Source of the DNA: a candidate division WOR-3 bacterium
GTDB lineage: Bacteria > Hydrothermota > Tepidihabitantia > SM23-42
Direction of reading: 5' to 3'
Assembly (NCBI GenBank): GCA_020349965.1
Contig: CP070705.1
Location: 689,092-753,091 of the forward strand
DNA: 64,000 bases
In this document: positions 1 to 64,000 of the stretch, piece by piece
How positions within the stretch are numbered: the stretch's first letter is position 1
How the letters are laid out: each line of letters starts with the position of its first letter
Notes under the pieces: generated by a model
Database searches by the model: none
The model's input: only the letters and a program-made list of their open reading frames with translations
What the model was told of the DNA's origin: nothing
Translations under genes and position numbers: made by a program

Positions 1-188
1 TTTTGACTTGACAAGACCACCAGGGAATCGCTGGCCCCTTTCGGGTGACTCAAGAACGAGACGCATTCTTCTAATAACAATCCCCCGGCGATCTTGTTCA
101 CATTCTCTTCCCTCTAACTGCAGAATCGATGATTCTGCCCATGCTGTATAATAATGTCGATTTGTGAAAAATCTGTGAATTTTCGAAG

Positions 189-3100
189 CTATTGGCCGAT
201 TCCAGTTCCTGTGAGCGCCTCGTATACTTTGAGAGTCTCCTTGCTCGGTACAGTCCCTAATTCCCTCTTCAAGTCTTTCTTTAACTTATCGAAATGTGCC
301 GTTATTTCTTTATATCTACCAAGTCCTGCCAGTGCTTCCATCAACCGACAGTGGTGTCCCTCCTCGAGTGGATTCAACGTGACCGCCTCTCCACAGGCAT
401 CAAGAGCTTCGGAGTATTCCCCGTTACGGTTACAAAGGTCAATGATCATCGTAAGGCATTCTTCGCATTTGCCGTTGTAATAGCGCCGTAGCTGCTCGAC
501 CCAATCATCATACCAGCCCGTGGCAAGATTCTTCCTGCCCAAGGAAATAGCCTTCCAAAGCAATTTCTTCTTCTGCGCATCGTCTTCAGTATTCCATACT
601 ATTCTTAGGATGGCATCGAATTCATCAGTATCGAGACTAACGGAAACACCTGGGGCCAGCTGAAAGCTACCCTTGGCACTGGAGATCAATTCTATATCCT
701 TGCCCAACATCGACCTGGAAACATCTCTGATGTACTGCACCGCTTTACGTAGGCTATCACTACCCTTCTTTCGTGAAGCCTCATGCCAGAGGGCATCGAT
801 GAGGCAATCGCCACTCACCCTCTCGTCCCTGTGTACAAGCAGGTAGAAGAACAGCTTCTTCGTCTTCACCGTCTGCCAATATTTATCTTCGATCAACAGA
901 TCATCGATATAAACACGTGGCATGCCGAACAGATACGCGTCGACCCAATGAATGTCGACCGCAGATCTTTTGATCATCGCCTTCACGTACGACTTTGCGA
1001 TTTCATGTTCACGCACGTACTGAACCATCCATGGCTCAGCATGCAGTTGTCTTGATAATAGATAATCATAACCTTTGTCACGGCTCGCATTGACAGCTTC
1101 GCGTAACGCTCCTTGACTCGCTGACGTATTGCCCTGCAGATGGAATACCTTACTCAACTCGATGTTAGCCAAGAATTGTTGAAATACATCGCCATATTCT
1201 CCGGCCACTGCCCGAGCATGCGTCAGCAGCTCTTCAGCTTGTCCAATCTTACCCTGAGCTCTTCTCAGCTTAGCCTCGGTCAGATAAACGGGTATCGATT
1301 CAGCATCATCACGCGTCTTTTTCAACATCCAGATCGAAGAAATCAACTTTTCGGCTTCGACATAATCCTGACTGCTAATGGCAATTTCACACATTTCATT
1401 CATCGCAATGATAATGAGCTTCTCGACGCCAAGTTCGTTGGCCGCCTGGAGTGATTTACCGACGTAATACCTTGCCTTCACGAGATCTCCACGTTCAAGG
1501 TAGAGTAATCCGTAGCCGACCCACAAGGCTACAAACGACCACATGTCGTTATACGGACTGCATGTCTCGATGCCGAGGTCAAGTATCCTCTTTCCATCTT
1601 CCAGGTGTCCAAGCAAAATACTGAGCTTTGCCGCATTATAAAACCCTGCGCCGCAGCCCGGCGAGAAGTGTTGTGCGAGCACACCGGCGATCCTTGATAG
1701 CTTTGCATAGGCACCTTTTGGGTTGCCCACTTTCCACTCACTCATGGCCCAGTTGTTCAGAATGCTTGCTTCTATTTCACCGTAACCCTTCCTTTGAGCA
1801 ATCTCCAGGGCCTGTTCGTAGAAGAACGCCGCCCGTTTCACATGCTTGCCGCCAAGTGCCGTATGCAGAGAACCGAGCGAATTGAGTATCGAAGCTCTCG
1901 TGAGACTTGATCCCCGCGGGCACACGTCCAGTGCCCGCCGGTAATAGCGCAATGCTGAAGCAAATTTACCCTCGGTGTAGCTTATGCCGGCGAGTGCATA
2001 CATTACATCCGCGTACTTGCGCTTCGCACCCCGCTTCGCCTTCTCCAACATTCCCCTTGCCCTCAAAATCGCCTGACGGGACTGCGCGAGTCTACCCATT
2101 ATTGTCAGCGCGCGAGAGTACATAATCAGGAGTTCTGCGTTGCGGTTACGTATTTCTGCAGGGATCAGTTCGATATGATTACAAAGCACACTACTCCTGC
2201 CTTGACCTATATAGACTTGCCCGATCTTATTGATCGTTGCGATCATTTTCTTGTATGCCCGTGCCTGGCCATAGAAAACAAGGGCATCATCATATTCGCC
2301 CTTCTTAGAGAGATATTCTGCCGCTCGCATACTTATCATCCCTCTCCGCTTAGGATCCGTGAATTTACTGAAAAGAAAATCCCTGAAAAGGTTGTGCAGA
2401 CGGTAGCCATGGTCTGGTATGCTGACGATAAAAGCATTGCGCCTTGCGAGCTCTGCGAATGCCACCTTCGAATTCTTACGGCCCGTTGCTGCGTCGAACA
2501 ATTCTGGGTTCAACCACTCGAATAGTGTGCAATCTACAAGAAACTGCCGCATTCGCACCGGCTCCTGGAAATAGATCTCCTGTGCAAAAAAATTGAAGAG
2601 GCTTGACTGCGACTGCAGACTTCCGCCGATCATGGTTCTTGTATGATCCGAGGATGTTATACCCCGAAGATAACTCGAGGATTGAATCATCAAACGTAGG
2701 CTCACCGGCCACCCCTCGGAATATTTATCCACCCACTCGAGATCACGAGGTCCGAGTGGGATCGAATAGGTTTTCTTGAAAAGCTGCCTGATCTCTGTTT
2801 TAGTAAATCGCAGTTGTTGTCCGGTCAATTCTATAAATTCGTCTCTCGCATTCATCAAAGAAAAATAGATATCTGGTTTTGCACGCGACGTAATGATGAA
2901 GTGCATGTTCGCTGGCATATGCTTGAACAGAAAATCAAGCACTTTGTTGATGGCGGCGGCTGGCTGCAAAGAATGATAGTCCTCCAGGATGATGTAGATC
3001 TCTTCTTTGATGCACTCAACCACCTCATTGATAAAGGTTCCGATGATCAAATCAGAATAGCGTTGTGGCTGGTTGAAGAGATGATGTAGGTGCGCTATCT

Positions 3101-3398
3101 TCCGGCCAAAGGACGGACATATCTTATGTATGCCGGCGGTAAGATATGAAAAGAACACCGCGGGCTCGGCGTCTGTTTTCTCGAGAAGATAATACACCAC
3201 CGGTATTTTACGCCGTGATATGAAGTGAGACAGCAGTGTTGTCTTGCCGTACCCAGGACCAGCGGATAAGAGTATGACTTTCTTGTCCAGATGTCTGGAA
3301 AGCATGTCGAGTAAGCGTTGGCGCCGCAGCGTTTTAGTCTTGATCTCCGGGGGTTGCAATTTACTGAGCAGAATTACGCCGGATTCTTTCCTCTCCAC
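189..3398 (-). CDS. MalT-like STAND ATPase / TPR / SARP (wHTH-BTAD) transcriptional regulator
   Basis: N-terminal RxRLLxxL, Walker A AGPGYGKTT, Walker B IILEDYH and GWPVSLRL (MalT-type NTPase); central TPR-like helices; C-terminal LFFYLLVHR...LIDALW...SLRKAV and EEGHHCRLMEALAGLG typical of SARP wHTH+BTAD. Confidence 0.85.
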   Translation of the reverse strand: MERKESGVILLSKLQPPEIKTKTLRRQRLLDMLSRHLDKKVILLSAGPGYGKTTLLSHFISRRKIPVVYYLLEKTDAEPAVFFSYLTAGIHKICPSFGRKIAHLHHLFNQPQRYSDLIIGTFINEVVECIKEEIYIILEDYHSLQPAAAINKVLDFLFKHMPANMHFIITSRAKPDIYFSLMNARDEFIELTGQQLRFTKTEIRQLFKKTYSIPLGPRDLEWVDKYSEGWPVSLRLMIQSSSYLRGITSSDHTRTMIGGSLQSQSSLFNFFAQEIYFQEPVRMRQFLVDCTLFEWLNPELFDAATGRKNSKVAFAELARRNAFIVSIPDHGYRLHNLFRDFLFSKFTDPKRRGMISMRAAEYLSKKGEYDDALVFYGQARAYKKMIATINKIGQVYIGQGRSSVLCNHIELIPAEIRNRNAELLIMYSRALTIMGRLAQSRQAILRARGMLEKAKRGAKRKYADVMYALAGISYTEGKFASALRYYRRALDVCPRGSSLTRASILNSLGSLHTALGGKHVKRAAFFYEQALEIAQRKGYGEIEASILNNWAMSEWKVGNPKGAYAKLSRIAGVLAQHFSPGCGAGFYNAAKLSILLGHLEDGKRILDLGIETCSPYNDMWSFVALWVGYGLLYLERGDLVKARYYVGKSLQAANELGVEKLIIIAMNEMCEIAISSQDYVEAEKLISSIWMLKKTRDDAESIPVYLTEAKLRRAQGKIGQAEELLTHARAVAGEYGDVFQQFLANIELSKVFHLQGNTSASQGALREAVNASRDKGYDYLLSRQLHAEPWMVQYVREHEIAKSYVKAMIKRSAVDIHWVDAYLFGMPRVYIDDLLIEDKYWQTVKTKKLFFYLLVHRDERVSGDCLIDALWHEASRKKGSDSLRKAVQYIRDVSRSMLGKDIELISSAKGSFQLAPGVSVSLDTDEFDAILRIVWNTEDDAQKKKLLWKAISLGRKNLATGWYDDWVEQLRRYYNGKCEECLTMIIDLCNRNGEYSEALDACGEAVTLNPLEEGHHCRLMEALAGLGRYKEITAHFDKLKKDLKRELGTVPSKETLKVYEALTGTGIGQ

Positions 3399-3404
3399 AT
3401 GAAA

Positions 3405-3432
3405 ACTATAACCAGGCCTCCCGACTTGTCAA
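3405..3432 (-). promoter_or_regulatory. sigma70-type promoter of the STAND regulator (leaderless)
   Basis: Minus strand TTGACA-16-TATAGT, 6 nt before GTG 3398; no SD. Confidence 0.6.
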
Positions 3433-3640
3433 GCGCAATCCTGTAAGCAGAACACCCAGCGCGTAAACTATAGACGCAATCCACAAGTAAGCACAAGACC
3501 CTGAATCCAATATAACAGCAGACGTGTGATTAATCAGCACTGCCGTGTGTAATATTCTTAATTTCTGCCATTTGAGAATCGGTGCCAGGACACGGCACCG
3601 TTCGCCTTTTGCTGCGCTCCAGCGGAAAACGATGCTTGTA

Positions 3641-3669
3641 TTGACACTCCTCACACGGGACAATATAAT
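3641..3669 (+). promoter_or_regulatory. sigma70-type promoter of priA (leaderless)
   Basis: Perfect TTGACA-17-TATAAT, 5 nt before GTG 3675; no SD. Confidence 0.75.
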
Positions 3670-3674
3670 CAACC

Positions 3675-5651
3675 GTGAAGGTCGACGTCGCCATTCCCAG
3701 GACAAGAGTGGATTACCTCACGTATACGGTAACCGAAGACCTGAATCCGGGTGATCTCGTACTCGTTCCCGTCCGTAAGAAGACAAAGTTCGGTATCGTC
3801 ATCAACAAAAGTTCCCGGAGAGAGGTCCCAGGCATAAAGAACGTCCATGAATTAGTACAAAAAGAATTTGTGCCGACGAATCTTCTCACTCTTTACAAAT
3901 GGATGGCTGACTACTATCTCGCGCCGCTCGGCGAAGTATTGAAACTCGCTTTGCCGTCGAAGATACTGAAGAAGTATGAACTCCCGACGGAGCGAGAATA
4001 CAAACCGAAGAAGGTCCAAGCTCCAAAGCCTAACTACCACCAGAGCGTCGCAATCCAGAGCATCGTCAATGCCCTGAAGAAGCACTCCTATGCGGCTTTC
4101 CTGCTATACGGCATCACCGGAAGCGGCAAGACCGAGGTCTATATCCGTTGCGTGGAAAAGGTGGTGGCAGAAGGCGGTCGCGCGCTTGTGCTCGTTCCGG
4201 AAATCTCGATGACCCCCCTCCTTTTTGACAGATTTGAAGAACGCTTCCACAACGAAGTTGTTACAATACATTCAACTCTTACCGACAAAGACCGCCGCAC
4301 CCTGTGGCATGCGATAAAGGAAGGGAAGTATCGCGTGGTGATCGGTCCACGTTCGACCGTCTTTGTACCGATACCAGGGCTGCAGATTATTATCGTCGAT
4401 GAAGAGCATGACCAGTCATACAAAGAGCATACGCGAATGCCACACTACAATGCGCGCGATGTCGCGGTTGCGCGAAGCAGGTTCGACAATATCGTTGTGG
4501 TATTAGGCAGTGCGACGCCCCAGGTCGAATCATATTATAACACCGAGATCGGCAAATACCAGTTGCTCGACCTCAAAGAGAGAATCGACTCGCGTCCGCT
4601 TCCGGAGATCGAGATCATAGATCTTCGGGAAGAAATCAGGCCCTACATTTCTCCTATGCTGCAGGAATCTATCGAGAGCACGTTACGCAAGGACGAACAG
4701 TCGATAATCTTTCTTAACCGACGCGGATTTGCAGCAAGTCTGATGTGCCCCTACTGTGGATTCACCGCAAAGTGCCCATTCTGCAGCCTGCCCCTTGTCT
4801 ACCACAAATCTGAAAAGGATGAGAAAGCATCACTTTCCTGCCACATTTGCTCGCACAGGTCACCGTTGCGAAGCAAATGCCCGAAATGCGGGCGCGCCAC
4901 TCTCCTCTACCGTGGCGCCGGAACTCAGCGGGTCGAGGACATACTGAAGAAGATCGTCACCGGAATGGATTTGAAGAGGGAGGATGGAACTTCGATCGTC
5001 GTGCGCCTTGACCGGGATTCAGCAAGACCGCGAGGAAGCATGCAGACGATCTTGAATAGATTCCAGCGAGGAGAAGCGAAAATCCTTCTCGGCACACAAC
5101 TCGTGACCAAAGGTTTCGATTTCCAAGACGTTACGCTGGTCGGGATAGTGAACGCGGACATAATACTACACCTACCAGATTTCCGAAGCGGTGAGCGTAC
5201 CTTTCAGATATTGACCCAGGTCGCAGGGCGCTCTGGACGAGGCGAGAAACAGGGTAAGGTCCTGATACAGACCTACCACCCTGAGCAATATGCTACGATC
5301 TTCGGCCAGCTGCAGGACTATGAATCATTCTACCGGAATGAATTACGCTGCCGAGAAGACCTCGGCTTTCCCCCTTTTTCAAGATTGATCCTGTTGCGGC
5401 TGAAGGGCAAGAACGAACACGATGTGTGGAACGAGGCAGAGAAACTCCACAGCGCCCTCAGAAGGAATAACGGCTTCCAGATCTTCGGGCCGAACCGGTC
5501 ATTCTACTACAAAATCAGGGATAATTATCGTGTTTTCCTGTTGCTCAAACTGAAGAAGAAACATCCCCAGCATAAACTGGAGTACCTGCGTGCGTATAAG
5601 CCCGCTAAGTGCGATATCGAGATCGACGTTGACCCGCTCGAAGTCTTCTAA
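3675..5651 (+). CDS. priA: Primosomal protein N' (replication restart helicase)
   Basis: GITGSGKTEVY, DEEHD, SATP, LNRRGF, four CxxC pairs, GTQLVTKGFDF, QVAGRSGR. Confidence 0.97.
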   Translation: MKVDVAIPRTRVDYLTYTVTEDLNPGDLVLVPVRKKTKFGIVINKSSRREVPGIKNVHELVQKEFVPTNLLTLYKWMADYYLAPLGEVLKLALPSKILKKYELPTEREYKPKKVQAPKPNYHQSVAIQSIVNALKKHSYAAFLLYGITGSGKTEVYIRCVEKVVAEGGRALVLVPEISMTPLLFDRFEERFHNEVVTIHSTLTDKDRRTLWHAIKEGKYRVVIGPRSTVFVPIPGLQIIIVDEEHDQSYKEHTRMPHYNARDVAVARSRFDNIVVVLGSATPQVESYYNTEIGKYQLLDLKERIDSRPLPEIEIIDLREEIRPYISPMLQESIESTLRKDEQSIIFLNRRGFAASLMCPYCGFTAKCPFCSLPLVYHKSEKDEKASLSCHICSHRSPLRSKCPKCGRATLLYRGAGTQRVEDILKKIVTGMDLKREDGTSIVVRLDRDSARPRGSMQTILNRFQRGEAKILLGTQLVTKGFDFQDVTLVGIVNADIILHLPDFRSGERTFQILTQVAGRSGRGEKQGKVLIQTYHPEQYATIFGQLQDYESFYRNELRCREDLGFPPFSRLILLRLKGKNEHDVWNEAEKLHSALRRNNGFQIFGPNRSFYYKIRDNYRVFLLLKLKKKHPQHKLEYLRAYKPAKCDIEIDVDPLEVF

Positions 5652-5660
5652 CACCCCGGA

Positions 5661-5796
5661 GACAGGCATAAACTTTTAAACTTTTGGCGTAGATTTGCAC
5701 GTAATATCAAGCGATTCTATTATAGGAATGCAACGTTCTCTAGTCCCCGAAAATTAGGGATTTATTGCAGCAAAAGTTTAAAAGTTTATGCCTGTC
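5661..5796. repeat. 136-bp element bounded by perfect 26-bp inverted repeats (REP/MITE-like)
   Basis: GACAGGCATAAACTTTTAAACTTTTG (5661-5686) is the exact reverse complement of 5771-5796; non-coding; between convergent genes. Confidence 0.85.
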
Positions 5797-5817
5797 CCTG
5801 AGGTTTCCTGAGCCCGA

Positions 5818-7863
5818 TCAGAAAAGGGACTTCAGTATTAGTTGCATGTCCGTGATGACCGATTGATTCTTTATGTAGTATAGATTGTAATAATCTTTTT
5901 CATTCTGCGTCAGAGTGCTCTTCTTCTCCCGCATCTTGACCTGGACCAAACCAGTAAGGCCTGGTTTGTATGTGGGGTAAAACTTACCGGGTTTGAAATC
6001 GATCATCTCAGAGCCGACGATACTCAACTTTCCCGTCAGCACCGAGAACAGAAGGGGAACCTTCTTCATGAACGCCAGTCCTCCTTCAAAAAGACGTACA
6101 ACCAGCGATTTTCCTCCAGTGCCGACGATATTTCGCTGCGTGAATTTCCCGCCGATCAGAATATTTAGCAGCATGACTGGTGAAATGATGATAATAATCC
6201 CGACCGCTGCACAGAAGTCGAATATGCGCTTGACGATCAGATCCAGAGGACCGGCAAAACCCGTGATATCAAGCAGGGGAACCGATTCTATATCATCGAC
6301 CGACGATTTCGCCACTATGTATTCGACCTCGTGAGGCACGATGCGAAAATTCACACCGCTGCCCTGGGCACGGATAATGGTTTCGAGGATCTGGGCGTTG
6401 GTCAGCCGGTCCGAAGAGAATATCACTTCATCTATACGCTCCACCCTGATGACATCCTTGATGTTGTCAGTCGTCGCGAGCACCTCGGTACCGTCGATCT
6501 CTTTACCGATGTTCTGCGTGTCGAAATCGACGAATCCGCATATTTCATAGTGCATGTCCGGCCTCGACCGTAGCTTGTTCAATATCCGCTTACCTTCTTT
6601 CCCGGCGCCAATGATTATTGCCCGTCGTAAACGCGATAGTGGGGCCCTCCTCGCTCCAGGACCCGCGACCCTGTAGACAACGCGCCACACTGCCGTGAGA
6701 ATGAATATGAGCAGGAATGAGATGAGAACCACGATTCGTGAATACGCGAACTGCTTGAAGAAATAGGTGAAGGTCGAGTTGACGAGGAGCCCGAGAACAC
6801 AGCCCCCCAAGACGGGTTTCAGCGGAAAGATCTCCTTGCCTCTATAAGCACGAAACAGGTAGATACTCGACATCCAGACGAATGTGTAGACCGGCACCAC
6901 GATATTGAATCGCTCAAGCGGATAGTGTGGAAAACGGATCCTTATCGCCAGTAGCAGACTCAACAGAACGAAGCTGAGATCAACCAACGGAGGTGCAAGA
7001 TTCTTCACAGTCTGCCACAAGAACGCCATCACCGCCCTGACATATATGCCTACAGTCAACAGAATCCTGAGCAGAAATGAATAGCGACCGCCAATATGCT
7101 TGTTCACAAAAATAAGCATCGTCGAATAGAAGTTCGCAATGGAGGAGAATTCGGATTTCTTTGTGCTTTCTCCCTTGTAATGGATCGCTTTTGTGGAAGG
7201 TGTGTACATGATCTTCCACCCCGCCGCCTTGATCCGGTACGACAGGTCGATATCCTCTCCGTACATGAAATAATCTTCGTCAAAATAGCCCACGTTATCG
7301 AGCACGCTCTTCCTCAACATCATCAACGAACCGGACAACACATCCACCTCGGTCTCTGTATCAGCATCAACATAGCTGACATTATACTTGCCGAACAGAC
7401 GGCTATGTGGAAAAATCCGGCTCAACCCGACGATCCGACAAAAAGCCACCCATGGTGTGGGAAAACTCCTGCGGCTGGCGATCTGAAATGACCCGTCCGG
7501 ATTCAGCAATTTACATCCAACCGCACCCACATCGTGCCGCTTATCAAGATAATTAATGAGCACCTTCAACGCATCTTCCTGTATGAGTGTATCAGGGTTG
7601 AGCAGTAGCACGTAATCACCATTTGCGTGGCGGAGCGCCTGATTGTTCGCTGCGGAGAAACCAATGTTCGTAGTATTCTCGATCAGCCGCACGTGCGGGA
7701 ATTTTTTCTTAACCAATGCCTGACTACCATCCACAGATGCGTTATCGACGACAAAAACTTCGATATCGACATCGCCACGCGCGCGGTCGATCGCTATAAG
7801 ACACTGTTCGAGAAAGGCTTTTACATTATAGTTGACGATGACAATAGAAAGGTCTTTTTTCAT
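5818..7863 (-). CDS. GT2 glycosyltransferase fused to membrane segments, a Rossmann-like domain and a degenerate sugar-transferase (PGT-like) domain
   Basis: SIVIVNYN, VVDNASVDGS, LLLNPDT, YGEDIDL (GT2); several TM helices; AIIIGAG; KRIFD...KPGLTGLVQ; ATG 7863 chosen from promoter spacing. Confidence 0.88.
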   Translation of the reverse strand: MKKDLSIVIVNYNVKAFLEQCLIAIDRARGDVDIEVFVVDNASVDGSQALVKKKFPHVRLIENTTNIGFSAANNQALRHANGDYVLLLNPDTLIQEDALKVLINYLDKRHDVGAVGCKLLNPDGSFQIASRRSFPTPWVAFCRIVGLSRIFPHSRLFGKYNVSYVDADTETEVDVLSGSLMMLRKSVLDNVGYFDEDYFMYGEDIDLSYRIKAAGWKIMYTPSTKAIHYKGESTKKSEFSSIANFYSTMLIFVNKHIGGRYSFLLRILLTVGIYVRAVMAFLWQTVKNLAPPLVDLSFVLLSLLLAIRIRFPHYPLERFNIVVPVYTFVWMSSIYLFRAYRGKEIFPLKPVLGGCVLGLLVNSTFTYFFKQFAYSRIVVLISFLLIFILTAVWRVVYRVAGPGARRAPLSRLRRAIIIGAGKEGKRILNKLRSRPDMHYEICGFVDFDTQNIGKEIDGTEVLATTDNIKDVIRVERIDEVIFSSDRLTNAQILETIIRAQGSGVNFRIVPHEVEYIVAKSSVDDIESVPLLDITGFAGPLDLIVKRIFDFCAAVGIIIIISPVMLLNILIGGKFTQRNIVGTGGKSLVVRLFEGGLAFMKKVPLLFSVLTGKLSIVGSEMIDFKPGKFYPTYKPGLTGLVQVKMREKKSTLTQNEKDYYNLYYIKNQSVITDMQLILKSLF

Positions 7864-7869
7864 CACACG

Positions 7870-7897
7870 ATTATAGGTTAACGATCAACTAAGTCAA
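7870..7897 (-). promoter_or_regulatory. sigma70-type promoter of GT2 gene (leaderless)
   Basis: Minus strand TTGACT-16-TATAAT, 6 nt before ATG 7863. Confidence 0.7.
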
Positions 7898-7912
7898 TAT
7901 TGTAGTATGTAA

Positions 7913-8428
7913 TCATATCTTGTATAGATAGATCCTGTCTTCAGGCAGATGATCGTCGAGAGCCCAGTTGTTGAACTGCCAGACATACGAAACGATGCGC
8001 GTCCCCGATTTGAGTTCGCGGATGAATTTGTCTTTAAGCCGTTCCATTGTAGGCCCGTACAGGAAAAGCACGACAACGGTGGCTTCTGCAATGTCTTTCC
8101 CGAAAAAATTGCCAAACCTGATACTCACCCTTTTGACCTGGCCCGAGATCAGTGTCATGAACCATGCGAAGACGAACCTGAATGGGTCGATCTCATAGCC
8201 AACACCACGCGCTCCGAACCTCCGAGCTGCCGCTATCAGTACTCTTCCGTCACCGCACCCGAGGTCGTACACGATGTCACTGCTGCCGACGCCAGCGATA
8301 TCGAGCATCTTGTGAACCTTGTCCATTGGTGCCGGGTCGTAGCCGGCACCCACGGGAATCGCCCAGTACTTCCAAACCACGTACAGGATGAATACGACGA
8401 TGAGGGTAATCACCAATTGCATGGCCAC
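7913..8428 (-). CDS. Class I SAM-dependent methyltransferase with N-terminal membrane anchor (FAM173/ATPSCKMT-like)
   Basis: VYDLGCGDGRVL motif I, GYEIDP, ATVVVLFL, GTRIVSY; hydrophobic N-terminus. Confidence 0.8.
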   Translation of the reverse strand: MAMQLVITLIVVFILYVVWKYWAIPVGAGYDPAPMDKVHKMLDIAGVGSSDIVYDLGCGDGRVLIAAARRFGARGVGYEIDPFRFVFAWFMTLISGQVKRVSIRFGNFFGKDIAEATVVVLFLYGPTMERLKDKFIRELKSGTRIVSYVWQFNNWALDDHLPEDRIYLYKI

Positions 8429-8447
8429 TCGATCTCCCGACGGAAAC

Positions 8448-10418
8448 TTATTTCTTCAAATGGCGGCTCACGAAATCCAGAATGAACTCTAATCTCTTTT
8501 CACGCCTGCGCGGCGAACCATGTCGGGACAATTCGTGGCACTCTACGGGAAATCGTACCATCTCGACATCTCGTCCGTGCAATTTGAGAGCCAGGAACAG
8601 CTCTTCGGCCTGTCCAATGGGGCACCGATGATCCTGCTCGCTGTGGATAATTAGCAAAGGCGTTCTTATTCTCTTGACATATTTCAGCGGCGACATGTCC
8701 CAGTAGAAGTGAAAATTCCTATTCTCCCACCAATGGCCCTTGAATTCCTTGGACAACGCGAACCCGAAATCGGAGGTCGAGAACGAAAGCATGTTCACAA
8801 CACTCCGCATCGTCACAGCGGCTCTGAAGATATTCGTATGGCCGATGAGCCAATTGGTCATGAAACCTCCGTAGCTGCCTCCCATGACGGCCATCCTGTT
8901 CCTGTCCACATATTTACGCCGCGTGAGCACTTTAATTCCCCTTAGCAAATCATGCGTATCCGGTATGCCCCACCTTTTGTGCAGTGCCCGCGCAAATTTC
9001 TCACCGTAACCTACGCTCCCGTGCGGATTCGAATAGAACACAAGATAGCCGTGTGCCGCAAGGACCTGAAATTCATGGAAGAGGGAATTGCCGTAAGCCG
9101 CGTGCGGTCCACCATGAATCTGGACGATCAAAGGGTACTTCCTCGTCGACCGGAAATTCGGTGGTTTCAGTAGCCAACCGTGGATTTCGTGGCCGCCAAA
9201 ACCCCTCCAGTATATTTCCTCAGGTTGGACTATCCGCCGGGATTTCACATACTTCCGGTTCAAGTGAGTAAGTTGCTTACGAGATCCCTCTTTTAACAGA
9301 TAAAGGTTGCCCGGATCGCCGGTATTGCTGATTGCGAGTGCCCACGTGTTTCTCCGGTCATGGTCAAAAGCATAGATTCTCTCGTTCATTCCGGCGAGTT
9401 TGACCACTTTTCTGCTATTGATATGAACCCTGTACAAACCACAATCTCCGTGGTCTGTCGTTATGTCGTGAATGTAGTTTCCATCTCCCGAAAAAACAGG
9501 ACGGGTATGCGCATAATGCCCGAGATCATCGACCATCAACGCCTCAAACGTCCGGTCGAACGATTTTGTCAGATTCACGGCCTTGCCGCCTTTTACACTA
9601 ACATACCACAGATCGATGCTTCGCCAGCCGACCCACTCCTCAGGATACAATCGACCTCGATATGCGATATGCTTTCCGTCCGGTGAAAAAACTGGCACCG
9701 CCTTTGGCCCGGGAGGTGTCCCGATCTTCATCTCCTTACCACCGGTCACACGGACAAGAAAGAGATCCACGTAGAGCATCTTCTCTTCGAACCGTTCATT
9801 GCGGTTTGAAGTAAAAACAATACGCCTCCCGTCGGGCGACACATCCCCCAGATCGTCGCCATTACGTCCAAAGGTCAGTTGCGTCATCCTGCCGGAACGC
9901 ACCCTGACTATCCAGATATGCTGCTTCTCCTCAGGAAGCATGCCTTTGCCATCCAATTTATACCACATGTTCCTCACGTGATGGTAAAGCGGTGGTTTAT
10001 CCTTCTCAGGAACCCTGTCCTTATCGTCTTTCTTTAACGTGAATTCGCATACAATATGTCTGCAATCGGGCGTCCACAAATAGTTACCGAAAAATCCTTT
10101 TGCGTCCGTTATGGCATATGCTTCACCGCCGCTGGCCGGTATCGCCCAGAGGTTCTGCTTGTCCTTATCGGTCAAAACGAAAGTAATGAGCTCTCCGTCC
10201 GGTGACCACCGGATTCTCTTTATATCCTTTTTCCCGCGTACAAAATGACGGACTCTTCCCTTATCGTTCACCATAAATAGGTTCGAATAGTACTTGTTCT
10301 TCTGGCTATCCATCCATTCAACGGTGAAGGCGACCTTATTGCCGTCCGGCGAGAGCGCGATCTCCCTCAGGAATTCTATCTTGTACAGATCGCCGATGTT
10401 GACCCGTTCTTTTCTCAT
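8448..10418 (-). CDS. S9 family (prolyl oligopeptidase / acylaminoacyl) peptidase
   Basis: WSPDG/FSPDG beta-propeller repeats, IHGGPH, GGSYGG nucleophile, D (EQDHRC) and H (CHELSR) of the triad. Confidence 0.93.
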   Translation of the reverse strand: MRKERVNIGDLYKIEFLREIALSPDGNKVAFTVEWMDSQKNKYYSNLFMVNDKGRVRHFVRGKKDIKRIRWSPDGELITFVLTDKDKQNLWAIPASGGEAYAITDAKGFFGNYLWTPDCRHIVCEFTLKKDDKDRVPEKDKPPLYHHVRNMWYKLDGKGMLPEEKQHIWIVRVRSGRMTQLTFGRNGDDLGDVSPDGRRIVFTSNRNERFEEKMLYVDLFLVRVTGGKEMKIGTPPGPKAVPVFSPDGKHIAYRGRLYPEEWVGWRSIDLWYVSVKGGKAVNLTKSFDRTFEALMVDDLGHYAHTRPVFSGDGNYIHDITTDHGDCGLYRVHINSRKVVKLAGMNERIYAFDHDRRNTWALAISNTGDPGNLYLLKEGSRKQLTHLNRKYVKSRRIVQPEEIYWRGFGGHEIHGWLLKPPNFRSTRKYPLIVQIHGGPHAAYGNSLFHEFQVLAAHGYLVFYSNPHGSVGYGEKFARALHKRWGIPDTHDLLRGIKVLTRRKYVDRNRMAVMGGSYGGFMTNWLIGHTNIFRAAVTMRSVVNMLSFSTSDFGFALSKEFKGHWWENRNFHFYWDMSPLKYVKRIRTPLLIIHSEQDHRCPIGQAEELFLALKLHGRDVEMVRFPVECHELSRHGSPRRREKRLEFILDFVSRHLKK

Positions 10419-10440
10419 ATTTCTTCCTCTCGACTATGAA

Positions 10441-10935
10441 TCACCAACTTGTGAGAATGCCGGTCACCAGTCTCTCGGCCGCTTTCTTTGCGGCTTCTCT
10501 TATACTCCCTTCCTCATCAGTGGTGTACAATGCCCAATCGGATACGTCACTCTCCCAGAAAACCTCGTTCCTTATGCGATCGACACAGCGCGCCGAGTAT
10601 TTAATGGTTATCCTGTATTCAAGGATCGTCTGATCCGACGTGTAGGTATGAGGCTCCTTTGAATAGCCCGCCACACTACCTTCGAGGACGAGATCGGCAC
10701 TGCCTTCATCGACGATTCTCAGGTTCGAGCTGCTGCGAAATGCCTCGATCACGGCCTCGGTGGCCACCTCATCCAAACCTGTTTTCAGAGTACGGTTCTG
10801 AAAGATGCGGATATGTATCTTCTGCAGGTATTCAGGCATCAGCGAGCGCGTTGAGTAGCCGCAGCAAGAAAGAACCGACAGACCGCAAAAAATGAATAGA
10901 AGAATGATGACCAGTGTTAATTTCGCATATCGCAT
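10441..10935 (-). CDS. lptE: LPS assembly lipoprotein LptE family
   Basis: Lipoprotein signal ending SCCGYS, IHIRIFQNRT, ADLVLEG, EYRITI; ATG 10935 has AGGGG SD. Confidence 0.75.
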   Translation of the reverse strand: MRYAKLTLVIILLFIFCGLSVLSCCGYSTRSLMPEYLQKIHIRIFQNRTLKTGLDEVATEAVIEAFRSSSNLRIVDEGSADLVLEGSVAGYSKEPHTYTSDQTILEYRITIKYSARCVDRIRNEVFWESDVSDWALYTTDEEGSIREAAKKAAERLVTGILTSW

Positions 10936-10964
10936 AACGTTTGTCCCCTTTGACAATACTTGAT

Positions 10965-13223
10965 TCATCTATCGATCGATTTGAGTCGGGCTTCGGCCTC
11001 GGCTCCAATTGGATCGTTCACGCCCCGCTCCTTCACTAAATTCCTGTAGACCCGCCGGGCGGCATCCATTTCATCGAGAAGTTCCAGCATGTTACCGGTT
11101 TTGTAGCGTGCCGTGGGAGCCCACATTTCATCGTTCCCATAGAGATCGGCTATTCTCTGGTAACTGTGAAAGGCGCGGGTGAAATCGCCTTTGCGGAGGT
11201 ATGCCTCGCCAAGCCAATAGTAGTATGAAGGATCCGGCTTCAACCTGGTTGCCGTCTTCAGATTTTCGATCGCTTCGTTCAACTTACCGATCCGCAGTGA
11301 GGCATAGCCGATCTCAAACCTTACATCGCCTTCTTCTTCTTCTTTAAACGCGCCGAGGATCTTCAGCCCCGTGGTGATGACCATCGGCCAGTCGCCCGCC
11401 TTTTTGAAGCTGATCAACTGGTTTTGATATGCGTCGAATCTCAGATCCTCATCCTCTCCGGCCAAACCGTAGTAGTATGCGGCGGTATCGTAATCTTCGC
11501 GCAGGAAATTGAGCGTCGCTATCTTGAATATCGCATGGTGAAAATACCGGCCTTCTTTGAAACGGTCGCTATAGTACTTGAATCTGTATAGCGCACTATC
11601 CACCTCATTAACGTAGAACGACGATAGAGCCCAATTGTAATAGATACCATCAGGAACATTCCCTTCAGCAGCCCCGACCACAGAATCGTAATACACCATT
11701 GCGTTCTGATAATACTTTCTACTAAGGAGATATTCGCCGTAGAGATCGAGCAGTTCGTAATCGGTATCCATGAAATACACATGAATGATCGAATCAGCCT
11801 CGCTCAATTTACCACAGTGTGCAAGGCTACGAGCATAGATCCTGATCATAGCTGTATCGCCCTGGAAGGATGCCGGCGCGACCGAGCAGATATCGCTATG
11901 AGCTCCGGCCCGATAACGGTCGGCCATATAACCACGGAGCGCCTTGCCGTACAGTATTGAATCCGACGTCTGAGTCATTACCCTGGAGTAGAGGTCGGGA
12001 ACACTTCGCCCTGTCGCCCTCAGGCACTCCGCCAGGACGTATAGCGGATAGGTGGCGCGGCTATTGGAGAGAATTATGTTTTTTGCTGCCGACCCGAAAT
12101 CTCCGCCGGCATACTGTGCGTAACCGATCGTCTTGAGCACGTATGGACGGACATTCCTGTGCCCGACATACGTAGAGATAATCTTTGCCGCCTCAGCATA
12201 ATCACCGCGCTTGATCAGCTCCTGGCAGCAAATGGAATCGAGCAGATAATTTCCGCGATGGCTGCGCCTCAGTTCTTTGATCTGGGCAAGAGTATCGGCC
12301 GCATCGAATAGGATCGAATCGAGCATAACGCCATCCGGAACATTCCGCGATACGGTATCGATGCCGTACGCCCCCAAGAACAGCTCGATCTCGTCTCTTT
12401 CACGAGGGAAAAAGTCTCCGAGTGTACGCCTGCCCGCCAGGATGTCCAGAAGATTTGCTTTCTGCTCCATTCCCCTGGTCTTTCTCAATCGTTCTATGTG
12501 TTGGCCAGCACTCTCAATGTCGAAGAGTACTGCGATCTTTGCATATCGGTAAAGATCTTGACCATGCAATTTTGCCCCATTCAAGTTCCGGAACGTCATA
12601 AAGGACTCCACCGTATCACCCATGAGGAGGTAATTCTCCATAACATAGAGATCGCGGTTTATGCCTTCCATCGTTTTGTAAATCTCATTTCGGGCATGGT
12701 AGTCTTCAATGATACTCGCCCGCATGATCTTAACCGTATCGCTTGGCGAGCAGAATGACAGAGCGTAATCCGCCATTCCAAAATCCCCATCCTCGATGAG
12801 ACCGCGCCCCAACGTTTCCATGATCGCAGTTTCATTCAACAGAAATTCGTACTCCCTAATATATAGCATCGCAACGCGGTTTGCGCGGTTCTCCACAAGT
12901 TTCTTGAGCAACACCATGAAGACCTCCGCGGCGCGTAAATCATATGAATAACTCTCGAGAAAGCGGCTCGCCGCAGAAATGAAGTCGATAAGATCATCCT
13001 TCTGCAAGTGGATATTCGCCAAGTAATAAAGTGCATCAGGGAAATGCTGACGGTTTTCACTATCAGTCAGCAGATCTTCGAAATATATCCGGGCTAAACC
13101 ATAGTCGCGCCGTGCATAAGCATCTCTCGCCCGCTCGTAAGACGTACCGTCGGCTCCCCAAAGGATACTTGCGGACACCGAAAACAAAGCAACAATGATC
13201 GCTACGGTGTAGACCCTGGACAT
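10965..13223 (-). CDS. Exported TPR-repeat protein
   Basis: Start moved to ATG 13223 (AGGAGG SD, signal peptide MSRVYTVAIIVALFSVSAS); TPR-like helices such as DALYYLANIHL, YYYWLGEAYL, ARYKTGNMLE. Confidence 0.75.
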   Translation of the reverse strand: MSRVYTVAIIVALFSVSASILWGADGTSYERARDAYARRDYGLARIYFEDLLTDSENRQHFPDALYYLANIHLQKDDLIDFISAASRFLESYSYDLRAAEVFMVLLKKLVENRANRVAMLYIREYEFLLNETAIMETLGRGLIEDGDFGMADYALSFCSPSDTVKIMRASIIEDYHARNEIYKTMEGINRDLYVMENYLLMGDTVESFMTFRNLNGAKLHGQDLYRYAKIAVLFDIESAGQHIERLRKTRGMEQKANLLDILAGRRTLGDFFPRERDEIELFLGAYGIDTVSRNVPDGVMLDSILFDAADTLAQIKELRRSHRGNYLLDSICCQELIKRGDYAEAAKIISTYVGHRNVRPYVLKTIGYAQYAGGDFGSAAKNIILSNSRATYPLYVLAECLRATGRSVPDLYSRVMTQTSDSILYGKALRGYMADRYRAGAHSDICSVAPASFQGDTAMIRIYARSLAHCGKLSEADSIIHVYFMDTDYELLDLYGEYLLSRKYYQNAMVYYDSVVGAAEGNVPDGIYYNWALSSFYVNEVDSALYRFKYYSDRFKEGRYFHHAIFKIATLNFLREDYDTAAYYYGLAGEDEDLRFDAYQNQLISFKKAGDWPMVITTGLKILGAFKEEEEGDVRFEIGYASLRIGKLNEAIENLKTATRLKPDPSYYYWLGEAYLRKGDFTRAFHSYQRIADLYGNDEMWAPTARYKTGNMLELLDEMDAARRVYRNLVKERGVNDPIGAEAEARLKSIDR

Positions 13224-14308
13224 GACGCCTCCTGTTTCAATACTTCCTCGAAGCGTTGCGCCGATAGATCCCAAGAAAAGTGACGTGACCATTTTTTTGC
13301 TTCGTTCGAAAATCGAATCCACTTAGGCTTGTTGGCGAGTAATTCGACGATACGGTCTGCCATCTCATCGATGTTCCCGTATGTGTATCGATATCCCGTA
13401 CGACCGTCCAAAACAACCTCACGCAGACCCGGTGAATTTGCACAGACGACGGGCGTACCGCACGACTGTGCTTCGATGGCAGTCAGTCCCCATCCTTCCT
13501 TTATCGAAGGTTGAACGACCACGCGCGCAGTTCGATAGGTATTGTACTTCTCCTCTTCTGACACGAAACCGGTGAAATCTACATCGACGTCGATCCTCTG
13601 TGCCAGGGACTTCAAATCATTCAACGCATCTCCGTCGCCTACGATCTTCGCTTTGATCCTTCTCCGTTTGCTCACGAGTCCTACGGCGCGGACAAAATGA
13701 TCGATCGATTTGTACGATTTGACACGCCCAATGTACACAACCAGGTCGTCTGCCCTTTTTTTCTTACCGGCACAGTAATGTTCCGGAATACCACTCTGCA
13801 CGACATGGATGCGACGGCGGACACCAATGTCCCTGAGATCATCTTTGGTGCTGTGGGAAATGGCAACAAAATCGGCACGACCGTAAACCTTCCCTGCAAG
13901 CCGCTCAGCCACGAAGACATAACCCGCGGCCAAGGGATTCGTTTCACGGAATATGGTCCTGCGAAATAGATGCATCACCGTAGGTAATACTCTCTTGCGC
14001 GTGAAAACGGTCGAGTAGAATGGGATTTTATTAAGATCGTCGATGATTACATCGATATCGTGGTGCCGCAGCAAGGCTCGGAGCGCGCTCGGAGCAACGA
14101 AGTTGAAATTTGGGCGCCTGCCGATCCTGAATATTCGAAACCCATCAAGGCATTCGTACCTGCTCTGGCCTCGACCACGGCTGCACAGAAGCATGACTCG
14201 GTGGCCTTTCTTGATCAGACGCGAAAACACCTCATACAGGTAGACCTCAGCGCCACCGGCAAACGGATTCTTCCAGTCTTGCCAGTTGATAACGAGGATA
14301 TTCATCAA
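13202..14308 (-). CDS. GT4 family glycosyltransferase
   Basis: NPFAGGAEVY, YIGRVKSYK, PSIKEGWGLTAIEAQSCGTPVV (ExxGxxxxEA). Confidence 0.93.
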   Translation of the reverse strand: MMNILVINWQDWKNPFAGGAEVYLYEVFSRLIKKGHRVMLLCSRGRGQSRYECLDGFRIFRIGRRPNFNFVAPSALRALLRHHDIDVIIDDLNKIPFYSTVFTRKRVLPTVMHLFRRTIFRETNPLAAGYVFVAERLAGKVYGRADFVAISHSTKDDLRDIGVRRRIHVVQSGIPEHYCAGKKKRADDLVVYIGRVKSYKSIDHFVRAVGLVSKRRRIKAKIVGDGDALNDLKSLAQRIDVDVDFTGFVSEEEKYNTYRTARVVVQPSIKEGWGLTAIEAQSCGTPVVCANSPGLREVVLDGRTGYRYTYGNIDEMADRIVELLANKPKWIRFSNEAKKWSRHFSWDLSAQRFEEVLKQEASCPGSTP

Positions 14309-14316
14309 TGAATACG

Positions 14317-15234
14317 CTACACTTTGGCGCGCCAGTAGTTGAGAAGATCTTCAATGGTCTTCTCAACTTTTACCTTGGCCGACCAACCCGTCAGCCCGGA
14401 GAACTTTCCCCCGTCACCGATAAGCACCGGTATGTCATTCTTCCTCATTCTAGTCGGATTCACCTTCAACTCGAATTCTTTTCTTGACAATCGCTTGAAG
14501 ATGTCGACCAACTCGGATATGGTATACCCGTGCCCTGTAGCTATGTTATAGGTCTGTCCAACAGCGCACATCTCAAGCGCCACCGTATATGCAGCAACGA
14601 CATCCTTAATGTTCATGAACTCCCTCTTGGCCTTCACATTCCCGAGTTCTATCAACGGCGCGCGCTTCCCCTTCTCGATTTCACCAATCTGTTTGGCTAT
14701 GGTGGGTAGCACGAATGTCTCTGCTTGACCCGGGCCGGTGTGGGTAAAAGGTCTGAGCACGACACAATCCAACCCCTCAACCTGGTAGTCGGTGACGATG
14801 AGTTCTGCTGCATATTTGCTGATAGCGTAGGGATTCTTCAGAACAACAGGTGCATCCTCGTTGAGATGCTCCCCGCCTCCGTACACCTCACATGTAGACA
14901 CGAAATAGAAGATTGTCTTCTTGCCGAGCGACCTCGCCGCCTCCAAAAGATTCGCCGTGCCGGCAATATTCGTGCTGTAGACAATGGGGCGGTCACGAAA
15001 AGACTTCGCGACAGAACTCACTGCGGCGAGGTGGAACACCACGTCTGGCTGGTATTGCTTGAACACCTCGAATACCAAATCGAGATTGAGCACATCCAAT
15101 GCGACATATTTCCCTTTTTTCGGGATAAGCTGCGGCAGGCAGGCCGCAACGACCTCGTACTTAGAGACATCGAGGGCTTTTATCAGATGAGAACCGACAA
15201 AACCCTCACTGCCGGTCACGAGAAGCGTCTTCAC
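14317..15234 (-). CDS. Extended SDR, GDP-sugar epimerase/reductase (Rmd/Gmd-like)
   Basis: TGSEGFVGSHL, HLAAVSSV, NPYAISK (YxxxK), RPFTHTGPGQ. Confidence 0.85.
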   Translation of the reverse strand: MKTLLVTGSEGFVGSHLIKALDVSKYEVVAACLPQLIPKKGKYVALDVLNLDLVFEVFKQYQPDVVFHLAAVSSVAKSFRDRPIVYSTNIAGTANLLEAARSLGKKTIFYFVSTCEVYGGGEHLNEDAPVVLKNPYAISKYAAELIVTDYQVEGLDCVVLRPFTHTGPGQAETFVLPTIAKQIGEIEKGKRAPLIELGNVKAKREFMNIKDVVAAYTVALEMCAVGQTYNIATGHGYTISELVDIFKRLSRKEFELKVNPTRMRKNDIPVLIGDGGKFSGLTGWSAKVKVEKTIEDLLNYWRAKV

Positions 15235-16187
15235 CTTATCCGATCACGCCAGTATTTCATCAAATCTTCAAGTGTTTTATCTAAAGGTATCTCTGGCTTC
15301 CAGCCTGTTGCCTTGGCGAACTTCGCTGCCGAACCAGTCAATAATTCCACATCGGAAGGACGTAACCGCGAAGGATCCTGTTCAATCTGAACCTTTACTC
15401 TGGACAGCGAAACAAGCTTGTCCAGCAAATCCTTGATCTTTATACCCTTACCCGAAGCAATATTGTATACTTCACCAGGTGCGCCTTTCTCCAGAGAAAG
15501 AGCGTAGGCACGCGCCACATCCCTAACATCAGTAAAATCGCGCACCGCCCCAAGATTTCCCACGCGCAATATGGGTTCTCTATCCCCGCGCTCGATTTCC
15601 ACGAGCTGTTTGGCGAAGTTCGAGGTAACGAAGACGTCGCCCCGCCTGGGTCCTGTGTGATTGAATGCCCTTGTCCGTACTATCTTGAGACCATAGCTCT
15701 TGAAGTATTGAAACCCCAATAGGTCCTGAGCTACCTTGCTCACGGCATAAGGACTGAGCGGCCTGAGCGGATTGTTTTCGGTGATCGGCAGTTCTTCCGG
15801 AAACACCAGACCGTATTCCTCGCTGGAACCAGCTATCTGTATCATCGGATCAATTTTTAACTCGCGTACAGCTTCGAAGAGATTCAGCTCACCGATGATA
15901 TTCGTCTGCAGTGTCTCCTGCGGTATACGCCAGGAGAAGGGCACATAACTTTGTGCCGCCAGATGAAAGATGTAATCCGGCCTGCATGCCGCGAGAACGG
16001 TCTTCATGGCAAACGCATCTTTAATGTCGCAGTCGACCAGAGTAATTTTGCTTTCGATATGACGGATATTTTCTCGATTTGAACGCCACTTTATCGTTCC
16101 GAAGATCTCATGTTCACCTCTGGCAAGGTAGTAATCGGCAAGATGACTTCCGGTGAACCCAGAGATGCCCGTTATCAATATTCTCAT
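15231..16187 (-). CDS. Extended SDR, GDP-mannose 4,6-dehydratase / Rmd-like
   Basis: TGISGFTGSHL, HLAAQSYV, GSSEEYG, SPYAVSK, RAFNHTGPRR, RDFTDVRD. Confidence 0.88.
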   Translation of the reverse strand: MRILITGISGFTGSHLADYYLARGEHEIFGTIKWRSNRENIRHIESKITLVDCDIKDAFAMKTVLAACRPDYIFHLAAQSYVPFSWRIPQETLQTNIIGELNLFEAVRELKIDPMIQIAGSSEEYGLVFPEELPITENNPLRPLSPYAVSKVAQDLLGFQYFKSYGLKIVRTRAFNHTGPRRGDVFVTSNFAKQLVEIERGDREPILRVGNLGAVRDFTDVRDVARAYALSLEKGAPGEVYNIASGKGIKIKDLLDKLVSLSRVKVQIEQDPSRLRPSDVELLTGSAAKFAKATGWKPEIPLDKTLEDLMKYWRDRIR

Positions 16188-16196
16188 CTCGACTCC

Positions 16197-16949
16197 TTAT
16201 AGTTTCACGAAAAAGGGTATATAACCCATGGGGTCGACAGGTTCATAACGAAACCTCACTTCATAGTGCAGATGCGAAGATGTGGACCTACCCGTAGATC
16301 CAACGGTGCCGATGACCTGCCCTGCAGTCACCCTGACGCCATCGAGGACGTCGATCGAATTCAGGTGACCGTAGAATGTTGAATAGTTCCTGTTGTGTTC
16401 AATCACAACATAATTGCCGTAGAGGGAATCCCACCCCGTTCCTTCAACAATGCCCGACGCAGCGGATATCACCGGCGAGAACTGCGGTGCAGCGATATCA
16501 ATCCCAAAATGTCCCGGGCCGAAATCCCTCGATATCTGACCCATCGTGGGAAGGAGCGAAGGAATATTCTCCGGTATTTCTTTGAGAACTTCAATGTCAG
16601 TATAGTGCGGTTTTGTCTCCGTAACTGCAGGCTCGACCAATTCAGGAGTCTTCTCGATTCCCAACATGACTTTGATCCTTCGATTGTTGGCTTCGGCGAG
16701 GCGCAGATTCTCCCGGATCTCCTCGATCTTGGTAAATTCCTCCTCTAATTCAGCATTGCGTCTCCGGAGCATGCCAACTTCCAGCGCACGGACATAGACC
16801 AACGAGTAGTTCAATCCTGCAATTACGATAACCAGAAGTAGGGCCATACCGACAAGGCCCATTATGCGTAAGTTCTTCTTCGATATGAAGTAATGCTTCG
16901 ATCCGCTCGAATCGTCTGATACGATGAGGACCGAATAGCCCTTTTTCAT
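16197..16949 (-). CDS. M23 family metallopeptidase with TM and coiled coil
   Basis: HFGID (HxxxD), YGNYVVIEH, GSTGRSTSSHLHYEV (HxH). Confidence 0.92.
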   Translation of the reverse strand: MKKGYSVLIVSDDSSGSKHYFISKKNLRIMGLVGMALLLVIVIAGLNYSLVYVRALEVGMLRRRNAELEEEFTKIEEIRENLRLAEANNRRIKVMLGIEKTPELVEPAVTETKPHYTDIEVLKEIPENIPSLLPTMGQISRDFGPGHFGIDIAAPQFSPVISAASGIVEGTGWDSLYGNYVVIEHNRNYSTFYGHLNSIDVLDGVRVTAGQVIGTVGSTGRSTSSHLHYEVRFRYEPVDPMGYIPFFVKL

Positions 16950-16952
16950 GGC

Positions 16953-17960
16953 CTAACTTAATCCCTTTTCACAGACGCGCACGAGCAACTTCACCGCGGC
17001 TTCGACATCCCCCAGATCACAGACCTCACTTGTCGTATGGATGTACCTCGTCGGGATCGACAAGACGCCGCTCATAACGCCTGCCCTCACCAATTGTATG
17101 ACCGCGGCGTCCGTACTGCCGTGCTCCAAGATCTCCATCTGGTAAGGTAGGGAGAGGGCTTCGGCGTACTCCACAAGTTTTTCTTTGACGACCGGATTTG
17201 CGATGAACCCGCTGTCTTTTACTTTTACCGCCACGCCGCCGCCTATTGCAACCTGCATCTTGTGGGCCTCGGGTGTATCTCCGGTGTCGGTAACGTCAAC
17301 GGCAATTGCATAGGTAGGATCGATGCTGTATGCACCTGTTCGCGCCCCGCGCAATCCGACTTCCTCCTGCACCGTAAACACGAAATAGACATCGCATTTC
17401 GGTTTCTTAACACGTCTCGCCGCCTCGATCAAACAGTAGCACCCGATCCGGTCGTCGAGTGCCTTTGCAGAAATCCGTTTCTTGCCAAGACGAATCGCAA
17501 TCTGGTGAAAAGACGCGATATCACCAATTTCGACGATCTTTTTCGTACTCTCGAGGTCGCGAGTCCCGACATCTATATACATCTTTTCCATTCTCGGCTT
17601 CGGTGACGGCTTTGCTGAATCCTTATCCGGCTCCATTCCGATGATGCCGATCGTCCCGTTCTCGAAAATCACTCTGTGTCCGAGTATTCTCTCCGTAAAA
17701 ATACCCCCGAGTCCGGTAAATCTGATGAAGCCCTTCATATCTATGTGGGTCACGATCAATCCTATTTCATCCATGTGTGCACAGAGCATGATCTTCTCAG
17801 CTCCCTTTGATACGGCAGGCTTATGCGCGATAAGATTACCCAAACGGTCTGTTTCCATTTCAGCACAATGGCCCTTAAGTTCCTTTTCGATCATCTTACG
17901 AACTCGATGCTCACGTCCGGCAGGACCGTAAGCATTGCATAACTCTTCGATCAATCCCAT
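16953..17960 (-). CDS. M42 family aminopeptidase
   Basis: AHMDEIG, KALDDRIG, TVQEEVGLRGA, GSTDA, PTRYIH; start set at ATG 17960. Confidence 0.92.
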   Translation of the reverse strand: MGLIEELCNAYGPAGREHRVRKMIEKELKGHCAEMETDRLGNLIAHKPAVSKGAEKIMLCAHMDEIGLIVTHIDMKGFIRFTGLGGIFTERILGHRVIFENGTIGIIGMEPDKDSAKPSPKPRMEKMYIDVGTRDLESTKKIVEIGDIASFHQIAIRLGKKRISAKALDDRIGCYCLIEAARRVKKPKCDVYFVFTVQEEVGLRGARTGAYSIDPTYAIAVDVTDTGDTPEAHKMQVAIGGGVAVKVKDSGFIANPVVKEKLVEYAEALSLPYQMEILEHGSTDAAVIQLVRAGVMSGVLSIPTRYIHTTSEVCDLGDVEAAVKLLVRVCEKGLS

Positions 17961-18964
17961 TCCTTTTCCTTTCTGCAAATACTCTCAATGCCACATCTAA
18001 CGAGGTCGGTCGTTGCCGATATGTCCTTTTTCGATGCAAAGGCAAGGGGCGAATGGATGTAACGCGCAGGGATACTCACCACCCCTGCCCTGACACCCGC
18101 CTCGGCCAGATGCATCGTTCCCGCATCGGTTCCTCCAACCATTGGTCGCTTCATCTGATATGGAATCTTCTCTCGCTCTGCAGTCTCACGCAATACTTTG
18201 ACGACCTTCGCATCACAGATAACGGATCGGTCGGCAATGGTTATGGCTGGCCCGGCTCCTATCGCCGGATATTGAGGAAGATCCCTCTCTTCGGGCCATT
18301 CTCCTGATGAAGTCGTATCGATCGCCAGCGCGACGCTCGGCTTTAGTCGATGCGCAGCGATCCGCGCTCCCCTCAATCCGACCTCTTCCTGCACCGTAAA
18401 AACACAGTACATGGGTAATTCAGACTGCTCGATCAACTGCAGCATTATGAAACAGCCGATACGGTTATCGAATGCCTTTCCTCTGATGATTCCGCCATTC
18501 TCTCCAAATTTGGTATCGAAAGTAGCATAATCGCCTATCTCTACTATCTTACTGGCATCCTCTTTTGAGGATGCTCCAATATCGATGAAAAGATCCTTCA
18601 TCTTCGGCATCTTCTTCAGGTCATCGTCCTCTGCAAGATGGATCGGCTTGTGACCGACGACACCGAGCACGCTATCCTTGCCGATCAATACGCGCTTCGC
18701 CAGCAAGACGTTCGTCATCATGCCAATCGCCCGAAACCGCAGTAACCCCGTCTTCTCGACGCCGGTTATCATCAAACCGACCTCATCCATATGCGCTGCA
18801 AGCATCACGCTCGGTTTCTTGGCCTTGCCGATCCTCACGATCAGGTTGCCATAGGCATCCTCCATCAGATCCGCGGCATACTTGCCGATCTTGCTTCTAA
18901 TGAACTCCCTGACCTTGCTCTCGTCACCGCTTACGCCATTCAATTCACTCAACTCTTTGAGCAT
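17951..18964 (-). CDS. M42 family aminopeptidase (second paralogue)
   Basis: AHMDEVG, KAFDNRIG, TVQEEVGLRGA, GGTDAG, PARYIHS. Confidence 0.92.
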   Translation of the reverse strand: MLKELSELNGVSGDESKVREFIRSKIGKYAADLMEDAYGNLIVRIGKAKKPSVMLAAHMDEVGLMITGVEKTGLLRFRAIGMMTNVLLAKRVLIGKDSVLGVVGHKPIHLAEDDDLKKMPKMKDLFIDIGASSKEDASKIVEIGDYATFDTKFGENGGIIRGKAFDNRIGCFIMLQLIEQSELPMYCVFTVQEEVGLRGARIAAHRLKPSVALAIDTTSSGEWPEERDLPQYPAIGAGPAITIADRSVICDAKVVKVLRETAEREKIPYQMKRPMVGGTDAGTMHLAEAGVRAGVVSIPARYIHSPLAFASKKDISATTDLVRCGIESICRKEKEWD

Positions 18965-18970
18965 GCCCAA

Positions 18971-18998
18971 ATTATATTGAATAACATATTATTGTCAA
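18971..18998 (-). promoter_or_regulatory. sigma70-type promoter of the M42-M23-sugar-LptE-S9 operon (leaderless)
   Basis: Minus strand TTGACA-16-TATAAT, 6 nt before ATG 18964. Confidence 0.75.
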
Positions 18999-19050
18999 CA
19001 CAGTGACTACAGAAGACTCATGCCAGCACATATGTAGGCACAAATCATCA

Positions 19051-19079
19051 TTGACATACACCTCACGCGAGATTATAAT
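19051..19079 (+). promoter_or_regulatory. sigma70-type promoter
   Basis: TTGACA-17-TATAAT followed by GGAGGA SD and ATG 19094. Confidence 0.75.
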
Positions 19080-19093
19080 CGAACGGAGGACGA

Positions 19094-20224
19094 ATGGTTG
19101 TACTCCTTTGCATAACACTAATATTCGGATATATATATGAAGATAACGACAGTCTCTTGATCATAAATGACACATTGACAAGATGCGGTATCCATCAGTA
19201 CGCGCTCAAACTCCACCTCACTGACAATGCCAGACTCTTTGTGCGTAGCGCAAGCGGCGCACCGGACACAACTGGATGGCTCTCACTCCAGGCACCATTG
19301 ATCGTGATCCGTGACTCCTCGTCGATAATCGGTTCGGAAAGAGGTCATGAAGGTGGGTACCTGAACAGCCACCCTTGGGGCTACGGCCCCGGAGGCGGTA
19401 GTGCCGGCGGGGTAAGCGGCGGTGGAGGAGGAGGCGGTGCATACGGCGGCAATGGCGGTACTGGAGGCGATTACTCCGGAGGTTCGGGCGGAATTGAATA
19501 CGGCACTGCCTCTGACACTACCATCGAAATGGGTTCTGGTGGCGGTGCCGGGCGCTTGAGCGTCGTAATCAGCAACGGCGGGAGCGGTGGAGCATCCATT
19601 TCAATGGCCGGAACGTGCATCAGGATCGAATCATCATCGATTGAGTCTAACGGACAGTCTGGAGAAACTGGTCTTGCTGGCCTCGAAGCGAGCGGTGGAG
19701 GTGCCGGCGGTGGTGTCCGGATATTGGCCGACACCGTATCCATCCACGATGCCTCTATCTCTGCATACGGTGGAACAGGCGGTGATGCGTCATTCGGTGG
19801 TGGCGGCGGAGGAAGTGGGGGCCGCGTGAAGATCTTCTACGCAATTGCGATCGACACTACTGGTATCGCATTATACGTCACAGGAGGAAACGGAGGTCAG
19901 GGTGATCCTCAACTGCCAGCAAGCTCGTCAGGTGATTCCGGGTCAGTGCACATCGGTGTGTACACCGGCGTTGATGAGCTACACGCCCGAAGCCTCTCTA
20001 CGATTTCAATCCAGCCAAACCCGGCCACCAATTTCGCCGAGATCATAACAGAGAGATTCCCGGCAAGAGGTGCGATATATGATGTCTCCGGGCGGTTATC
20101 GATGAAAGTCACGCTCCATAAAGAACACGCAGAGGTCGATCTGAGAACCCTGGAGCGCGGCGTATATTTTCTAATCTTAGAGAACCATTCTTGCCGACCA
20201 TACAAGTTCGTCGTCGTCCGTTAA
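19094..20224 (+). CDS. Secreted glycine-rich protein with T9SS/Por-type C-terminal sorting domain
   Basis: Short signal-like N-terminus; GGGGGGAYGG/GSGGGAG/GGGAGG tracts; C-terminal IQPNP...IYDVSGR...LERGVYFL...KFVV. Confidence 0.75.
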   Translation: MVVLLCITLIFGYIYEDNDSLLIINDTLTRCGIHQYALKLHLTDNARLFVRSASGAPDTTGWLSLQAPLIVIRDSSSIIGSERGHEGGYLNSHPWGYGPGGGSAGGVSGGGGGGGAYGGNGGTGGDYSGGSGGIEYGTASDTTIEMGSGGGAGRLSVVISNGGSGGASISMAGTCIRIESSSIESNGQSGETGLAGLEASGGGAGGGVRILADTVSIHDASISAYGGTGGDASFGGGGGGSGGRVKIFYAIAIDTTGIALYVTGGNGGQGDPQLPASSSGDSGSVHIGVYTGVDELHARSLSTISIQPNPATNFAEIITERFPARGAIYDVSGRLSMKVTLHKEHAEVDLRTLERGVYFLILENHSCRPYKFVVVR

Positions 20225-20246
20225 CAAATCGAGATAACGCAAAGGC

Positions 20247-20480
20247 ATGCTGACCATTAGATGTGCGAAATGCAAGAGTAAGATATTCCGGTATCTTAAA
20301 GTCGGTAAGGGTCGGGTACTTCGCTGTTACAAGACTCGTATTCTAAGAGACAACAGCCGCCGTCAAGGAACGCAAGTACTATGCAGCTGCGGCAATCTTA
20401 TCGGCACTGATGAAGGCAACTCGATAAAGATGCACAGACATACATTCTTTCACACGGGAACAAAAGTCGCCAAAGAATGA
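20247..20480 (+). CDS. Small basic Cys-rich (zinc-ribbon-like) hypothetical protein
   Basis: CAKC and CSCG pairs plus one more Cys; own slot between two genes. Confidence 0.6.
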   Translation: MLTIRCAKCKSKIFRYLKVGKGRVLRCYKTRILRDNSRRQGTQVLCSCGNLIGTDEGNSIKMHRHTFFHTGTKVAKE

Positions 20481-20537
20481 CCCGGTATCGTCCCCACGCA
20501 AAGGGATAGGACACAATACCGCAGCAGCACAATCCTC

Positions 20538-20565
20538 TTGCAATGGCATGGGAAATGTTTATAAT
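20538..20565 (+). promoter_or_regulatory. sigma70-type promoter of pckG
   Basis: TTGCAA-16-TATAAT; AGGAGG SD before ATG 20661. Confidence 0.55.
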
Positions 20566-20660
20566 AGCTTTGTTGAATCAGTAGCCTGCATCTGATTCAA
20601 AGAACTTTTCAGAGAAATTAGTGTTAGAAAGACGGCAAGGTTATTAAGGAGGTTAGCAAG

Positions 20661-22541
20661 ATGGATGCGAAAGTCAACGATTTTCTCAAGCAGAAGCTTG
20701 GTGACGCAAGCTACGCAAAACTTTCGAGAATCGACAACCCTGAATTGCACGCGTTTGTTGCAAAGTATGTCGAGCATTGCAATCCTGACAAGGTGTTCGT
20801 GTGCACAGATGATCCTGCCGACCTTAAATACATCAGGGAGGTCGCGATCAAGAATGGTGAGGAAACACCACTTGCGATGGAGGGACATACAATTCATTTT
20901 GACAATGCCAAAGACCAGGCCCGCGACAAAGAGCATACGCTCATTCTTGTACCTAAAGGTACTGACCTGGGCGCAACGATCAAGACAGGGGACCGTGATG
21001 AGTGCCTAAAGGAAGTCCACGAAATAATGAAGGACATCATGAAAGGACGCGAAGCATACGTCCGCTTCTTCTGCCTTGGACCAACGAATTCGGAATTTTC
21101 TATCCCGAGTGTGCAGATCACCGATTCCGCGTACGTCGCCCATAGTGAAGACATTCTTTACCGCCAGGGATTCGAGGAATTCGTACGCCAGGGCCGTAAT
21201 GCACATTTTTTCAAAGTGGTGCACTCTGCCGGTGAACTGGACGAACGCAAGACAAGCAAAAATCTTGACAAACGCCGTGTCTACATTGATCTCCATGAAA
21301 ATCTCGTTTACAGCTGCAACACGCAATACGGCGGTAACACAATCGGGCTAAAGAAACTATCGATGCGGCTGGCGATAAACCGGGGTTCAAAAGAGGGCTG
21401 GTTGACCGAACACATGCTCATCATGGGTGTGCACGGTCCTGGCAACCGGGTGACTTATATTACGGGAGCATTCCCATCCCTCTGCGGCAAGACTTCCACT
21501 GCCATGCTCGATAACGAGACAATCGTCGGAGACGACATAGCGTATTTGAGAAAAAAGGACGGCGAGGTTCGCGCGGTCAATGTCGAAAAAGGAATGTTCG
21601 GAATCATCCAGGGGATCAATTCTGAAGATGATCCGATCCAGTGGAAAGCGCTTCACACTCCGGGCGAATTGATCGTCTCCAACGTGCTCGTCACGCCTGA
21701 AAAAGGTGTACATTGGATCGGCAAGGACGGCGAAGTACCACCAAAGGGACACAATCATTCGGGCGAGTGGCACAAAGGCAAGAAGGACGAAAAAGGTAAC
21801 GAGATACCACCATCCCACCCCAACGCGCGTTTCACGCTATCCCTCGAGAATTTGGAGAATCTGGACAAAGCACTCCATGATGCGAAGGGTGTTGTAATTG
21901 GCGGAATGGTGTATGGCGGACGCGATTCAGACACCTGGGTACCGGTCGAGGAATCTTTTGACTGGACGCACGGCATAATCACCAAGGGAGCTTCCTTGGA
22001 ATCGGAAACAACTGCCGCGACATTGGGTAAAGCCGGCGTGAGGAAGTTCAATCTCATGTCTAATCTCGATTTCTTGTCCATACCAGTTGGCCAGTATATT
22101 CAGAACAACTTGGATTTTGCCAAAGATCTAAAGAGAACACCGCTCATCTTCTCGGTAAACTACTTCCTGAAAGACAAGGAAGGCAATTTCCTCAATGCAA
22201 AGACCGATAAGAAAGTCTGGTATAAATGGATGGAACTACGAGGTAACAACGACGTAGAAGCCGTTGACACGCCAACCGGACGTATCCCAAAGTATGAAGA
22301 CCTCAAGAAGCTATTCAAAGACGTTCTTAACAAGGATTACAGCATGGAAGACTACATGAAGCAATTCACAGTACGCGTACCGGAGAACCTGGCCAAGGTC
22401 GACCGCATCAAGGAAATATACGAAACCAAAGTTTCAGATACACCCAAAATACTGTTCGACGTCCTCGAAGAGCAGCGTAAGCGATTGCTCGATGCACAGA
22501 AGAAATACGGCGATTATATAACTCCGGACAAACTGGTGTAG
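20661..22541 (+). CDS. pckG: Phosphoenolpyruvate carboxykinase (GTP)
   Basis: QYGGN, WLTEHM, GAFPSLCGKTS, VGDDIA, HPNARF, YGGRD, FSVNYF. Confidence 0.96.
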   Translation: MDAKVNDFLKQKLGDASYAKLSRIDNPELHAFVAKYVEHCNPDKVFVCTDDPADLKYIREVAIKNGEETPLAMEGHTIHFDNAKDQARDKEHTLILVPKGTDLGATIKTGDRDECLKEVHEIMKDIMKGREAYVRFFCLGPTNSEFSIPSVQITDSAYVAHSEDILYRQGFEEFVRQGRNAHFFKVVHSAGELDERKTSKNLDKRRVYIDLHENLVYSCNTQYGGNTIGLKKLSMRLAINRGSKEGWLTEHMLIMGVHGPGNRVTYITGAFPSLCGKTSTAMLDNETIVGDDIAYLRKKDGEVRAVNVEKGMFGIIQGINSEDDPIQWKALHTPGELIVSNVLVTPEKGVHWIGKDGEVPPKGHNHSGEWHKGKKDEKGNEIPPSHPNARFTLSLENLENLDKALHDAKGVVIGGMVYGGRDSDTWVPVEESFDWTHGIITKGASLESETTAATLGKAGVRKFNLMSNLDFLSIPVGQYIQNNLDFAKDLKRTPLIFSVNYFLKDKEGNFLNAKTDKKVWYKWMELRGNNDVEAVDTPTGRIPKYEDLKKLFKDVLNKDYSMEDYMKQFTVRVPENLAKVDRIKEIYETKVSDTPKILFDVLEEQRKRLLDAQKKYGDYITPDKLV

Positions 22542-22553
22542 TCAGACAACAGA

Positions 22554-22588
22554 AAAGGAAAGGGCCGGCTCTGCCGGCCCTTTCCTTT
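22554..22588. terminator. Bidirectional intrinsic terminator
   Basis: Perfect 16-bp stem AAAGGAAAGGGCCGGC-TCT-GCCGGCCCTTTCCTTT between convergent genes. Confidence 0.88.
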
Positions 22589-22605
22589 GAATCGGCAAGA
22601 CAACA

Positions 22606-24267
22606 CTATCTCATCAACACAACGGGTATCGCTCTTGAACATGTTGGGCCGTCCAAATTCAACAGATAAACGCCACCCGGTAACTTCCTGCCGTCGTCAT
22701 CAGTACCGTCCCACGAGAATACTGATTCTTGATGCTCGATGCCGGATTCTAGATTCAAGGATCTAACACGACGGCCCGAAGCATCGTAGATTACGAGTTT
22801 CTGGTCTTGTATTAAGTATCCAGCATCGAGTATCGGGTATCGTATTTGTGTTTGCACTGTAAATGGATTCGGCCATACTTCGATGCGGGATACGGGAACG
22901 GTCGTGACCCAGGCTGTCTCATTGATCCCTGGAGGACCAACCGTGATCGAGTCAAGAAACGGAATCTTATTGCGCGCGGTCACGGTGATATGCATATTGC
23001 CCGGAATGAGCTCATCGAAATTGAATACTATTTCGCCATCACTTCCGGTATGACCATAGTCATACACAACCGTATCGAGAACAACACAAACGAGTGCCGA
23101 TTCCAGGGGCACATCTTGACAGAGGACACTGACGACCAGACTTTCATCCTCAACGGACAATGCTGAATCGTGGTGCACCTCGAGCGGTTTAGGAACCGCG
23201 GTCCAAATCATCATCGAAGGATCACCAACAGTCGTGAACCCACGATACTCATCCGATGAATTGTACATATTGTAAACATTCGTGCGCCCGCCCTCACACG
23301 CCTCACCGAATGTCTGCTTTCCCTGTCCGAACAGCGCATCAAAAAAACCTTTGCACACGGCACTCCTCAGATGCGCTATGTCATAACCGCTCGTCGTCGT
23401 TGCGAAGTAGCCCGCGCCGCCGCGGGGCAGCGTTGGAGTCCCCGTTGTGAACCATCTCTCGACGATTGCCGGCGTATATCCGGTGCCTAACGTTCCGCAC
23501 GTTATTGACAAAACAATCGGAAGTTTAGCGCCATTTTGTATCTGGCTCGCATCAACCTCAAACGGCCAGGCCCATTGGTTGAATGCGCACCCGCGATACA
23601 AGACGAATGCACGTCCTTGATTGACTCTGTTGATAACCGTGTTGTTGTTGTCACCGAGTAATTTCGACAACGTGTCAATTGTGTTATAACCATTTGCCAA
23701 CATATAGGCCTTTGCGTGGAGCACATCACTCCAATATATTGAATCATCACTCCAATAGGGCGGCGGGTATGTCCACTCTTCCTCGTTGGCGATCAGGCAT
23801 GCGTTTATGAACCAAAGCGAATCGGTCAAATCCGGAGTCTTTTCATATAACAGAATCTTGTTCACGACGGTCTGCGCTTCGGTAACAGTGTGCACGGTAA
23901 GCCGACCAGAAAGTATTTCATTGTAGATATCAAAATCCATATTCGTGTAATAGTTATCAGAGTAACAGTAAGTGGAAAATACATAAAAGGGTATATGGCC
24001 TGGCGAACCGACGAGAAGAAGAAACTCAGGTCTTATCTGCCAAGTATCATACGCGTTGTCCACATATCCCTTGATCGCGCCCGTCGTGGATCCGATCTGG
24101 GAAAGCTTTACGACCTTAGTTCTCAAACCCATTCTGTGTTTCCAATTGGCAAGGGGCTGGATGGCATCATAGAAAAGATCATCCGTGATGATCAGATAAC
24201 GGCCACCCATCTCCTGAGCAGAAAGAACTGTACAGAAGAGAAAAGTGAGCAATATTCCTTCTTTCAC
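22606..24267 (-). CDS. C25 (gingipain-family) peptidase-like protein with FlgD/T9SS-type CTD
   Basis: YLIIT, LANWKHRMG, LLLVG, SDNYY, GRL, VLSITCGT, GDPSM; C-terminal VWPNPF...IYDASGRRVR...WDGTDDDG..LPGGVY; GTG 24267 with GGAGG SD. Confidence 0.85.
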   Translation of the reverse strand: MKEGILLTFLFCTVLSAQEMGGRYLIITDDLFYDAIQPLANWKHRMGLRTKVVKLSQIGSTTGAIKGYVDNAYDTWQIRPEFLLLVGSPGHIPFYVFSTYCYSDNYYTNMDFDIYNEILSGRLTVHTVTEAQTVVNKILLYEKTPDLTDSLWFINACLIANEEEWTYPPPYWSDDSIYWSDVLHAKAYMLANGYNTIDTLSKLLGDNNNTVINRVNQGRAFVLYRGCAFNQWAWPFEVDASQIQNGAKLPIVLSITCGTLGTGYTPAIVERWFTTGTPTLPRGGAGYFATTTSGYDIAHLRSAVCKGFFDALFGQGKQTFGEACEGGRTNVYNMYNSSDEYRGFTTVGDPSMMIWTAVPKPLEVHHDSALSVEDESLVVSVLCQDVPLESALVCVVLDTVVYDYGHTGSDGEIVFNFDELIPGNMHITVTARNKIPFLDSITVGPPGINETAWVTTVPVSRIEVWPNPFTVQTQIRYPILDAGYLIQDQKLVIYDASGRRVRSLNLESGIEHQESVFSWDGTDDDGRKLPGGVYLLNLDGPTCSRAIPVVLMR

Positions 24268-24350
24268 ACATCCTCCTTCACAATTTATTATATCAAAATT
24301 CACCAATCATGCAAGTACTACCTGATACGCTCAGTCAGATCCTATCTTGA

Positions 24351-24378
24351 TTGACATGCCACACAATAACGTTATAAT
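24351..24378 (+). promoter_or_regulatory. sigma70-type promoter
   Basis: TTGACA-16-TATAAT upstream of GGAGGAG SD. Confidence 0.7.
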
Positions 24379-24434
24379 ATGAAAGTCAACTTATAAGATT
24401 AAAGCGTGTTTTTTAAGAAGCGGAGGAGTTGCAT

Positions 24435-24791
24435 ATGAGCAAAAGGACGATCGACGATTTTATAAGAGAACGTAAAGAATTGATCGAGAATATGTCCCGA
24501 TACTGCGGCCAGGACGCCAAGCGGTTCTTCCATCTCGACTCACAAGTATATAAAGACGGTGCCCTGTCGGCAAAGATGAAGGAATTGCTTGGACTCGTCG
24601 CATCTCTCGTGCTGCGGTGTGATGATTGCATCAACTATCACCTGGTGAATTGCCATGAAAATGGAATCAGTGATGAAGAACTGGCCGAAGCTCTTACTGT
24701 CGGACTCATCGCCGGCGGTTCCATAACCATACCTCATCTGCGCAGAGCCTATGCGGGCTGGGATGAGTTGAAGAAAGGCGGTAAAGTATGA
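24435..24791 (+). CDS. Carboxymuconolactone decarboxylase / AhpD-like protein
   Basis: GALSAKMKELLGL, RCDDCINYH (CxxC..H), GGSITIP. Confidence 0.85.
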   Translation: MSKRTIDDFIRERKELIENMSRYCGQDAKRFFHLDSQVYKDGALSAKMKELLGLVASLVLRCDDCINYHLVNCHENGISDEELAEALTVGLIAGGSITIPHLRRAYAGWDELKKGGKV

Positions 24792-25441
24792 CATTCGAAT
24801 ACGATAGCTACAGGACGTGGCACAACGAAAAGATCCTCACCGACGTCGTTAGTAAGCTGAAGAAGAGAGACTTTGATGCAGAGTATTTCGCCACGATCGA
24901 AGAGACGACCGAAGCGCTGACCAAGGCCATACCTGCCGATGCAGCCGTTGGTATCGGCGGCTCCGTGACGGTCCGCGAACTCGGAATCATCGAAATACTC
25001 GAGAAAAGGAACAATGAGGTAGTGCACCATTGGAAACCCGAAGCCGCCAAAGAAAAGGACCGCGAAACACGAAAGAAAGAAGGGCTGGCTGATTATTACT
25101 TGACGAGTGCCAACGCAATAACGATGAATGGTGATATCATCAATATCGATGGAATAGGTAATCGTGTGGCGCACATGATATTTGGCCCTGACAATGTCAT
25201 TATCGTCGCCGGTCACAATAAGATCGTTCCTGACATAGATTCTGGGATCAGACGCAGCAGGGAAATCGCCGGTGTCATTAATGCAAAAAGAGTTGGTGCC
25301 AAGACACCGTGTGCCGAGACCGGGAAGTGTGTTGACTGCAAAGCGCCGGCCAGAATTTGCAGGGTAACGACGGTCATGCAATATCGACCTTGGCAGACGA
25401 AGATCAAGGTCCTGCTCGTGAACGAACGCCTTGGATACTGA
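24788..25441 (+). CDS. LUD domain (LutC/YkgG-like) protein
   Basis: GGSVTV, YYLTSANAIT, IDGIGNRVA, GHNKIV, PCAETGKCVDC..RIC. Confidence 0.85.
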   Translation: MTFEYDSYRTWHNEKILTDVVSKLKKRDFDAEYFATIEETTEALTKAIPADAAVGIGGSVTVRELGIIEILEKRNNEVVHHWKPEAAKEKDRETRKKEGLADYYLTSANAITMNGDIINIDGIGNRVAHMIFGPDNVIIVAGHNKIVPDIDSGIRRSREIAGVINAKRVGAKTPCAETGKCVDCKAPARICRVTTVMQYRPWQTKIKVLLVNERLGY

Positions 25442-25442
25442 A

Positions 25443-26225
25443 ATGAAGATCGGTTTTTTGCAGTTTGCTCCGCAATTCGGCAACAAGAAGGGCAATCTTG
25501 ATGCCGTTAGCAAACTGACAAACAACATCGATGCGGACGTGATCGTACTACCAGAACTCTTCAATACCGGTTATGCCTTTCTCAATAACGTCGAATTATC
25601 AGAACTCGCTGAGCCCGTGGACGGTGAAACGAATGAATTCATGCAATCCCTGGCAAATGAAATGAATTGCGCCTTTGCTTATGGTTTTGCCGAAAGAACA
25701 GGAAGCGCGTTCTACAATTCCGTATCATTCGTCGCTGCTTCAGGCATCACTGCGACCTACCGTAAATCACACCTCTTCTTCGAAGAGAAATTCCTCTTCA
25801 AACCTGGTGATACAGGACTCAGAACATTCGATCACGGCGGCGTCAAATACGGCATGCTCATCTGTTGGGACTGGATTTACCCCGAAGCGATGAGAACCCT
25901 GGCGCTGCAAGGCGCTCAGATCATAATCCACCCCGCAAATCTCGTAACACCGTATTGCCCGGATGCAATGGTCACACGAGCCATTGAAAATCGTGTCTTC
26001 GTCGTCACCGCAGACCGCACCGGCGACGAGATACGGAATGACAAGAACTTCCACTTCATCGGCACCAGTCAGATCGTCGCTCCTAATGGCGATATCCTGA
26101 CCCGTGCCGGCGAAGAGACCTGCGTGAGGGTCGTCAATATCGAACCAGAGCTGGCGCTCGACAAGAAGATGAATCGGCACAATGACCTCTTCCTCGACCG
26201 ACGCGAAGATCTCTACTTCACGTAA
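25443..26225 (+). CDS. Nitrilase / carbon-nitrogen hydrolase family protein
   Basis: Glu-Lys-Cys triad: VLPELF, YRKSHLF, ICWDW; RAIEN. Confidence 0.92.
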   Translation: MKIGFLQFAPQFGNKKGNLDAVSKLTNNIDADVIVLPELFNTGYAFLNNVELSELAEPVDGETNEFMQSLANEMNCAFAYGFAERTGSAFYNSVSFVAASGITATYRKSHLFFEEKFLFKPGDTGLRTFDHGGVKYGMLICWDWIYPEAMRTLALQGAQIIIHPANLVTPYCPDAMVTRAIENRVFVVTADRTGDEIRNDKNFHFIGTSQIVAPNGDILTRAGEETCVRVVNIEPELALDKKMNRHNDLFLDRREDLYFT

Positions 26226-26315
26226 AGCCTCGGTATCCGTTCCGTAATCATAAGGAATATCCTCCCTGCGTCATTACAATCACACCGCAGTAAAAGCGTA
26301 AATTCAGTGCGGTTG

Positions 26316-26343
26316 TTGACAGGACGTGCATTTTACCTATAAT
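26316..26343 (+). promoter_or_regulatory. sigma70-type promoter of the two-component operon (leaderless)
   Basis: TTGACA-16-TATAAT, 7 nt before ATG 26351; no SD. Confidence 0.7.
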
Positions 26344-26350
26344 CGAGCAG

Positions 26351-28561
26351 ATGGCGATGGAAACCCCCGAGACAATCGTCTGTGATAAATGCGGCGCCCA
26401 AAGCGCGCAGGGTATCACTCACTGTGTGAAGTGCGGCCATGAATTATACCACGACTACTACAAGGGCATCCAATTCCGTAACATCCTCATCACCCTGGGG
26501 CTCTTCCTTCTCCCCTTTGTCATCTTTTTCTATATCCTCAACTCAGAGACATCACGGCACTTCGAGAACCAGGTCAAACAGCAACTAAGCTATTCTGTCG
26601 AGGCAAATGCACGGGCGATAAAAGCCTTCCTTGAAGAACGTAGGCACGATCTTCTCTCTATCTCCACCATGGATGTTGCGGAAATTGGCGATATCCGAAG
26701 CAGACGGACATTCCTCCAGAGATTCCTGAAGGAAAAACCATCCTTCGATTTCATTGCGGCCGCAGACCCGCACGGCGCTATCATCTTCTCGACCAATGAC
26801 CTGCGCGGCAACGTAAACGACCTGGCGTATTTCAGAAAATCAATGAACGGCGAATTTTACAACAGCGGCATATTCCACTCCGACATCCTGGATACGTCGG
26901 CGATGATTGTATCTTCCCCGCTCTGCAACCGCAACGACCGACAGATCGGTGTCATATTTGCTTCCATATCATTAAGCGAGCTTTATGCGCTTATTCTCGA
27001 CCTGCGCATAGGACAGACCAGCGAGATCTTCCTCGTCGACGAAAGGGGTGTATTCCTCTCTCCGTCCAAACTCGGCGGTAAGGTCCTGAAGGAATTCGGA
27101 TACTACAGTAAAGACGTGAACCCGCATGCAGACGGCGGCGGAGTGCTCATTCATCGTGATTACCGCGGTGAGAAGGTTATCTGCGCCTACCGGAGCTTCG
27201 AAGAATTCCACGGTTACCTTGTGTCGGAAATGGACGTAGAAGAGGCACTCGCGCCGGTCGTCCGATTGAAGACGATAATCTTCTATATCTTTCTCATATT
27301 CGGCGTGTTTCTTGTTTTTTCGTCCATATTCTTTTCGCGACGTATAACCAAACTCTTGAAAAATCTAACCTCCGCCCTGAAATCAGCCCTGGACGATCTA
27401 AGCCAGAAGAAAAGAACGATCGATACGATCAATATTGAACTCAGAAAGAGGTTGCGCGACTGCGAATCTCTGAGCACACAACTACGCATCTCAGAGGAAT
27501 ACGTCAAGAACATCATTAACAGTATTTCGAGCGGTGTCGTCGCTTTTGACAGAAAGCTCAGGATAACCTACTGTAATGATTTCGTACGAACATTATCCGA
27601 CAAGGGACAAATATCAATACAAACACACCTGTATGACGCTCTTCCGATCATGAGAAACGAAACCATCGTCAAAGCCGTTGAAGGAATATTCAGCCACAAA
27701 GAATCTTTCCACATTGCAAGGACCTCGGTCTCAAATGACCGCCGCGACTACATCTTCAGCATCTCTGGATTTCCAATACGCCACGGGAACGATATCTCTG
27801 GAGCGACACTTCTGATAAATGACATCACACAGGAAGAAAAGATGCATGCTCAGATGGCCGATTACGAAAAACTATCGGCTTTGAGCCAAGTCGCCCTTGG
27901 TGCGGCGCACGAAATAAATAACCCACTGCTTGGCATCACATCATACATTGAACTGCTCATCGAAGAAGAGAAGGACGTAGAAAGAAGAACGCAAGCGAAA
28001 CAAGTGCTGGACAGTGCGTACCGTATTTCAGAGACGATACGCGGGCTCTTGAACTTTGCCCGTCCCTCACCTCCAACGTTTACCAAAATAAATATCAGCA
28101 AACTGATCACTGAAACCATATCATTCCTAACCCATCAACCGCTCTTCAAGAAGATAAAGATCCATGCGCAACTTGCCGATTCTATACCTCACATCAGTGC
28201 TGATGCTAACCAGATAAGGCAGGTATTATTGAATGTCTTTCTCAATTCAGCTCAGGCCATGCCCGGAGGTGGCTCCATCACCGTCACGTCTCAGAAGGTA
28301 AAGTTCGAAGAACAAGTAGAATTAAAGATCATTGACACGGGTACCGGTATCTCACAGGAAAATCTGACACGCGTATTCGATCCGTTCTTTACAACCAAGA
28401 AGGGCGAGGGTACCGGTCTCGGCCTGAGTATCAGCTACAGTTACATTAAGAACCATAACGGACGGATTGCGGTCAGTAGCGAATTGGGTAAGGGAACCGA
28501 AGTGACGCTGATACTGCCGATCAGACAGAAAGCCACGAAACAGCCCCAGGTCATTGAATAA
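26351..28561 (+). CDS. Sensor histidine kinase: zinc ribbon - TM - Cache - TM - PAS - HisKA - HATPase
   Basis: CDKC/CVKC N-terminus; two TM helices; DYRGEKV Cache signature; AAHEINNPL H-box; NSAQAM, DTGTGI, FDPFFTTK, GTGLGL. Confidence 0.93.
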   Translation: MAMETPETIVCDKCGAQSAQGITHCVKCGHELYHDYYKGIQFRNILITLGLFLLPFVIFFYILNSETSRHFENQVKQQLSYSVEANARAIKAFLEERRHDLLSISTMDVAEIGDIRSRRTFLQRFLKEKPSFDFIAAADPHGAIIFSTNDLRGNVNDLAYFRKSMNGEFYNSGIFHSDILDTSAMIVSSPLCNRNDRQIGVIFASISLSELYALILDLRIGQTSEIFLVDERGVFLSPSKLGGKVLKEFGYYSKDVNPHADGGGVLIHRDYRGEKVICAYRSFEEFHGYLVSEMDVEEALAPVVRLKTIIFYIFLIFGVFLVFSSIFFSRRITKLLKNLTSALKSALDDLSQKKRTIDTINIELRKRLRDCESLSTQLRISEEYVKNIINSISSGVVAFDRKLRITYCNDFVRTLSDKGQISIQTHLYDALPIMRNETIVKAVEGIFSHKESFHIARTSVSNDRRDYIFSISGFPIRHGNDISGATLLINDITQEEKMHAQMADYEKLSALSQVALGAAHEINNPLLGITSYIELLIEEEKDVERRTQAKQVLDSAYRISETIRGLLNFARPSPPTFTKINISKLITETISFLTHQPLFKKIKIHAQLADSIPHISADANQIRQVLLNVFLNSAQAMPGGGSITVTSQKVKFEEQVELKIIDTGTGISQENLTRVFDPFFTTKKGEGTGLGLSISYSYIKNHNGRIAVSSELGKGTEVTLILPIRQKATKQPQVIE

Positions 28562-29919
28562 TGGCAACATCGATTCTAGTCATCGACGATGAAGTATTGA
28601 CCCTGAGCAATCTCAGGCGGGCGTTGACAAAGGAAGGATATGAAGTCATGGTTGCCGACTCGGGGGAAACCGGTATTGAGATCTTCAAGAAGAACCACCC
28701 CAATCTGGTATTGGTAGACCTAATGCTTCCCGGTATCGACGGAATCGAAGTCTTGAAGCAGATAAAGGATCTTGAAGCCAATACCGTCGTCATAATGATC
28801 ACCGCTTACGAGATTATCGAGAAGGCGATCGAAGCCATGAAGCTGGGTGCATATGACTACATGATGAAGCCATTCAAAATAAACGAACTGAAGGCTGGGA
28901 TCGCGCGCGCGCTCGAACTGCAATCGCTGCGGGTAAGGGTATCGGACACGATCGAAACGGAACGCGGCAAATACTACTTCGACAGGATAACCGCCCGGAG
29001 CGGGCTAATGATCGATGCCGTAAGAACAGCCCGGCGGGTGGCGCCACTGGATAGAACTACCATCCTCATCACTGGCGAAAGCGGCGTCGGCAAGGGATTA
29101 TTCGCCCGAGCAGTACACTACAACAGCGGGCGTGCCGAAGCGCAATTCACAGAGCTAAATTGTGCTGCCATACCGGACAATTTACTCGAGAGCGAACTCT
29201 TCGGCTACGAACCCGGGGCTTTCACGGATGCACGTAGACGCAAGATAGGATTGCTGGAAAAAACCGACCGTGGCACCCTGTTTCTTGACGAGATCGCAGA
29301 CATGCCGTTTCCGCTCCAGGCGAAGGTGCTGAAGGTACTTGAGGAGCAATCTTTTTCCCGCCTCGGCGGAACGAATCAAATCACGGTAGACGTCCGCATC
29401 ATCGCTGCCACTAATAAGGACCTGCAGAAGCGGATCGAACAAGGAGACTTCCGGGAAGACCTTTTCTACCGGCTCAATGTGGTACCGATCGCAATACCGC
29501 CGTTGAGAGAGAGAAAGGAAGATATAATACCCCTTGCCCTATCATTCATCGAGGAATTCAATGTCGAGCTCCATCGATCATTCAAGGGTATATCCCCTGA
29601 CGCGGCGCATGCTTTGACCGAATATGACTGGCCTGGGAATGTGCGTGAATTACGCAACATCATCGAAAGAACCATGGCACTTCATCAAGGTGAAGAGATA
29701 CTCGCCGAACATCTCTCTGTAGAGATAACGGCAAGCAGGCACATTGAACCGATTATAAGAGAGCAAAAGAAACAGAACGAATTCACGAGCCTGAAGGAAT
29801 TGGAGGATAGATACATAAGAGAAGTATTGGCCTATACGGAGGGGAATAAATCGAAGGCAGCCGGGATACTGGGCATACATCCCACTTCGCTATTCCGAAG
29901 ACTCAAGAAGAGGAAATAG
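28561..29919 (+). CDS. sigma54-dependent (NtrC-family) response regulator
   Basis: REC (IDDE, DLMLP), GESGVGK, ESELFGYEPGAFTDA, FLDEI, WPGNVREL, Fis-type HTH. Confidence 0.95.
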   Translation: MATSILVIDDEVLTLSNLRRALTKEGYEVMVADSGETGIEIFKKNHPNLVLVDLMLPGIDGIEVLKQIKDLEANTVVIMITAYEIIEKAIEAMKLGAYDYMMKPFKINELKAGIARALELQSLRVRVSDTIETERGKYYFDRITARSGLMIDAVRTARRVAPLDRTTILITGESGVGKGLFARAVHYNSGRAEAQFTELNCAAIPDNLLESELFGYEPGAFTDARRRKIGLLEKTDRGTLFLDEIADMPFPLQAKVLKVLEEQSFSRLGGTNQITVDVRIIAATNKDLQKRIEQGDFREDLFYRLNVVPIAIPPLRERKEDIIPLALSFIEEFNVELHRSFKGISPDAAHALTEYDWPGNVRELRNIIERTMALHQGEEILAEHLSVEITASRHIEPIIREQKKQNEFTSLKELEDRYIREVLAYTEGNKSKAAGILGIHPTSLFRRLKKRK

Positions 29920-29966
29920 AGTCAATGAACTTCCCTCTTTAGCCGACACACGACATTTTACATCAC

Positions 29967-30001
29967 TGCATTTTGCTATAATCACATGCAAAATGCTATA
30001 G
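29967..30001. promoter_or_regulatory. Putative enhancer (UAS) for the adjacent sigma54 activator
   Basis: GCATTTTGC-11-GCAAAATGC perfect inverted repeat (29968-29996) upstream of a -24/-12 box. Confidence 0.6.
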
Positions 30002-30039
30002 TTCTTCAATTAATACCTCAGAATTCAAAGATAATTCGC

Positions 30040-30055
30040 AGGCACGCTAATTGCA
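30040..30055 (+). promoter_or_regulatory. sigma54 (-24/-12) promoter of gdh
   Basis: AGGCACGCTAATTGCA fits TGGCACG-N4-TTGCW with exact GG-N10-GC spacing, directly downstream of an NtrC-family gene. Confidence 0.8.
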
Positions 30056-30081
30056 CTACCTGATGTAAACGGAGGTTGGTC

Positions 30082-31365
30082 ATGGTGAAATTAAACAACA
30101 CCAAAATTCAAGAGAAGAAATATGATCCATTCATCGAGGCTACGATGCAATATGAAAGGGCCGCTAACTCATTGGATCTGGAATCCTGGATATACAACCG
30201 GTTGAAGTTTCCGGAAAAAGAACTGACCGTACATATGACAATAACACGTGACGACGGTAAAGTAGAGACCTATACAGGCTATCGTGTCCAACATTGCACG
30301 GTCAGGGGGCCAGGTAAAGGAGGAATTCGTTACAGCCCGGACGCTTCACTCAGCGAGTGTAAAGCGCTTGCTGCATGGATGACATGGAAGACTGCAGTAC
30401 TTGATCTACCCCTCGGTGGTGCCAAGGGCGCGGTCATATGTAACCCGCCAGCAATGACCGAAGGCGAGCTCGAAAAACTGACCAAAGAATATACTTATTC
30501 AATTAAAGAGATAATCGGGCCGAACCGTGACATACCGGCGCCGGATGTCTGGACAAATGCCCGAACCATGGCTTGGATTTGTGATGCTTACAGCCGGTAT
30601 GTCGGACATTTTGAACCCGCCGTTGTGACTGGCAAACCCATCGAAATAGGTGGTTCACTCGGTCGCTCCGGAGCAACGGGCTTGGGCATGTACTACTCGT
30701 TGCTCGAAGCCTCTAAGCATCTCGAATACCCGCTTGAGGGCAAACGGGTCGCCATCATCGGATATGGCAATGTCGGCTGTTCTATTGCGGAATTGCTATA
30801 TCCCTACGGATGCAAGATCATTGCGATAACCGACATCTACGGCGGCATATACAACAGAAACGGAATAAACATAACTGAATTGAGTGAATATGTCACCCGG
30901 ACAAAGAGCGTAAGTGGATTCAAAAAATATGATTCGATCACCAATGAAGAATTGCTCCGCCTCAACTGCGACATCCTTCTGCCATGCGCTGTCGAAGGTA
31001 TGATCAATGAAAAGAACGCAGACAAGATAAAAGCAAGGATCGTCTGCGAAGGCGCAAATGGACCTACGACCGCCGATGCAGACGAAATCCTGGTCGAAAA
31101 CGGCGTCTTCATGCTGCCCGATATCCTGGCAAATGCAGGTGGTGTCACCGTTTCGTATCTTGAGTGGATCCAGGATCTGCAAAAGCTTTTCTATAGTGAA
31201 GAAGAGGTAAAGACCAGATGCTGGAAAATGATGCAGAAAGCATTCTGGGATGTCATCCGTGTTGCCGACAAATATAAGACGAACATGCGCCACGCAGCAT
31301 ACATCCTCGCCGTTCAGCGGGTCGCAGATTCTATAAGAATGTTCGGTAAAATCGGCAGGAACTAA
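30082..31365 (+). CDS. gdhA: Glu/Leu/Phe/Val family dehydrogenase (glutamate dehydrogenase)
   Basis: GYRVQH, GPGKGGIR, MTWKTA, GGAKG, DIPAPDV, VTGKP, GYGNVG, EGANGP, PDILANAGGVTVSY. Confidence 0.92.
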   Translation: MVKLNNTKIQEKKYDPFIEATMQYERAANSLDLESWIYNRLKFPEKELTVHMTITRDDGKVETYTGYRVQHCTVRGPGKGGIRYSPDASLSECKALAAWMTWKTAVLDLPLGGAKGAVICNPPAMTEGELEKLTKEYTYSIKEIIGPNRDIPAPDVWTNARTMAWICDAYSRYVGHFEPAVVTGKPIEIGGSLGRSGATGLGMYYSLLEASKHLEYPLEGKRVAIIGYGNVGCSIAELLYPYGCKIIAITDIYGGIYNRNGINITELSEYVTRTKSVSGFKKYDSITNEELLRLNCDILLPCAVEGMINEKNADKIKARIVCEGANGPTTADADEILVENGVFMLPDILANAGGVTVSYLEWIQDLQKLFYSEEEVKTRCWKMMQKAFWDVIRVADKYKTNMRHAAYILAVQRVADSIRMFGKIGRN

Positions 31366-31385
31366 CAGTACATAGAAATTCATCC

Positions 31386-31415
31386 AGCCGGGTTCTACCT
31401 GAACCCGGCTTTTTT
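31386..31415 (+). terminator. Intrinsic terminator after gdh
   Basis: AGCCGGGTTC-TACCT-GAACCCGGCT followed by a T tract. Confidence 0.85.
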
Positions 31416-31444
31416 CTTGCAGTAAGTACAGAAAGGCACTATGA

Positions 31445-31508
31445 ATGCAAAATGCAATAGCATAACGTGGAAGAAACCTGTTGACTATGGCCCAAATGTA
31501 AGTATAAT
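31445..31508 (+). promoter_or_regulatory. Operator copy plus sigma70-type promoter of the redox operon
   Basis: ATGCAAAATGCAATAG (31445-31460), 15/16 identical to 29986-30001; TTGACT-16-TATAAT at 31481-31508. Confidence 0.65.
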
Positions 31509-31530
31509 AATGCCCCGAGAAAGGAGTGAT

Positions 31531-32031
31531 ATGAAAATCAACGCGAAGGATCTTTCGAGAATAGTTAGCAAATATCACGACGAGAAGTCGTCCCTCATCG
31601 CCGTCCTCCAGGATGTGCAGGAAGAATATCACTGGCTTCCTCCGGAAGCGCTCCGATTTGTCTCAGAAAAACTGTGTATTCCTTTGATCGATGTTTACAG
31701 CGTGGCCACCTTCTACCGTGCATTCAGCCTCACCCCGCGCGGCGAACATGTGGTGACTGTGTGTCTGGGTACAGCATGCCATGTACGCGGAGCGCCGCTC
31801 GTTCTCGACCGCATAAGAAATCGACTGAGAGTTGAACCGGGCTGCACGACAGGTGACGGCAAGTTCACGCTGGAGAGCGTCAACTGCCTGGGCGCTTGCG
31901 CCTTGGCGCCGATCGTTGTCGTCGACGGTAAGTACCATGGTCAGACCACAGTGAAAAAAGCAGCTCAGATTATTGAAGAATACCACACAAAAAGACCGAA
32001 GAAAAGGGTAACTCGCAGAAGAAAAAAGTAG
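31531..32031 (+). CDS. NuoE/HydC-like [2Fe-2S] subunit
   Basis: LIAVLQDVQ, VATFY, CLGTACHVRG, NCLGACALAP; AAGGAG SD. Confidence 0.92.
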   Translation: MKINAKDLSRIVSKYHDEKSSLIAVLQDVQEEYHWLPPEALRFVSEKLCIPLIDVYSVATFYRAFSLTPRGEHVVTVCLGTACHVRGAPLVLDRIRNRLRVEPGCTTGDGKFTLESVNCLGACALAPIVVVDGKYHGQTTVKKAAQIIEEYHTKRPKKRVTRRRKK

Positions 32032-32034
32032 GAC

Positions 32035-32424
32035 ATGACCCTATCCCAAATAAGAATCCTGCTCGACGCAGAATTCATCTGTGAACACGGAATGCAAAAC
32101 TCCGACATAAAATATGCTAAAGCATCGGACCTCATGAGCGATGTCCTTGCATTCTCTGAACCGTTTTCCGACCGCAACACAATCCTCATAACCGGGCTCA
32201 CCAACAAACAGGTCATCAGAACATGCGAAATCGCCGGGGTAGGAGCTATTATTTTCGTGCGCGGCAAGAATCCATCGACCGAAACCATTGAACTTGCCCA
32301 TCAATGCAAAATAACACTACTCACGACGAAGTTGAAGATGTTTGAAACTTGTGGAATTCTCTATACAAACGGCATAACTGGTGTAGCACCCGGCACACAT
32401 GGGAATCCATCAGATGCAACCTGA
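32035..32424 (+). CDS. DRTGG domain protein
   Basis: SDLMSDVL, LITGL, IIFVRGK. Confidence 0.85.
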   Translation: MTLSQIRILLDAEFICEHGMQNSDIKYAKASDLMSDVLAFSEPFSDRNTILITGLTNKQVIRTCEIAGVGAIIFVRGKNPSTETIELAHQCKITLLTTKLKMFETCGILYTNGITGVAPGTHGNPSDAT

Positions 32425-32863
32425 AGCACTCTTGCAGAAAGAATTCGCGATTCAGGGCGGCGATTTTGTGAATGCCGGAGAATCATCGTGCATGATAAGA
32501 AACACGCTACGTGAGATCGGGGTCGACAGTGATATCGTTCGGCGCATGGCAATTGCCGCATACGAAGCAGAGATGAACGTTGTCATGTATGCTCTGCACG
32601 GCACAATGCAAATAAGCGTCTACCGCGATGAAATCCTTCTGACAATCGCCGATAAAGGGCCGGGCATACAGGATATCGAAATGGCAATGCAACCCGGATT
32701 CTCCACGGCGACCGAGGAAATGCGCGAAATGGGATTCGGCGCCGGCATGGGTTTGCCCAACATAAAGAAGAACGCAGATGTTTTCAACATAACATCACGT
32801 GTCGGTAACGGCACGAAGCTCGAAATCCGGATATTCCTCGATGGAAAAAAGACCAGAAAGTAG
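32414..32863 (+). CDS. Anti-sigma-factor-type Ser/Thr kinase (HATPase_c)
   Basis: AAYEAEMNVV, DKGPGI, GFST, GFGAGMGLPN. Confidence 0.88.
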   Translation: MQPEALLQKEFAIQGGDFVNAGESSCMIRNTLREIGVDSDIVRRMAIAAYEAEMNVVMYALHGTMQISVYRDEILLTIADKGPGIQDIEMAMQPGFSTATEEMREMGFGAGMGLPNIKKNADVFNITSRVGNGTKLEIRIFLDGKKTRK

Positions 32864-34148
32864 TTTCATTCATTCAATAAAGGTCGACGATGCAACATGC
32901 ATCGGATGTGTTGCGTGTATGAAGGTCTGTCCTACTAAGGCGATACGGCTACGCGGCGGGAAAGCACATATCAACTACGAACGATGTATCGATTGCGGCG
33001 GTTGTTTGCGAATCTGCCCGCACCATGCCGTCGTACCGGTCACCACATCACCATCCGATCTCAATCGATTCAAATATAGAATCGCATTGCCCTCACCAGT
33101 CGTCTATTCGCAGTTCGGCAGCACGGTAATGCCCAATGAAATTCTCACGATTCTGACCGAGATCGGATTCGACCATGTATACGACGAAGCCCTCGTCTGC
33201 GAGATGGCGAGCATTGCGATCGAGGAATATCTCGACGAGAACAAATCACCCAGGCCTATAATATCGTCCACTTGCCCGGTTGTCGTAAGGCTAATCCAGA
33301 GGCTCTTTCCCACTCTCTGCAAGAACATCTTGCCGTTGGAACCGCCTCGCGAAATAGCTGCCAAGAACTTACGTTCCGAAGTCACGAGAGAAAAGAAAAT
33401 AGCGCCTGACGAGATCGGCATCATCGATATCACTCCATGCTCTGCAAGGATGGTCTCGATATGCCACCCCGAGACGATGGAGAAGTCGAACCTCGACGGG
33501 GCGATCCCGATCAAAGATATCTACAACAAAGTCATGCTGAGACTCAAACGCAGCATGCCGATGGTCATGATGCAGAGCCAGACACGGATCAGCGGCATCG
33601 GTATTGGTTGGGCGATCGAGGGCGGCGAGATAAGGGGGCTTAAATACACGAATTCCGTTTCCGTTTCTGGAGTGCTTAATACAATACGCCTCCTTCAGGA
33701 CGTAGAGTCAGGTCGCCTGAAGAACATCGAATACCTCGAGTGCTTGATATGTCCTGATGGATGCATAGGCGGCCCGCTCACCGTAGAAAATCGATTCATT
33801 GCGAAGAGCAATGTCTTGCGCCTCATACGGCACTTCGGCGGCAAGAAAAGAGTCAATGTAGATATGGTCAAGAAACTCTACAGGGAGAATTTCTTCTCCT
33901 TCAAATGGGCTGTTGAGCCAAAGTCGTTTCCTCCTCTTGACAAGGACAGGAACGTGGCGATTCTGAAGCTCAAGCAGAAAGAGGAATTGCTGAAAAGACT
34001 CCCGGGCACCGATTGCGGCGTTTGCGGTGCTCCGGACTGCAAAACTCTTGCCGAAGACATTGTACGGGGTGAATCAAAGATCGAGAATTGCATATACATC
34101 AAAAAGAAACCATCAAGTGAAATGAAAAATACTGGAGATAAAAAATGA
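32841..34148 (+). CDS. [FeFe]-hydrogenase-like sensory protein (group D/HfsB-like): 2x[4Fe-4S], degenerate H-domain, C-terminal FeS domain
   Basis: CIGCVACMKVCP, CIDCGGCLRICP; SSTCP, ITPCSAR, CLICPDGCIGG; LPGTDCGVCGAPDC. Confidence 0.82.
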   Translation: MEKRPESSFIHSIKVDDATCIGCVACMKVCPTKAIRLRGGKAHINYERCIDCGGCLRICPHHAVVPVTTSPSDLNRFKYRIALPSPVVYSQFGSTVMPNEILTILTEIGFDHVYDEALVCEMASIAIEEYLDENKSPRPIISSTCPVVVRLIQRLFPTLCKNILPLEPPREIAAKNLRSEVTREKKIAPDEIGIIDITPCSARMVSICHPETMEKSNLDGAIPIKDIYNKVMLRLKRSMPMVMMQSQTRISGIGIGWAIEGGEIRGLKYTNSVSVSGVLNTIRLLQDVESGRLKNIEYLECLICPDGCIGGPLTVENRFIAKSNVLRLIRHFGGKKRVNVDMVKKLYRENFFSFKWAVEPKSFPPLDKDRNVAILKLKQKEELLKRLPGTDCGVCGAPDCKTLAEDIVRGESKIENCIYIKKKPSSEMKNTGDKK

Positions 34149-34489
34149 AAATTCGAGAAATCGTGAAAGCATACGATCTCCATTTACTGACTGGGGAAAA
34201 AATGCAGGACCGCGAAATAACCGGAGGCTATGTCAGTGACCTGCTCAGCGATGTCATGGCTCACTGCAAGAAGGGAGCCATCTGGATCACGCTCCAGGCA
34301 CATCCGAATATCGTCGCGGTTGCCGTACTCAAAGAAATCTCGGGTATCATAATCGTTAATGGCCGCAAGCCGGAAAAAGATACGATCACAAAAGCCGAGA
34401 CCGAAAGCGTCGCCATCATGAGCACTGAACGCTCGGCCTTCGATGTGGCTGGACAACTGTACGGCATGGGCTTACGTGGAACGCGTTGA
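34145..34489 (+). CDS. DRTGG domain protein
   Basis: GYVSDLLSDVM, WITLQAHPNIVAVA. Confidence 0.85.
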   Translation: MKIREIVKAYDLHLLTGEKMQDREITGGYVSDLLSDVMAHCKKGAIWITLQAHPNIVAVAVLKEISGIIIVNGRKPEKDTITKAETESVAIMSTERSAFDVAGQLYGMGLRGTR

Positions 34490-35235
34490 TGTTGAAATGT
34501 CATCAAGTGGACCTTCACATACACTCTTGTCTGTCTCCATGCGCCGATTTGATGATGTCACCCAAGAGAATAGTCCGGGCCGCTATCGCTAAACAACTCG
34601 ACATGATAGCATTGTGCGACCATAATTCCGCAGAGAACATCGAAGCCACCATGGCCGTGGCACGTAACACGAGATTAACAGTTCTGCCTGGCATGGAAGT
34701 AACCAGTTCAGAAGAAGTCCATGTATGTGGCATCTTCAGAGATGCGGACGCGACTTTGACCCTACAGGAATTGGTGTACAGGGAACTTGCCCCGGGCGAG
34801 AACGACGCAGCACTTTTTGGCGACCAGATCATCGTCAATGAATTTGACGAGGTCGAAGGCTACAACCGACGGTTATTGATTGGAGCCACCAATCTATCAG
34901 TGGAAGAAGTTGTGGCCGAAATCCACCGTCTTGGTGGTCTGGCCATAGCATGCCATGTCGACCGCCAGGCGTATAGCATCATCGAACAACTGGGATTCAT
35001 CCCGAAAGATCTCCAACTGGACGCACTGGAAATATCTGCTGCAACCACATTTGACCAGGCCGTGAAGCGGATACCGCAATTAACAGAATACTCTGTCGTA
35101 TCATCTTCCGACGCCCACAGCCTCGATGAAATTGGAAAGATTGCGACTTCTCTCAACATCGAAAAGCTAGACTTCGACGAGCTACGCCAAGCATTGCGCC
35201 GCGAAAATGGGCGGAGCATATCCCTCAGGGGTTAG
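34489..35235 (+). CDS. PHP domain phosphoesterase
   Basis: DLHIHSCLSPC, LCDHN, PGMEV, EEVH, ACHVDR, SSDAH. Confidence 0.9.
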   Translation: MLKCHQVDLHIHSCLSPCADLMMSPKRIVRAAIAKQLDMIALCDHNSAENIEATMAVARNTRLTVLPGMEVTSSEEVHVCGIFRDADATLTLQELVYRELAPGENDAALFGDQIIVNEFDEVEGYNRRLLIGATNLSVEEVVAEIHRLGGLAIACHVDRQAYSIIEQLGFIPKDLQLDALEISAATTFDQAVKRIPQLTEYSVVSSSDAHSLDEIGKIATSLNIEKLDFDELRQALRRENGRSISLRG

Positions 35236-35237
35236 GT

Positions 35238-35795
35238 GTGGATGATTTATCATTGCATGTCCTCGATATCATTGAAAATGCGGTTACAGCAGGCGCCACG
35301 AATGTTGAGGTCCGGATCACTGACGACGAAAGGCAAAATCTCTTTATGATCGAGATCGCAGACAACGGCAGGGGCATGGACAAAGAAACGTTGAAAAAGG
35401 CAATCGATCCCTTTTACACGACAAAAACCGTCCGCAAGGTAGGACTGGGTCTTTCTATGCTGGCTCAAGCCGCAAAAGAAGCCGGGGGCAAATTCGGGGT
35501 ACAATCACAACCGGGCAGAGGTACCAAGATTCATGCACATTTCCTACACGACCATATTGACCGGAAGCCGTTAGGCGATATGGCCGAGACGATCGCAGCT
35601 TTCATCGCAGGCAACGGCGAGAAAGTAGATCTTACTTATCATCACCGTAAGGGTGATCAGGAGTTTTTCTTTTGCACCACAGAAATAAAAAAGGTGCTCG
35701 AAGAAATCACAATTTGCCACCCCGAGGTCATTTCCTTTATCAAAAGAGAAATCCGGGATGGTTTGAAATCAATTTCCAAAAGGAGCAAAATATGA
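35238..35795 (+). CDS. Stand-alone HATPase_c (kinase-like) protein
   Basis: LDIIENA, DNGRGM, DPFYTT, GLGL, DRKPLGD. Confidence 0.85.
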   Translation: MDDLSLHVLDIIENAVTAGATNVEVRITDDERQNLFMIEIADNGRGMDKETLKKAIDPFYTTKTVRKVGLGLSMLAQAAKEAGGKFGVQSQPGRGTKIHAHFLHDHIDRKPLGDMAETIAAFIAGNGEKVDLTYHHRKGDQEFFFCTTEIKKVLEEITICHPEVISFIKREIRDGLKSISKRSKI

Positions 35796-36175
35796 AGAAA
35801 TTAAAGATCGGTGACCTTGCCAAGATACGCGACAAGGTGAGAAAAACTGCGGTACTGCGGCAAGGCAAAGCAAGGGCAAAGATAACAGTCCATATGGGAA
35901 CCTGCGGCATTGCGGCCGGCGCTCGTGACATACTTTCCGGCCTGCTCGAGGATATCAAGTCAAAGAAACTAAACGACGTCATCGTAACCACCTCAGGCTG
36001 TGCTGGGCTCTGTAGTAGGGAGCCTATGGCAACAGTCGAGATCACCGGAAAACCTCCGGTCAAATACGTTGATCTGACAACTGAAAAAATGAAAAAAATC
36101 CTCAGCCAGCACGTAATCAAGGGTACTATAGTCAACGAATACGCTCTTGCCATCGGCAGCGAAAGGACACATTGA
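35792..36175 (+). CDS. Thioredoxin-like [2Fe-2S] ferredoxin (HndB/HydD-like)
   Basis: HMGTCGIAAGA, SGCAGLCSREP; AAGGAG SD. Confidence 0.85.
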   Translation: MKKLKIGDLAKIRDKVRKTAVLRQGKARAKITVHMGTCGIAAGARDILSGLLEDIKSKKLNDVIVTTSGCAGLCSREPMATVEITGKPPVKYVDLTTEKMKKILSQHVIKGTIVNEYALAIGSERTH

Positions 36176-36223
36176 CGCCGAACGCTAGACGCCATATGCA
36201 TAGAGCGTCACGCGTTGTGCGTA
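36174..36223. repeat. Inverted 7-mer repeat element, empty form
   Basis: 3x RACGCNN, palindrome TATGCATA, 3x NNGCGTH. Confidence 0.75.
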
Positions 36224-36239
36224 GATCAAGGAGGTTAGT

Positions 36240-39200
36240 TTGAAAGACTTTCGAATGCACTTGCTCGTGTGTGCGGGAACAGGTTGTGTTGCGGCAGGAT
36301 CTTTTGATATCAAGAAGGCACTCGAAAAAGAGATCATCAAGAAAAAACTGCAGAACGAAGTGACGGTCATTGCGACCGGCTGTAATGGATTCTGCGAAAG
36401 AGGGCCCATCGTGGTCGTTCAGCCCGACGGCGTGTTCTATCAACGGTTGAAGACGGATGACATACCTCACCTCGTCGAAGAACACCTGCTTAAAGGGCGG
36501 CCCGTCAAGGACCTGATGTATGTTCCTCCGGCCGAAGCAAAACCAGTGCCGAGGATGATGGACATCAGATTTTTCAAACACCAGCGACTAATCGTGCTTA
36601 AGAACCGCGGACGCATCGATCCAGAAAATATCGACGAATATATCGCATTTGACGGATACCGCGCACTTGAAAAGGCACTGACCGACATGAAACCGGATGA
36701 CATCATCCGTGAAGTCAAGGCATCGGGACTCAGAGGTCGCGGTGGCGCCGGCTTTCCGACCGGCTTGAAGTGGGAATTATGCGGGAAGGTACAGAACGGC
36801 CCGAAGTATGTAGTCTGCAATGCTGATGAGGGCGACCCCGGTGCATTTATGGATCGCAGCATCCTCGAAGCGGACCCCCATGCCGTCCTTGAAGGAATGA
36901 TTCTCGGCGCGAGGGCGATCGGTGCTGGAAAAGGTTTCATCTATGTTCGCACCGAATATCCGCTCGCCCTGCAGAGAATAAAGATCGCAATCGAACAAGC
37001 CGAGAAATACGGCTTGCTTGGCAAGAACATACTCGACTCCGGATTCGACTTCTCGATTGAGGTCAAACGTGGTGCCGGTGCATTCGTCTCCGGCGAAGAA
37101 ACGTCATTATTGGCGGCGATCGAAGGCAAGATTGGCATTCCCAAGCAACGTCCCCCCTACCCGGTGCAGAAAGGACTGTGGAAGAGACCGACCAATATCA
37201 ACAACGTCGAGACGTGGGCAAACGTGCCCCATATCATACTTCGCGGCGCACACTGGTACTCTGAGATAGGAACCGAAGGCAGCAAAGGAACGAAAATTTT
37301 CTCCCTCGTCGGGAAAATAAACAACACCGGACTCGTTGAAGTACCCATGGGCATTACCATGAAAGATATCATATACGAAATCGGCGGCGGCATCCCCGGC
37401 AATAAGCAGATAAAAGCTGTTCAGACCGGGGGTCCATCAGGCGGCTGTATACCCAAGCAAATGCTCGATCTGCCAATCGACTATGAAAGCCTTAAAGGAG
37501 CAGGATCCATGATGGGGAGCGGCGGAATGATCGTCATGGATGAAGATACCTGTATGGTCGATGTTGCAAAATATTTCATGAATTTTCTACGAGACGAATC
37601 ATGCGGCAAATGCCTGTCGTGCCGTGAGGGTACGCAAAGAATATGGGAAATCCTTGACCGTATAACAAAAGGGAAAGGCAAACCGGACGACATCTCCCTG
37701 CTCAGAGAGTTGGCCACCGCAACAAAGGACGCATCGATGTGCGGCCTCGGACAGACTGCTGCAAATCCGGTAATGAGCACGCTCAACTATTTTGCCGATG
37801 AGTACGAAGCACATATCAAGTACAAGAAGTGCTCTGCCGCCGTGTGCAAGCAGATAATCTCTTCACCATGCCAGCATACATGTCCGATCGCCACCGAAGC
37901 CCCCCAGTACATCGCATACCTCGCACATGGCGAGTTCGAAAAAGCATACGAAATCATCTTGAAGGATAACCCGCTACTCAATGTCTGCGCGCGCGTCTGC
38001 CACCACCCGTGTGAGATCAAGTGCCGCGCCGGTCAGGGCGGAAGACCGATTGCCATCCGTGCACTCAAACGCGCTGCCATCGAGTACAGCAATGGCAGGA
38101 AACGTAAGAAACCACGGATTGCGACCGGTCCGAAAGTCGCAATCATAGGTTCAGGACCGTCAGGACTCATGGCTGGGTTCGCGCTTGCCCAAGAAGGTTG
38201 TGCGCCGACGATCTTCGAAGCCCTACCCGTCGCCGGCGGCATGCTCGCAGTCGGCATACCGGCATATCGTCTACCGAGAAAGGCACTCGAAGAGGACATC
38301 AAACGCGTGATCAATGCCGGCGTCGAGATAAAAACGAACCAGAAACTGGGTAGAGACTTCACTCTTGAACGACTTAGAGACCAGGGTTACAAGGCAGTGT
38401 ACATAAGCATCGGCGCGCATAGGAGCATCAAGCTCGGCATCCCCAATGAGGAATCCACTGGTGTGATACCAGCAATGCACTTTCTGACACAGGTCAGCCT
38501 TGGCAAGAAGGTCGTCGTTGGTCAGAGGGTCGGAGTGATCGGCGGGGGCAACTCTGCGGTCGACGCCGCCCGGGTGGCGAACCGCCTGCGCAATGTCCAA
38601 AAAGTCACCATCATATACCGAAGAACAAGAAATGAAATGCCTGCGTATGCCGAGGAGATCGAATGCGCACTCGAAGAAGGTATAGACATCCTGTTTCTGA
38701 CCGCACCGACCGAAGTTATCACCAGAGACGGTTGCATAACCGGGGTCAGGTGCATGAAGATGCAGCTCGGGTCCGTCGAGAAAGATGGCAGGCGGCGGCC
38801 GATTCCGATCAAAGGTTCTGAATTCGTCATCGAACTCGATACACTCATCTCGGCAATCAGCGAACAGCCGGACATCTCTTTTCTCCCAGAAAAACACGAC
38901 TTTAATATTACCGGATGGAATACTTTTGAGGTCGACCGAGAATCACTTGCGACGAACGTGCCGGGGGTATTCGCCGGTGGTGACGCGATACGCGGGCCCA
39001 GTTCGGTCATAGAAGCAATGGCCGACGGCAAACGAGTGGCTGCTGCAATCAGCAGATATCTAAAAAATGAGCCCTTCGAGTACGAATATGAAGTCACCAG
39101 GCCCTCTGTTTATGTCGACCCCGTGAAATTGACGGTCGAAGAGACTCTCGAAAGTACCCGTCAGGAAACGAAGAAGCTAAAATCGGCAGTCCGCCGCAAG

Positions 39201-39311
39201 AGTAATGATGAGGTCGATCTCGGACTGAGTAAGAGTGCCGCAATCAAAGAAGCAAAACGCTGTTTAAGATGCGATCTGGAAGTCAAAGAGGAAGATGAAA
39301 AGGAGCAATAA
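36240..39311 (+). CDS. NuoF/HydB-like NAD(H)-FMN subunit fused to a GltD/NfnB-like FAD-NAD(P)H domain
   Basis: VCAGTGC/GCNGFC [2Fe-2S]; GRGGAGFPTG, NADEGDPGAFMDR, GGPSG, CGKCLSC..CGLG; then PCQHTCP..CARVCHHPCEIKC, GSGPSG, GGGNSA, YRRT, GGDAIRGP, CLRC. Confidence 0.93.
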   Translation: MKDFRMHLLVCAGTGCVAAGSFDIKKALEKEIIKKKLQNEVTVIATGCNGFCERGPIVVVQPDGVFYQRLKTDDIPHLVEEHLLKGRPVKDLMYVPPAEAKPVPRMMDIRFFKHQRLIVLKNRGRIDPENIDEYIAFDGYRALEKALTDMKPDDIIREVKASGLRGRGGAGFPTGLKWELCGKVQNGPKYVVCNADEGDPGAFMDRSILEADPHAVLEGMILGARAIGAGKGFIYVRTEYPLALQRIKIAIEQAEKYGLLGKNILDSGFDFSIEVKRGAGAFVSGEETSLLAAIEGKIGIPKQRPPYPVQKGLWKRPTNINNVETWANVPHIILRGAHWYSEIGTEGSKGTKIFSLVGKINNTGLVEVPMGITMKDIIYEIGGGIPGNKQIKAVQTGGPSGGCIPKQMLDLPIDYESLKGAGSMMGSGGMIVMDEDTCMVDVAKYFMNFLRDESCGKCLSCREGTQRIWEILDRITKGKGKPDDISLLRELATATKDASMCGLGQTAANPVMSTLNYFADEYEAHIKYKKCSAAVCKQIISSPCQHTCPIATEAPQYIAYLAHGEFEKAYEIILKDNPLLNVCARVCHHPCEIKCRAGQGGRPIAIRALKRAAIEYSNGRKRKKPRIATGPKVAIIGSGPSGLMAGFALAQEGCAPTIFEALPVAGGMLAVGIPAYRLPRKALEEDIKRVINAGVEIKTNQKLGRDFTLERLRDQGYKAVYISIGAHRSIKLGIPNEESTGVIPAMHFLTQVSLGKKVVVGQRVGVIGGGNSAVDAARVANRLRNVQKVTIIYRRTRNEMPAYAEEIECALEEGIDILFLTAPTEVITRDGCITGVRCMKMQLGSVEKDGRRRPIPIKGSEFVIELDTLISAISEQPDISFLPEKHDFNITGWNTFEVDRESLATNVPGVFAGGDAIRGPSSVIEAMADGKRVAAAISRYLKNEPFEYEYEVTRPSVYVDPVKLTVEETLESTRQETKKLKSAVRRKSNDEVDLGLSKSAAIKEAKRCLRCDLEVKEEDEKEQ

Positions 39312-40051
39312 TGGTAAGTCTTATTTTAAACGGACTTGAAGTTCAGGCCGAAGAAGGTTCAACGGTCCTCGAAACGTGCAGGTTCTACGGAATTGAGATA
39401 CCTACACTCTGCTACAACGAAGGGCTCCAGCCGTACGGGGGGTGCCGCCTCTGTTTGGTTGAGATCGGAACCGGAGATAATAGCAAACTGGTCAGCTCAT
39501 GTACGTATCCGGTCGAAGAAGGGCTGAACGTTCGTACCAATACCAAACGAGTCGTCAGTGCACGCAAGATGATGATCGAACTACTCGTTTCGGTATGCCC
39601 GCAGTCAAAGACCATCCAGGATCTGGCATCGAAATACCACGTTACGCAAGTGCGTTTTCCGGCTCGTAATGACGACTGTATCCTGTGTGGTCTTTGTGTA
39701 AGGATGTGCAAGGAACAGATGCAATCCGGTGCAATCGGCTTCACCGAACGCGGATTCAAGAAGAAGATCGTCACGCCATTCAACGCCAGGTCAGAGCAGT
39801 GCCGTTTGTGCGGCGGCTGTATCTACGTCTGCCCTGCTTGCCAGATGAGATGCCAAGGTCCGGATGCTCCAACCGACCTTTGCAGCGGGTGCCTATCACT
39901 GGAGCCTTCCTGCATTCAGACGCATGACGACTACCAGTGCTGGATGGGCACAACTGGCGACTGCGGGACCTGTGAAGGACGGCCGGATCAAAGGACGCGA
40001 GACGCAAAACGCTCGACGCCCAACGCAAAAAATAATGCATCGAGTAAATGA
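39311..40051 (+). CDS. NuoG/HydA N-terminal-like FeS protein without catalytic domain
   Basis: PTLC..GGCRLC..SC [2Fe-2S]; CILCGLCVRMC and CRLCGGCIYVCP; 8 further C-terminal Cys. Confidence 0.85.
   Translation: MVSLILNGLEVQAEEGSTVLETCRFYGIEIPTLCYNEGLQPYGGCRLCLVEIGTGDNSKLVSSCTYPVEEGLNVRTNTKRVVSARKMMIELLVSVCPQSKTIQDLASKYHVTQVRFPARNDDCILCGLCVRMCKEQMQSGAIGFTERGFKKKIVTPFNARSEQCRLCGGCIYVCPACQMRCQGPDAPTDLCSGCLSLEPSCIQTHDDYQCWMGTTGDCGTCEGRPDQRTRDAKRSTPNAKNNASSK
39994..40028 (+). repeat. Tandem 7-mer array (left arm)
   Basis: GACGCGA GACGCAA AACGCTC GACGCCC AACGCAA. Confidence 0.8.
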
Positions 40052-40072
40052 ATGCATCAAAAGGGCCAAATC

Positions 40073-40483
40073 ATGTATTCTTTTGAGAAATTAGAAATAT
40101 GGCAGCTATCATTGGATCTTGCAGAGAAGATATGTCAGATGTCTACGGAATTACCTGATGACGGAAAATTCGGATTAATAAGCAAACTTAAGAGAGCATC
40201 GGTGTCTATAACTCTCAATATTGCAGAAGGAAGAGGGTCTGACAGCGATGCAGAGTTCAGGAGATTTCTGGGAATTGCCCTCAAATCATTGATTGAGGTT
40301 GTCGCCTGTCTGAAAATCTGTGAGAGGCTGCAATCCCTTGACCAAACGATTGTATCAGATACATGTGCATTTTGTGATAAGATTGAAGCAAAGATTCGAA
40401 AATTTAGAAACGCGCTCAGTGCCGGACGAAACACACACAAAGCAAAACGCGTTAGGCGTAAGGCGTCGAGCGTAAAGCGTTAA
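40073..40483 (+). CDS. Four-helix-bundle protein (23S rRNA IVS / TIGR02436-like family)
   Basis: FEKLEIWQ, KFGLISKLKRASVSITLNIAEG, FRRFLGIALKSLIEV. Confidence 0.9.
   Translation: MYSFEKLEIWQLSLDLAEKICQMSTELPDDGKFGLISKLKRASVSITLNIAEGRGSDSDAEFRRFLGIALKSLIEVVACLKICERLQSLDQTIVSDTCAFCDKIEAKIRKFRNALSAGRNTHKAKRVRRKASSVKR
40447..40481 (+). repeat. Tandem 7-mer array (right arm, inverted relative to left)
   Basis: ACGCGTT AGGCGTA AGGCGTC GAGCGTA AAGCGTT. Confidence 0.8.
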
Positions 40484-40499
40484 GTCGAAAGGAGAAAAA

Positions 40500-42083
40500 A
40501 TGCCCTCATTATCAAGAATGAATGCCTCTGCGGCAACATTAACAAAGAATAGAACAGAAGATTCGATCGTACCATTGAGTGGAATGTGCGTTACCTGTGT
40601 TGATGGGTGTATCGGCATGTGTGAGATCGGCAAGTCGGCGTACCGCGGCCATGAGGTGATCTACCCACAGCCCTTCGGCATCCTGACTGCGGCATCTGAA
40701 AAGAACTATCCGGTGGATTATTCTCACTTCAATATCATGGGCACGGCAGTAGGCGCCATTGGAGTCGATGCCGATCCAGACAAAGCGATATTCCCGAACG
40801 TCATGATCGAGCAGAAGATCGGCGCGAACAGCGATATCAAGCTTAAGTTCCCAATGGTCGTCCCGGGACTAGGGTCGACGAATGTCGCCAAGAATAACTG
40901 GGAAGGATTGGCGATCGGTACCGCATTATCAGGAGCCATGTTGACGATCGGTGAGAACGTCGTTGCAATGGACATGAAGAGTGAGATCAAGGGCGGCAAG
41001 ATACTCAGAGCACCGGATCTTGAACATCGCGTGAAATTGTATAAAGACTGGCAGCAGGACGGGTACGGCATGATCATCGTTCAAGCCAATGTCGAGGATA
41101 CCCGTCTGGGTGTACAGGAATTCGCCATTCAGAAATTGGGTGTTGAGACGGTCGAGTTGAAATGGGGACAGGGTGCAAAAGACATCGGCGGCGAAGTGAA
41201 GGTCAAAGACCTCAAGAAAGCACAGGAACTTCGGAAGCGTGGATATGTCGTGCTTCCCGATCCATTAGATCCTGATGTTATCGAAGCCTTTGAGCACAAA
41301 ACATTTACCGAGTTCGAAAGGCATTCCAGGATAGGAATGGTTGACGAAGAATCCTTCATGAAGCGGGTTGAAGAACTGCGCAACGCAGGCGCCAAGCATG
41401 TATTCCTGAAGACCGGCGCTTATCGACCTGCAGATCTGGCACGAGCGGTCAAGTACTCATCAAGAGCAAAGATCGATCTACTCACAATTGACGGTGCAGG
41501 CGGCGGAACGGGCATGAGTCCGTGGCATATGATGAACGAATGGGGTATGCCTCCGGTTGAGATCCATTCCCTGGCATTCTGCTACACCGACAAGCTAGCC
41601 AAGAAAGGCGAATATGTTCCCTCGCTGGCATTTGCCGGCGGCATCGCCTTTGAAGACCAGATCTTCAAGGCGCTTGCCTTAGGAGCTCCTTACACGAAGA
41701 TCGTCGGAATGGCCAGGGGCCCTCTGTGTGCAGCAATGGTCGGAAAGACCATCGGCAAGAAGATCGATGAAGGTGAAATACCGGTGTTCGTCGAGCGTTT
41801 CGGAAACAAGAAAGAGGAAATCTTCGTTACTGCGTCAAAGCTTAAGAAGGAATTGGGTAAGGATTTCGACAGAGTGCCACCAGGTGCACTGGGCGTCTAC
41901 ACCTACGTGGAGAGAATGGCACAAGGGTTGAAACAGCTGATGACCGGTAACCGGAAGTTCGCGTTGAAATACATCACGCGAGATGACATCGCCTCGCTCA
42001 CCAAAGATGCAGCGAATATATCCGGGATTCCTTATGTTATGGACGTGGATAAAGACGAGGTCGAGAAAATACTGAATGGATAA
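40500..42083 (+). CDS. Stand-alone FMN-binding glutamate-synthase-family protein
   Basis: ELKWGQGAK, TIDGAGGGTGMSP, AGGIAFEDQIFKALALGA match the GltS FMN barrel; N-terminal CVTCVDGCIGMC; AAGGAG SD. Confidence 0.85.
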   Translation: MPSLSRMNASAATLTKNRTEDSIVPLSGMCVTCVDGCIGMCEIGKSAYRGHEVIYPQPFGILTAASEKNYPVDYSHFNIMGTAVGAIGVDADPDKAIFPNVMIEQKIGANSDIKLKFPMVVPGLGSTNVAKNNWEGLAIGTALSGAMLTIGENVVAMDMKSEIKGGKILRAPDLEHRVKLYKDWQQDGYGMIIVQANVEDTRLGVQEFAIQKLGVETVELKWGQGAKDIGGEVKVKDLKKAQELRKRGYVVLPDPLDPDVIEAFEHKTFTEFERHSRIGMVDEESFMKRVEELRNAGAKHVFLKTGAYRPADLARAVKYSSRAKIDLLTIDGAGGGTGMSPWHMMNEWGMPPVEIHSLAFCYTDKLAKKGEYVPSLAFAGGIAFEDQIFKALALGAPYTKIVGMARGPLCAAMVGKTIGKKIDEGEIPVFVERFGNKKEEIFVTASKLKKELGKDFDRVPPGALGVYTYVERMAQGLKQLMTGNRKFALKYITRDDIASLTKDAANISGIPYVMDVDKDEVEKILNG

Positions 42084-42094
42084 CTTGCACCGTT

Positions 42095-42167
42095 GACGGA
42101 TGACGGATATCAAATAACAGATATCTAATATCTATCGTCAGTCGTCAGTCGTCCGTTATCCAGTATC
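42095..42167. repeat. 7-mer repeat hairpin between convergent genes (possible terminator)
   Basis: GACGGAT x2, GATATC twice, then TATCGTC AGTCGTC AGTCGTC CGTTATC CAGTATC. Confidence 0.6.
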
Positions 42168-42171
42168 GATC

Positions 42172-42471
42172 TTATTCTGCCCTGGTCCTTTCCTGAATAA
42201 GAGCTTTGAATATTTTCGACGGCCGGAAGAAAGGCACATAACGGTCGGCAAGCGTATACACGGTGCCGCTCTTGGGTGCTTTCGCTGTTCGGCCCGGCCT
42301 CTTTCGGAGTTCAAAAGTCCCGAACCTGCGCAACTCGACTCTCTTCTTCTGAATCAGTATTTCAAAAAGCGTATCCAAGAACGTATCGATAAGCTTCTCG
42401 ATGTCTGTTTTGGTATACGCCGGTCCAATCTTCTCGGCGATTTTTTCGATCAAAAATTCCCTTCGCATCAT
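42172..42471 (-). CDS. hup: HU/IHF family DNA-binding protein
   Basis: VELRRFGTFELRKRPGRTAKAP, PFFRPSKIFK; AGGAGG SD. Confidence 0.9.
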   Translation of the reverse strand: MMRREFLIEKIAEKIGPAYTKTDIEKLIDTFLDTLFEILIQKKRVELRRFGTFELRKRPGRTAKAPKSGTVYTLADRYVPFFRPSKIFKALIQERTRAE

Positions 42472-42556
42472 TCCTCCTTAGCTGGTTATTCACTTCTTCA
42501 CGATCCCAATGCAAAAACCCGAGTTGCAGGACCAACCTCACCTTTGCTAACTAACA

Positions 42557-42584
42557 ATTATAACGATACACAGTGAATTGTCAA
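42557..42584 (-). promoter_or_regulatory. sigma70-type promoter of HU gene
   Basis: Minus strand TTGACA-16-TATAAT. Confidence 0.7.
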
Positions 42585-42626
42585 TGCTTTTATCATGAAA
42601 TTACGAACAAAAACGAATATCTCCGC

Positions 42627-42797
42627 TCAAACACCCATCTGTTTCTTCCGTCTCTTTGTCTTCCTCCTTTGCTCCCACGACCTTCGATCTTTACGGGAAA
42701 TTTTACCGGTCTCGATCAATTTTCGGAATTGCTTCTCAGTCAACAACTTGCGCCTCTCCTTCTGACGTCGTTCGCCGACCTTTCTTCTTTCCTTCAT
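42627..42797 (-). CDS. Small (56 aa) very basic protein, absent from ORF track
   Basis: MKERRKVGERRQKERRKLLTEKQFRKLIETGKISRKDRRSWEQRRKTKRRKKQMGV; AGGAGG SD and TTGACA-17-TAGAAT promoter (42815-42843). Confidence 0.7.
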   Translation of the reverse strand: MKERRKVGERRQKERRKLLTEKQFRKLIETGKISRKDRRSWEQRRKTKRRKKQMGV

Positions 42798-42862
42798 GCG
42801 CAACCTCCTACCTAATTCTACACACTACCGCTTACTTTGTCAATCGGATGTACCGATTTCTC

Positions 42863-42890
42863 TTGACTTCGGTACAAAAGCGAATATCAT
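42863..42890 (+). promoter_or_regulatory. sigma70-type promoter of mre operon
   Basis: TTGACT-16-TATCAT; AGGAGG SD before GTG 42914. Confidence 0.55.
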
Positions 42891-42913
42891 TCTAATAAAA
42901 AGGAGGCAGGAAC

Positions 42914-43969
42914 GTGGCGCTCAACATATTCTCACTACTAAAAGGCATTAGGACTCAATTCCTGAGCGATATTGCAATCGACCTCGGTACGCGAACGACC
43001 CTCATTTATGTCAACGGCCGGGGCATCGTTCTTGATGAACCTACGGTTGTCGCCATAGACACCAAAACCAAGAAATGTCTTGCCATCGGAAACGAAGCTA
43101 AACAGATGCTCGGGAGAACCCCGAACGAGATAAAAGCCATCCGGCCCATGAAAGATGGCGTCATTGCGGATTTTGAAATGGTAGAGCTACTGCTCCGCAT
43201 TTACATCGAAAGAGTCCAGAAGAAAAGACTTTTCACGCGTCCACGCGTTCTGATTTGTGTGCCGTCCGGAATCACCGAGGTGGAAAAGAGAGCCGTACGG
43301 GATTCCGCAGAAGCTGCCGGCGCACGAGAGGTCTTTCTCGTTCCCGAACCGATCTCGGCAGCAATTGGCATCGGATTGCCAGTACATTCACCCATGGGCA
43401 ACATGATCGTCGATATCGGAGGCGGCACAACGGAGATCGCGGTCATCGCACTTTCAGGGATCGTTACAAACAGCTCAATCCGCATTGCCGGCGATGAAAT
43501 GGATGATTCCATCGTCCAATACATCAAGAAGAATTATAATCTGATAATCGGTGAGCAAAGCGCAGAGAACATAAAGATAGGAATCGGCAACGCATTTCCG
43601 ACGGTCGAGGAAAAAGCACTGGAAGTGAAAGGAAGGGACCTCGTTTCAGGAATACCAAAAACAGTAAAACTGACCAGCCACGAAGTCAGAGAAGCAATTC
43701 AGGAACCGCTATCAATGATATCAGAAACGATACGTCTCACCCTCGAAAAAACACCACCGGAACTTGCCGCCGACATTGTTAACAACGGGATCTATATGGC
43801 GGGCGGCGGTTCACTCTTACGAGGCATCGACACGCTTGTCCGCGAAGAAACGAACCTCCCGGTCACAATAGCCGATGAACCGAATAAAGTGGTCGTTATA
43901 GGCGCGGGCAAGATTCTTGAAGATTTGAACCGATATGAGAAAGTAATTTATACAATGAAGAGAGCATAG
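42914..43969 (+). CDS. mreB: Rod shape-determining actin homologue MreB
   Basis: IAIDLGT, RPMKDGVIADF, VPSGITEVEKRAV, DIGGGTTE, AGGGSLL. Confidence 0.97.
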   Translation: MALNIFSLLKGIRTQFLSDIAIDLGTRTTLIYVNGRGIVLDEPTVVAIDTKTKKCLAIGNEAKQMLGRTPNEIKAIRPMKDGVIADFEMVELLLRIYIERVQKKRLFTRPRVLICVPSGITEVEKRAVRDSAEAAGAREVFLVPEPISAAIGIGLPVHSPMGNMIVDIGGGTTEIAVIALSGIVTNSSIRIAGDEMDDSIVQYIKKNYNLIIGEQSAENIKIGIGNAFPTVEEKALEVKGRDLVSGIPKTVKLTSHEVREAIQEPLSMISETIRLTLEKTPPELAADIVNNGIYMAGGGSLLRGIDTLVREETNLPVTIADEPNKVVVIGAGKILEDLNRYEKVIYTMKRA

Positions 43970-44728
43970 TTGCGCCGCCAACAAATAATACTGTTCGTAT
44001 TACTGTTCGTCGTATCCATTGTCCCGCATTTCTTGAGCGAAGGCACGAATCTCGCTGTATCCAGAAACATATCATGGCTCGTTCTCTTCCCTGTAAGGAT
44101 AACCACCAATCTCTTCGAGTATCTAACCATATCCGCCAGGCGCATCGAGAGACTCGAAATACTCGTAACCAAGCTTCAACTCGAGAATGCGCTCCTCAAA
44201 GACCGCTTGGATTCTGACACGACCACACTAGAGTCCGAGGAACACGTCCTGCTCAAGGCGACCGTGATCGGACGTGATCCTCTGAACATCAACGGATATC
44301 TTCATATCGACAAAGGCACAAACCACGGTGTCGCCACCAATCAACCCGCGGTTTCGGTTTACGGCTTTGTCGGCAAAGTCAAACACGCTGGGCCGCTTAG
44401 CAGCATCGTCGAAACCGTTGAGAACTACGGGTTCACAGTCAGCGCAATCGATGTCAATACCGGTATTCACGGTATGATAAGGAAGAAAGAAAATCTCATG
44501 TTCCTTTATGTACGCCGAAGCGATACGATAAGTGTCGGCGATTCAATAATGACATCGGGCATGAGCGAAATCTTCCCAAAAGGCATTCTCATCGGCACGG
44601 TGCAGGCCATCTCCGAATCGGATAACATGTTCTTCAAGGATGTGTATGTGACTCCTGCGGCCCCGATAAATCGTCTTGTCTCAACATATATAATACAGAC
44701 CAGAATATCTTTTCGCCCGGGCAATTAG
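43970..44728 (+). CDS. mreC: Rod shape-determining protein MreC
   Basis: TM, coiled coil, IDKGTNHGV, TSGMSEIFPKGILIG; position after mreB. Confidence 0.9.
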   Translation: MRRQQIILFVLLFVVSIVPHFLSEGTNLAVSRNISWLVLFPVRITTNLFEYLTISARRIERLEILVTKLQLENALLKDRLDSDTTTLESEEHVLLKATVIGRDPLNINGYLHIDKGTNHGVATNQPAVSVYGFVGKVKHAGPLSSIVETVENYGFTVSAIDVNTGIHGMIRKKENLMFLYVRRSDTISVGDSIMTSGMSEIFPKGILIGTVQAISESDNMFFKDVYVTPAAPINRLVSTYIIQTRISFRPGN

Positions 44729-44730
44729 TC

Positions 44731-45153
44731 GTGCTTCGGTACCTCTTGTACGTCGTTGCGTTATACACTACGATACCGTTCAGCGGCTCGGTTGACGTAG
44801 CAACGATCATCGCTTTCTTCGTTATCATTGAAGAAGATTCGCGTTTTGCATTGGCATATGCCTTTCTTGCCGGATTGATCACCGACCTCTACTTTCCGGT
44901 TCGCCTGGGGATCAGTTCTCTGATCAACATCATACTGACTCAATCACTCATCGTGCTAAAGAAATATCTGGTGCTGAATCCGCTCACAACCATTGCTACA
45001 TTCATCGTCTTTTATTTCATAAAAACAGCCTTATTGAACATCTTCATCGCATCGCCAATAGACCCCGTCCAGATATCATGCACGATACTTGCGTTCTTTC
45101 CCACCTTGTTCATTCTCAAGAGAATCGTTCGTGGTTTATGGATGAAAGAGTAG
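44731..45153 (+). CDS. mreD: MreD-like membrane protein
   Basis: Hydrophobic, AFLAGLITDL; position between mreC and mrdA. Confidence 0.7.
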   Translation: MLRYLLYVVALYTTIPFSGSVDVATIIAFFVIIEEDSRFALAYAFLAGLITDLYFPVRLGISSLINIILTQSLIVLKKYLVLNPLTTIATFIVFYFIKTALLNIFIASPIDPVQISCTILAFFPTLFILKRIVRGLWMKE

Positions 45154-46889
45154 TCAATTTCAAGATCATCAGGAACATCATCCTCATCCTCGCGGTGGTA
45201 CTAGTCGGATGGAGCATCAGGCTCCAGATTGTCGAGGGGAAGAAATATTCGCGGCTCTCAGAAGAGAATCGTATCAGAAGGATCTTCAATCCGGCGCCGC
45301 GCGGAAGGATACTCGATCGAAACGGCGTCGAGGTTGCCAATACCAGACCCGGATTCTACGTTTCCGTCGTCAGGGCCACCATTGATGACGAAACCTTGTC
45401 CGCCCTTTCAAAGATACTCGGAATGAGCATACAGGACATTGTCGAGAAAAGCAAGATCGAAAAAAACGTTTATAACCCAGTCAAGATAGCGCACGATATT
45501 TCATACGAACAGCTTTCGATGATCGAAGAAAAGATCGATCTCTTCAACGGTGTGGAAGTCGGAGTAGAGCCACTCCGTCATTATCCATACAATGACCTGC
45601 TCTTTCACTTGGTCGGCTTTGTAGGAGAGATAACCTGTGAAGAAATCGAAGGAGATCCCGGTTATGTACTCGGTGACTACATCGGCAAGATGGGAGTCGA
45701 GCGCTACTACGAAAAGATATTGAAAGGAACACACGGGATCGAATACGTTGAAGTCGATGCCAAAGGAAAAGAAGTCGGCAAGATCGCAGAAAAACGGAGT
45801 GTTCCACCGACGCCCGGCGTTGACGTCAATATTACCATTGACATTGCCCTGACCGAGTCAATCAGCGTTTACCTCAGAGATTTCAAAAAAGCCGCGTGTG
45901 TATGTCTCGATCCAAAGAATGGTGCAGTATTAGCACTCTACTCAAAACCCAGTTTCGACCCCAACCTCTTCATTCACGGATTAAATAGTGAGGAGTGGAA
46001 CACGCTATTGACCGATCCAAGCGCACCAATGTACAACAGAGTAACGATGAGCTGCTACCCTCCCGGTTCAACGTTCAAGACTTTTATTGCCCTCGCTGCG
46101 CTCGATTCACGGATGAGCGTGAAGGAAAAGCGATTCGAGCCGTGTCTCGGCCTCTACCGGCTGGGACGCCGCGATTTCAAATGCTGGAAGAGACATGGCA
46201 GTCTTGATCTCATCAATGCGATCGTCTATTCCTGCGATGTCTATTTCTACCAGTTGGGCAGGTCTATCGGCATCGATACAATAGCCGATAGAGCGAGCAG
46301 ATTCGGCTTCGGCAAGAGAACTGGAATCGATTTGCACAACGAAAAGACAGGCAATCTGCCGGGTCGTTCATGGTTTGAAAAGAGATATGGTTTAAACTGG
46401 ACGCAAGGTCACATATTCAATCTGAGCATCGGCCAGGGCGACCTACTTGTGACCCCGTTACAGCTTGCCTGCGCCTATTCATTGTTCGTCAACGATGGCA
46501 AGATCCCCATGCCACACGTAATAGGCAGGAATGACACTACGTATTTTGCCACGAACATATCAACCGAGGCAATAGAAACGGTGAAGAAAGCATTGATCGG
46601 CGTAGTAGAACGCGGCACAGCCATGACCGCAAGAATTCCCGGTATACCAGTTTGCGGTAAAACCGGAACGAGTCAGAACCCGCACGGTGATGACCATGCG
46701 CTCTTCGCTGGTTATGCACCGGTCGATGACCCACAGATCTTAGTCTGCCTCTTGGTTGAAAATGCCGGGCATGGCGGAAGTGTTGCCGCACCAATAACCC
46801 GAAGGATTATCGAAGCATACTTGAATTCACACGATCACGCTGATTCACTAGCCTCAGCACCGTCGAGGTCGAATGTTCAGGAAGATTGA
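45138..46889 (+). CDS. mrdA: Penicillin-binding protein 2
   Basis: APRGRILDRNG, PGSTFK (SxxK), SCD (SxN variant), GKTGT. Confidence 0.95.
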   Translation: MDERVVNFKIIRNIILILAVVLVGWSIRLQIVEGKKYSRLSEENRIRRIFNPAPRGRILDRNGVEVANTRPGFYVSVVRATIDDETLSALSKILGMSIQDIVEKSKIEKNVYNPVKIAHDISYEQLSMIEEKIDLFNGVEVGVEPLRHYPYNDLLFHLVGFVGEITCEEIEGDPGYVLGDYIGKMGVERYYEKILKGTHGIEYVEVDAKGKEVGKIAEKRSVPPTPGVDVNITIDIALTESISVYLRDFKKAACVCLDPKNGAVLALYSKPSFDPNLFIHGLNSEEWNTLLTDPSAPMYNRVTMSCYPPGSTFKTFIALAALDSRMSVKEKRFEPCLGLYRLGRRDFKCWKRHGSLDLINAIVYSCDVYFYQLGRSIGIDTIADRASRFGFGKRTGIDLHNEKTGNLPGRSWFEKRYGLNWTQGHIFNLSIGQGDLLVTPLQLACAYSLFVNDGKIPMPHVIGRNDTTYFATNISTEAIETVKKALIGVVERGTAMTARIPGIPVCGKTGTSQNPHGDDHALFAGYAPVDDPQILVCLLVENAGHGGSVAAPITRRIIEAYLNSHDHADSLASAPSRSNVQED

Positions 46890-48051
46890 CCCCAGCATAG
46901 TCTGGACCACAGGTTTGCTCTCGCTACTTGGAATCATGATGATTTTCTCAACGGCAGGCTATTCAATCATGACCAGGCAAATCATCTGGCTTATCTTCTC
47001 ACTCGGCGTCGCACTCCTCTTTTCCAGAGTATCACCGCGTATCTGGCTAAACTTAAGCCCTGCCATCTATGCCATAGCTGTGCTCTTGACATTGGCGATC
47101 CTCTTAAAGGGAGACATCTATCCACGACGATGGATCCGGATCGGCGACGTCTCCATACAACCTTCTGAATTTGCCAAATTCGCCACCGTACTAATGCTCG
47201 CTTACTACCTTGCAGGTAAGAAGAGACTCTCCAATTTTTCGGACATGGTCGTACCTACGCTCATAGCAGGTTTACCCGCATTACTCGTGTTCGTCGAACC
47301 CGACCTTGGAGCTGCCCAGATATTCTTGCCAATATTGATCGTGATGAGTTATTGGGCTGGCATGCCTGGGTGGAAGATACTCATACTTTTCTCCCCGATC
47401 ATCTCCGCGATTGCGAGCTTTTCGATCTACGCATGGGTCGCGTACATGGTCATTCTCATGATTTTCTTATACTTCAGGAGACAACTGACTGACCTCGTCT
47501 ATGGGTTCGTGAGCAACACGCTGACGGGGCTAATCATGCCTCTGGTATGGAATTCCCTCAAAATCTACCAGCAGAAGAGAATTTTATCATTCTTCTCTCC
47601 CTGGCTCGATCCACGGGGCATGTCCTGGCAAATCATACAATCGAAGATCGCTATTGGCTCCGGAGGTATATTCGGTAAAGGGTTTCTGTCCGGAACACAG
47701 AAGAAATTGGAGTTCCTGCCCGAGCGCCACACCGATTTCATCTTCTCATGTCTCGGCGAGGAATTCGGACTATTCGGTATTATCATTGTGCTCACGCTCT
47801 ACGTCTACCTCGTGTATCGCCTGTTGACATTGGCAAAGGAAACACGCAACCGGTTCTCTAGCATTTTGGTTTGCGGATTCATGACGTGGATCGCATATCA
47901 AACCTTCATAAACATCGGCGTGACCATGGGTCTACTGCCCGTGACCGGCGTCCCGCTGCCCTTCATAAGTTACGGCGGTTCAGCGTTGTTGTCGTGTTTC
48001 ATGGCAATAGGTATCTGCCTTTCGATATCACGAGTGAAGATGTCATACTGA
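46873..48051 (+). CDS. rodA: SEDS peptidoglycan polymerase RodA
   Basis: IQPSEFAK, EPDLG, SKIAIGSGG, PERHTDFIF, TGVPLPFISYGGS. Confidence 0.95.
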   Translation: MFRKIDPSIVWTTGLLSLLGIMMIFSTAGYSIMTRQIIWLIFSLGVALLFSRVSPRIWLNLSPAIYAIAVLLTLAILLKGDIYPRRWIRIGDVSIQPSEFAKFATVLMLAYYLAGKKRLSNFSDMVVPTLIAGLPALLVFVEPDLGAAQIFLPILIVMSYWAGMPGWKILILFSPIISAIASFSIYAWVAYMVILMIFLYFRRQLTDLVYGFVSNTLTGLIMPLVWNSLKIYQQKRILSFFSPWLDPRGMSWQIIQSKIAIGSGGIFGKGFLSGTQKKLEFLPERHTDFIFSCLGEEFGLFGIIIVLTLYVYLVYRLLTLAKETRNRFSSILVCGFMTWIAYQTFINIGVTMGLLPVTGVPLPFISYGGSALLSCFMAIGICLSISRVKMSY

Positions 48052-48288
48052 GCCCGCGACCTGGACCCATGTTGAAGCAAATGGCTCTCTCCTGGCGTTC
48101 AAATACCGAAAACGCGGGAGAAATTTCTTGACAGAGAATAATAAATCGGCTAATATACTCCCAATACAATTTATGACTGATTCTACCAACCACGGAATAA
48201 TCGACGCCGACATGATTGAGAGCACGAAGGTTACTTCGTGTCTGAAAAAGCTGGAACATGACGGGCAAGCCATGAGGTCGATCGCACC

Positions 48289-49350
48289 ATGAGTGCACAC
48301 ATTGACCTCGATGCCCTTCTCGAACAACTAGTTCTGCAGGAAGGTTCTGACCTTCACCTCCGGTTTGGTGAGCCACCTTTTTACCGCATCGGCGGCGAGT
48401 TGGTGAAGACCGACCTTCCCAGATTGGATGACGCCGAACTCGAACGGTTGATATCCGCGATCATGAATCCCGATCAACAGAAAGCATTTTACAAACTGCA
48501 GGAATACGATACATCATATGAAATCCCCGGAGTCGCAAGGTTCAGGGTCAACTGTTTCATACAAATGAACCATCTTGCTGTGGTCATGCGGACAATTCCC
48601 ATTAAGATCAAAACCATCGATGAATTGAACCTTCCTCCAATTTTCAAGAAGATCGCGCAATTACCGCGTGGACTCGTCCTCGTTACGGGTCCTACTGGAA
48701 GCGGCAAATCAACAACGCTGGCGGCAATGATAGAACATATCAACCGGAACTTCCGCAAACATATCATCACCATTGAGGACCCTATCGAATTCCAGCATCG
48801 TGACCGGAAATCGATAATCGAACAGCGCGAAGTCGGCATTGACACCAACTCGTATAGCGAAGCATTACGTAGAATTATCAGACAAAACCCGGACACGATT
48901 CTCGTCGGCGAGATGCGCGATCTCGAGACGGCAGCCGAAACGGTCACTGCGGCAGAAACCGGACACCTTGTCTTCTCAACGCTTCACACCATAGACGCCG
49001 TCCAAACCGTTGACCGTATAATCGATGTCTTCCCTCCCGCGCAGCAGCAACAGATTCGTCTCCAACTATCAATGACACTACAGGCGGTCATCACTGAGAC
49101 ACTGCTTCGCAAGAAGGACAATACCGGTCGTGTACCTGCTTTTGAAATAATGGTCTGCACACAGGCAATACGTAACGCAATCAGAGAATCCAAGACACAT
49201 CAGATATTCACTGCAATCCAAACCGGGGCGCGAATGGGAATGACAACGATGGATCAGTACCTCAAAAACCTCTACTTGAAGGGTATCGTCGACCGCGAAG
49301 AGGCAATTGCCCATTCAGCGCACCCCGAGGAATTCAACAATACTGTCTAA
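48289..49350 (+). CDS. pilT: Type IV pilus retraction ATPase PilT
   Basis: GPTGSGKST, TIEDPIE, GEMRD, AETGHLVFSTLHT, AIRNAIRE. Confidence 0.92.
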   Translation: MSAHIDLDALLEQLVLQEGSDLHLRFGEPPFYRIGGELVKTDLPRLDDAELERLISAIMNPDQQKAFYKLQEYDTSYEIPGVARFRVNCFIQMNHLAVVMRTIPIKIKTIDELNLPPIFKKIAQLPRGLVLVTGPTGSGKSTTLAAMIEHINRNFRKHIITIEDPIEFQHRDRKSIIEQREVGIDTNSYSEALRRIIRQNPDTILVGEMRDLETAAETVTAAETGHLVFSTLHTIDAVQTVDRIIDVFPPAQQQQIRLQLSMTLQAVITETLLRKKDNTGRVPAFEIMVCTQAIRNAIRESKTHQIFTAIQTGARMGMTTMDQYLKNLYLKGIVDREEAIAHSAHPEEFNNTV

Positions 49351-50426
49351 TGGCATTGATACAAGAGTTACTGGCAAAACAGATTCAGAGTAGTGCTTCG
49401 GACCTCATCCTCAAGGTCGGCTCTCCGGCAGTCCTGCGCATCCATGGTGACCTTATCAACATTGACTCCGGGGCGATGACCGATGCCGACATAAAATCAT
49501 GCATTGCCGGTATCCTTACTGAAACACAACTCAGACAATTCCACGAGCACAAAGAGATAGACATATCATATGAAAATGCTCAAGGTACACGCTTTCGCGT
49601 CAATGTTTTCCGCCAACAAGGTGTATCCGGTATGGTGCTCAGAGCAATTCCCAGCCGCGTGCCGACAATCGAGGAATTGGGCATTCCGGCCACACTTCGC
49701 AGCATCACGATGCGACCCCGCGGCCTGATCATCGTGACCGGGCCTTCTGGTTGCGGTAAATCGACCACGCAGGCAGCGCTGATCAATCACCGTAACGAAA
49801 ACGACCCGTGCCACATAGTGACTGTAGAAGATCCCATAGAATTCATCCACAAGAACAAGAAGGCCCTCGTTACGCAGAGAGAAGTCGGACGTGATACGCA
49901 TAGTTTTGCCAACGCCTTGAAATTCGTCTTACGGCAAGATCCGGATGTCATCCTTGTTGGCGAAATGAGAGACCTGGAAACCATTTCACTCGCCATAACC
50001 GCCGCGGAAACCGGGCATACTGTCATTACCACACTCCATACCTCAGATTCCGTATCGACGATTGACCGCATGATAGACGTATTTCCGCCACACCAGCAAT
50101 CACAGATAAGAATGCAGCTGTCGCTGAACCTGCTCTGCGTCATATCTCAAAACCTACTCAAACGCACGGATGGCAAAGGAAGGGTTGCAGCGTACGAAAT
50201 ACTGATAGCAACGCCGTCGGTCAGAAACCTCATACGTGAGGCAAAGACTCATCAGATATCTTCTGCTCTGCAGACATCTCAGCAATATGGTATGATCTCG
50301 TTCGATGCATGTCTGGCCAATTTCGTGCGAAAGAGGACCGTAACGAAAGAGGAGGCTTTAAGCAAGGCTTTGAATCCGGAGACCTTCATAAAAGAACTGG
50401 ACCTGCTCTCAAAATCAAGTGGTTAA
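49350..50426 (+). CDS. pilT: PilT/PilU family ATPase (second)
   Basis: GPSGCGKST, EDPIE, RQDPD, AETGH, SVRNLIRE. Confidence 0.88.
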   Translation: MALIQELLAKQIQSSASDLILKVGSPAVLRIHGDLINIDSGAMTDADIKSCIAGILTETQLRQFHEHKEIDISYENAQGTRFRVNVFRQQGVSGMVLRAIPSRVPTIEELGIPATLRSITMRPRGLIIVTGPSGCGKSTTQAALINHRNENDPCHIVTVEDPIEFIHKNKKALVTQREVGRDTHSFANALKFVLRQDPDVILVGEMRDLETISLAITAAETGHTVITTLHTSDSVSTIDRMIDVFPPHQQSQIRMQLSLNLLCVISQNLLKRTDGKGRVAAYEILIATPSVRNLIREAKTHQISSALQTSQQYGMISFDACLANFVRKRTVTKEEALSKALNPETFIKELDLLSKSSG

Positions 50427-52497
50427 GAAAACCTCACTCCGACTCGGTAGCCCTGTACAGTATGTAAAGGGAATCGGACCGAAACGGGCAGCCTGCCTTG
50501 CCAGGATCGGTGTCGAGACGGTTCGAGATCTACTCCTCCTCGTACCCAGAAGATATATCGATTATTCGACGGTCTTCAAAATCCGCGATGTGAAGATCGA
50601 CGACGAAGCAACGGTCATCGGCAGGATCAAGCATGTCTCTGCACGCCAAACGAGGAATCGCACAAACCTGGTCACGGCGCTGCTGAGCGATTCGACCGGT
50701 TCGATCGTGTTGAAATGGTTCAACCGACCCGACCTTAAGAAAAGGATCAAAGTCGGTGAATTGATCCTGGTTTCGGGCAAGGTCACGGCCTACGGAACGA
50801 GACAGTTCGTCAATCCATTGTACGAATTCATAGATGAGGGACAGACTGAACAGACAATACATGGATCAATAATCCCCATCTACCCGCTGACCGAGGGCCT
50901 GACAACCTGGGATATCAGGAGAGCCGTTAGGATCGCACTGGAAAAGTGCCTACCTGAGTTCAAAGAGACCCTATCCCAGTCGTTAATCGCCAGAAACGGA
51001 TTGCTTCAGCTTCATCGGGCGATTCAATGCATTCACTTCCCCGGGGACATCGATGAGGCCCGAGCAGCCCGCAACCGGCTCGTCTACGACGAGTTCTTCT
51101 TCTTTGAGCTCATCCTCGCCAGGCGGAAGACAGAATTGCAGGAAAAACCCGGCATTCCTTTCGTTACAAAAGATACATTGACCGGGCCATTCGTTAAGGA
51201 CTTGCCCTTTACACTCACGCAGGGGCAGACCGCAGCCATTAAAAGCATCACTGATGATATGAGAAGGGCACGTCCGATGAACCGCCTTCTTCAGGGTGAT
51301 GTAGGTTCTGGGAAAACAGTGGTCGCTGTCTACGCGATACTCATCGCGCTCGAAAACGATTACCAGGCCGTTCTCATGGCCCCAACCGAAATACTTGCCG
51401 AACAGCATTACATGGTGCTCAGGGACATGTTGGCCAGCATTGGCATACAGCCATTTCTCTTGACGGGCAGTACGAAAGGCAGTGAACGCAATGTGGTCAT
51501 CGAAAAGATCGCATCTGGCGAGGCCAAGCTCGTACTCGGCACTCATGCATTGATTGAAGAGGAAATATCATTCAGCAGGCTCGGCATGGTCGTCGTCGAT
51601 GAGCAACACCGCTTCGGGGTCATGCAGCGCGCGGCACTTGTCAACAAGGGCATAAACCCGGATTTTCTCGTTCTTTCTGCAACGCCTATACCGAGGACAC
51701 TTGCTTTGACCCTGTACGGGGATCTCGATATTTCGATAATAAAAGAGAAACCGCCGGCCCGGGGCGAGGTCATCACCAAAATAATCCATGAGCGGGAGAA
51801 GAAGAAGCTCTTCCGTTTTATCCGTGACATACTGACCCAGGGGCGCCAGGCTTTTGTCATTTGTCCAATAATCGAAAAATCAGAGACCATGGAATTAAAA
51901 TCGGTGGCTGAAGTTACCGACGAGATAACGACCGCGTTCCCGGATTTTTCGGTAGCCGTCATTCATGGGCGCCTCAGTACATCGGAAAGACTGCACATAA
52001 TGAGTGAATACCGACTCGGCAATATCACGATGCTAGTCGCCACGACGGTCGTAGAAGTCGGTGTCGACATCCCCAATGCCACGGTCATGATCATCATGCA
52101 TCCTGAGCGTTTCGGTCTCGCTCAGCTGCACCAATTGAGGGGCCGTATCGGAAGAGGTGCCCAAGAATCTTATTGCTTCCTCGTCGTGAGCCGCTACCTG
52201 CAGCCGGACACATATGATCGCATTCAATTCTTTGAGAAGAACACCGATGGATTCGCCCTCGCGCAAAAGGACATGAGGCTGCGTGGGCCCGGCGAAGTGC
52301 TCGGCAAACGGCAGCATGGCTTGCCCGATATCAATATCGGTGACATCGAATACGACCGCGACCTTCTGTTCAAAGCGCGGGATGACGCGTTCTCATTGAT
52401 AGAACAAGATCCAGGCTTTGATAGTCCGGAAAACTATCATATCAAAGCGCATCTCGATAATTTGACTCATAGAGCCGAACTCTTGAGCATCGGCTAA
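50419..52497 (+). CDS. recG: ATP-dependent DNA helicase RecG
   Basis: LLQGDVGSGKT, DEQHRFG, SATPIPR, GLAQLHQLRGRIGRG, LRGPGE. Confidence 0.97.
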   Translation: MVKKTSLRLGSPVQYVKGIGPKRAACLARIGVETVRDLLLLVPRRYIDYSTVFKIRDVKIDDEATVIGRIKHVSARQTRNRTNLVTALLSDSTGSIVLKWFNRPDLKKRIKVGELILVSGKVTAYGTRQFVNPLYEFIDEGQTEQTIHGSIIPIYPLTEGLTTWDIRRAVRIALEKCLPEFKETLSQSLIARNGLLQLHRAIQCIHFPGDIDEARAARNRLVYDEFFFFELILARRKTELQEKPGIPFVTKDTLTGPFVKDLPFTLTQGQTAAIKSITDDMRRARPMNRLLQGDVGSGKTVVAVYAILIALENDYQAVLMAPTEILAEQHYMVLRDMLASIGIQPFLLTGSTKGSERNVVIEKIASGEAKLVLGTHALIEEEISFSRLGMVVVDEQHRFGVMQRAALVNKGINPDFLVLSATPIPRTLALTLYGDLDISIIKEKPPARGEVITKIIHEREKKKLFRFIRDILTQGRQAFVICPIIEKSETMELKSVAEVTDEITTAFPDFSVAVIHGRLSTSERLHIMSEYRLGNITMLVATTVVEVGVDIPNATVMIIMHPERFGLAQLHQLRGRIGRGAQESYCFLVVSRYLQPDTYDRIQFFEKNTDGFALAQKDMRLRGPGEVLGKRQHGLPDINIGDIEYDRDLLFKARDDAFSLIEQDPGFDSPENYHIKAHLDNLTHRAELLSIG

Positions 52498-52507
52498 AGG
52501 AGACACT

Positions 52508-53470
52508 ATGAGAAGAGTAAACTTCGTCTTTCTGATCCTTATCTTGAGTGTATCATGCGCCCGTCTGAAACGAAGCGTCGGAAAGAGCAACGATGTGGTC
52601 GTCGTACTCTCAAATCTCGACCAGAATCTCGTAACAGAAGCAACACAACTCTACAATTATGTGCCCCAGAAAGAAGGCTTATTCAACTTCATCTTTGTCG
52701 GCGATACGCTGTTGGATGCCTACCAATATCACCACGCAATATTACTCTGCGGCACGCTGCAGGATGATGCCATACAAACGCTTTTGAACCGAGAGGCGCG
52801 CAATCAGACGGAGAAAGATACCATTACCCTCTTCAAGAAGAACGATTTATGGGCAAGCGACCAACTGACCCTCATACTTGCGGTACGGGATGGGCAATAC
52901 CTGGACAAGGCTTTCAGGAAATACGGTAAGCTCATCGCTCAAACACTTGAAGAGAATTACTATCAGCGGGTAAAGAGGAATTATTACATCTCCGGCATCA
53001 GCAGCAAAATGAAGGATCACCTGAAGAGATATGGCATGACGATCGATATCAGTGAAGCCTGGCTCATCGACACCACGTATCAGGCGGATGATTTTATCTA
53101 TGTCCACACGCACTTCCCCGACCGAAGCATATTCTTCTACAAGGAAGCGAGGACCAACACAATCGACGACACTTTTGCGCTTGCCAAGAGGGATTCCTTG
53201 ACGAAGAAATACTACAGCGGAGATTACATCCTGGGTGAACTCACGGTCATTGAACCCATTGAGTTTCTCGGACTCAAAGGCTTAAGGATGAGAGGTGTAT
53301 GGCAGAACGACTCACTCGTCGCAGGCGGACCTTTCCTTTCATATTTCCTCAGCGATAAGGATACACTCTATATAATTGATGGAGTCGTTTTCAACCCCGG
53401 CGAACGGAAGACCGATTACCTGACCAAAATCGAGGTAATCATGAACTCGTTGAATCTAATTCGTTCTTGA
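52508..53470 (+). CDS. Lipoprotein, DUF4837-like
   Basis: Lipobox LSVSC; C-terminal RGVWQND..GGPFLSY and DGVVFNPG recalled as typical of DUF4837. Confidence 0.6.
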   Translation: MRRVNFVFLILILSVSCARLKRSVGKSNDVVVVLSNLDQNLVTEATQLYNYVPQKEGLFNFIFVGDTLLDAYQYHHAILLCGTLQDDAIQTLLNREARNQTEKDTITLFKKNDLWASDQLTLILAVRDGQYLDKAFRKYGKLIAQTLEENYYQRVKRNYYISGISSKMKDHLKRYGMTIDISEAWLIDTTYQADDFIYVHTHFPDRSIFFYKEARTNTIDDTFALAKRDSLTKKYYSGDYILGELTVIEPIEFLGLKGLRMRGVWQNDSLVAGGPFLSYFLSDKDTLYIIDGVVFNPGERKTDYLTKIEVIMNSLNLIRS

Positions 53471-53514
53471 CAAAATAGATATAATGTATAAGATAAGTTA
53501 TACTAAGGACAGAG

Positions 53515-54762
53515 ATGAATGAACTTGATTTTTCCGAAATATCAAGGCTGAGCGAAAAATACAGCAAGGACCCGCAGTCTCGCATTTTTGTGCAGCTGGC
53601 GGATGTTTATCGGAAGAACAACATGGTAGACGAAGCGCTGGATGTACTGAACAAAGGACTCGCGTACCATCCAGAATATCCTCTGGCATATCTTGTGCTG
53701 GGCAAGTGCTACTTCGACAAGAGATCCCATGTCCAGGCAAAGGACGCGTTTGAGAAAACGATCTCGTTGGACCCGCAAAACGTAGTCGCCCTCCGCATGC
53801 TGGCAAGGACATGTGAAATGCTGAAGGACGAGAAGGGCCAAATAAATGCTTACAAGAACATCATTGCGATCGATCCCCTGGACACGAACGCCAAAGAAAA
53901 ACTATCGATGCTTGAAGCCCTTCAACGCAAGGAACCGCTATACACCGTAGCCATGGCCGAGGAATATGAAAAACAAGGTAATATCGAAGAATCCCTGAAG
54001 ATCTATGAAAACCTTCTATTCACCGATCCCAGTGATCTGATATTGAAGCAGAAAGTGGCAGAATTGAAAAAAGTAATCGAAGAGAAGAAACGGGTACACG
54101 AAAGCGAAAAGATCGGAGAAATGAAGATAGAGACCGTATTCGAACCCGACGAACTGAAAAACGAGGGCACAACGGAACAGCGAGCCTCGACACCGGCCAC
54201 AGCATCTCAGGCTGGATCGGAGCCGGCCCCTGCAGTCGAAGAAGGCATTCAGAGCCTCGAAGATTTCCTCGTCGAGGAGTTGGAACAGGCAGCAGACAAG
54301 ATCGCGACCCAACACGATGAGCAAGAACGTGTTCCTGAGAAGCCCGTCCCACAAGAGACGCCAGGGGAAGATGAGGGAGTGACCGAACCCGCATCGGCAA
54401 AGAGTGATGGTGCCATTCCGTTACCGTCCCAACCCAGTGAGCCTGCAGAAAAACCGACCCCGGCGCAGGAACCATCATTCGGTGACATAAAGCTCGAAGA
54501 ACCTACGCCCGCTGCCGTAGTGCCGGGATCCCGTATCGAGGATCAAAAACCTCCTCCAAGCGACGAACCAGAACCTATTGCCCAAGAACCAGTGACTCAG
54601 ACGAGCGAGCCGAGTACGCCACAAACACCTACAGAAGAACCTGTTGCGGTGCTCGAGGCACCGGATGTAAAGGAAGAGAAAGATACGGGCGAGAAAACGA
54701 AAAAACCGGATGAGGAAGATTTCAAATCATTCCAAGAATGGCTATCAGGATTGCTGAAATGA
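53515..54762 (+). CDS. TPR protein with acidic Pro-rich linker and short C-terminal motif
   Basis: SRIFVQLADVYRK TPRs; TVAMAEEYEKQG; E/P-rich tract; ends EDFKSFQEWLSGLLK. Confidence 0.8.
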   Translation: MNELDFSEISRLSEKYSKDPQSRIFVQLADVYRKNNMVDEALDVLNKGLAYHPEYPLAYLVLGKCYFDKRSHVQAKDAFEKTISLDPQNVVALRMLARTCEMLKDEKGQINAYKNIIAIDPLDTNAKEKLSMLEALQRKEPLYTVAMAEEYEKQGNIEESLKIYENLLFTDPSDLILKQKVAELKKVIEEKKRVHESEKIGEMKIETVFEPDELKNEGTTEQRASTPATASQAGSEPAPAVEEGIQSLEDFLVEELEQAADKIATQHDEQERVPEKPVPQETPGEDEGVTEPASAKSDGAIPLPSQPSEPAEKPTPAQEPSFGDIKLEEPTPAAVVPGSRIEDQKPPPSDEPEPIAQEPVTQTSEPSTPQTPTEEPVAVLEAPDVKEEKDTGEKTKKPDEEDFKSFQEWLSGLLK

Positions 54763-55199
54763 AGATAAAGAGCGTCGAGAAACTCGTTAAGATACTTGAA
54801 AACAGTATCGTAAGAGAGATTGAAATTACTGATTTTTGGGGGCGTAAGATCAAAATCAGCAAGACGGCCGGCAATACTCGCGCGGCAGAACACCATGCAA
54901 CGCCATCCACAGAAATGAAGAAGGAGACCGTAGCAAAAGAGGAAACTGAGAGCACGAATCTTGCGGCAATAAGGTCACCAATTGTCGGAACATTCTACCG
55001 GTCTCCTGCGCCCGATGCACCGCACTATGTGGAAGTGGGAGACATAGTCAAACCGGGTCAGGTTGTCTGTATTGTTGAAGCAATGAAATTGATGAACGAA
55101 ATTGAATCGGACGTCGCCGGTAGAGTAGTGAAAATACTGGTGAAGAATGAGGACCCAGTTGAGTACAATCAGGAACTCATGCTGATTGAACCGCTGTAG
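54759..55199 (+). CDS. accB: Biotin carboxyl carrier protein
   Basis: SPIVGTFYRSP, EAMKLMNEI biotinylation motif. Confidence 0.96.
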   Translation: MKIKSVEKLVKILENSIVREIEITDFWGRKIKISKTAGNTRAAEHHATPSTEMKKETVAKEETESTNLAAIRSPIVGTFYRSPAPDAPHYVEVGDIVKPGQVVCIVEAMKLMNEIESDVAGRVVKILVKNEDPVEYNQELMLIEPL

Positions 55200-55215
55200 C
55201 TAACAAGGGAGCGAC

Positions 55216-56331
55216 ATGGAGCTCAAAACGATGCTTGAGAAGATGATCAAAGTTAATGCCTCGGATATTCATTTGAAGGCAGGCTCACCCCCTGTATTCC
55301 GTGTCGACGGCAAACTTGCCGAGGAGAAGGGCGAATCACTGACTCCGGAGAGCCTGAAGGCGATGGCATACCAAATCATGACCCCAACCCAACAACAGAT
55401 GTTCGAAAGAATGAAGGAGATGGATTTTGCGATCGGCGTCCGCGGCGTCGGGCGCTTCAGGGTCAATGTCTTCTTGCAGAGAGGAAGCATCGCCATTGCA
55501 ATGCGCGCCATACCAATGTCAGTAAAGAGAATCGACGAATTGAACCTTCCTTCAATTCTGAAGGATCTCTCATTGAAGCCCCGCGGCATGATACTCTGTA
55601 CAGGAACGACAGGAAGCGGTAAATCGACGACACTCGCGGCCATGATCGAACACATAAACGAGAACGTACCCAGACACATCATTACGATAGAAGACCCGAT
55701 CGAATATTTGTTCCGGGATAACCTCTCGATTGTGTGCCAGCGTGAAGTCCTGATGGATACCGTGTCATTCTCTGTAGCGCTAAGGCATATCATGCGCCAA
55801 GATCCCGATGTTATTCTGATCGGTGAAATAAGGGACCGCGAGACGATGGACGTTGCCCTGAAAGCGGCTGACACAGGGCACCTCGTACTTTCCACGCTGC
55901 ACACGTTGAACGCCACGGAAACCATAAATCGTATCATTTCATTCTATCCACCCCACCAGCATCAACATGTGCGCGTACTGCTCGCCGCAACGCTGGTCGG
56001 AGTGATCTCGCTGCGCCTTCTGCCGCGCGCCGACGGAAAAGGACGCATACCGGCTGTCGAAGTTCTCGTTGCGACACCGACGGTCAAGGATTACCTGATG
56101 GATCCTGTTAAAACACTTCTCATACAATCCGTCATCGAAGACGGCTTTGGCCAGTATGGCATGCAAACTTTTGATCAGGCGATATTCAAACTGTATAAGG
56201 ATGGTCTAATTTCATATGACGATGCCATACAAGCGGTCACTAATCCCGATGAATTCAAGCTTCGGCTCGTCGGTATTGAGCAGACAGCAGAACGCGGCTG
56301 GGGACAATTCGAGAAGAAAGAAAAATCGTAG
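55216..56331 (+). CDS. PilT/PilU family ATPase (third, divergent)
   Basis: GTTGSGKST, EDPIE, RQDPD, ADTGHLVLSTLHT; AIRNLIRE box replaced by TVKDYLMD. Confidence 0.88.
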   Translation: MELKTMLEKMIKVNASDIHLKAGSPPVFRVDGKLAEEKGESLTPESLKAMAYQIMTPTQQQMFERMKEMDFAIGVRGVGRFRVNVFLQRGSIAIAMRAIPMSVKRIDELNLPSILKDLSLKPRGMILCTGTTGSGKSTTLAAMIEHINENVPRHIITIEDPIEYLFRDNLSIVCQREVLMDTVSFSVALRHIMRQDPDVILIGEIRDRETMDVALKAADTGHLVLSTLHTLNATETINRIISFYPPHQHQHVRVLLAATLVGVISLRLLPRADGKGRIPAVEVLVATPTVKDYLMDPVKTLLIQSVIEDGFGQYGMQTFDQAIFKLYKDGLISYDDAIQAVTNPDEFKLRLVGIEQTAERGWGQFEKKEKS

Positions 56332-56363
56332 ACCGAAAGCCTTTTACCAGTCTATATAATTAG

Positions 56364-57701
56364 ATGAATTTTCAGAAGATTCTCATAGCAAATCGGGGCG
56401 AAATCGCTTTGAGAATAATTCGTGCAGCCCATGAACTGAGATTGAAGACTGTCGCAGTCTACTCAGCGGCCGATAGCGAATCGCTCCATGCGCGGCTCGC
56501 GGACGAGGCGGTCTGCATCGGACCCGCACCGAGCAAGGAAAGTTACCTCAACATCACAAGGATAATAAGCGCGGCCGAGATCACCGGCGCAAAAGCGATC
56601 CACCCGGGGTATGGATTTCTTGCCGAGAACCCCGAATTCGCCGAGATATGTGAGTCGTGCGGAATAACGTTTATTGGCCCCCAGCCCGAGCATATAAGAG
56701 CCATGGGCGATAAGATAAAGGCAAAAGAGACAATGGAGAAAGCCGGCCTTCCAGGTATACCAGGAAGCCACGGCAATATCGATCACATGAGAGATGCACG
56801 CCGGATCACCAAAGAGATCGGATACCCCGTGATACTGAAGGCAGCTGCCGGTGGCGGCGGTAAGGGAATGCGCATCGCTCGCAGTGACGAAGAACTTGAC
56901 GCAGGTTTCCGCATTGCCCAAGCCGAAGCTAAAGCTGCATTCGGCGATGGTAGGATCTATTTAGAGAAATTCATCGGTAAACCACGACATATCGAGGTTC
57001 AAATCCTCGGCGACAACTACGGAAAGGTCATCGCCCTGGGTGAACGTGAGTGTTCAATTCAGAGACGTCACCAGAAATTGATCGAAGAATCGCCGTCCGT
57101 TGCAGTCGACGAGACATTGAGGCGAAGACTCACCCTTTCAGCGGTGGCGGCCGCCGAGAGCATCGGATATCGGTCTGCAGGCACGATCGAGTTCCTCATG
57201 GATCAAGATAAGAATTTCTACTTCATGGAAATGAATACAAGGATACAGGTTGAGCACCCAGTAACTGAAATGGTTACAGGAATCGACGTGGTCAAGGAAC
57301 AGATCAACATCGCCCTCGGAGATAGACTCAAAATCATGCAAGAGGACGTCGAATTACGCGGACATGCTATCGAATGCCGGATCAATGCCGAAGACCCGGA
57401 ACGCAACTTTGTCCCGGTCCCCGGCAAAATCGTCTTCTTCCACATGCCCCAAGGCATAGGAGTACGGTTTGATACCCACATCTTTGCCGGCCATGTCATA
57501 CCGAGTCACTACGATTCTCTGATCGGAAAACTGATCTGCCACGGAAACTCAAGGGCAGAAGCCATCGCGAGGATGAAACGTGCACTCGAAGAAATAGTGA
57601 TAGAAGGAATCACGACGACAATACCATTTCATAGAAGAATAATGGAACACCCAAAGTATGTAGAGGGTAATATCTCAACGAACTTCATCGAAGAAATGTA
57701 G
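56364..57701 (+). CDS. accC: Biotin carboxylase
   Basis: [49 protein letters not shown]. Confidence 0.97.
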
Positions 57702-57706
57702 CGGGT

Positions 57707-58441
57707 TTACTGGTCTTCGATGATGCCTTTCATCGGTACAAAGAGCACCGGCGCAATCTCTTCCTTCTTCAGAACGTTGCCGGTTTTTTCATATACAGTC
57801 AGAACTTGAAAATCGTCTCCCAGGGGAACGATCAATCTGCCGCCCTCGGCGAGCTGAGCAACCAAAGGACCGGGCAATTTGGGCGGTGCGCATGTTATGA
57901 TTATGGCGTCAAAAGGCGCCTTTTCCGGCCAGCCCAGAAACCCATCACCGCAGCGCACGTACACGTTACGAAAACCCAACCTGTCCAACCTTGCTGCAGC
58001 CGAATCCGCCAGTGACTCGATGATCTCGACCGTATATACTTCACTGACAAGCAACGACAGTATGGCCGCTTGATATCCAGAGCCAGTACCGACTTCGAAG
58101 ACACGGTCTGTCGTTTTGAGCTTCAACCTTTCTGTCATCAATGCTACAATATAGGGTTGTGATATCGTCTGCTCTTCGCCTATCGGCAGCGGGTGATCTC
58201 CGTAGGCCAATTTTTCGAGGGCACTGGGTACAAACCTGTGGCGTTCGACCTTGAGCATTGCCGAAATCACACCCTTATCAGTGACCCCTCTCGCCTTTAT
58301 CTGACGATCTACCATATTCTCTCTTGCAACAACATCCCAAGGGCGATTGTTACGGTTGTCCTTCGCAGCACATCCCTCGATGGCAATCACCAATATCGTG
58401 AGGGACAACAAGAGGGAGAATCTGCATTTTGGCAGGTGCAT
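57707..58441 (-). CDS. pcm: Protein-L-isoaspartate O-methyltransferase
   Basis: QTISQPYIVALM, EVGTGSGYQAA, GDGFLGWPEKAPFD, LFVPM; signal-peptide-like N-terminus. Confidence 0.93.
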   Translation of the reverse strand: MHLPKCRFSLLLSLTILVIAIEGCAAKDNRNNRPWDVVARENMVDRQIKARGVTDKGVISAMLKVERHRFVPSALEKLAYGDHPLPIGEEQTISQPYIVALMTERLKLKTTDRVFEVGTGSGYQAAILSLLVSEVYTVEIIESLADSAAARLDRLGFRNVYVRCGDGFLGWPEKAPFDAIIITCAPPKLPGPLVAQLAEGGRLIVPLGDDFQVLTVYEKTGNVLKKEEIAPVLFVPMKGIIEDQ

Positions 58442-58478
58442 GAATGAAAATCCTCTACGGTCGGAACGAATTGAGCTA

Positions 58479-58781
58479 TCAGGCGATCTTATTCAACCTG
58501 ATCCTCACTAATCCGACGTTGACATCCTTCTGGCATATGACGAATATGATGCCCTCGGCGCCTTCTTTAAGAAAAAGAACGTTGTCCCGCGTGTAGACGA
58601 TTGCCGAGGCGCCTTCTACATCGAGACTTTTCTTTATACGATTGACGACACGTGCCGCGATAGCACCCAGCTTCTCTGTATCGTACTCATAGGTAGCCTG
58701 TCCATCAATGATGAACCCATCGTCGCTGACAAGCCCGGCACCAAGAACCTTCGGAATCTTGATTAGATCTTTTATCTTCAT
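58479..58781 (-). CDS. Roadblock/LC7 (MglB/MglC-like) protein
   Basis: VLGAGLVSDDGFII, NVGLVRIRL pattern; 100 aa. Confidence 0.7.
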   Translation of the reverse strand: MKIKDLIKIPKVLGAGLVSDDGFIIDGQATYEYDTEKLGAIAARVVNRIKKSLDVEGASAIVYTRDNVLFLKEGAEGIIFVICQKDVNVGLVRIRLNKIA

Positions 58782-59710
58782 CCCAGAATCTCCTCAATCT
58801 CCTCAATGATCTTACGCGCATAGATGAAAACCAGACCCGGTTTTGTCTCGACCTTGGTGGTGACGGTCAGCAGCGAGTCACCGACCACCATGACACAAAG
58901 TGTTTCGTCCGATTTCTCGATTATGCAGCGTGTCAACCCTCCGCGTTTGAGCATTCTGAATGATTCGTCAACGTCCAGGCATATTGCGGCGACCGATGCG
59001 CAAATCGATTCAATGTCATCCTCAGCCTTACCGTAGTGCTTTATCAGAAGTCCATCCCTAGTGGAAATGACGACGTTCTTTACGGTATCTAAATCCAAAA
59101 GCCTCTTTGCGGGCTTATCCAGCGCCTCCAGTGGCACGCTCTCAACTTCAGCCGTCTTCTCCGGGAGTTCCTGAATGACCGCTTCCGGGGTCTCTTCACC
59201 CGGCTCCGGTTCCTCCATAACGGGCGCTGCAGCAGGCGGGACTACCGATATTTCATCGATTTGCAGAACCTCTTCCCTACGTGGTTCATCAGGCAATTCT
59301 ACCTCTGTAGCGGCAGTTTCGGGTTCGAGAACCGGTTTAGGAACAAGCTGCTCCAGTGCCTTTATGGCGTCGGCATTTTCGGCATTGATCTTGAGTGCTT
59401 CCTCGTAATACTTCTTGGCCTTCTCATTATCACCCAACTTGAAATAACAGTGACCAAGACACAGATTCGCACTCTCATCACTCTTGACTTCATCATATAT
59501 CGGCTCAATGGTCTCAATCGCTTTGTCGCAATCACCTTTCAAACAGTATGCCCGAGCAAGTATGATTTTAGCCAGATGGTAATTAGGGTTCCGCGCAAGT
59601 CCGTCTTTCAATATTGAAATTGCCTCTTCAATCATTCCTGATGATAGGTAAACGTCTGCCAAGGTTGCAAAAATCAACGCACCTGAATCGACCCTCAACT
59701 CATCTGCCAT
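58778..59710 (-). CDS. TPR - acidic linker - Roadblock/LC7 fusion protein
   Basis: LIFATLADVYL TPRs; E/P linker; VVISTRDGLLI...KPGLVFIYARK roadblock-like C-terminus. Confidence 0.75.
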   Translation of the reverse strand: MADELRVDSGALIFATLADVYLSSGMIEEAISILKDGLARNPNYHLAKIILARAYCLKGDCDKAIETIEPIYDEVKSDESANLCLGHCYFKLGDNEKAKKYYEEALKINAENADAIKALEQLVPKPVLEPETAATEVELPDEPRREEVLQIDEISVVPPAAAPVMEEPEPGEETPEAVIQELPEKTAEVESVPLEALDKPAKRLLDLDTVKNVVISTRDGLLIKHYGKAEDDIESICASVAAICLDVDESFRMLKRGGLTRCIIEKSDETLCVMVVGDSLLTVTTKVETKPGLVFIYARKIIEEIEEILG

Positions 59711-59725
59711 CTTCTCTCCTCAACT

Positions 59726-62101
59726 TCATATTTCCTTCTCCAATATCTCGGAAAGCTCAATCGTGAGTTTCAGACAATGCTTTATCCTATTGGCCAAATC
59801 GTCTGGTGGGCTTAAGAGCAACGCTTTCTTCCAACTCTCAGTTGCAGCACCAAAAGCACCGCGCTGCAGACTGAGCAATCCTCGATGATAATATGGCAAC
59901 GGTTTCGAGGCATCGATCTCTGTTGCCTTGTCGAAATGGCCTTCGGCTTTGTCATTATCTTTCTTTTCCGACCAATATACTCCAGCGAGGACATTATAAT
60001 CATAGTTGTCCGGATGCGTTTCTTCCAGGAATTCTATGAATCTCCTCGCCTCCACAAAATCATTTCTGTTCATATAGATTCTGAGCAATCTGAGATGCGC
60101 TGCAAGATTCTCCGGTTCAACATCAAGCACCCGAAGATATGATGCCATCGCATCATCCTCTTCGCCCAGTGAATATTCAATATCCGCAACCTCATTGAGC
60201 CAAACAGGATTATCCGGCTGGAGTTGTACTAGATGCCGGTACCGGATCAGGGCACTCTCTAATTGTCCCGATTCTTTGAACACGTGAGCAAGAGCGCTGA
60301 CCACATCTGTATTATCGGGCTGCCGTTGCTCATACTCTTCGAGCGATTTGATCGCCCGGTCCGTATCTCCATGATGAAAGAGAATGTCGGCTTTCAGAAC
60401 AAGAGCTCTGGTCAACGAAGGGTCTATCTCTAAAGCCGCATCCAATTTGCTCACCGCCTCAGAGGTTTCATTCCTCCCCAGATGTTCCTCGACCAGAGAC
60501 AGAAGTTCGTCTGGGCTCTTCCGGCTCGGTTGTTTACGGTTCTTCTCGACAACAGTGGCAGTTGACGCCTGTGACCTCGGCGTATAGTAAGGTCCGAAAT
60601 CAGAGATTGCGAGATCGAGTGAAAGATGGTACCTCACGTTGTCATAATTCGGTTCAATCTCCATTCCCTTCCTTATGTGGGCAAGACTCTCCTCGAACTT
60701 CCCAAGACGAGTCGCTATGAAGCCCATATTGTAGTATGCCCCAGCGTGATTTGGAAAAATATCGAGAACGCGTTTGAAGGCGTCGAGCGCCTTTTCGTCA
60801 TCACCCTGTTCCATATAGGTCAACCCGCGCCCGAAGTGTACATCGACCCCATCGCCTTCAAGTAATTCGAGCGATTTCTTGAAATCATCGTTCTTCAGAT
60901 GATGCATTGCAAGATTAAAACGTGCATCATCATTGCCATTATCAACGGCCTTCTGATAATTGACCATTGCCCTACTAAGATCTCCGAGGCTATATTGGGC
61001 GACGGCAAGGTTGTTGAGCACCAAAGATTCGTTCACATTCTTCGCAAGTACCTTCTGAAATGATTCAACGGCATCGGCGGCGCGACCCTGCATCAGGTAG
61101 GCAATACCTAAAGCATTCATACACTTGAGCTCATCAAAACCAACGGCCTGCGCCCTTTCAAGATGCATCACAGCTTCATCGAATTTCCGAAGGAAGATAT
61201 TCAACTCAGCGAGAGCATAATGGACTTCAGGGGCATCCTCATTTGACTTCAAGCATTCACGAAACTCCCTCGCCGCCTCATCGAATAATCCCTTGTTTCG
61301 ATATGACATACCCATGTTGAAATGAATCCGGTCCGAATCTGCCGGAGCCGTCTCCATGTCCAGTCGTTCCCTAACAGATTTCCAATGCTCTCCTTCATCA
61401 TCAATTGGAAAATCCGTGTCACCCTGTGCGAGTGAAGGGTTCAATGCGATCGCTTTCTGTATCGCAGCAACACTCTCCTCGGTCCTACCTTTTTCCCCAA
61501 GTGCAAAGCCCAGCAAAAAATATGTCTCGGCGGACGAATCATCGAACTTCAGAGCCTCCTGAAGGTTCTTTATTGCCATATCAACAACGCCCTTGCGCAA
61601 GTGGATCTCGCCCAACGCATGGTAGCCTTTGTGCGATTTTTCGATAGCCAGAGCACGATTCATCTCTTCAAGAGCATCATCGTATTTGCTCAGGCGCTTA
61701 AGCGCCATACTGAAGCCAAAGTGGGCTTGATAAGAATCCGGATTGGCATCGATGATCTTCTTGTAATACATGATGCCGTGTGAGTACTTCTTCAATTTGA
61801 CGTAGAGGTCGGCAAGTTCGAGGACCTTTGTCTCGTCATTCGGGTCTTTTTCGATATCCTTTGACAGTTGTTCTACCCTCTCTTCTAGTTTCCCGGTTTT
61901 CCTCAATATAATATCAAGATTGTTACGTGCGAGCACGAACTTTGGATCCAAATCGAGAGCTTTCTGAAGTTCCTCAATGGCTTCCTGATATAGTCCTTTG
62001 TTGTAAAAGACTATTGCCAGGTTATTATGGGCACCGGGATCATCCGGCGGTATCTTCTCCGCAACGTTGATCAGGACCCTTTGTTCGTCCGGCGATATCA
62101 T
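59726..62101 (-). CDS. Large cytoplasmic TPR-repeat protein
   Basis: Many TPRs: AHNNLAIVF, HFNMGMSY, LNNLAVAQY, AYYNMGFI, YYHRGLL. Confidence 0.88.
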   Translation of the reverse strand: MISPDEQRVLINVAEKIPPDDPGAHNNLAIVFYNKGLYQEAIEELQKALDLDPKFVLARNNLDIILRKTGKLEERVEQLSKDIEKDPNDETKVLELADLYVKLKKYSHGIMYYKKIIDANPDSYQAHFGFSMALKRLSKYDDALEEMNRALAIEKSHKGYHALGEIHLRKGVVDMAIKNLQEALKFDDSSAETYFLLGFALGEKGRTEESVAAIQKAIALNPSLAQGDTDFPIDDEGEHWKSVRERLDMETAPADSDRIHFNMGMSYRNKGLFDEAAREFRECLKSNEDAPEVHYALAELNIFLRKFDEAVMHLERAQAVGFDELKCMNALGIAYLMQGRAADAVESFQKVLAKNVNESLVLNNLAVAQYSLGDLSRAMVNYQKAVDNGNDDARFNLAMHHLKNDDFKKSLELLEGDGVDVHFGRGLTYMEQGDDEKALDAFKRVLDIFPNHAGAYYNMGFIATRLGKFEESLAHIRKGMEIEPNYDNVRYHLSLDLAISDFGPYYTPRSQASTATVVEKNRKQPSRKSPDELLSLVEEHLGRNETSEAVSKLDAALEIDPSLTRALVLKADILFHHGDTDRAIKSLEEYEQRQPDNTDVVSALAHVFKESGQLESALIRYRHLVQLQPDNPVWLNEVADIEYSLGEEDDAMASYLRVLDVEPENLAAHLRLLRIYMNRNDFVEARRFIEFLEETHPDNYDYNVLAGVYWSEKKDNDKAEGHFDKATEIDASKPLPYYHRGLLSLQRGAFGAATESWKKALLLSPPDDLANRIKHCLKLTIELSEILEKEI

Positions 62102-62197
62102 AGTATCCCATTGATTCTAATAAATCTTGCCCTTGCTGCGCCGCAGAATTCCGCACAGCATGCCCTCGCGAAGTATCTCTCCCATGCCATATACGAT

Positions 62198-62225
62198 ATT
62201 TTACAGAAATCAATGAACATGTCAA
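62198..62225 (-). promoter_or_regulatory. sigma70-type promoter of the TPR/roadblock/pcm operon
   Basis: Minus strand TTGACA-16-TAAAAT. Confidence 0.6.
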
Positions 62226-62267
62226 GAAAATCGTGGAAACACTCAAAAATTACCCAAAAATATAAAA

Positions 62268-62340
62268 TGCCAGGGCGCAGAATCGAACTGCGGACACCCG
62301 GATTTTCAGTCCGGTGCTCTACCAACTGAGCTACCCTGGC
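62268..62340 (-). tRNA. tRNA-Phe (GAA), CCA not encoded
   Basis: GCCAGGGTAGCTCAGTTGGTAGAGCACCGGACTGAAAATCCGGGTGTCCGCAGTTCGATTCTGCGCCCTGGCA forms a cloverleaf; upstream TTGACA-16-TAGAAT (62351-62378). Confidence 0.97.
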
Positions 62341-62426
62341 TCAATGATTGATTCTATACAAAATAACCGCCGTGTCAAGATAACTACGGCTGCAAGCAGT
62401 GCTCATTGCGTGGATGTCTCAAATAT

Positions 62427-64000
62427 TCAGGCATTTACATTCTTGGTATGCCTTCTTGTAGCCCTGAGCACCTCGATGAGCATGAAGAAAGTGAGAACCA
62501 GCAACAGAGTAACGATTAAACATAGACCGATCTTGCCCTCGCGCACAAATCCGAAGAACTGATAAAGGAGAGCAGCAACGGTCGTTGCGAGCATGAAGAG
62601 CGCTGGGTATAAGGCATATCTGACCGGTTTGCTCCTGCTCAATAACCAAGCTGTTACTACGAACAGTGCAAGGGCCGCCACGAGTTGATTTGCCGCGCCG
62701 AAGACCGGCCAGATCGCCTGCCACGAACCCAACGATAACCACAGGGCAAAGGCGATCACGATTGTCGTATTGAAGTAAGGGTTCTTGAACAACCGGATTC
62801 CCAGTGTCTCGCCAAACAACTCTTCGCCGAGATAACGGGTTATTCTCGTTGCCGAATCGAGAGTCGTCATGATGAAAGTCTTGAGCATGGTGATGCCGAT
62901 CAACATACCGAACGCCCCGAAGAGCGGCTTCACGATTTCGCCGTAACCAGTGCCAAAGGTGGCGATCCAATTGCCGCCGCGCATCAACTCGGGGTACACG
63001 AGTCCGGACGGTCCTCCCTTCCAATACAGGCCTGCCGAAACTGCAAGCACTGCAAGCACCGCCAACAGCCCTTCGGCGAGCATTGCGCCGTATCCGATCC
63101 TGCGCGCATCTTTCTCGTTGGAGAGTTGCTTTGCGGTGGTGCCGCTTGCGACGAGCGAGTGAAAGCCAGATATTGCCCCGCAGGCAATGATGACGAACAT
63201 CATGGGCCAGAGATCGCCCTGCGCACTCTGCCACTTAATATAGAAAGGAACGTTGATATGGGGACGGGTGATGAAGAGGCCTATGTAACCGAAGAAGAGC
63301 CCGCAAAAGAGAACAAAGCTGGCAATATAATCCCTCGGCTGAAGCAAGATGTTAACCGGCAATACCGAGGCAATGAATGCGTATCCCAGTAAACAGAAAA
63401 GCCAAAAATGAAAAGAGGCATTGATCGGCAGGTAATATCCGAGAACGATCAATCCGAAGAGTAGTATGATACCGATCACAGTCGATATGATCAGATTGAC
63501 GTTGAACCTGTATGTCAGTATGCCGACAACGAAAGCAACAACGATCAGGCCAAAAGTCGGCACAGCGACCTGGGGTGTAGTACTCAGTGTCTTGGCCGCA
63601 GATGCTGCAAATACCGCAATGACCAGAATGAGAGTGAGCCATAAGAATATCGAGAAGAAGAGGCGCGCATTACGACTGAGTACCTGTTCGGCAACCGTGG
63701 CGATCGATCTTCCCTTTTCGCGCACCGATATCATCAAACTCGAGAAATCATGTACGCCGCCGATGAATATCGAACCGAGGAAGATCCACAGAACGGCCGG
63801 ACCCCATCCCCAGACGACGACTGCAATGACCGGGCCGAGTATCGGACCGGCGCCCGCGATCGAAGCAAAATGGTGACCAAACAAGATCATCCAGTGCTTG
63901 GCCGGCACGTAGTCTCGTCCATCGTAATGCGTGTGTGCCGGTGTCTTGCATGTAGGATCTACATTGTACAATCTGGCAAGGATGCTGCCATAGAATTTGT
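62427..64000 (-). CDS. cstA: Carbon starvation protein A / peptide-pyruvate transporter, 5' end outside window
   Basis: DGRDYVP, GHHFASIAGAGPILGP, IACGAISGFHSL, YGAMLAEG, WPVFGAANQL; frame stays open to window edge. Confidence 0.95.
   Translation of the reverse strand, partial: KFYGSILARLYNVDPTCKTPAHTHYDGRDYVPAKHWMILFGHHFASIAGAGPILGPVIAVVVWGWGPAVLWIFLGSIFIGGVHDFSSLMISVREKGRSIATVAEQVLSRNARLFFSIFLWLTLILVIAVFAASAAKTLSTTPQVAVPTFGLIVVAFVVGILTYRFNVNLIISTVIGIILLFGLIVLGYYLPINASFHFWLFCLLGYAFIASVLPVNILLQPRDYIASFVLFCGLFFGYIGLFITRPHINVPFYIKWQSAQGDLWPMMFVIIACGAISGFHSLVASGTTAKQLSNEKDARRIGYGAMLAEGLLAVLAVLAVSAGLYWKGGPSGLVYPELMRGGNWIATFGTGYGEIVKPLFGAFGMLIGITMLKTFIMTTLDSATRITRYLGEELFGETLGIRLFKNPYFNTTIVIAFALWLSLGSWQAIWPVFGAANQLVAALALFVVTAWLLSRSKPVRYALYPALFMLATTVAALLYQFFGFVREGKIGLCLIVTLLLVLTFFMLIEVLRATRRHTKNVNA

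Follow-up and report, generated by a model that had tools for sequence, protein, structure and literature searches.

A HydABC/Bfu-type operon with a glutamate-synthase-family FMN protein probably encodes a so far undescribed redox enzyme acting in glutamate/2-oxoglutarate metabolism

The tungsten aldehyde oxidoreductase Wor-Bfu of Acetomicrobium mobile (WorABCSL) is a type 2 Bfu, in which a core of NuoE-like and NuoF-like subunits is joined by a short BfuA, cut down to an iron-sulfur wire, and separate catalytic subunits (PMC9304861; PMC12318220). In the Nfn-Bfu or StnABC enzymes of Sporomusa ovata, Thermococcus sibiricus and Caldicellulosiruptor saccharolyticus, the NuoE/NuoF core is accompanied by a GltD/NfnL-like FAD-NADP(H) module with two [4Fe-4S] clusters, which resides in BfuA, while BfuB keeps its ferredoxin-like B3/B4 domain, the docking site of ferredoxin in NfnABC (PMC12018979). 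The passage of electrons from GltD through iron-sulfur clusters to an FMN barrel is the established chain of glutamate synthase and DPD (PMC8097209), and a HydB bearing a "GltA domain" has been mentioned in print in the Thermoplasmatota group F hybrid hydrogenase (PMC11216029).

Here we describe an operon from a candidate division WOR-3 bacterium, contained in a window of 64,000 nucleotides (contig CP070705.1), that can be compared with each of these systems. Its conserved unit consists of four genes, coding for proteins resembling NuoE and NuoF, for a short NuoG/HoxU-like iron-sulfur protein and for a 527-aa FMN protein, the putative catalytic subunit. As many phyla share this gene set, frequently next to gdh, we propose that its product is probably a redox enzyme, so far undescribed, that acts in the metabolism of glutamate and 2-oxoglutarate. 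The literature searched gave no description of a complex with such a make-up, and none of the types listed in the Bfu family paper has a glutamate-synthase-like subunit; a match to a characterized Bfu class, which the first-pass annotation had set against its own proposal, was not found among these types. Open reading frames together with Pfam and NCBIfam domain matches recover every gene which that annotation had named, in one direction and with intact frames. All genes of the locus lie on the plus strand, and their long open frames and strong domain matches are not explicable by chance (Table 1).

Table 1. Features of the locus, numbered from the first nucleotide of the window
Feature	Position	Strand	Evidence or detail
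Sensor histidine kinase (dCache_1, PAS, HisKA, HATPase)	26351..28561	+	Pfam
NtrC-type sigma54-dependent response regulator	28561..29919	+	Pfam Response_reg, Sigma54_activat, HTH_8
Sigma54-type -24/-12 element AGGCACGCTAATTGCA	30040..30055	+	20 bp before gdh
gdh, glutamate dehydrogenase	30076..31365	+	Pfam ELFV_dehydrog 1.4e-76
Intrinsic terminator-like hairpin 3' of gdh	31386..31410	+	10-bp stem, 7 GC pairs, T run
NuoE/HoxE/BfuC-like [2Fe-2S] subunit	31441..32031	+	PF01257 1e-50
Sigma70-like promoter TTGACT-16-TATAAT before nuoE	31481..31508	+	11/12 positions
Regulatory cassette, six genes	32035..35795	+	Pfam
Cassette: DRTGG	32035-32424	+	Pfam
Cassette: anti-sigma-type HATPase	32399-32863	+	Pfam
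Cassette: HydS-like Fe_hyd_lg_C+FeS protein, 449 aa	32799-34148	+	Pfam
Cassette: second DRTGG	34145-34489	+	Pfam
Cassette: PHP phosphoesterase	34486-35235	+	Pfam
Cassette: second HATPase	35238-35795	+	Pfam
Small thioredoxin-like [2Fe-2S] ferredoxin	35672..36175	+	PF01257 partial; NCBIfam fdxn_Clost 8.3e-9
NuoF/HydB (BfuB)-like::GltD/NfnB-like fusion, 1023 aa	36240..39311	+	Pfam, NCBIfam
Short NuoG/HoxU (BfuA)-like FeS "wire", 246 aa	39311..40051	+	Pfam, NCBIfam
Four-helix-bundle (23S rRNA IVP family) gene	40052..40483	+	PF05635 1.1e-28
FMN TIM-barrel protein, 527 aa, glutamate-synthase FMN-domain family (putative catalytic subunit)	40500..42083	+	PF01645 7.7e-16

As in Wor-Bfu, the core is accompanied by a BfuA reduced to a wire, beside whose gene lies that of the extra subunit that would handle the third substrate. 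However, this subunit is a GltS-family FMN barrel with a four-Cys site rather than a tungstopterin enzyme, the ferredoxin-like domain of BfuB is replaced in this window by GltD, and the short BfuA is extended at its C-terminus by a Cys-rich tail. In contrast to Nfn-Bfu/StnABC, of which L060 offers a true Stn-type arrangement for comparison, the GltD-like module is fused C-terminally to BfuB, where it takes the place of B3/B4, and an FMN subunit is added. The short NuoG displays a [2Fe-2S] site and two CxxCxxCxxxC motifs and lacks a catalytic domain; its C-terminal extension, with 7-8 Cys conserved in an alignment of 18 orthologs, is suited to bridging to another iron-sulfur protein. The best NCBIfam matches of the NuoE-like protein are HoxE and NuoE, both under the cut-off.

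The layout is indeed that of a hydrogenase-type operon, cassette included, as had been claimed: four true HydABC operons (L062, L063, L075 and L084) present the identical succession of nuoE, cassette, [2Fe-2S] ferredoxin and nuoF, with the same order inside the cassette. Unlike in these, hydA is replaced by the genes for the short NuoG and the FMN protein, HydB carries GltD, and the genome is without HydA and HydF. Among FMN-type operons, those bearing the cassette all belong to the organism's own taxonomic order within the phylum (L092 and L093). The earlier statement that there is no H-cluster HydA stands for the catalytic enzyme, but the cassette itself holds the sole Fe_hyd_lg_C protein of the genome, a HydS-like protein whose P1 motif is degenerate (SSTCP), as it also is in the counterparts from true HydABC operons, and whose P2 motif shows a Lys-to-Arg change. 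No catalytic [FeFe] hydrogenase is encoded in the closed 2.3 Mb genome, and no match to the HydF maturase reaches the family cut-off anywhere in it; hence a HydA hidden elsewhere as the true partner, the other objection foreseen by the first-pass annotation, is not found. The genome's only [NiFe] hydrogenase is part of a cluster of the Mvh-Hdr type, situated at a distance of about 310 kb and equipped with partner subunits of its own. Retention of a hydrogenase-type cassette without a hydrogenase, the altered P2 motif and the insertion of a selfish-looking gene might be taken to indicate a decaying operon remnant without function of its own. We consider this very improbable, given that every frame is intact and that, even between distant lineages, orthologs share 66-97% identity with the genes of the locus and retain all of the cofactor Cys.

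The fusion protein combines, in this order, 2Fe-2S_thioredx, Complex1_51K, NADH_4Fe-4S, Fer4_20 and Pyr_redox_2 domains. Its NuoF part has the N-terminal [2Fe-2S] Cys, the FMN/NADH site and the [4Fe-4S] site, while the GltD part has the eight Cys of the GltD-type 2x[4Fe-4S] domain, followed by FAD and NAD(P)H Rossmann folds, and ends in an invariant RCLRC. The C-terminal ferredoxin-like domain of HydB is absent from the fusion and present in the paralog of this genome; unfused orthologs seem to keep it, as judged from frame length and a short 4Fe-4S match after nuoF (6 of 10 loci). The rewiring to GltD, which the first-pass annotation had emphasized, does not define the system: in the same phylum, orthologous operons whose NuoF is of the plain HydB type (600-630 aa) and lacks GltD nevertheless retain the genes for the short NuoG and FMN proteins. 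Conversely, NuoF-GltD fusions, which include the HydB-GltA of the group F enzyme, are widespread beside true HydA (L010, L014, L022-L024, L030, L034, L037 and L039 among others), the partner there being the H-cluster protein rather than an FMN protein. As the FMN protein stays with the Nuo core whether fused or unfused (L089-L098), it, and not GltD, is the constant partner.

The FMN gene is co-conserved with those for NuoE, NuoF and the short NuoG across phyla and in both domains, which bears out the expectation raised in the first-pass annotation. At least 36 genomes of the phylum have the module, which is also encountered in Aminicenantes, Acidobacteriota, Gemmatimonadota and Eubacteriales and in Asgard archaea; of the last, at least four genomes have a 66-69% identical FMN ortholog, and the full module is seen in L115. 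Genes for NuoE, NuoF (with or without GltD), short NuoG and FMN protein follow one another in this order, adjacent and often overlapping, in L007 (Eubacteriales), L008 and L038 (Aminicenantes), L011 (Acidobacteriota), L013, L029 (Gemmatimonadaceae) and L031 (Asgard). Within the phylum, 71 of 272 genomes have an FMN ortholog, and in about 36 the contig that carries it also has a NuoF gene no more than 3 kb away; one exception (G148) was noted.

A GltD-like NADPH module on a NuoEF core is also the make-up of Nfn-Bfu/Stn, and the NuoE, NuoF::GltD and short NuoG proteins might constitute an NADH/NADPH(/ferredoxin) transhydrogenase of the Stn/NfnABC type, with the FMN protein as an independent, perhaps ferredoxin-dependent enzyme sharing the operon. 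FMN paralogs without Nuo genes nearby (L099, L100, L107-L114) fit this, since they suggest that the family can use other electron donors. Nevertheless, such an arrangement is unlikely: orthologous operons without any GltD keep the short NuoG and FMN genes, which overlap in L029, L031 and L097, and the unfused version would be left without a third substrate, as the short NuoG has no catalytic domain. Moreover, genes for NfnAB are present 13 kb downstream of the window, next to a second Bfu-like set, so that the operon need not serve as a transhydrogenase. Taken together, these findings support the first-pass interpretation in part.

PF01645 is the sole significant Pfam family in 20 of 20 members of the FMN family tested, with the match of our protein limited to its C-terminal half. 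A local alignment spanning the full FMN domain of E. coli GltB shows the K-x-x-QGAK, R-[LF]-GV and DGxGGTGxSP motifs to be kept; the residue aligned with Gln978 of GltS appears to be Glu. The relationship to GltB is nonetheless only distant: PDB sequence and profile searches with the FMN protein did not recover GltS, hhalign returned a probability of 54% over the C-terminal half only, and the Foldseek neighbors of the mediocre AF2 model (pLDDT 66) are FMN barrels of a generic kind, lactate and glycolate oxidases among them. Like GltBD and Fd-GltS, the system would couple a GltD-type FAD and 2x[4Fe-4S] module to the FMN barrel, but it has NuoE/NuoF/NuoG-like partners, and the amidotransferase, central and GXGXG domains of canonical GOGAT are absent from the entire genome. 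In place of the [3Fe-4S] Cys motif, which is lacking in its sequence, the FMN protein has an N-terminal CxxCxxxCxxxC motif (C30-x2-C33-x3-C37-x3-C41), invariant across phyla, over which mean column identity is 78%; pairwise identity is 66-75% across phyla and in Asgard archaea. The family forms a compact clade of its own, with 184 clusters at 50% identity and E<=1e-30.

This separateness, the confinement of the confident PF01645 match to the cofactor-binding half and the alpha-hydroxyacid oxidases among the structural neighbors might point to a different substrate on the same chassis, such as another 2-oxo or imino acid, a hydroxy acid or an N-alkyl glutamate, with the Nuo module giving or taking electrons. 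N-methylglutamate synthase (title of PMC6237917) also uses a GltS-type FMN domain. We regard this different substrate as possible but less likely than 2-oxoglutarate/glutamate, as the QGAK motif, which contacts substrate and FMN in GltS, is retained, and association with gdh recurs for ortholog and paralog in both domains. Of the 31 FMN-family loci examined, paralogs without the Nuo module included, 17 have a gdh gene within 10 kb; among these are 10 of the 19 loci with the module and 7 of the 12 paralog loci from Asgard archaea. In L008, glnA is immediately upstream. In one genus, a paralog keeping the Cys motif is situated within an FMN-PII-Amt-PII-GlnA-GltB cluster. Together, the proximity to gdh and this amt-glnK-glnA-gltB cluster tie the family to the glutamate node. 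As three genomes of genus g96 (G232, G243 and G244) hold canonical GltB alongside the Bfu-linked ortholog, the enzyme is not a simple GOGAT replacement.

In the locus itself gdh, whose product matches NCBIfam GdhA_Arch at 5.5e-149, under the cut-off, appears to be transcribed separately from the operon, between a sigma54-like promoter of its own and a strong terminator. The promoter element has one mismatch with its GG and GC intact and is assigned by position only, 27 such matches being expected by chance in the window at two mismatches. The histidine kinase is the probable regulator of the locus, and a kinase and sigma54 regulator pair also precedes the module in five other loci. Sigma54-dependent control of a catabolic gdh has a precedent in rocG/RocR of B. 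subtilis. With the dCache sensor kinase, sigma54 regulator and gdh upstream, and a gingipain-like C25 peptidase and a C-N hydrolase also in the window, one could envisage oxidative amino-acid catabolism, wherein glutamate is deaminated at the FMN and electrons, with the help of reduced ferredoxin, pass to NAD(P)H. We give this little credence: GDH already performs the same reaction with NAD(P)+, there is no obvious gain from spending ferredoxin, and known GltS-type FMN sites work reductively.

Gene content, cofactor motifs, conservation and synteny are directly observed, and a single complex of the four proteins is inferred, as are its substrate, its direction and any electron bifurcation or confurcation. 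We posit, with about an even chance of being right, that this complex reduces 2-oxoglutarate and ammonia at the FMN site, driven by NAD(P)H. It would be a soluble iron-sulfur flavoprotein on the NuoE/NuoF core of HydABC/Bfu enzymes, in which the hydrogenase subunit has been replaced by two proteins, the wire and the divergent FMN subunit. NADH would be oxidized at the NuoF FMN and, here, NADPH additionally at the fused GltD-type FAD; unfused relatives would use ferredoxin at the usual HydB domain, and involvement of ferredoxin in this window is doubtful because GltD replaces B3/B4. Electrons would then run through the clusters of the short NuoG to the four-Cys site, presumably the FMN subunit's own metal site, and on to its FMN, where 2-iminoglutarate, arising from 2-oxoglutarate and free ammonia without a glutaminase, would most likely be converted to glutamate. 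Given a former HydABC operon that has kept its phospho-signaling cassette, an H2-independent NAD(P)H/ferredoxin electron sink or redox-driven ammonia assimilation is plausible, acting beside the separately transcribed, sigma54-controlled GDH. The standard potential of the 2-oxoglutarate+NH4+/glutamate couple, about -130 mV, is far above the roughly -400 mV of the third substrates of characterized Bfu enzymes, which speaks against the proposed function.

Only three weak terminator-like sites are present on the plus strand between 31531 and 42083, none of them in an intergenic gap. The NuoE-like protein likely starts near 31531, as its domain begins at residue 39, and the true start of the [2Fe-2S] ferredoxin is probably downstream of 35795. 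The four-helix-bundle gene, missing from the gene list of the first-pass annotation, is flanked by 25-nt inverted repeats (40002-40026 and 40456-40480) and, together with a promoter-like site at 40083-40112, lies between the short NuoG and FMN genes, a point against our proposal. It is a lineage-specific insertion outside the conserved module: from the fusion gene to the FMN gene the distance amounts to about 740-770 bp in G136, G118 and G120, and to about 1100-1470 bp in the organism's own genus, G134 and G122.

All the genes named in the first-pass annotation of this region were recovered on the forward strand by ORF and domain calls; its gene list was correct apart from omitting a gene of the 23S rRNA IVP family and counting an Fe_hyd_lg_C protein within the "regulatory cassette". 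Four of the products, namely a NuoE-like protein, a NuoF-like protein with or without a fused GltD, a short NuoG/HoxU-like FeS protein and a relative of the glutamate synthase (GltS) FMN domain (the FMN protein), make up what we term the module. Six signalling genes (the cassette) separate nuoE from a ferredoxin gene, and mreBCD lie downstream of the FMN gene.

Genes of the module operon and the genes preceding it
Feature	Position in window	Strand
dCache/PAS histidine kinase	26351-28561	+
NtrC-type sigma54 activator	28561-29919	+
Glutamate dehydrogenase (gdh)	30076-31365	+
NuoE/HoxE-like [2Fe-2S] protein	31441/31531-32031	+
Six-gene cassette: DRTGG, HATPase, 449-aa Fe_hyd_lg_C+FeS protein, DRTGG, PHP, HATPase	32035-35795	+
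Small [2Fe-2S] ferredoxin	ends 36175	+
NuoF::GltD fusion, 1023 aa	36240-39311	+
NuoG/HoxU-like protein, 246 aa	39311-40051	+
Four-helix-bundle protein, 23S rRNA IVP family, 143 aa	40052-40483	+
FMN protein, 527 aa, sole Pfam family Glu_synthase	40500-42083	+

As gdh has its own -24/-12-like element (30040-30055, one mismatch) and a strong hairpin terminator directly 3' of it (31386-31410), it is a neighbor of the operon rather than a member. A sigma54 motif search of the whole window returned 31 matches against 27 expected, which is not significant, and the site before gdh is suggestive by its position alone. A TTGACT-16-TATAAT site precedes nuoE (31481-31508), and from nuoE to the end of the FMN gene a terminator scan found only three weak forward-strand sites (31592-31579, 36414-36431, 39438-39452), none of them in an intergenic gap. 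Between the gdh terminator and nuoE there is also a second, weaker -24/-12-like site, AGGCACTATGAATGCA (window 31434-31449, two mismatches); hence, the redox operon might conceivably respond to the sigma54 regulator as well, with the proviso that matches of such quality are expected by chance.

The first-pass annotation had called this a hydrogenase-type operon without a hydrogenase, which is an apt description for the window lineage. The gene order nuoE, DRTGG, HATPase, Fe_hyd_lg_C protein (HydS-like), DRTGG, PHP, HATPase, [2Fe-2S] ferredoxin and nuoF exactly matches genuine HydABC operons in firmicutes and others (loci L062, L063, L075 and L084), with cassette variants in further loci (L052, L056, L076 from Desulfotruncus, L080 from Proteiniphilum, and L083-L086). 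The whole cassette is kept in the module loci L092 and L093, which have an unfused NuoF and come from the same taxonomic order as the window, and is absent from the module operons of other phyla. The window belongs to a closed genome of 2.30 Mb, and the nearest relatives of its proteins carry the label candidate division WOR-3. Here, the HydS-like protein is the sole Fe_hyd_lg_C match, HydF does not reach the family cut-off (best 78 bits against 326; two control genomes with [FeFe] hydrogenases both exceeded it), and the combination that characterizes HydABC, a catalytic HydA whose H-cluster site is complete together with the HydEFG maturases, is missing. One true [NiFe] hydrogenase is encoded at 1.04 Mb in an HdrCBA/MvhD-MvhG-MvhA cluster, the other [NiFe]-type match being NuoD. 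As this enzyme is of the Mvh-Hdr type with its own subunits and no other Fe_hyd_lg_C protein exists, we reject the possibility that the module's real partner is a catalytic hydrogenase encoded at another site, in agreement with the first-pass view.

In the HydS-like protein (32799-34148), SSTCP and PCSAR replace TSCCP and PCxxK; the four cysteines that serve the [4Fe-4S] portion of an H-cluster site are retained. The P1 proton-transfer cysteine is likewise missing from the HydS-like proteins of true HydABC operons (SS[TA]CP); therefore, its "erosion" is a family trait, and the P2 lysine-to-arginine change (PCSAR) is specific to the window among the cassette homologs. The protein probably senses redox state via its FeS clusters, rather than H2. 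In one MAG (L060, 10001-13853), the full cassette is accompanied by NuoE, NuoF, a NuoG-like protein and then a GltD-like part, a Stn/NfnABC-type arrangement which shows that the same cassette serves several Bfu enzyme types.

Members of the Bfu family, whose BfuA, BfuB and BfuC approximate NuoG-, NuoF- and NuoE-like subunits, are distinguished by a reaction that tightly couples NAD(H) and ferredoxin with a third substrate (PMC9304861). The window encodes a BfuC with a full [2Fe-2S] domain (PF01257, 1e-50), and the fusion displays the BfuB NADH/FMN site and B1 [4Fe-4S] cluster (Complex1_51K, 1.5e-45; NADH_4Fe-4S, 4e-33; invariant Cys455/458/461/501). It also has the N-terminal [2Fe-2S] domain of BfuB (PF01257 at residues 5-81), in which C48 and C52 are invariant and C11 and C16 are present outside the invariant columns. 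The C-terminal ferredoxin-like domain of BfuB (clusters B3/B4) is absent from the window protein; instead, NADH_4Fe-4S (441-525) is directly followed by a GltD-type Fer4_20 domain (531-618), a double-cluster domain with eight cysteines, seven of them invariant and C583 nearly so. The fusion further carries FAD and NAD(P)H Rossmann motifs, and a YRR after the second Rossmann fold is presumably indicative of NADPH. Thus, GltD occupies the place of the B3/B4 domain, which is the ferredoxin docking site in NfnABC, where low-potential electrons run from FMN via C1 of the NuoE-like subunit and B3/B4 of BfuB to ferredoxin (PMC12018979). The short NuoG lacks a flavin domain, and an alignment of 18 orthologs reveals a [2Fe-2S] site, a pair of CxxCxxCxxxC motifs and a conserved C-terminal stretch with 7-8 further cysteines; a motif for a His-ligated cluster is absent.

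A second Bfu-like set lies 13 kb past the window end (G000:C1:761200-767900, where G000 is the window genome; L087 5213-11863, reverse strand). It comprises NuoE (154 aa), a HydB-type NuoF (610 aa) with 73% identity to the N-terminal half of the fusion and a B3/B4 ferredoxin-like domain, and a NuoG of 725 aa that has a weak molybdopterin-like domain; NfnA and NfnB follow. It may represent a formate- or unknown-substrate Bfu enzyme, and the genome thus already has a classical Nfn transhydrogenase.

A scan of one genome per species with an alignment of the fusion protein, followed by mapping of the window proteins onto the hits, yielded 80 loci, about 40 of which encode the full NuoF::GltD fusion. 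In at least nine (L010, L014, L022-L024, L030, L034, L037 and L039), the fusion is followed by a NuoG-like N-terminus continuing into an H-cluster domain, i.e. a real HydA, and a HydB with a "glutamate synthase (GltA) domain" has been mentioned for an archaeal hybrid hydrogenase (PMC11216029). Seven loci combine NuoE, the fusion, the short NuoG and the FMN protein in adjacent or overlapping genes: L007 from Eubacteriales, L008 and L038 from Aminicenantes, L011 from Acidobacteriota, L013, L029 from Gemmatimonadaceae, and L031 from an Asgard archaeon. In these, the short NuoG aligns over 86-100% of its length with 50-64% identity and the FMN protein is 66-75% identical. Hence, the fusion as such is common and mostly hydrogenase-linked. 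In one locus, L060, GltD is on the NuoG-like protein, as in Stn.

The phylum of the window organism provides a closer view of what is constant. An ortholog of the FMN protein occurs in 71 of its 272 species genomes, with a NuoF gene within ~3 kb on the same contig in about 36 by coordinate comparison; in the remainder, the two mostly fall on different contigs, which are short. A single departure from adjacency was noted, in G148, a one-contig, 67% complete genome of the same genus, in which the FMN gene (C1:1190346-1191923) and a truncated fusion gene (1650736-1653123) are 460 kb apart, reflecting either a rearrangement or an assembly artefact. In many of the genomes with the FMN ortholog, NuoF is unfused, with an open frame of 600-760 aa. 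All ten such loci that we fetched encode NuoE, NuoF, a short NuoG (52-80% identity) and the FMN protein, and no GltD; a short 4Fe-4S-type match follows NuoF in six of them, which, together with frame length, suggests that these orthologs possess the B3/B4 ferredoxin-like domain. Thus, the constant partners are NuoE, NuoF, the short NuoG and the FMN protein, and GltD appears to stand in, depending on lineage, for the ferredoxin-like domain of HydB. The notion that the fusion defines the system is accordingly rejected, and the first-pass emphasis on rewiring to GltD as its core has to be abandoned; the joint conservation of the FMN gene with the Nuo genes, on the other hand, is borne out both across phyla and within the window's own.

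The FMN protein is strongly conserved: across 20 sequences, which represent several bacterial phyla and a single Asgard genome, mean column identity is 78% and an N-terminal CxxCxxxCxxxC motif (C30/C33/C37/C41) is invariant. PF01645, the FMN TIM-barrel of GltS, is the only family matched by all 20 and is recovered in the window protein with 58.6 bits against a cut-off of 20.4, as a partial match to profile positions 185-308. No GltS was retrieved from PDB, either by the sequence, which gave no match at all, or by an ortholog profile that proved too narrow to return anything relevant. Comparison by hhalign with the FMN domain of E. coli GltB covered the C-terminal half only, at 54% probability; a Smith-Waterman local alignment spans the whole domain and reveals the N-terminal motifs, pairing QANVEDTRLGV with KQVASGRFGV, LKWGQGAK-DIGGE with IKVAQGAKPGEGGQ, and DGAGGGTGMSP with AGYDGGTGASP. 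The [3Fe-4S] cysteines of GltB (Cx5Cx4C after the barrel) have no counterpart in the aligned region. An AF2 model of moderate confidence (pLDDT 66, residues 1-96 unmodelled) yields a TIM barrel, for which Foldseek against PDB recovered generic FMN barrels only, the neighbors being FMN-dependent hydroxyacid oxidases. With only 184 of 1.84 billion cluster representatives at E<=1e-30, the family is small and distinct.

The best evidence that this family acts on glutamate, 2-oxoglutarate and ammonia comes from its linkage to gdh and nitrogen genes. Of 19 module loci, 10 have a gdh gene no more than 10 kb away (the window, L011, L029, L031 with three copies, L089, L091, L092, L094, L096 and L115), against a chance adjacency that we estimate at ~1% for one to three gdh genes per genome, and in L008 glnA is directly upstream. 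A paralog clade with 46-49% identity keeps the Cys motif; one such paralog (46% identity, 548 aa, CxxCxxxCxxxC kept) heads a nitrogen cluster in L099 and L100. In the Asgard sample, 82 of 301 genomes have a member of the family, four of them a 66-69% identical ortholog and the rest paralogs at 44-52% identity; of 12 paralog loci fetched, seven have gdh within 10 kb, two a separate GltD-like gene and one glnA.

The order in the L099/L100 cluster of the genus g96 is FMN paralog, PII, AsnA-like gene, Amt, PII, GlnA and a 1521-aa GltB (L099 at G234:C12, 507-8738; L100 at G240:C3); a canonical GltB and a minimal GltS-like protein are here encoded in one cluster. Eight Asgard loci (L110-L117, from G288, G299, G468, G343, G540, G534, G306 and G555) have paralogs (44-48%) beside one to three gdh copies, sometimes with a separate GltD-like gene nearby and with no Nuo genes; in G534 (L115), an FMN paralog and a complete module share one contig. 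The GATase_2 domain of GltS (PF00310) found no match in the window genome and four other module-bearing genomes (13 of 14 controls matched), nor did its GXGXG domain (PF01493) in G000, G149, G117, G164 and G260 (14 of 14 controls). GXGXG, however, occurs in only 20 of the 272 genomes of the phylum regardless of module status, and three g96 genomes hold both GltB and the module; hence, the module is not a simple replacement for canonical GOGAT.

In GltS, electrons pass from NADPH to FAD of the beta subunit, two [4Fe-4S] clusters, the [3Fe-4S] cluster of the alpha subunit and FMN, which reduces 2-iminoglutarate, and, as a rule, a GltD-like module passes electrons from NAD(P)H to another protein by way of clusters of low potential (PMC8097209). 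Only the glutaminase and the [3Fe-4S] site are missing from the locus, which supplies every other element and has a NuoEF(G) input module in addition. Therefore, we propose an electron path to the FMN subunit, for which we infer the direction, the substrate and any energetic coupling: NADH would enter at NuoF, joined by NADPH at GltD in the fused form or by ferredoxin at the HydB domain in the unfused form. From these carriers, electrons would travel through the short NuoG and then the 4-Cys site to the FMN subunit, which would reduce 2-oxoglutarate plus free ammonia to glutamate. The 2-oxoglutarate + ammonia/glutamate couple has a standard potential of about -130 mV and so belongs among the hypothetical "high-potential" acceptors of Bfu enzymes (menaquinone, H2O2), and not with H2, formate or NADPH. 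Reductive amination has a precedent as an electron sink in the alanine-forming fermentation of Pyrococcus via GDH and alanine aminotransferase, and an H2-independent sink is attractive here because the operon descends from a HydABC operon.

The module is a real, conserved and uncharacterised enzyme system, a variant within the Bfu and FeS-flavoenzyme families; its proposed function, judged from sequence and gene context, is probable and not proven. The full scenario, that protons were exchanged for 2-oxoglutarate and ammonia as terminal acceptor, with a Bfu core under a HydABC-style cassette feeding electrons from NADH plus NADPH or ferredoxin to an amidotransferase-free glutamate synthase, we regard as a long shot. 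If true, this would be a new Bfu enzyme class, providing sediment anaerobes with an H2-insensitive fermentative electron sink or ATP-free high-affinity ammonia assimilation and, with the neighboring GDH, a glutamate/2-oxoglutarate shuttle linking the pools of ferredoxin, NADH and NADPH.

Among described architectures, the closest is that of Type 2 Bfu enzymes such as Wor-Bfu, with a short BfuA and extra catalytic subunits, and the nearest domain combination is Nfn-Bfu/Stn, in which the GltD/NfnL-like NADP(H) domain is on BfuA, whereas here it is on the NuoF-like protein. We found no account of a Nuo/Bfu module combined with a GltS-type FMN protein in the Bfu family paper and its supplement (PMC9304861) or in a full-text literature search, consistent with the first-pass inference of an undescribed complex. 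If the complex is as it appears, it extends the Bfu family by a third reaction that is flavin-based and linked to nitrogen, and the glutamate synthases by a minimal, glutaminase-free form. Nor is the FMN ortholog a one-genome curiosity, being found in a quarter of the phylum's genomes, in Asgard archaea and in several further bacterial phyla. Peptide fermentation in sediments is a common prediction for members of these groups, and current models of NADH/NADPH/ferredoxin balance and ammonia handling in such cells omit this enzyme. Moreover, the alternation between GltD and the ferredoxin domain in orthologous operons offers a natural experiment on the possible connections of the low-potential branch of a Bfu core.

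Within window 39994-40483, the IVP-family gene is bracketed by 25-nt imperfect inverted repeats (40002-40026 and 40456-40480), which are composed of ACGC-containing units and encode the C-terminal tails of both the short NuoG and the inserted protein. A similar palindrome that carries no cargo separates the stop codon of the ferredoxin gene from nuoF (36174-36223). Gap sizes indicate that the insertion is present in the window's genus and a few relatives and absent from others; the gene with its repeats resembles a small mobile cassette. The stretch upstream of the histidine kinase gene (window 20661-26225) encodes a GTP-PEPCK, a secreted C25 (gingipain-like) peptidase, a LUD-domain protein and a carbon-nitrogen hydrolase, which fit a proteolytic, amino-acid-using lifestyle; we speculate that the hydrolase could be an omega-amidase.

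Follow-up and report, generated by a model that had tools for sequence, protein, structure and literature searches.

In enzymes of the Bfu family, the mechanism of bifurcation and the role of the branch leading through clusters B3 and B4 to ferredoxin are still debated (PMC11829005, PMC12018979). Schut et al. (2022) define the BfuB subunit by the presence of a 4Fe-4S ferredoxin domain, IPR017896 (PMC9304861). This domain is found in HydB of the bifurcating hydrogenases (NiFe-HydABCSL of A. mobile, 7t2r; FeFe-HydABC of A. woodii, T. kivui and T. maritima) and in WorB of WorABCSL, a type-2 Bfu tungsten aldehyde oxidoreductase from A. mobile (9mqx) whose BfuA subunit is short (WorA, 247 aa) and whose catalytic chemistry resides on the additional subunits WorSL. 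The Stn/NfnABC transhydrogenases, Bfu-type NADH-dependent ferredoxin:NADP+ oxidoreductases (S. ovata, 8oh5; C. saccharolyticus, 9bov/9bp5; T. sibiricus, 9n5u), combine a HydC- and HydB-type core with NAD(H)/FMN and NADP(H)/FAD centres in one enzyme. Their permuted FAD/NADPH module belongs to subunit A, where it lies between [2Fe-2S] and NuoG/Fdh-like domains and feeds A3-A2-A1-B1; subunit B retains B3/B4 and reduces ferredoxin. The NfnABC electron path runs A7-A6-A3-A2-A1-B1, A3 taking electrons from the module (PMC12018979), and FAD of the StnC/NfnA type has proved to be non-bifurcating (PMC10482914, PMC12018979). GltD and NfnL share the Fer4_20, FAD and NADPH fold in un-permuted form. Finally, HydB of archaeal group F hybrid [FeFe]/[NiFe] hydrogenases was modelled with a "GltA domain" (Greening et al. 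2024, PMC11216029). That model is the sole mention of such a fusion that full-text searches found, and they yielded no characterised HydB::GltD enzyme.

A HydB/BfuB::GltD-like fusion gene

The DNA analysed here (the window) is a 64,000-nucleotide stretch from a candidate division WOR-3 bacterium; coordinates are those of the window and all features lie on the + strand. The fusion gene (36240..39311) is a single open frame of 1023 aa starting at a TTG, with a GGAGG Shine-Dalgarno sequence at 36229-36233, 6 nt 5′ of the start. The frame encodes one chain in which a complete HydB/BfuB core (residues 1-540) is followed by a GltD/NfnL-type FAD module (541-1012). The AF2 model of the chain has a pLDDT of 84.6 and a pTM of 0.76, and all of the predicted ligands are invariant across 43 fusion homologues, down to 50% identity.

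The first-pass annotation had allowed for an artefact, that is, adjacent hydB and gltD-like genes joined by a sequencing or assembly error or by a frameshift. We found no point in favour of this explanation and reject it as practically inconceivable. The frame is uninterrupted and the Shine-Dalgarno sequence strong; the host genome, 97.9% complete, consists of one contig of 2.30 Mb. An architecture search of NCBI, JGI, ENA and Logan assemblies returned more than 120 independent full-length proteins of the same layout (62-97% identity). Beyond these lie about 12 more 50%-identity clusters of fusion proteins, reaching as low as 34% identity, and neither the junction nor the C-terminal motif changes across the diverse clusters. 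There are 44 further fused loci in species genomes, and the permuted module (see below) could not function as a separate canonical gene. The HydB::GltD gene is real and widespread. Public annotations of proteins of this type read "NuoF", "hydrogenase" or "FAD-dependent oxidoreductase".

The HydB core ends at the Zn/B2 site

The chain begins with a thioredoxin-like [2Fe-2S] domain, the B5 site (36252..36482; Pfam PF01257, 2Fe-2S_thioredx, residues 5-81), with C11, C16, C48 and C52 in the motifs CAGTGC (11-16) and CNGFC (48-52). The NuoF core follows (36714..37814; PF01512, PF10531, PF10589), comprising Complex1_51K (residues 159-331), SLBB (354-402) and NADH_4Fe-4S (441-525). It carries the FMN/NADH motifs GRGGAGF (166-172) and DEGDPGAF (196-203), GGPSG (397-401), CMVD (438-441), and CGKCLSC (455-461) and MCGLG (500-504), which hold the B1 [4Fe-4S] ligands C455, C458, C461 and C501. 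H525-x5-C531-x4-C536 (37812..37847), together with C438, makes up the B2/Zn site as aligned to 7t2r_B and 7q4v_B. The B1 ligands and H525, C531 and C536 are invariant in the 43 homologues. Every motif that the first-pass annotation had named was recovered in a motif scan.

The core is 55-65% identical to the solved bifurcating HydB, NfnB and WorB chains, and homology ends at C536, the B2/Zn site being the last element that the fusion and HydB have in common. Residues 4-541 align end to end with bifurcating-hydrogenase HydB (E 2e-233), and alignment to the solved HydB chains stops at residue 541, directly past the Zn/B2 ligands. In structure comparison, the HydB half matches WorB best (TMt 0.82, rmsd 2.1). 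Judged by sequence, the core keeps all parts forming the [B1-FMN-C1] bifurcation site and the Zn hinge. The fusion resembles BfuB/HydB in its NuoF-type FMN/NADH domain with B1, its B5 domain and its Cys/His/Cys/Cys B2 (Zn) site, and in being encoded together with BfuC (HydC) and with a BfuA that bears the A1 [2Fe-2S] cluster. It differs from HydB and WorB in lacking the C-terminal 2x[4Fe-4S] ferredoxin domain (B3/B4; IPR017896). A Pfam search of the chain found no such Fer4-type tail; in its place stand Fer4_20 (531-618) and Pyr_redox_2 (632-930), in agreement with the replacement described by the first-pass annotation. The published Bfu survey left out the HydB::GltD branch because it demanded the ferredoxin domain in BfuB (PMC9304861).

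A circularly permuted GltD/NfnL-type module

The module opens with SSPC544QHTC548P, 7 residues past C536; in A. woodii HydB the first Cys of B3/B4 comes after 12 residues. By these alignments the swap falls exactly at the domain boundary and replaces the B3/B4 ferredoxin-docking domain. The opening segment (37860..38093) continues with C583, C587, C591, C595 and Lys610, predicted ligands of two [4Fe-4S] clusters. The predicted FAD and NADP(H) Rossmann domains (38133..39029; PF07992 and alignments) contain the FAD motif GSGPSG (637-642) and a second dinucleotide motif, GGGNSA (768-773), with YRR at 793-795. The C-terminal tail (39210..39275), delimited by the un-permuted alignment, residue invariance and AF2, consists of a helix (998-1006) and EAKRC1008LRC1011D.

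In native order, Fer4_20 matches profile positions 19-109 only (75.4 bits). In an un-permuted construct the match grows to positions 2-109 (98.8 bits), the first half of the motif being supplied by the invariant C-terminal RCLRC, and the construct aligns contiguously with 4ylf_B residues 9-462. Alignment of the module to Csac NfnA and Sov StnC begins at residue 102 (Csac NfnA 102-567, E 4e-108, against 1e-82 for NfnL and 1e-62 for GltD). The module is, on this evidence, circularly permuted, exactly as in StnC/NfnA. It departs from GltD and NfnL in this respect and from the canonical N-terminal CxxCx4Cx3CP order of GltD. A plain end-to-end fusion with a canonical gltD/nfnB was rejected, since un-permuting restores both the contiguous alignment and the full Fer4_20 match. 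The proposal that a whole GltD/NfnB domain had been exchanged for the ferredoxin-like tail therefore holds for the exchange itself; it overlooked the permutation and the pair C1008/C1011. This pair is no vestige, being invariant in the 43 homologues and confidently modelled (pLDDT 88-93 for residues 991-1010). C1008 and C1011 correspond to C39 and C42 of T. maritima NfnB, ligands of the distal cluster; the partner-facing cluster is therefore predicted to lie at the junction, beside the Zn site.

Y793-R794-R795, also invariant in the 43 homologues, align exactly with Y310-R311-R312 of T. maritima NfnB, which hold the 2′-phosphate of NADPH according to Demmer 2015 as cited in PMC7596348. YRR in the 2′-phosphate pocket is shared with the NADP(H)-specific members of the GltD/NfnL/DsrL fold, and NADPH is the nucleotide bound by the closest modules that have been characterised (Csac NfnA, Tsi NfnA, Sov StnC). 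These alignments support the earlier suggestion that YRR favours NADP(H), as the domains and motifs do the placing of an NAD(H)/FMN and a second FAD/dinucleotide centre on one chain. The Lys cluster ligand, Arg, YRR and C-terminal RCLxC of Stn/NfnABC are all conserved: invariant K610 corresponds to K170 of StnC, as expected for an Stn-type Lys-ligated cluster, and R677 to R239, both of which were functionally tested in StnC.

K610 and R677 bear on whether the module might serve as a ferredoxin dock, its distal cluster passing electrons to soluble ferredoxin, or might hold a self-bifurcating, NfnL-like FAD. The former has been proposed for archaeal group F, where a NuoF-like HydB is likewise fused to a domain resembling the small subunit of glutamate synthase and this domain was read as the likely ferredoxin site (PMC11216029). 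Group F differs in being archaeal, hydrogenase-linked and known from a model, in a description from which permutation and tail exchange are absent. The homologous clusters of NfnSL form a low-potential path to ferredoxin (PMC8097209), and R677 is the equivalent of R201 of NfnL. However, the FAD-adjacent cluster has K610, typical of the non-bifurcating NfnA/StnC, at the position of the Glu ligand of NfnL, whose FAD bifurcates; the same Arg is too distant from N5 in StnC/NfnA, where FAD is a simple transfer flavin; and an intact, invariant YRR/GGGNSA site would be pointless in a pure ferredoxin dock. We consider both versions improbable, and with them the double-bifurcating unit envisaged at first pass.

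Operon and partner subunits

The gene context makes the fusion chain part of a complex of four to five subunits rather than a stand-alone enzyme. HydC/BfuC (NuoE-like, C1 [2Fe-2S]; PF01257, E 1e-50) is encoded at 31531..32031; its frame is open from 31441, yet homologues begin near 31531. Among PDB entries, the HydC subunits of bifurcating enzymes match it best. An accessory signalling set follows (32035..35795: DRTGG, HATPase, HydS-like Fe_hyd_lg_C protein, DRTGG, PHP, HATPase). The same HydS/DRTGG/PHP/HATPase genes accompany bifurcating hydrogenases, unlike which the present operon encodes no hydrogenase subunit. The set occurs in WOR-3 and Aminicenantes loci and is missing from the Gemmatimonadota locus. 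Next comes a small thioredoxin-like [2Fe-2S] ferredoxin (35792..36175, 127 aa), which follows HydB-core clade A rather than tail type.

The start of a type-2 BfuA stub (39311..40051; Fer2_4, Fer4_7) overlaps the stop codon of the fusion gene. The stub comprises the A1 [2Fe-2S] site, two ferredoxin-type [4Fe-4S] sites and a Cys-rich tail, and its best PDB match is the equally short WorA (9mqx_A, E 2.6e-38). A motif and Pfam check found neither the His-ligated A3 motif (HxxxCxxCx5C) nor a molybdopterin-like domain; subunit A of Stn/NfnABC, in contrast, continues past the module into A3 and the NuoG/Fdh-like domain.

As in WorABCSL, catalysis would fall to an additional subunit, here a 527-aa protein with a predicted FMN (beta/alpha)8 barrel fold (40500..42083) in place of WorSL; Stn/NfnABC has no such subunit. 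The protein is at least 73% identical across phyla and has an invariant N-terminal motif, C30-x2-C33-x3-C37-x3-C41. By sequence it has no PDB or NCBIfam match, and its match to PF01645 (Glu_synthase) covers profile positions 185-308 only. Its model is mediocre (pLDDT 68, N-terminus below 50), and Foldseek with this model returned generic FMN barrels: IDI-2, flavocytochrome b2, lactate/glycolate oxidases and IMPDH (TMq ≤0.40). The partial Pfam match suggests a distant relationship to the FMN domain of glutamate synthase (GltB); from this match and the gene neighbourhood, the substrate is probably linked to 2-oxoglutarate, ammonia or glutamate. A glutamate dehydrogenase gene (30076..31365) lies directly 5′ of HydC, preceded by a sigma-54-like site at 30040-30055; a sigma-54 promoter scan gave two well-placed sites and no enrichment across the window. 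Among 80 related loci, about 15 encode glutamate dehydrogenase no more than 10 kb away, and the operon often adjoins the gene for this enzyme or for glutamine synthetase.

The host genome encodes glutamine synthetase and no ordinary glutamate synthase. A genuine glutamine-dependent glutamate synthase was rejected as the identity of the complex, as GATase_2 (PF00310) and GXGXG (PF01493) domains were found nowhere in the 97.9%-complete genome; GltD partners a full GltB, an alpha subunit with amidotransferase, FMN and GXGXG parts, unlike the divergent FMN-domain protein seen here. Nor is the fusion paired with NfnS; a separate canonical NfnS/NfnL pair is encoded elsewhere in the genome. The association with HydC and the BfuA stub is conserved in more than 60 loci, and the partner operon is present in at least 589 species-representative genomes from many uncultured phyla.

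Exchange of tails among relatives

Of 65 loci of the operon family, 44 have the GltD tail and 21 the classical ferredoxin tail. On the HydB-core tree, tail state takes 15 changes, and well-supported branches require at least 10 of these. The Aminicenantes loci L003 (fused) and L009 (ferredoxin tail) have their gene neighbourhood in common, and across the two types the stub is 73% and the FMN barrel 81% identical. These repeated exchanges bear out the first-pass view that the tail stands where the ferredoxin-exit domain belongs. In a HydC-HydB::GltD-HydA operon, a fusion 51% identical to the present one serves a true [FeFe]-hydrogenase; since it also partners HydA, the GltD tail appears to be a general output module of BfuB.

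The exchanges weigh against a wiring like that of Stn, in which the module would be a second entry (NADPH to FAD to 2x[4Fe-4S]) into the NADH/FMN chain and the complex a dual NADH/NADPH-dependent, ferredoxin-independent FMN-barrel reductase or a plain NADH:NADP+ transhydrogenase, without bifurcation. In favour of this wiring, the module has its closest counterpart in NfnA/StnC, where it acts as an input with a non-bifurcating FAD, and every cofactor of the Stn path except A3 is encoded here. According to work cited in PMC11406978, S. wolfei HydB without B3/B4 is non-bifurcating, and simple non-coupled electron transfer is therefore possible in the present complex as well. Against this, repeated swaps with the ferredoxin tail favour equivalence to the ferredoxin branch over an input on the A side; the point of attachment is on the B3/B4 side, 7 residues past the Zn site; the stub lacks A3, which accepts the module electrons in NfnABC, and does not co-vary with tail type; and a simple diaphorase would not need HydC, B5 and the Zn hinge, all of which are retained. 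On balance we regard such a wiring as rather unlikely.

Proposed role of the complex

Stn/NfnABC already unites both centres in one complex; the novelty here is that the module sits on the B subunit and takes over the position of B3/B4. As for the intramolecular transhydrogenase suggested at first, both centres are indeed on one chain, but the chain is not self-contained, always occurring with HydC, the BfuA stub and the FMN protein, or with HydA in the relative.

From the sequence comparisons, the complex probably uses NADP(H) where relatives use ferredoxin. We give about even chances to the idea that the module does the work of B3/B4 plus soluble ferredoxin within the chain itself, with NADP(H) as the low-potential partner. 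The complex would consist of HydC, HydB::GltD, the WorA-like type-2 BfuA stub and the FMN/Fe-S barrel. The module would hold FAD, the YRR NADP(H) site and two [4Fe-4S] clusters, the distal one completed by the C-terminal CxxC next to the junction; from the C1 (low-potential) side, electrons would travel via these clusters to FAD and on to NADP(H). This would couple the FMN-barrel substrate to both NAD(H) and NADP(H) without ferredoxin. The exact swap, the predicted position of the distal cluster at the junction, the recurrent tail exchange, the HydA-linked relative, the YRR alignment, the match of K610 and R677 to StnC, the AF2 model, the missing A3 and the WorA-like character of the stub count for this substitution; against it, NfnA/StnC modules, the closest relatives, are a mid-potential NADPH input acting via subunit A and no low-potential exit.

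FAD/NADP(H) is a two-electron couple at about -320 to -380 mV, far less reducing than ferredoxin, and the energetics of true bifurcation would therefore hinge on a third substrate. Tentatively, HydB::GltD may represent a ferredoxin-free Bfu branch in which [B1-FMN-C1] splits or merges electrons between NADH, on the high-potential side, and NADPH, on the low-potential side through the built-in two-electron FAD module, together with a third substrate: that of the glutamate-synthase-like FMN barrel here, H2 in relatives. We hold this to be possible, if doubtful.

The NADP(H)/FAD tail is a natural and abundant variant in which both substrates would be optically trackable and ferredoxin not needed. 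Near-identical complexes with a ferredoxin or an NADPH tail offer natural matched pairs, and, if the proposed role is true, sister pairs differing in the tail alone would amount to isogenic "switches" of the coupling partner. The complex may give anaerobes a new route to NADPH, or to NADH/NADPH balance, tied to H2 or to the metabolism of nitrogen and amino acids.

HydB core and GltD/NfnL-type module in one reading frame

The segment 36240..39311 (+ strand) is exactly one open reading frame of 1023 amino acids, starting from a TTG codon with a GGAGG Shine-Dalgarno sequence six bases 5′ of it. A short, imperfectly palindromic repeat (gacgccgaacgctagacgccatatgcatagagcgtcacgcgttgtgcgt) lies at 36174-36223, between the stop codon of the preceding ferredoxin gene and this Shine-Dalgarno sequence. 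Pfam searches identified a thioredoxin-like [2Fe-2S] domain (residues 5-81), the NuoF FMN/NADH domain (159-331), SLBB (354-402), the NuoF [4Fe-4S] region (441-525), Fer4_20 (531-618) and an FAD/NAD(P)H domain with two Rossmann folds (632-930); the 1023-residue chain showed no Fer4 domain of the ferredoxin type. All of the motifs named in the first-pass annotation are present, each at its expected position. Residues 4-541 align without notable gaps to solved flavoprotein subunits of enzymes proven to bifurcate, namely the NiFe-HydB of A. mobile (7t2r_B, E 2e-233), A. woodii HydB (7q4v_B), WorB (9mqx_B) and NfnB (9n5u_B and 9bov_B). Residues 542-1012 match the NfnL-like domain of C. saccharolyticus NfnA (9bov_A residues 102-567, E 4e-108) and also align to T. 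sibiricus NfnA and S. ovata StnC, with weaker matches to NfnL (E about 1e-82), GltD (about 1e-62) and dihydropyrimidine dehydrogenase. A Foldseek search found no solved chain covering both halves (TMq at most 0.51).

This domain order and length recur in more than 120 proteins (62-97% identity) from NCBI, JGI, ENA and Logan assemblies, their named sources being candidate division WOR-3, Stahlbacteria, Aminicenantes and Gemmatimonadota. When 1.8 billion representatives were searched exhaustively without a profile, about a dozen more clusters (at 50% identity) of NuoF-GltD fusions came up, with identities reaching down to 34%. All of them share a C-terminal EAxRCLRC and the junction, in which H-x5-C-x4-C has PC-x3-CP a few residues farther on. 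Across 43 aligned fusions the predicted ligands are all invariant: C438/H525/C531/C536, C455/C458/C461/C501, C544/C548/C587/C591/C595 and C1008/C1011, as are K610, R677 and Y793-R794-R795. The host genome, 97.9% complete, consists of one 2.30-Mb contig. The many homologues, the invariant ligands and the single-contig genome rule out an assembly artefact; the frameshift or misassembly envisaged in the annotation is likewise excluded by the occurrence of homologues across independent assemblies. Within the host's phylum the distribution is patchy, the full-length fusion occurring in 8 of 61 sampled genomes and being absent from one genome of the same family. Five divergent NuoF-GltD fusions (P0249, P0262, P0282, P0309 and P0332) have a degenerate NuoF half, without the GRGGAGF FMN loop and the B1 CxxCxxC, and have additional ferredoxin-type Cys motifs following RCLRCD. 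In this group the scaffold seems to be put to another use, perhaps one without flavin.

Junction and circular permutation of the module

HydB homology extends through the Zn/B2 ligands (AHIKYKKC531SAAVC536KQII in the fusion, AHIKDKRCPAKICPALIK in A. mobile HydB), and the first Fer4_20 cysteine (SSPC544QHTC548P) comes only seven residues after C536, placing the swap exactly at the domain boundary. In A. woodii HydB, by comparison, the first cysteine of the B3/B4 domain, where ferredoxin docks, lies twelve residues on. In the native order Fer4_20 is matched only from profile position 19 onwards, and the first part of the motif is seemingly missing. The canonical motif of GltD, NfnL and dihydropyrimidine dehydrogenase reads EAxRCLxC-x4-C-x3-CP; the module opens with its second half, and the first half (EAKRC1008LRC1011D) forms the extreme C-terminus of the protein. 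The halves are permuted in the same manner in NfnA and StnC. When residues 970-1012 were placed ahead of residues 541-969, the resulting un-permuted construct aligned contiguously with residues 9-462 of T. maritima NfnB (EAQRCLQCPTHPCVSGCP), the E value against 4ylf_B improving from 8.9e-82 to 1.5e-89. The Fer4_20 match grew to cover profile positions 2-109 at 98.8 bits, against 19-109 at 75.4 bits in the native order. C1008 and C1011 are the counterparts of NfnB C39 and C42, which are ligands of the distal cluster (PMC7596348). The AlphaFold2 model of the fusion (pLDDT 84.6, pTM 0.76) has pLDDT values of 88-93 over residues 991-1010 and disorder only beyond C1011, which fits a C-terminal tail integrated into the fold.

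Predicted NADP(H) site and cluster ligand

The YRR motif of the second dinucleotide site, pointed out in the first-pass annotation, aligns exactly with Y310-R311-R312 of the 2′-phosphate pocket of NfnB. In DsrL, presence or absence of YRR follows the measured specificity for NADP(H) versus NAD(H) (PMC7596348). K610 and R677 correspond to S. ovata StnC K170, a cluster ligand, and R239, both of which have been examined by mutagenesis in that protein. A lysine ligand marks the non-bifurcating NfnA/StnC type, NfnL having a glutamate instead (PMC12018979). These residues bear on the possibility that the module serves as a dock for ferredoxin or bifurcates by itself, the latter being the double-bifurcating unit proposed at first; both are less likely, given the lysine ligand and the invariance of the NADP(H) pocket.

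The operon and the FMN-barrel partner

The fusion gene is preceded by genes for a HydC/NuoE-like protein (31531-32031), signalling proteins familiar from hydrogenase operons (DRTGG, HATPase, HydS-like, DRTGG, PHP and HATPase, 32035-35795) and a small [2Fe-2S] ferredoxin (35792-36175). Its stop codon overlaps the start of a gene for a 246-residue Fer2_4 plus 2x[4Fe-4S] stub (39311-40051), and a 527-residue protein with a partial Glu_synthase match is encoded farther down (40500-42083). HydC finds its best matches among C subunits of bifurcating enzymes. Among solved structures the stub comes closest to WorA (9mqx_A, E 2.6e-38), from the type-2 Bfu enzyme WorABCSL; the His-ligated A3 cluster motif is absent from the stub. 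Contigs from WOR-3, Aminicenantes and Gemmatimonadota share the gene order HydC - HydB::GltD - stub - FMN protein and have a glutamate dehydrogenase (GDH) or glutamine synthetase gene and an AsnC-type regulator next to it. A gene for a 23S_rRNA_IVP four-helix bundle (40052-40483) occupies the gap between stub and FMN-barrel genes here and in other WOR-3 and Edwardsbacteria loci (L001/L002, L008); Aminicenantes and Gemmatimonadota loci lack it at this position.

The 527-residue FMN protein is very strongly conserved across phyla (at least 73% identity at rank 120), with an invariant N-terminal C-x2-C-x3-C-x3-C motif. Its model is an FMN (beta/alpha)8 barrel with no specific nearest neighbour, and its sequence has no match in PDB or NCBIfam. 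Though divergent, it is the only Glu_synthase protein above cut-off in the host genome, which encodes one glutamine synthetase and two GDH-like proteins and contains no canonical glutamate synthase and no GATase_2 or GXGXG domain. At locus L007 (GCA_020349005, a 5.2-Mb chromosome) stub and FMN barrel have no HydB or HydC gene within 8 kb, suggesting that this catalytic pair may also use other electron donors.

Upstream of the operon lie a GDH gene and a dCache histidine kinase (26351-28561)/sigma-54 response regulator (28561-29919) pair. Downstream of this pair are two sigma-54-like GG-N10-GC sites, one (AGGCACGCTAATTGCA, 30040-30055, one mismatch) 20 nt 5′ of the GDH start, the other (31434-31449, two mismatches) about 80 nt 5′ of the likely true hydC start. 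Over the window as a whole, matches of this kind show no enrichment.

Exchange of tails among related loci

Scanning one genome per species with an alignment of the FMN protein yielded at least 589 stretches encoding a relative. The best 80 of these come from Stahlbacteria, WOR-3, Aminicenantes, Zixibacteria, Ignavibacteria, KSB1, Latescibacterota, Planctomycetota, Cloacimonadota, Acidobacteriota and others. The end of a HydB gene is visible just upstream of stub and FMN protein in 65 loci; it is GltD-fused in 44 and has the classical 2x[4Fe-4S] tail in 21. The Aminicenantes-type locus L009, with a 617-residue ferredoxin-tail HydB, has the neighbourhood of the fused locus L003: Peptidase_M1, AdoMet_dc, AsnC and GlnA on one side, Peptidase_M50, an aminoacyl-tRNA synthetase, ScpA/B, GGT and DUF6305 on the other. 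Neither of the two partner proteins changes along with the type of tail, the stubs of L003 and L009 being 73% and their FMN proteins 81% identical. Both forms occur in tandem in Aminicenantes CS1-C017 (L072, 2403-11575), in the order HydC, HydB::GltD, HydC, ferredoxin-tail HydB, two stubs and FMN barrel. A ferredoxin-tail HydB from Edwardsbacteria is 72.7% and 76.7% identical to two fused proteins that share 63.2% with each other.

On a maximum-likelihood tree of 64 HydB cores the tail state requires 15 changes, and well-supported branches (SH-aLRT at least 95) make at least 10 of these unavoidable. Shuffling the tail labels gave a mean of 19.0 changes, with 10 of 500 shuffles as low as 15. 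Sister pairs with opposite tails include L022/L075 (95), L027/L034 (95) and L030/L078 (99). The GltD modules of the FMN-barrel operon family form one group relative to a hydrogenase-linked fusion and largely follow the core clades, clade C being recovered with 100% support. The module was therefore mostly co-inherited with the core, with repeated replacement or recombination rather than many captures from outside. Nor is the fusion tied to the FMN-barrel partner: a 51%-identical one (P0242) is found in a HydC - HydB::GltD - HydA operon, whose HydA carries Fe_hyd_lg_C and Fe_hyd_SSU domains, and another (P0244) beside HydC and a NuoG-like protein.

The host has a second Bfu-type locus about 8-15 kb past the window end (C1:756000-771000, minus strand), encoding a HydC of 154, a HydB of 610 with classical ferredoxin tail and a NuoG/Fdh-like protein of 725 residues. 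This HydB is 72.5% identical to the core of the fusion and, as a co-resident paralogue, could recombine with the fusion gene. Directly after this locus lies a canonical, un-permuted pair of NfnS-like (274 residues) and NfnL-like (469 residues) proteins. Two more permuted-type modules (C1:1815363-1816751, 46% identical; C1:1410544-1411947, 41% identical) match through the C-terminal CxxC within open frames of 1236 and 1409 residues, probably NfnA/StnC-like or Fdh-like multidomain proteins.

Proposed working of the fusion

In the Bfu survey a 4Fe-4S ferredoxin domain defines BfuB, and neither fusions nor parts resembling glutamate synthase are mentioned (PMC9304861). The only printed instance of a HydB-GltD-type fusion that our full-text literature search found is a modelled hybrid hydrogenase of archaea, whose added domain was interpreted as the probable ferredoxin site (PMC11216029); the search found no biochemical study of such an enzyme. 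The present analysis contributes the circular permutation, the geometry of the junction and the number of tail switches. Stn/NfnABC also combines NAD(H)/FMN and NADP(H)/FAD centres in one enzyme but is built differently.

Sequence and comparison show that the bifurcation-type core is intact (B5, FMN and B1, the Zn hinge, and C1 on HydC) and that B3/B4 are lost, their position being taken by a Stn-type NADP(H)/FAD/2x[4Fe-4S] module with its distal cluster at the junction. The main alternative is that the module provides only a second, uncoupled entry for NADPH. In favour of this alternative, S. wolfei HydB, which has no B3/B4, is cited in PMC11406978 as non-bifurcating, and the StnC-type FAD is a plain transfer flavin; on the other hand, electrons from the module of NfnABC run A7-A6-A3-A2-A1-B1 (PMC12018979), and Stn-like docking on subunit A is argued against because the stub lacks A3. 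HydB::GltD is real, abundant and uncharacterised. Ferredoxin tail and module have been exchanged repeatedly in otherwise unchanged complexes; under the preferred reading, the module would stand in place of B3/B4 plus ferredoxin, and electrons from the C1 side would end on NADP(H).

Follow-up and report, generated by a model that had tools for sequence, protein, structure and literature searches.

To our knowledge, the proteins of PF05635 form a very large family with structures available since 2006 and no function known outside DGRs, and the origin of the ORF-bearing intervening sequences (IVSs) of rRNA has been a question since 1993. In that year, Ralph and McClelland reportedly described such an ORF-bearing IVS in the 23S rRNA of Leptospira. 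In Coxiella burnetii, the helix-45 IVS carries an S23p (PF05635) ORF in a 28-bp stem together with GACAGAT heptamers in three copies; RNase III cleaves this IVS in vitro, and a past as a mobile element has been suspected for it (PMC4990558). Genes of the family were noted within cas operons in 2013, with repeats unmentioned (PMC3936711), and the homology of PF05635 proteins to Avd, the accessory protein of diversity-generating retroelements (DGRs) and a nucleic-acid-binding partner within a mobile or templated system, has been stated (PMC10053308). Separately, heptamer repeats of the GGGNATC type were described between co-directional genes of Xanthomonas and Nostoc, with no associated gene named (PMC4692102). 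A full-text search of the literature returned no paper that joins heptamer arrays with the PF05635 family in operons. Here we describe an insert of a widespread and apparently undescribed type, a variant of the IVSs that resides in the gaps of operons.

The insert resembles the 23S rRNA IVSs in that a PF05635 gene is its sole cargo, terminal inverted repeats bound it, and heptamers lie beside the ORF. A mobility gene is absent from both, and in both mobility is no more than suspected. The two differ in their hosts, which is an rRNA helix for the IVS and an mRNA operon junction for the cassette described here.

The cassette, its arms and its protein

The cassette lies in a 64,000-nucleotide stretch of DNA (hereafter the window) from a closed, 2.30 Mb genome of candidate division WOR-3, of which CP070795.1 is a same-genus genome. 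Its host operon is of a Bfu-like type, with products assigned by Pfam as NuoE-like, a NuoF-GltD fusion, a 2Fe-2S/4Fe-4S protein and a GltS-FMN protein. A 490-bp insert separates the gene for the 2Fe-2S/4Fe-4S protein (39311-40051) from that for the GltS-FMN protein (40500-42083), so that the insertion site is between two protein-coding genes and not in a 23S rRNA helix. Rfam searches found no rRNA in the 3.3 kb surrounding this copy or in the surroundings of the genome's other four copies. The features of the locus are as follows.

39311-40051, plus strand: upstream host gene, 2Fe-2S/4Fe-4S subunit (Pfam Fer2_4 and Fer4_7)
39994-40028, plus strand: left arm, five RACGCNN heptamers, with ACGC cores invariant across type A loci
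40009-40020, plus strand: ACGCTCGACGCC, perfect 12-nt partner of 40462-40473
40029-40072, plus strand: A-rich spacer, with the ribosome-binding-site-like AAAGGG at 40060-40065 before the cassette gene
40073-40483, plus strand: type A four-helix-bundle gene, 136 aa, PF05635/TIGR02436
40447-40481, plus strand: right arm, made of five NNGCGTH heptamers and lying over the 3' end of the cassette gene
40487-40494, plus strand: GAAAGGAG, ribosome-binding site of the downstream host gene
40500-42083, plus strand: downstream host gene, GltS-FMN-like (Pfam Glu_synthase), which served as the host marker
42094-42155, plus strand: gene-less heptamer hairpin of GATGACN/NGTCATC-type arrays, directly after the last gene of the operon

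In relatives, GATRRC arrays occupy the same post-operon position as this last hairpin.

The original prediction of five RACGCNN units upstream and five NNGCGTH units downstream of a four-helix-bundle gene proved exact, base for base. The left array reads GACGCGA GACGCAA AACGCTC GACGCCC AACGCAA, with ACGC cores starting at 39995, 40002, 40009, 40016 and 40023, and the GCGT cores of the right array start at 40449, 40456, 40463, 40470 and 40477. The perfect arm pair that had been proposed was confirmed as ACGCTCGACGCC (40009-40020) and GGCGTCGAGCGT (40462-40473). Also as predicted, the cargo is richer in AT than its surroundings, with a GC content of 0.38-0.44 in the insert and 0.50-0.60 in the flanks, and both arrays are translated as C-terminal tails, the left one in the ORF at 39311-40051 and the right one in the four-helix-bundle ORF. 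The last 19 codons of the upstream gene (about 39992-40051) come from the left array and the cassette spacer, giving a protein that ends in ...CEGRPDQ-RTRDAKRSTPNAKNNASSK, whereas orthologues lacking the insert terminate in ...CEGRPDQ(I/Q)KKK. On the other side, the cassette ORF ends in ...KRVRRKASSVKR (stop codon at 40481-40483), and GAAAGGAG, which is kept in both filled and empty sites, begins five bases past the right arm and three bases past this stop codon. No promoter or terminator signal above shuffle expectation was found in or beside the insert, and no target-site duplication was evident at its borders, GATCAA/AGGACGC and GCGTTAAGTC/GAAAGGAG (slashes mark the borders).

The cassette gene matches Pfam PF05635 (E = 1.1e-28, 100 bits against a cut-off of 33.8) and TIGR02436 (E = 2.7e-27, 95 bits against a cut-off of 24). 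Its start codon is likely that at 40073 (MYSFEKLEIW), seven bases behind AAAGGG, rather than that at 40052, as judged from the sequence; AAGGAG or GGAG stands at the equivalent place in relatives. An AlphaFold model (pLDDT 88) predicts helices at residues 8-24, 35-54, 59-85 and 91-131, with low confidence for the basic tail from about residue 117 that the right array encodes. The model superimposes on Xcc0516 (2GSC; TM 0.92) and BT_0352 (2RLD; TM 0.84-0.88), and 2gsc was also matched in a sequence search of the PDB (E 6e-14). It likewise shares the four-helix-bundle fold of DGR Avd (bAvd, 4DWL; DGR RNP, 8UB7) at TM 0.82-0.88 and only 7-8% identity. Five chains (A-E) are present in each of the crystal entries 2GSC, 2RLD and 4DWL. 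Profile matches and fold comparison thus agree with the earlier assignment to the family of 23S rRNA IVS and Avd-like proteins.

Unlike that of a DGR, the genome of the cassette has no reverse transcriptase: RVT_1 is absent from it and from the other 10 genomes of the genus. Therefore, the PF05635 genes of this genome are not DGR Avd genes, and a DGR/Avd reading was rejected. A defense-system reading was dropped as well because PADLOC gave no match for the cassette gene or its neighbors. The single 136-aa ORF fills the insert, which is too small for a transposase, as had been predicted, and the cassette is not accompanied by a recombinase or nuclease. Altogether, the genome contains five four-helix-bundle genes, all co-oriented with their neighbors and each with different flanking repeats.

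Cassette turnover at the operon junction

We took the same junction from 30 related genomes, 27 of which yielded both flanking genes. These 27 genomes cover 11 GTDB genera in three families and, together with 6 metagenome contigs, form the 33 tips of a host-gene tree. Among the genomes, the type A cassette of the window is present in the source genome, G004 and G010. Type B, with arms built on ACGAAGCCCGTTTCG/CGAAACGGGCATCGT, occupies the junction in four genomes and, as a shortened remnant, in one more. Type C, with GATAACN/NGTTATC heptamers, is found in seven genomes and as a remnant in another, and type D, with AAATYCN/NGRATTT heptamers, in a single genome. The remaining ten have an empty junction with a gap of 34-109 nt. 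Identity is 17-34% between types and 60-90% within them, and each type has its own arm word. We rejected in-situ divergence of one ancestral gene on the basis of these values and because sister genomes differ in type.

The distribution of these states requires at least 15 changes over the 33 tips of the host-gene tree, most genomes compared being MAGs and the deep backbone of the tree being poorly resolved. The genus of the window alone contains three of the cassette types. Because the states also differ among six closed, single-contig genomes (A, A, A, B remnant, C and empty), binning artifacts cannot explain the pattern. The borders of the exchanged segment are sharp, in that all sequence between the ...RPDQ codons and GAAAGGAG differs among relatives, and the bases immediately outside track the host tree rather than the cassette type. 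In the sister genomes G040 and G037, which carry D and B, respectively, the flanks are 94% identical; this equals the regional background, and no recombination tract was seen around the swap. Two type B loci (L010 and L008) retain a type C left array upstream, which indicates that replacement there was stepwise.

These comparisons show that the gap is a site of turnover, where relatives have one of four unrelated cassettes of the same design, a remnant or an empty site. In orthologous operons the gene is not fixed, the junction being empty or otherwise filled, and when other members of the family and their flanks were catalogued, inverted-repeat arms were found at the other copies in this genome and across phyla. 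The original prediction of a mobile cassette therefore withstood the comparison that could have overturned it.

In several respects this arrangement is reminiscent of integron cassettes, which likewise are promoterless, co-oriented units of a single ORF with an imperfect inverted-repeat site, occur as alternatives at one site among relatives and leave that site intact upon excision. However, the repeat of the WOR-3 cassettes consists of heptamer words and is divided between the two flanks of the ORF, and the cassettes occur singly within housekeeping operons, whereas integron cassettes are arrayed downstream of attI.

Inheritance, selection and loss of the gene and its arms

Type A cassettes with ACGC/GCGT arrays also occupy this junction in the six metagenome contigs (L110-L115; 64-74% identical), which represent five distinct sequences. 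These contigs fall in four further places of the host tree, where their neighbors have a C remnant, C and an empty site or, in the case of L110, are C-bearing members of the genus to which the window belongs. Overall, the gene and ACGC arms were found together in five other WOR-3 lineages. A Candidatus Edwardsbacteria MAG contains a type A cassette as well (67-72% identical, with ACGC/GCGT arrays), located between two genes for methylmalonyl-CoA mutase, those of its large subunit and its B12-binding subunit. A four-way DNA alignment shows likeness that starts at the first GACGC and stops at the last GCGT. The Edwardsbacteria branch of the type A gene tree is no longer than the branches within WOR-3, which indicates transfer between phyla. 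We conclude that the gene and its arms are inherited and transferred as one unit.

Both parts of this unit are under purifying selection, which acts on the protein and on the 4-nt words. For the type A gene, dN/dS is about 0.1, with dS values ranging from 0.8 to saturated. Despite this saturation at synonymous sites, the ACGC/GCGT words are invariant and kept at an exact 7-nt spacing in all eight two-armed loci, mostly with five words per arm, and the 3-nt spacers between them vary. At L019, which has lost the gene and whose sister is the filled locus L113, the array-encoded tail is kept and the words have decayed.

One route of loss is apparent from a direct-repeat form of the cassette. Locus L111 has the order six ACGC units, five GCGT units, ribosome-binding site, gene, five GCGT units, ribosome-binding site and host gene, such that the gene lies between direct copies of the right array that share the identical 14-nt repeat GCGTAAAGCGTAAT. 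Locus L025, from another genus, equals L111 minus exactly the gene and one array copy, and what remains is an ACGC/GCGT hairpin with no gene. The direct-repeat form was also seen in the Edwardsbacteria locus, and its mirror form in the type C remnant L016. As read from these alignments, the loci show that a gene may be lost via recombination between direct array copies, leaving a gene-less hairpin.

Terminal repeats are common in the family at large. We compared 99 non-redundant loci of the family, drawn from genomes and metagenomes, with 152 shifted controls. Exact inverted repeats of at least 12 nt join both flanks in 41 of these loci and in 3 controls, and exact direct repeats of at least 12 nt do so in 10 loci and 2 controls. 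By a stricter periodicity test, 14 of 49 cross-phylum relatives have inverted-core heptamer arrays in both flanks; among 362 control windows, only 9 contained any array. These counts were used in place of RNAduplex on 110-135-nt windows, which as an arm detector was noisy and GC-dependent. A unit-matching classifier for direct-repeat forms was discarded because it was too strict.

Could the four types instead be long-lived alleles that are moved by homologous recombination in the flanks, with the arrays serving as operator or autoregulatory sites? Within WOR-3, type A is bound to this junction in 8-9 of 9 cases and type C in 10 of 12. The divergence of both types approximately parallels that of their hosts, within the genus the type A tree agrees for the most part with that of the hosts, and the upstream gene of G040 shows a mosaic identity profile against that of G037. 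In this respect, the junction-bound A and C resemble old alleles that relatives have exchanged more than they resemble products of free transposition. Nevertheless, the unit of gene and arms is present in a different operon of another phylum, and PF05635 genes are found at hundreds of different junctions. Exchange through the flanks also fits poorly with junction-adjacent sequence that tracks the host tree and not the cassette type, and with D/B sister flanks that are at background identity. Moreover, the direct-repeat forms and the hairpin footprint show gain and loss at the level of the element. We therefore regard the allelic explanation as decidedly unlikely.

Arrays of the same kind are also abundant away from PF05635 genes. 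At period 7, the genome has 80 strict 4-unit arrays; periods 6 and 8 have 16 and 3, respectively. The period-7 arrays fall into a few word families (ACGC, GCAYRGN, GATRCNN and AAATTCG), the three commonest of which also supply the arms for three of the genome's five four-helix-bundle genes. Long ORFs whose coding sequence is unrelated to these genes contain 37 of the 80. Of the 31 genomes of the family, 26 contain arrays of four ACGC units, as does 1 of 30 outside it (G050, three hits), and most genomes that carry them have no type A gene; GATRRC arrays do not track type C across genomes. Thus, the arrays do not at present require a cognate gene, and we find no support for a strict link of one protein to one word. 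The proposal that protein type predicts the genome-wide array family was rejected on the same observations. The genome-wide arrays could mark footprints or landing pads, or they could be an independent feature.

This abundance invites the possibility that heptamer arrays are generic slippage-prone repeats of the lineage, present in intergenic regions and surface-protein genes, and that a gene has come to lie between two of them by accident, and heptamer repeats between co-directional genes have indeed been published with no link to a gene (PMC4692102). Against this stand the excess of paired arrays and long inverted repeats over controls given above, the movement of arms with the gene between phyla, the distinct arm word of every cassette type and the decay of an array after its gene was lost. 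Together these make coincidence highly improbable. A further comparison is offered by REP/RAYT systems (REPINs) and by heptamer repeats such as STRR and GGGNATC, which are also short genome-wide repeats, often in hairpin pairs and enriched between co-directional genes. As in REP/RAYT, a protein-coding gene is flanked by a repeat on which its product may act, although in the cassette that product is a small bundle of helices lacking any nuclease motif.

Action of the arms and significance of the cassettes

The original prediction held that the arms pair in RNA, so that the cassette loops or is processed out of the mRNA like an IVS. In such a model, RNase III would cut the stem formed in the polycistronic mRNA, or the cassette would loop out, leaving the host message functional despite the insert, as with 23S rRNA IVSs. 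Several observations speak for it. An inverted-repeat search recovers arms of 25 nt with 80% complementarity, and the MFE fold of the whole cassette pairs them across 430 nt (z = -2.5). The arm-arm duplex is predicted at -41.9 kcal/mol, against -17.0 +/- 3.6 kcal/mol in shuffles. The genome encodes RNase III, the enzyme that cuts the Coxiella IVS, with its same-family gene and heptamers, in vitro (PMC4990558), and the cassette is always in the orientation of the host operon.

However, other features of the arms are difficult to reconcile with a role in RNA pairing. The predicted 21-bp helix of these degenerate word arrays is broken into 5+12+4 bp by 3x3 and 2x2 loops and is unlike the 28-bp stem of Coxiella. 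Opposed 3-nt spacers of the two arms pair at 4-6 of 12-18 positions, which in the eight type A loci is no better than chance (about 37% with wobble). Over 57 loci, sense-strand arm mismatches of the G·U type number 28 and those of the A·C type 29, alongside 53 of the transversion type; this G·U versus A·C test, which rests on 57 informative sites, gives no excess of G·U and hence no sign of RNA-level selection on the mismatches. The arm words are kept as sequence and do not co-vary as pairs would, so that only the 4-nt words are conserved. Furthermore, translation of the upstream ORF runs through the entire left arm and would melt the stem. The unpaired spacers, the lack of a G·U excess and the conservation of words as sequence argue that a continuous RNA helix is not the selected feature, and we consider the RNA-pairing portion of the prediction to be somewhat unlikely.

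In RNA, the arms read as two words, ACGC and GCGU; on DNA, they are one word on opposite strands. The same word on opposite DNA strands is the geometry of protein-binding terminal inverted repeats, as at transposon ends. From these sequence patterns we favor reading of the words on DNA by a putative pentamer, combined with recombination between arrays, over looping or processing of RNA. On balance, we think it somewhat probable that the locus is a promoterless, one-gene PF05635 cassette whose turnover is driven by its product reading the ACGC arrays and by array recombination. The cassette gene would be transcribed by read-through of the host operon, and its own ribosome-binding site would start translation. 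The product may be a pentamer like Xcc0516, BT_0352 and Avd and would bind five-unit arrays with one word per subunit. Such binding, combined with either recombination by the host or slippage of replication between arrays, would move cassettes in and out, and gene-less hairpins would be their landing pads or footprints. In the transcript, an RNA stem may still form and be cuttable by RNase III, but it would not be what selection maintains.

HutP reads UAG every 7 nt and TRAP reads GAG/UAG in 11 copies, both by binding RNA leaders to control termination. By analogy only, these are oligomers with one word per subunit, as would be the case for a presumed pentamer on five words spaced 7 nt apart. 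Their folds are unrelated to PF05635, and they differ also in acting on RNA leaders.

For annotation, the consequence of such inserts is that they split operons, and host genes acquire array-encoded tails or N-terminal extensions. Because the gap holds four unrelated cassettes or none among relatives, it constitutes a natural series for studying the gain and loss of an element, with filled, empty, swapped and footprint states that can be aligned at one junction across 11 genera. The locus further offers a cross-phylum cassette, clear selection on a 4-nt word that recurs every 7 nt and a concrete route of loss. A broader possibility, which we judge unlikely, is that PF05635 pentamers and five-unit arrays form a recombinase-less, bacteria-wide cassette system that would operate by Campbell-type exchange from array to array via the direct-repeat form represented by L111 and L049. 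If this were true, the 23S rRNA IVSs and much unexplained heptamer DNA of bacteria would be landing pads or footprints of such cassettes.

Host operon of the type A cassette and repeats without a gene

The operon that hosts the type A cassette, a PF05635 four-helix-bundle gene with inverted heptamer arrays, is a Bfu-like glutamate-synthase-type module, and the cassette separates its last two cistrons. Heptamer arrays also occur without a gene, both beside this operon and elsewhere on C1, the contig of the same genome.

Window 35672-42083: host operon, encoding a NuoE-like protein, a NuoF-GltD fusion, an FeS subunit and a GltS-FMN protein
Window 42094-42155: heptamer hairpin without a gene, TGACGGATGACGGAT...ATCGTCAGTCGTCAGTCGTC, immediately 3' of the GltS-FMN gene
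C1:1027480, 1031000, 1278100, 2084400 and 2087620: REP-like palindromes with the pattern CTGTCATTGCGAGGA...CGAAGCAATCTC, beside solo ACGC arrays

At the position equivalent to that of the hairpin, several relatives carry GATRRC arrays.

Other four-helix-bundle genes and their neighborhoods

Further copies of the four-helix-bundle gene were located in this genome and in related genomes (G031, G032, G035 and G041).

C1:264560-264640: 11-nt repeats CCGCCCTCTCT / CCGCCCTCTTT in place of heptamers, after the fourth copy
C1:1383573-1384037: third copy, downstream of tRNA-Sec
L098 1380-3000 (G031) and L099 1400-3030 (G035): genes at two consecutive junctions of an Hdr/Mvh-like operon
L102 1488-2749 (G041) and L107 3579-4334 (G032): array-bearing genes adjoining cas2-like genes

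The 11-nt repeats are followed by a masked run of N. Listed with the third copy are loci L039-L045, a four-helix-bundle clade bearing GGCNNAT arrays that is approximately 41% identical to type A; in genera g1 and g3, and likewise in family f3, this clade has a tRNA gene on either side. The genes of the Hdr/Mvh-like operon are vertically inherited, with identities of 87% and 68%, and the MvhD-like protein is extended at its N-terminus by a translated GACTATC array. In G041, the four-helix-bundle gene is tandemly duplicated together with its ATAGCGG array. The cas2-like neighborhood of L102 and L107 agrees with a 2013 report of PF05635 genes within cas operons, wherein repeats are unmentioned (PMC3936711).

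Heptamer arrays within coding sequence

Among the 80 strict arrays of this genome (four-unit, at period 7), 37 reside within open frames that span 150 aa or more. Four loci outside the window carry array pairs within T9SS-like C-terminal sorting domains.

C1:342894-343021, 596985-597106, 1769109-1769214 and 1875763-1875882: heptamer-array pairs

These arrays are read in frame as protein, and one lies on each side of a conserved IYDxxGRLV motif. A one-unit slip would frameshift the sorting domain, such that the arrays in T9SS-like sorting domains may permit phase variation.
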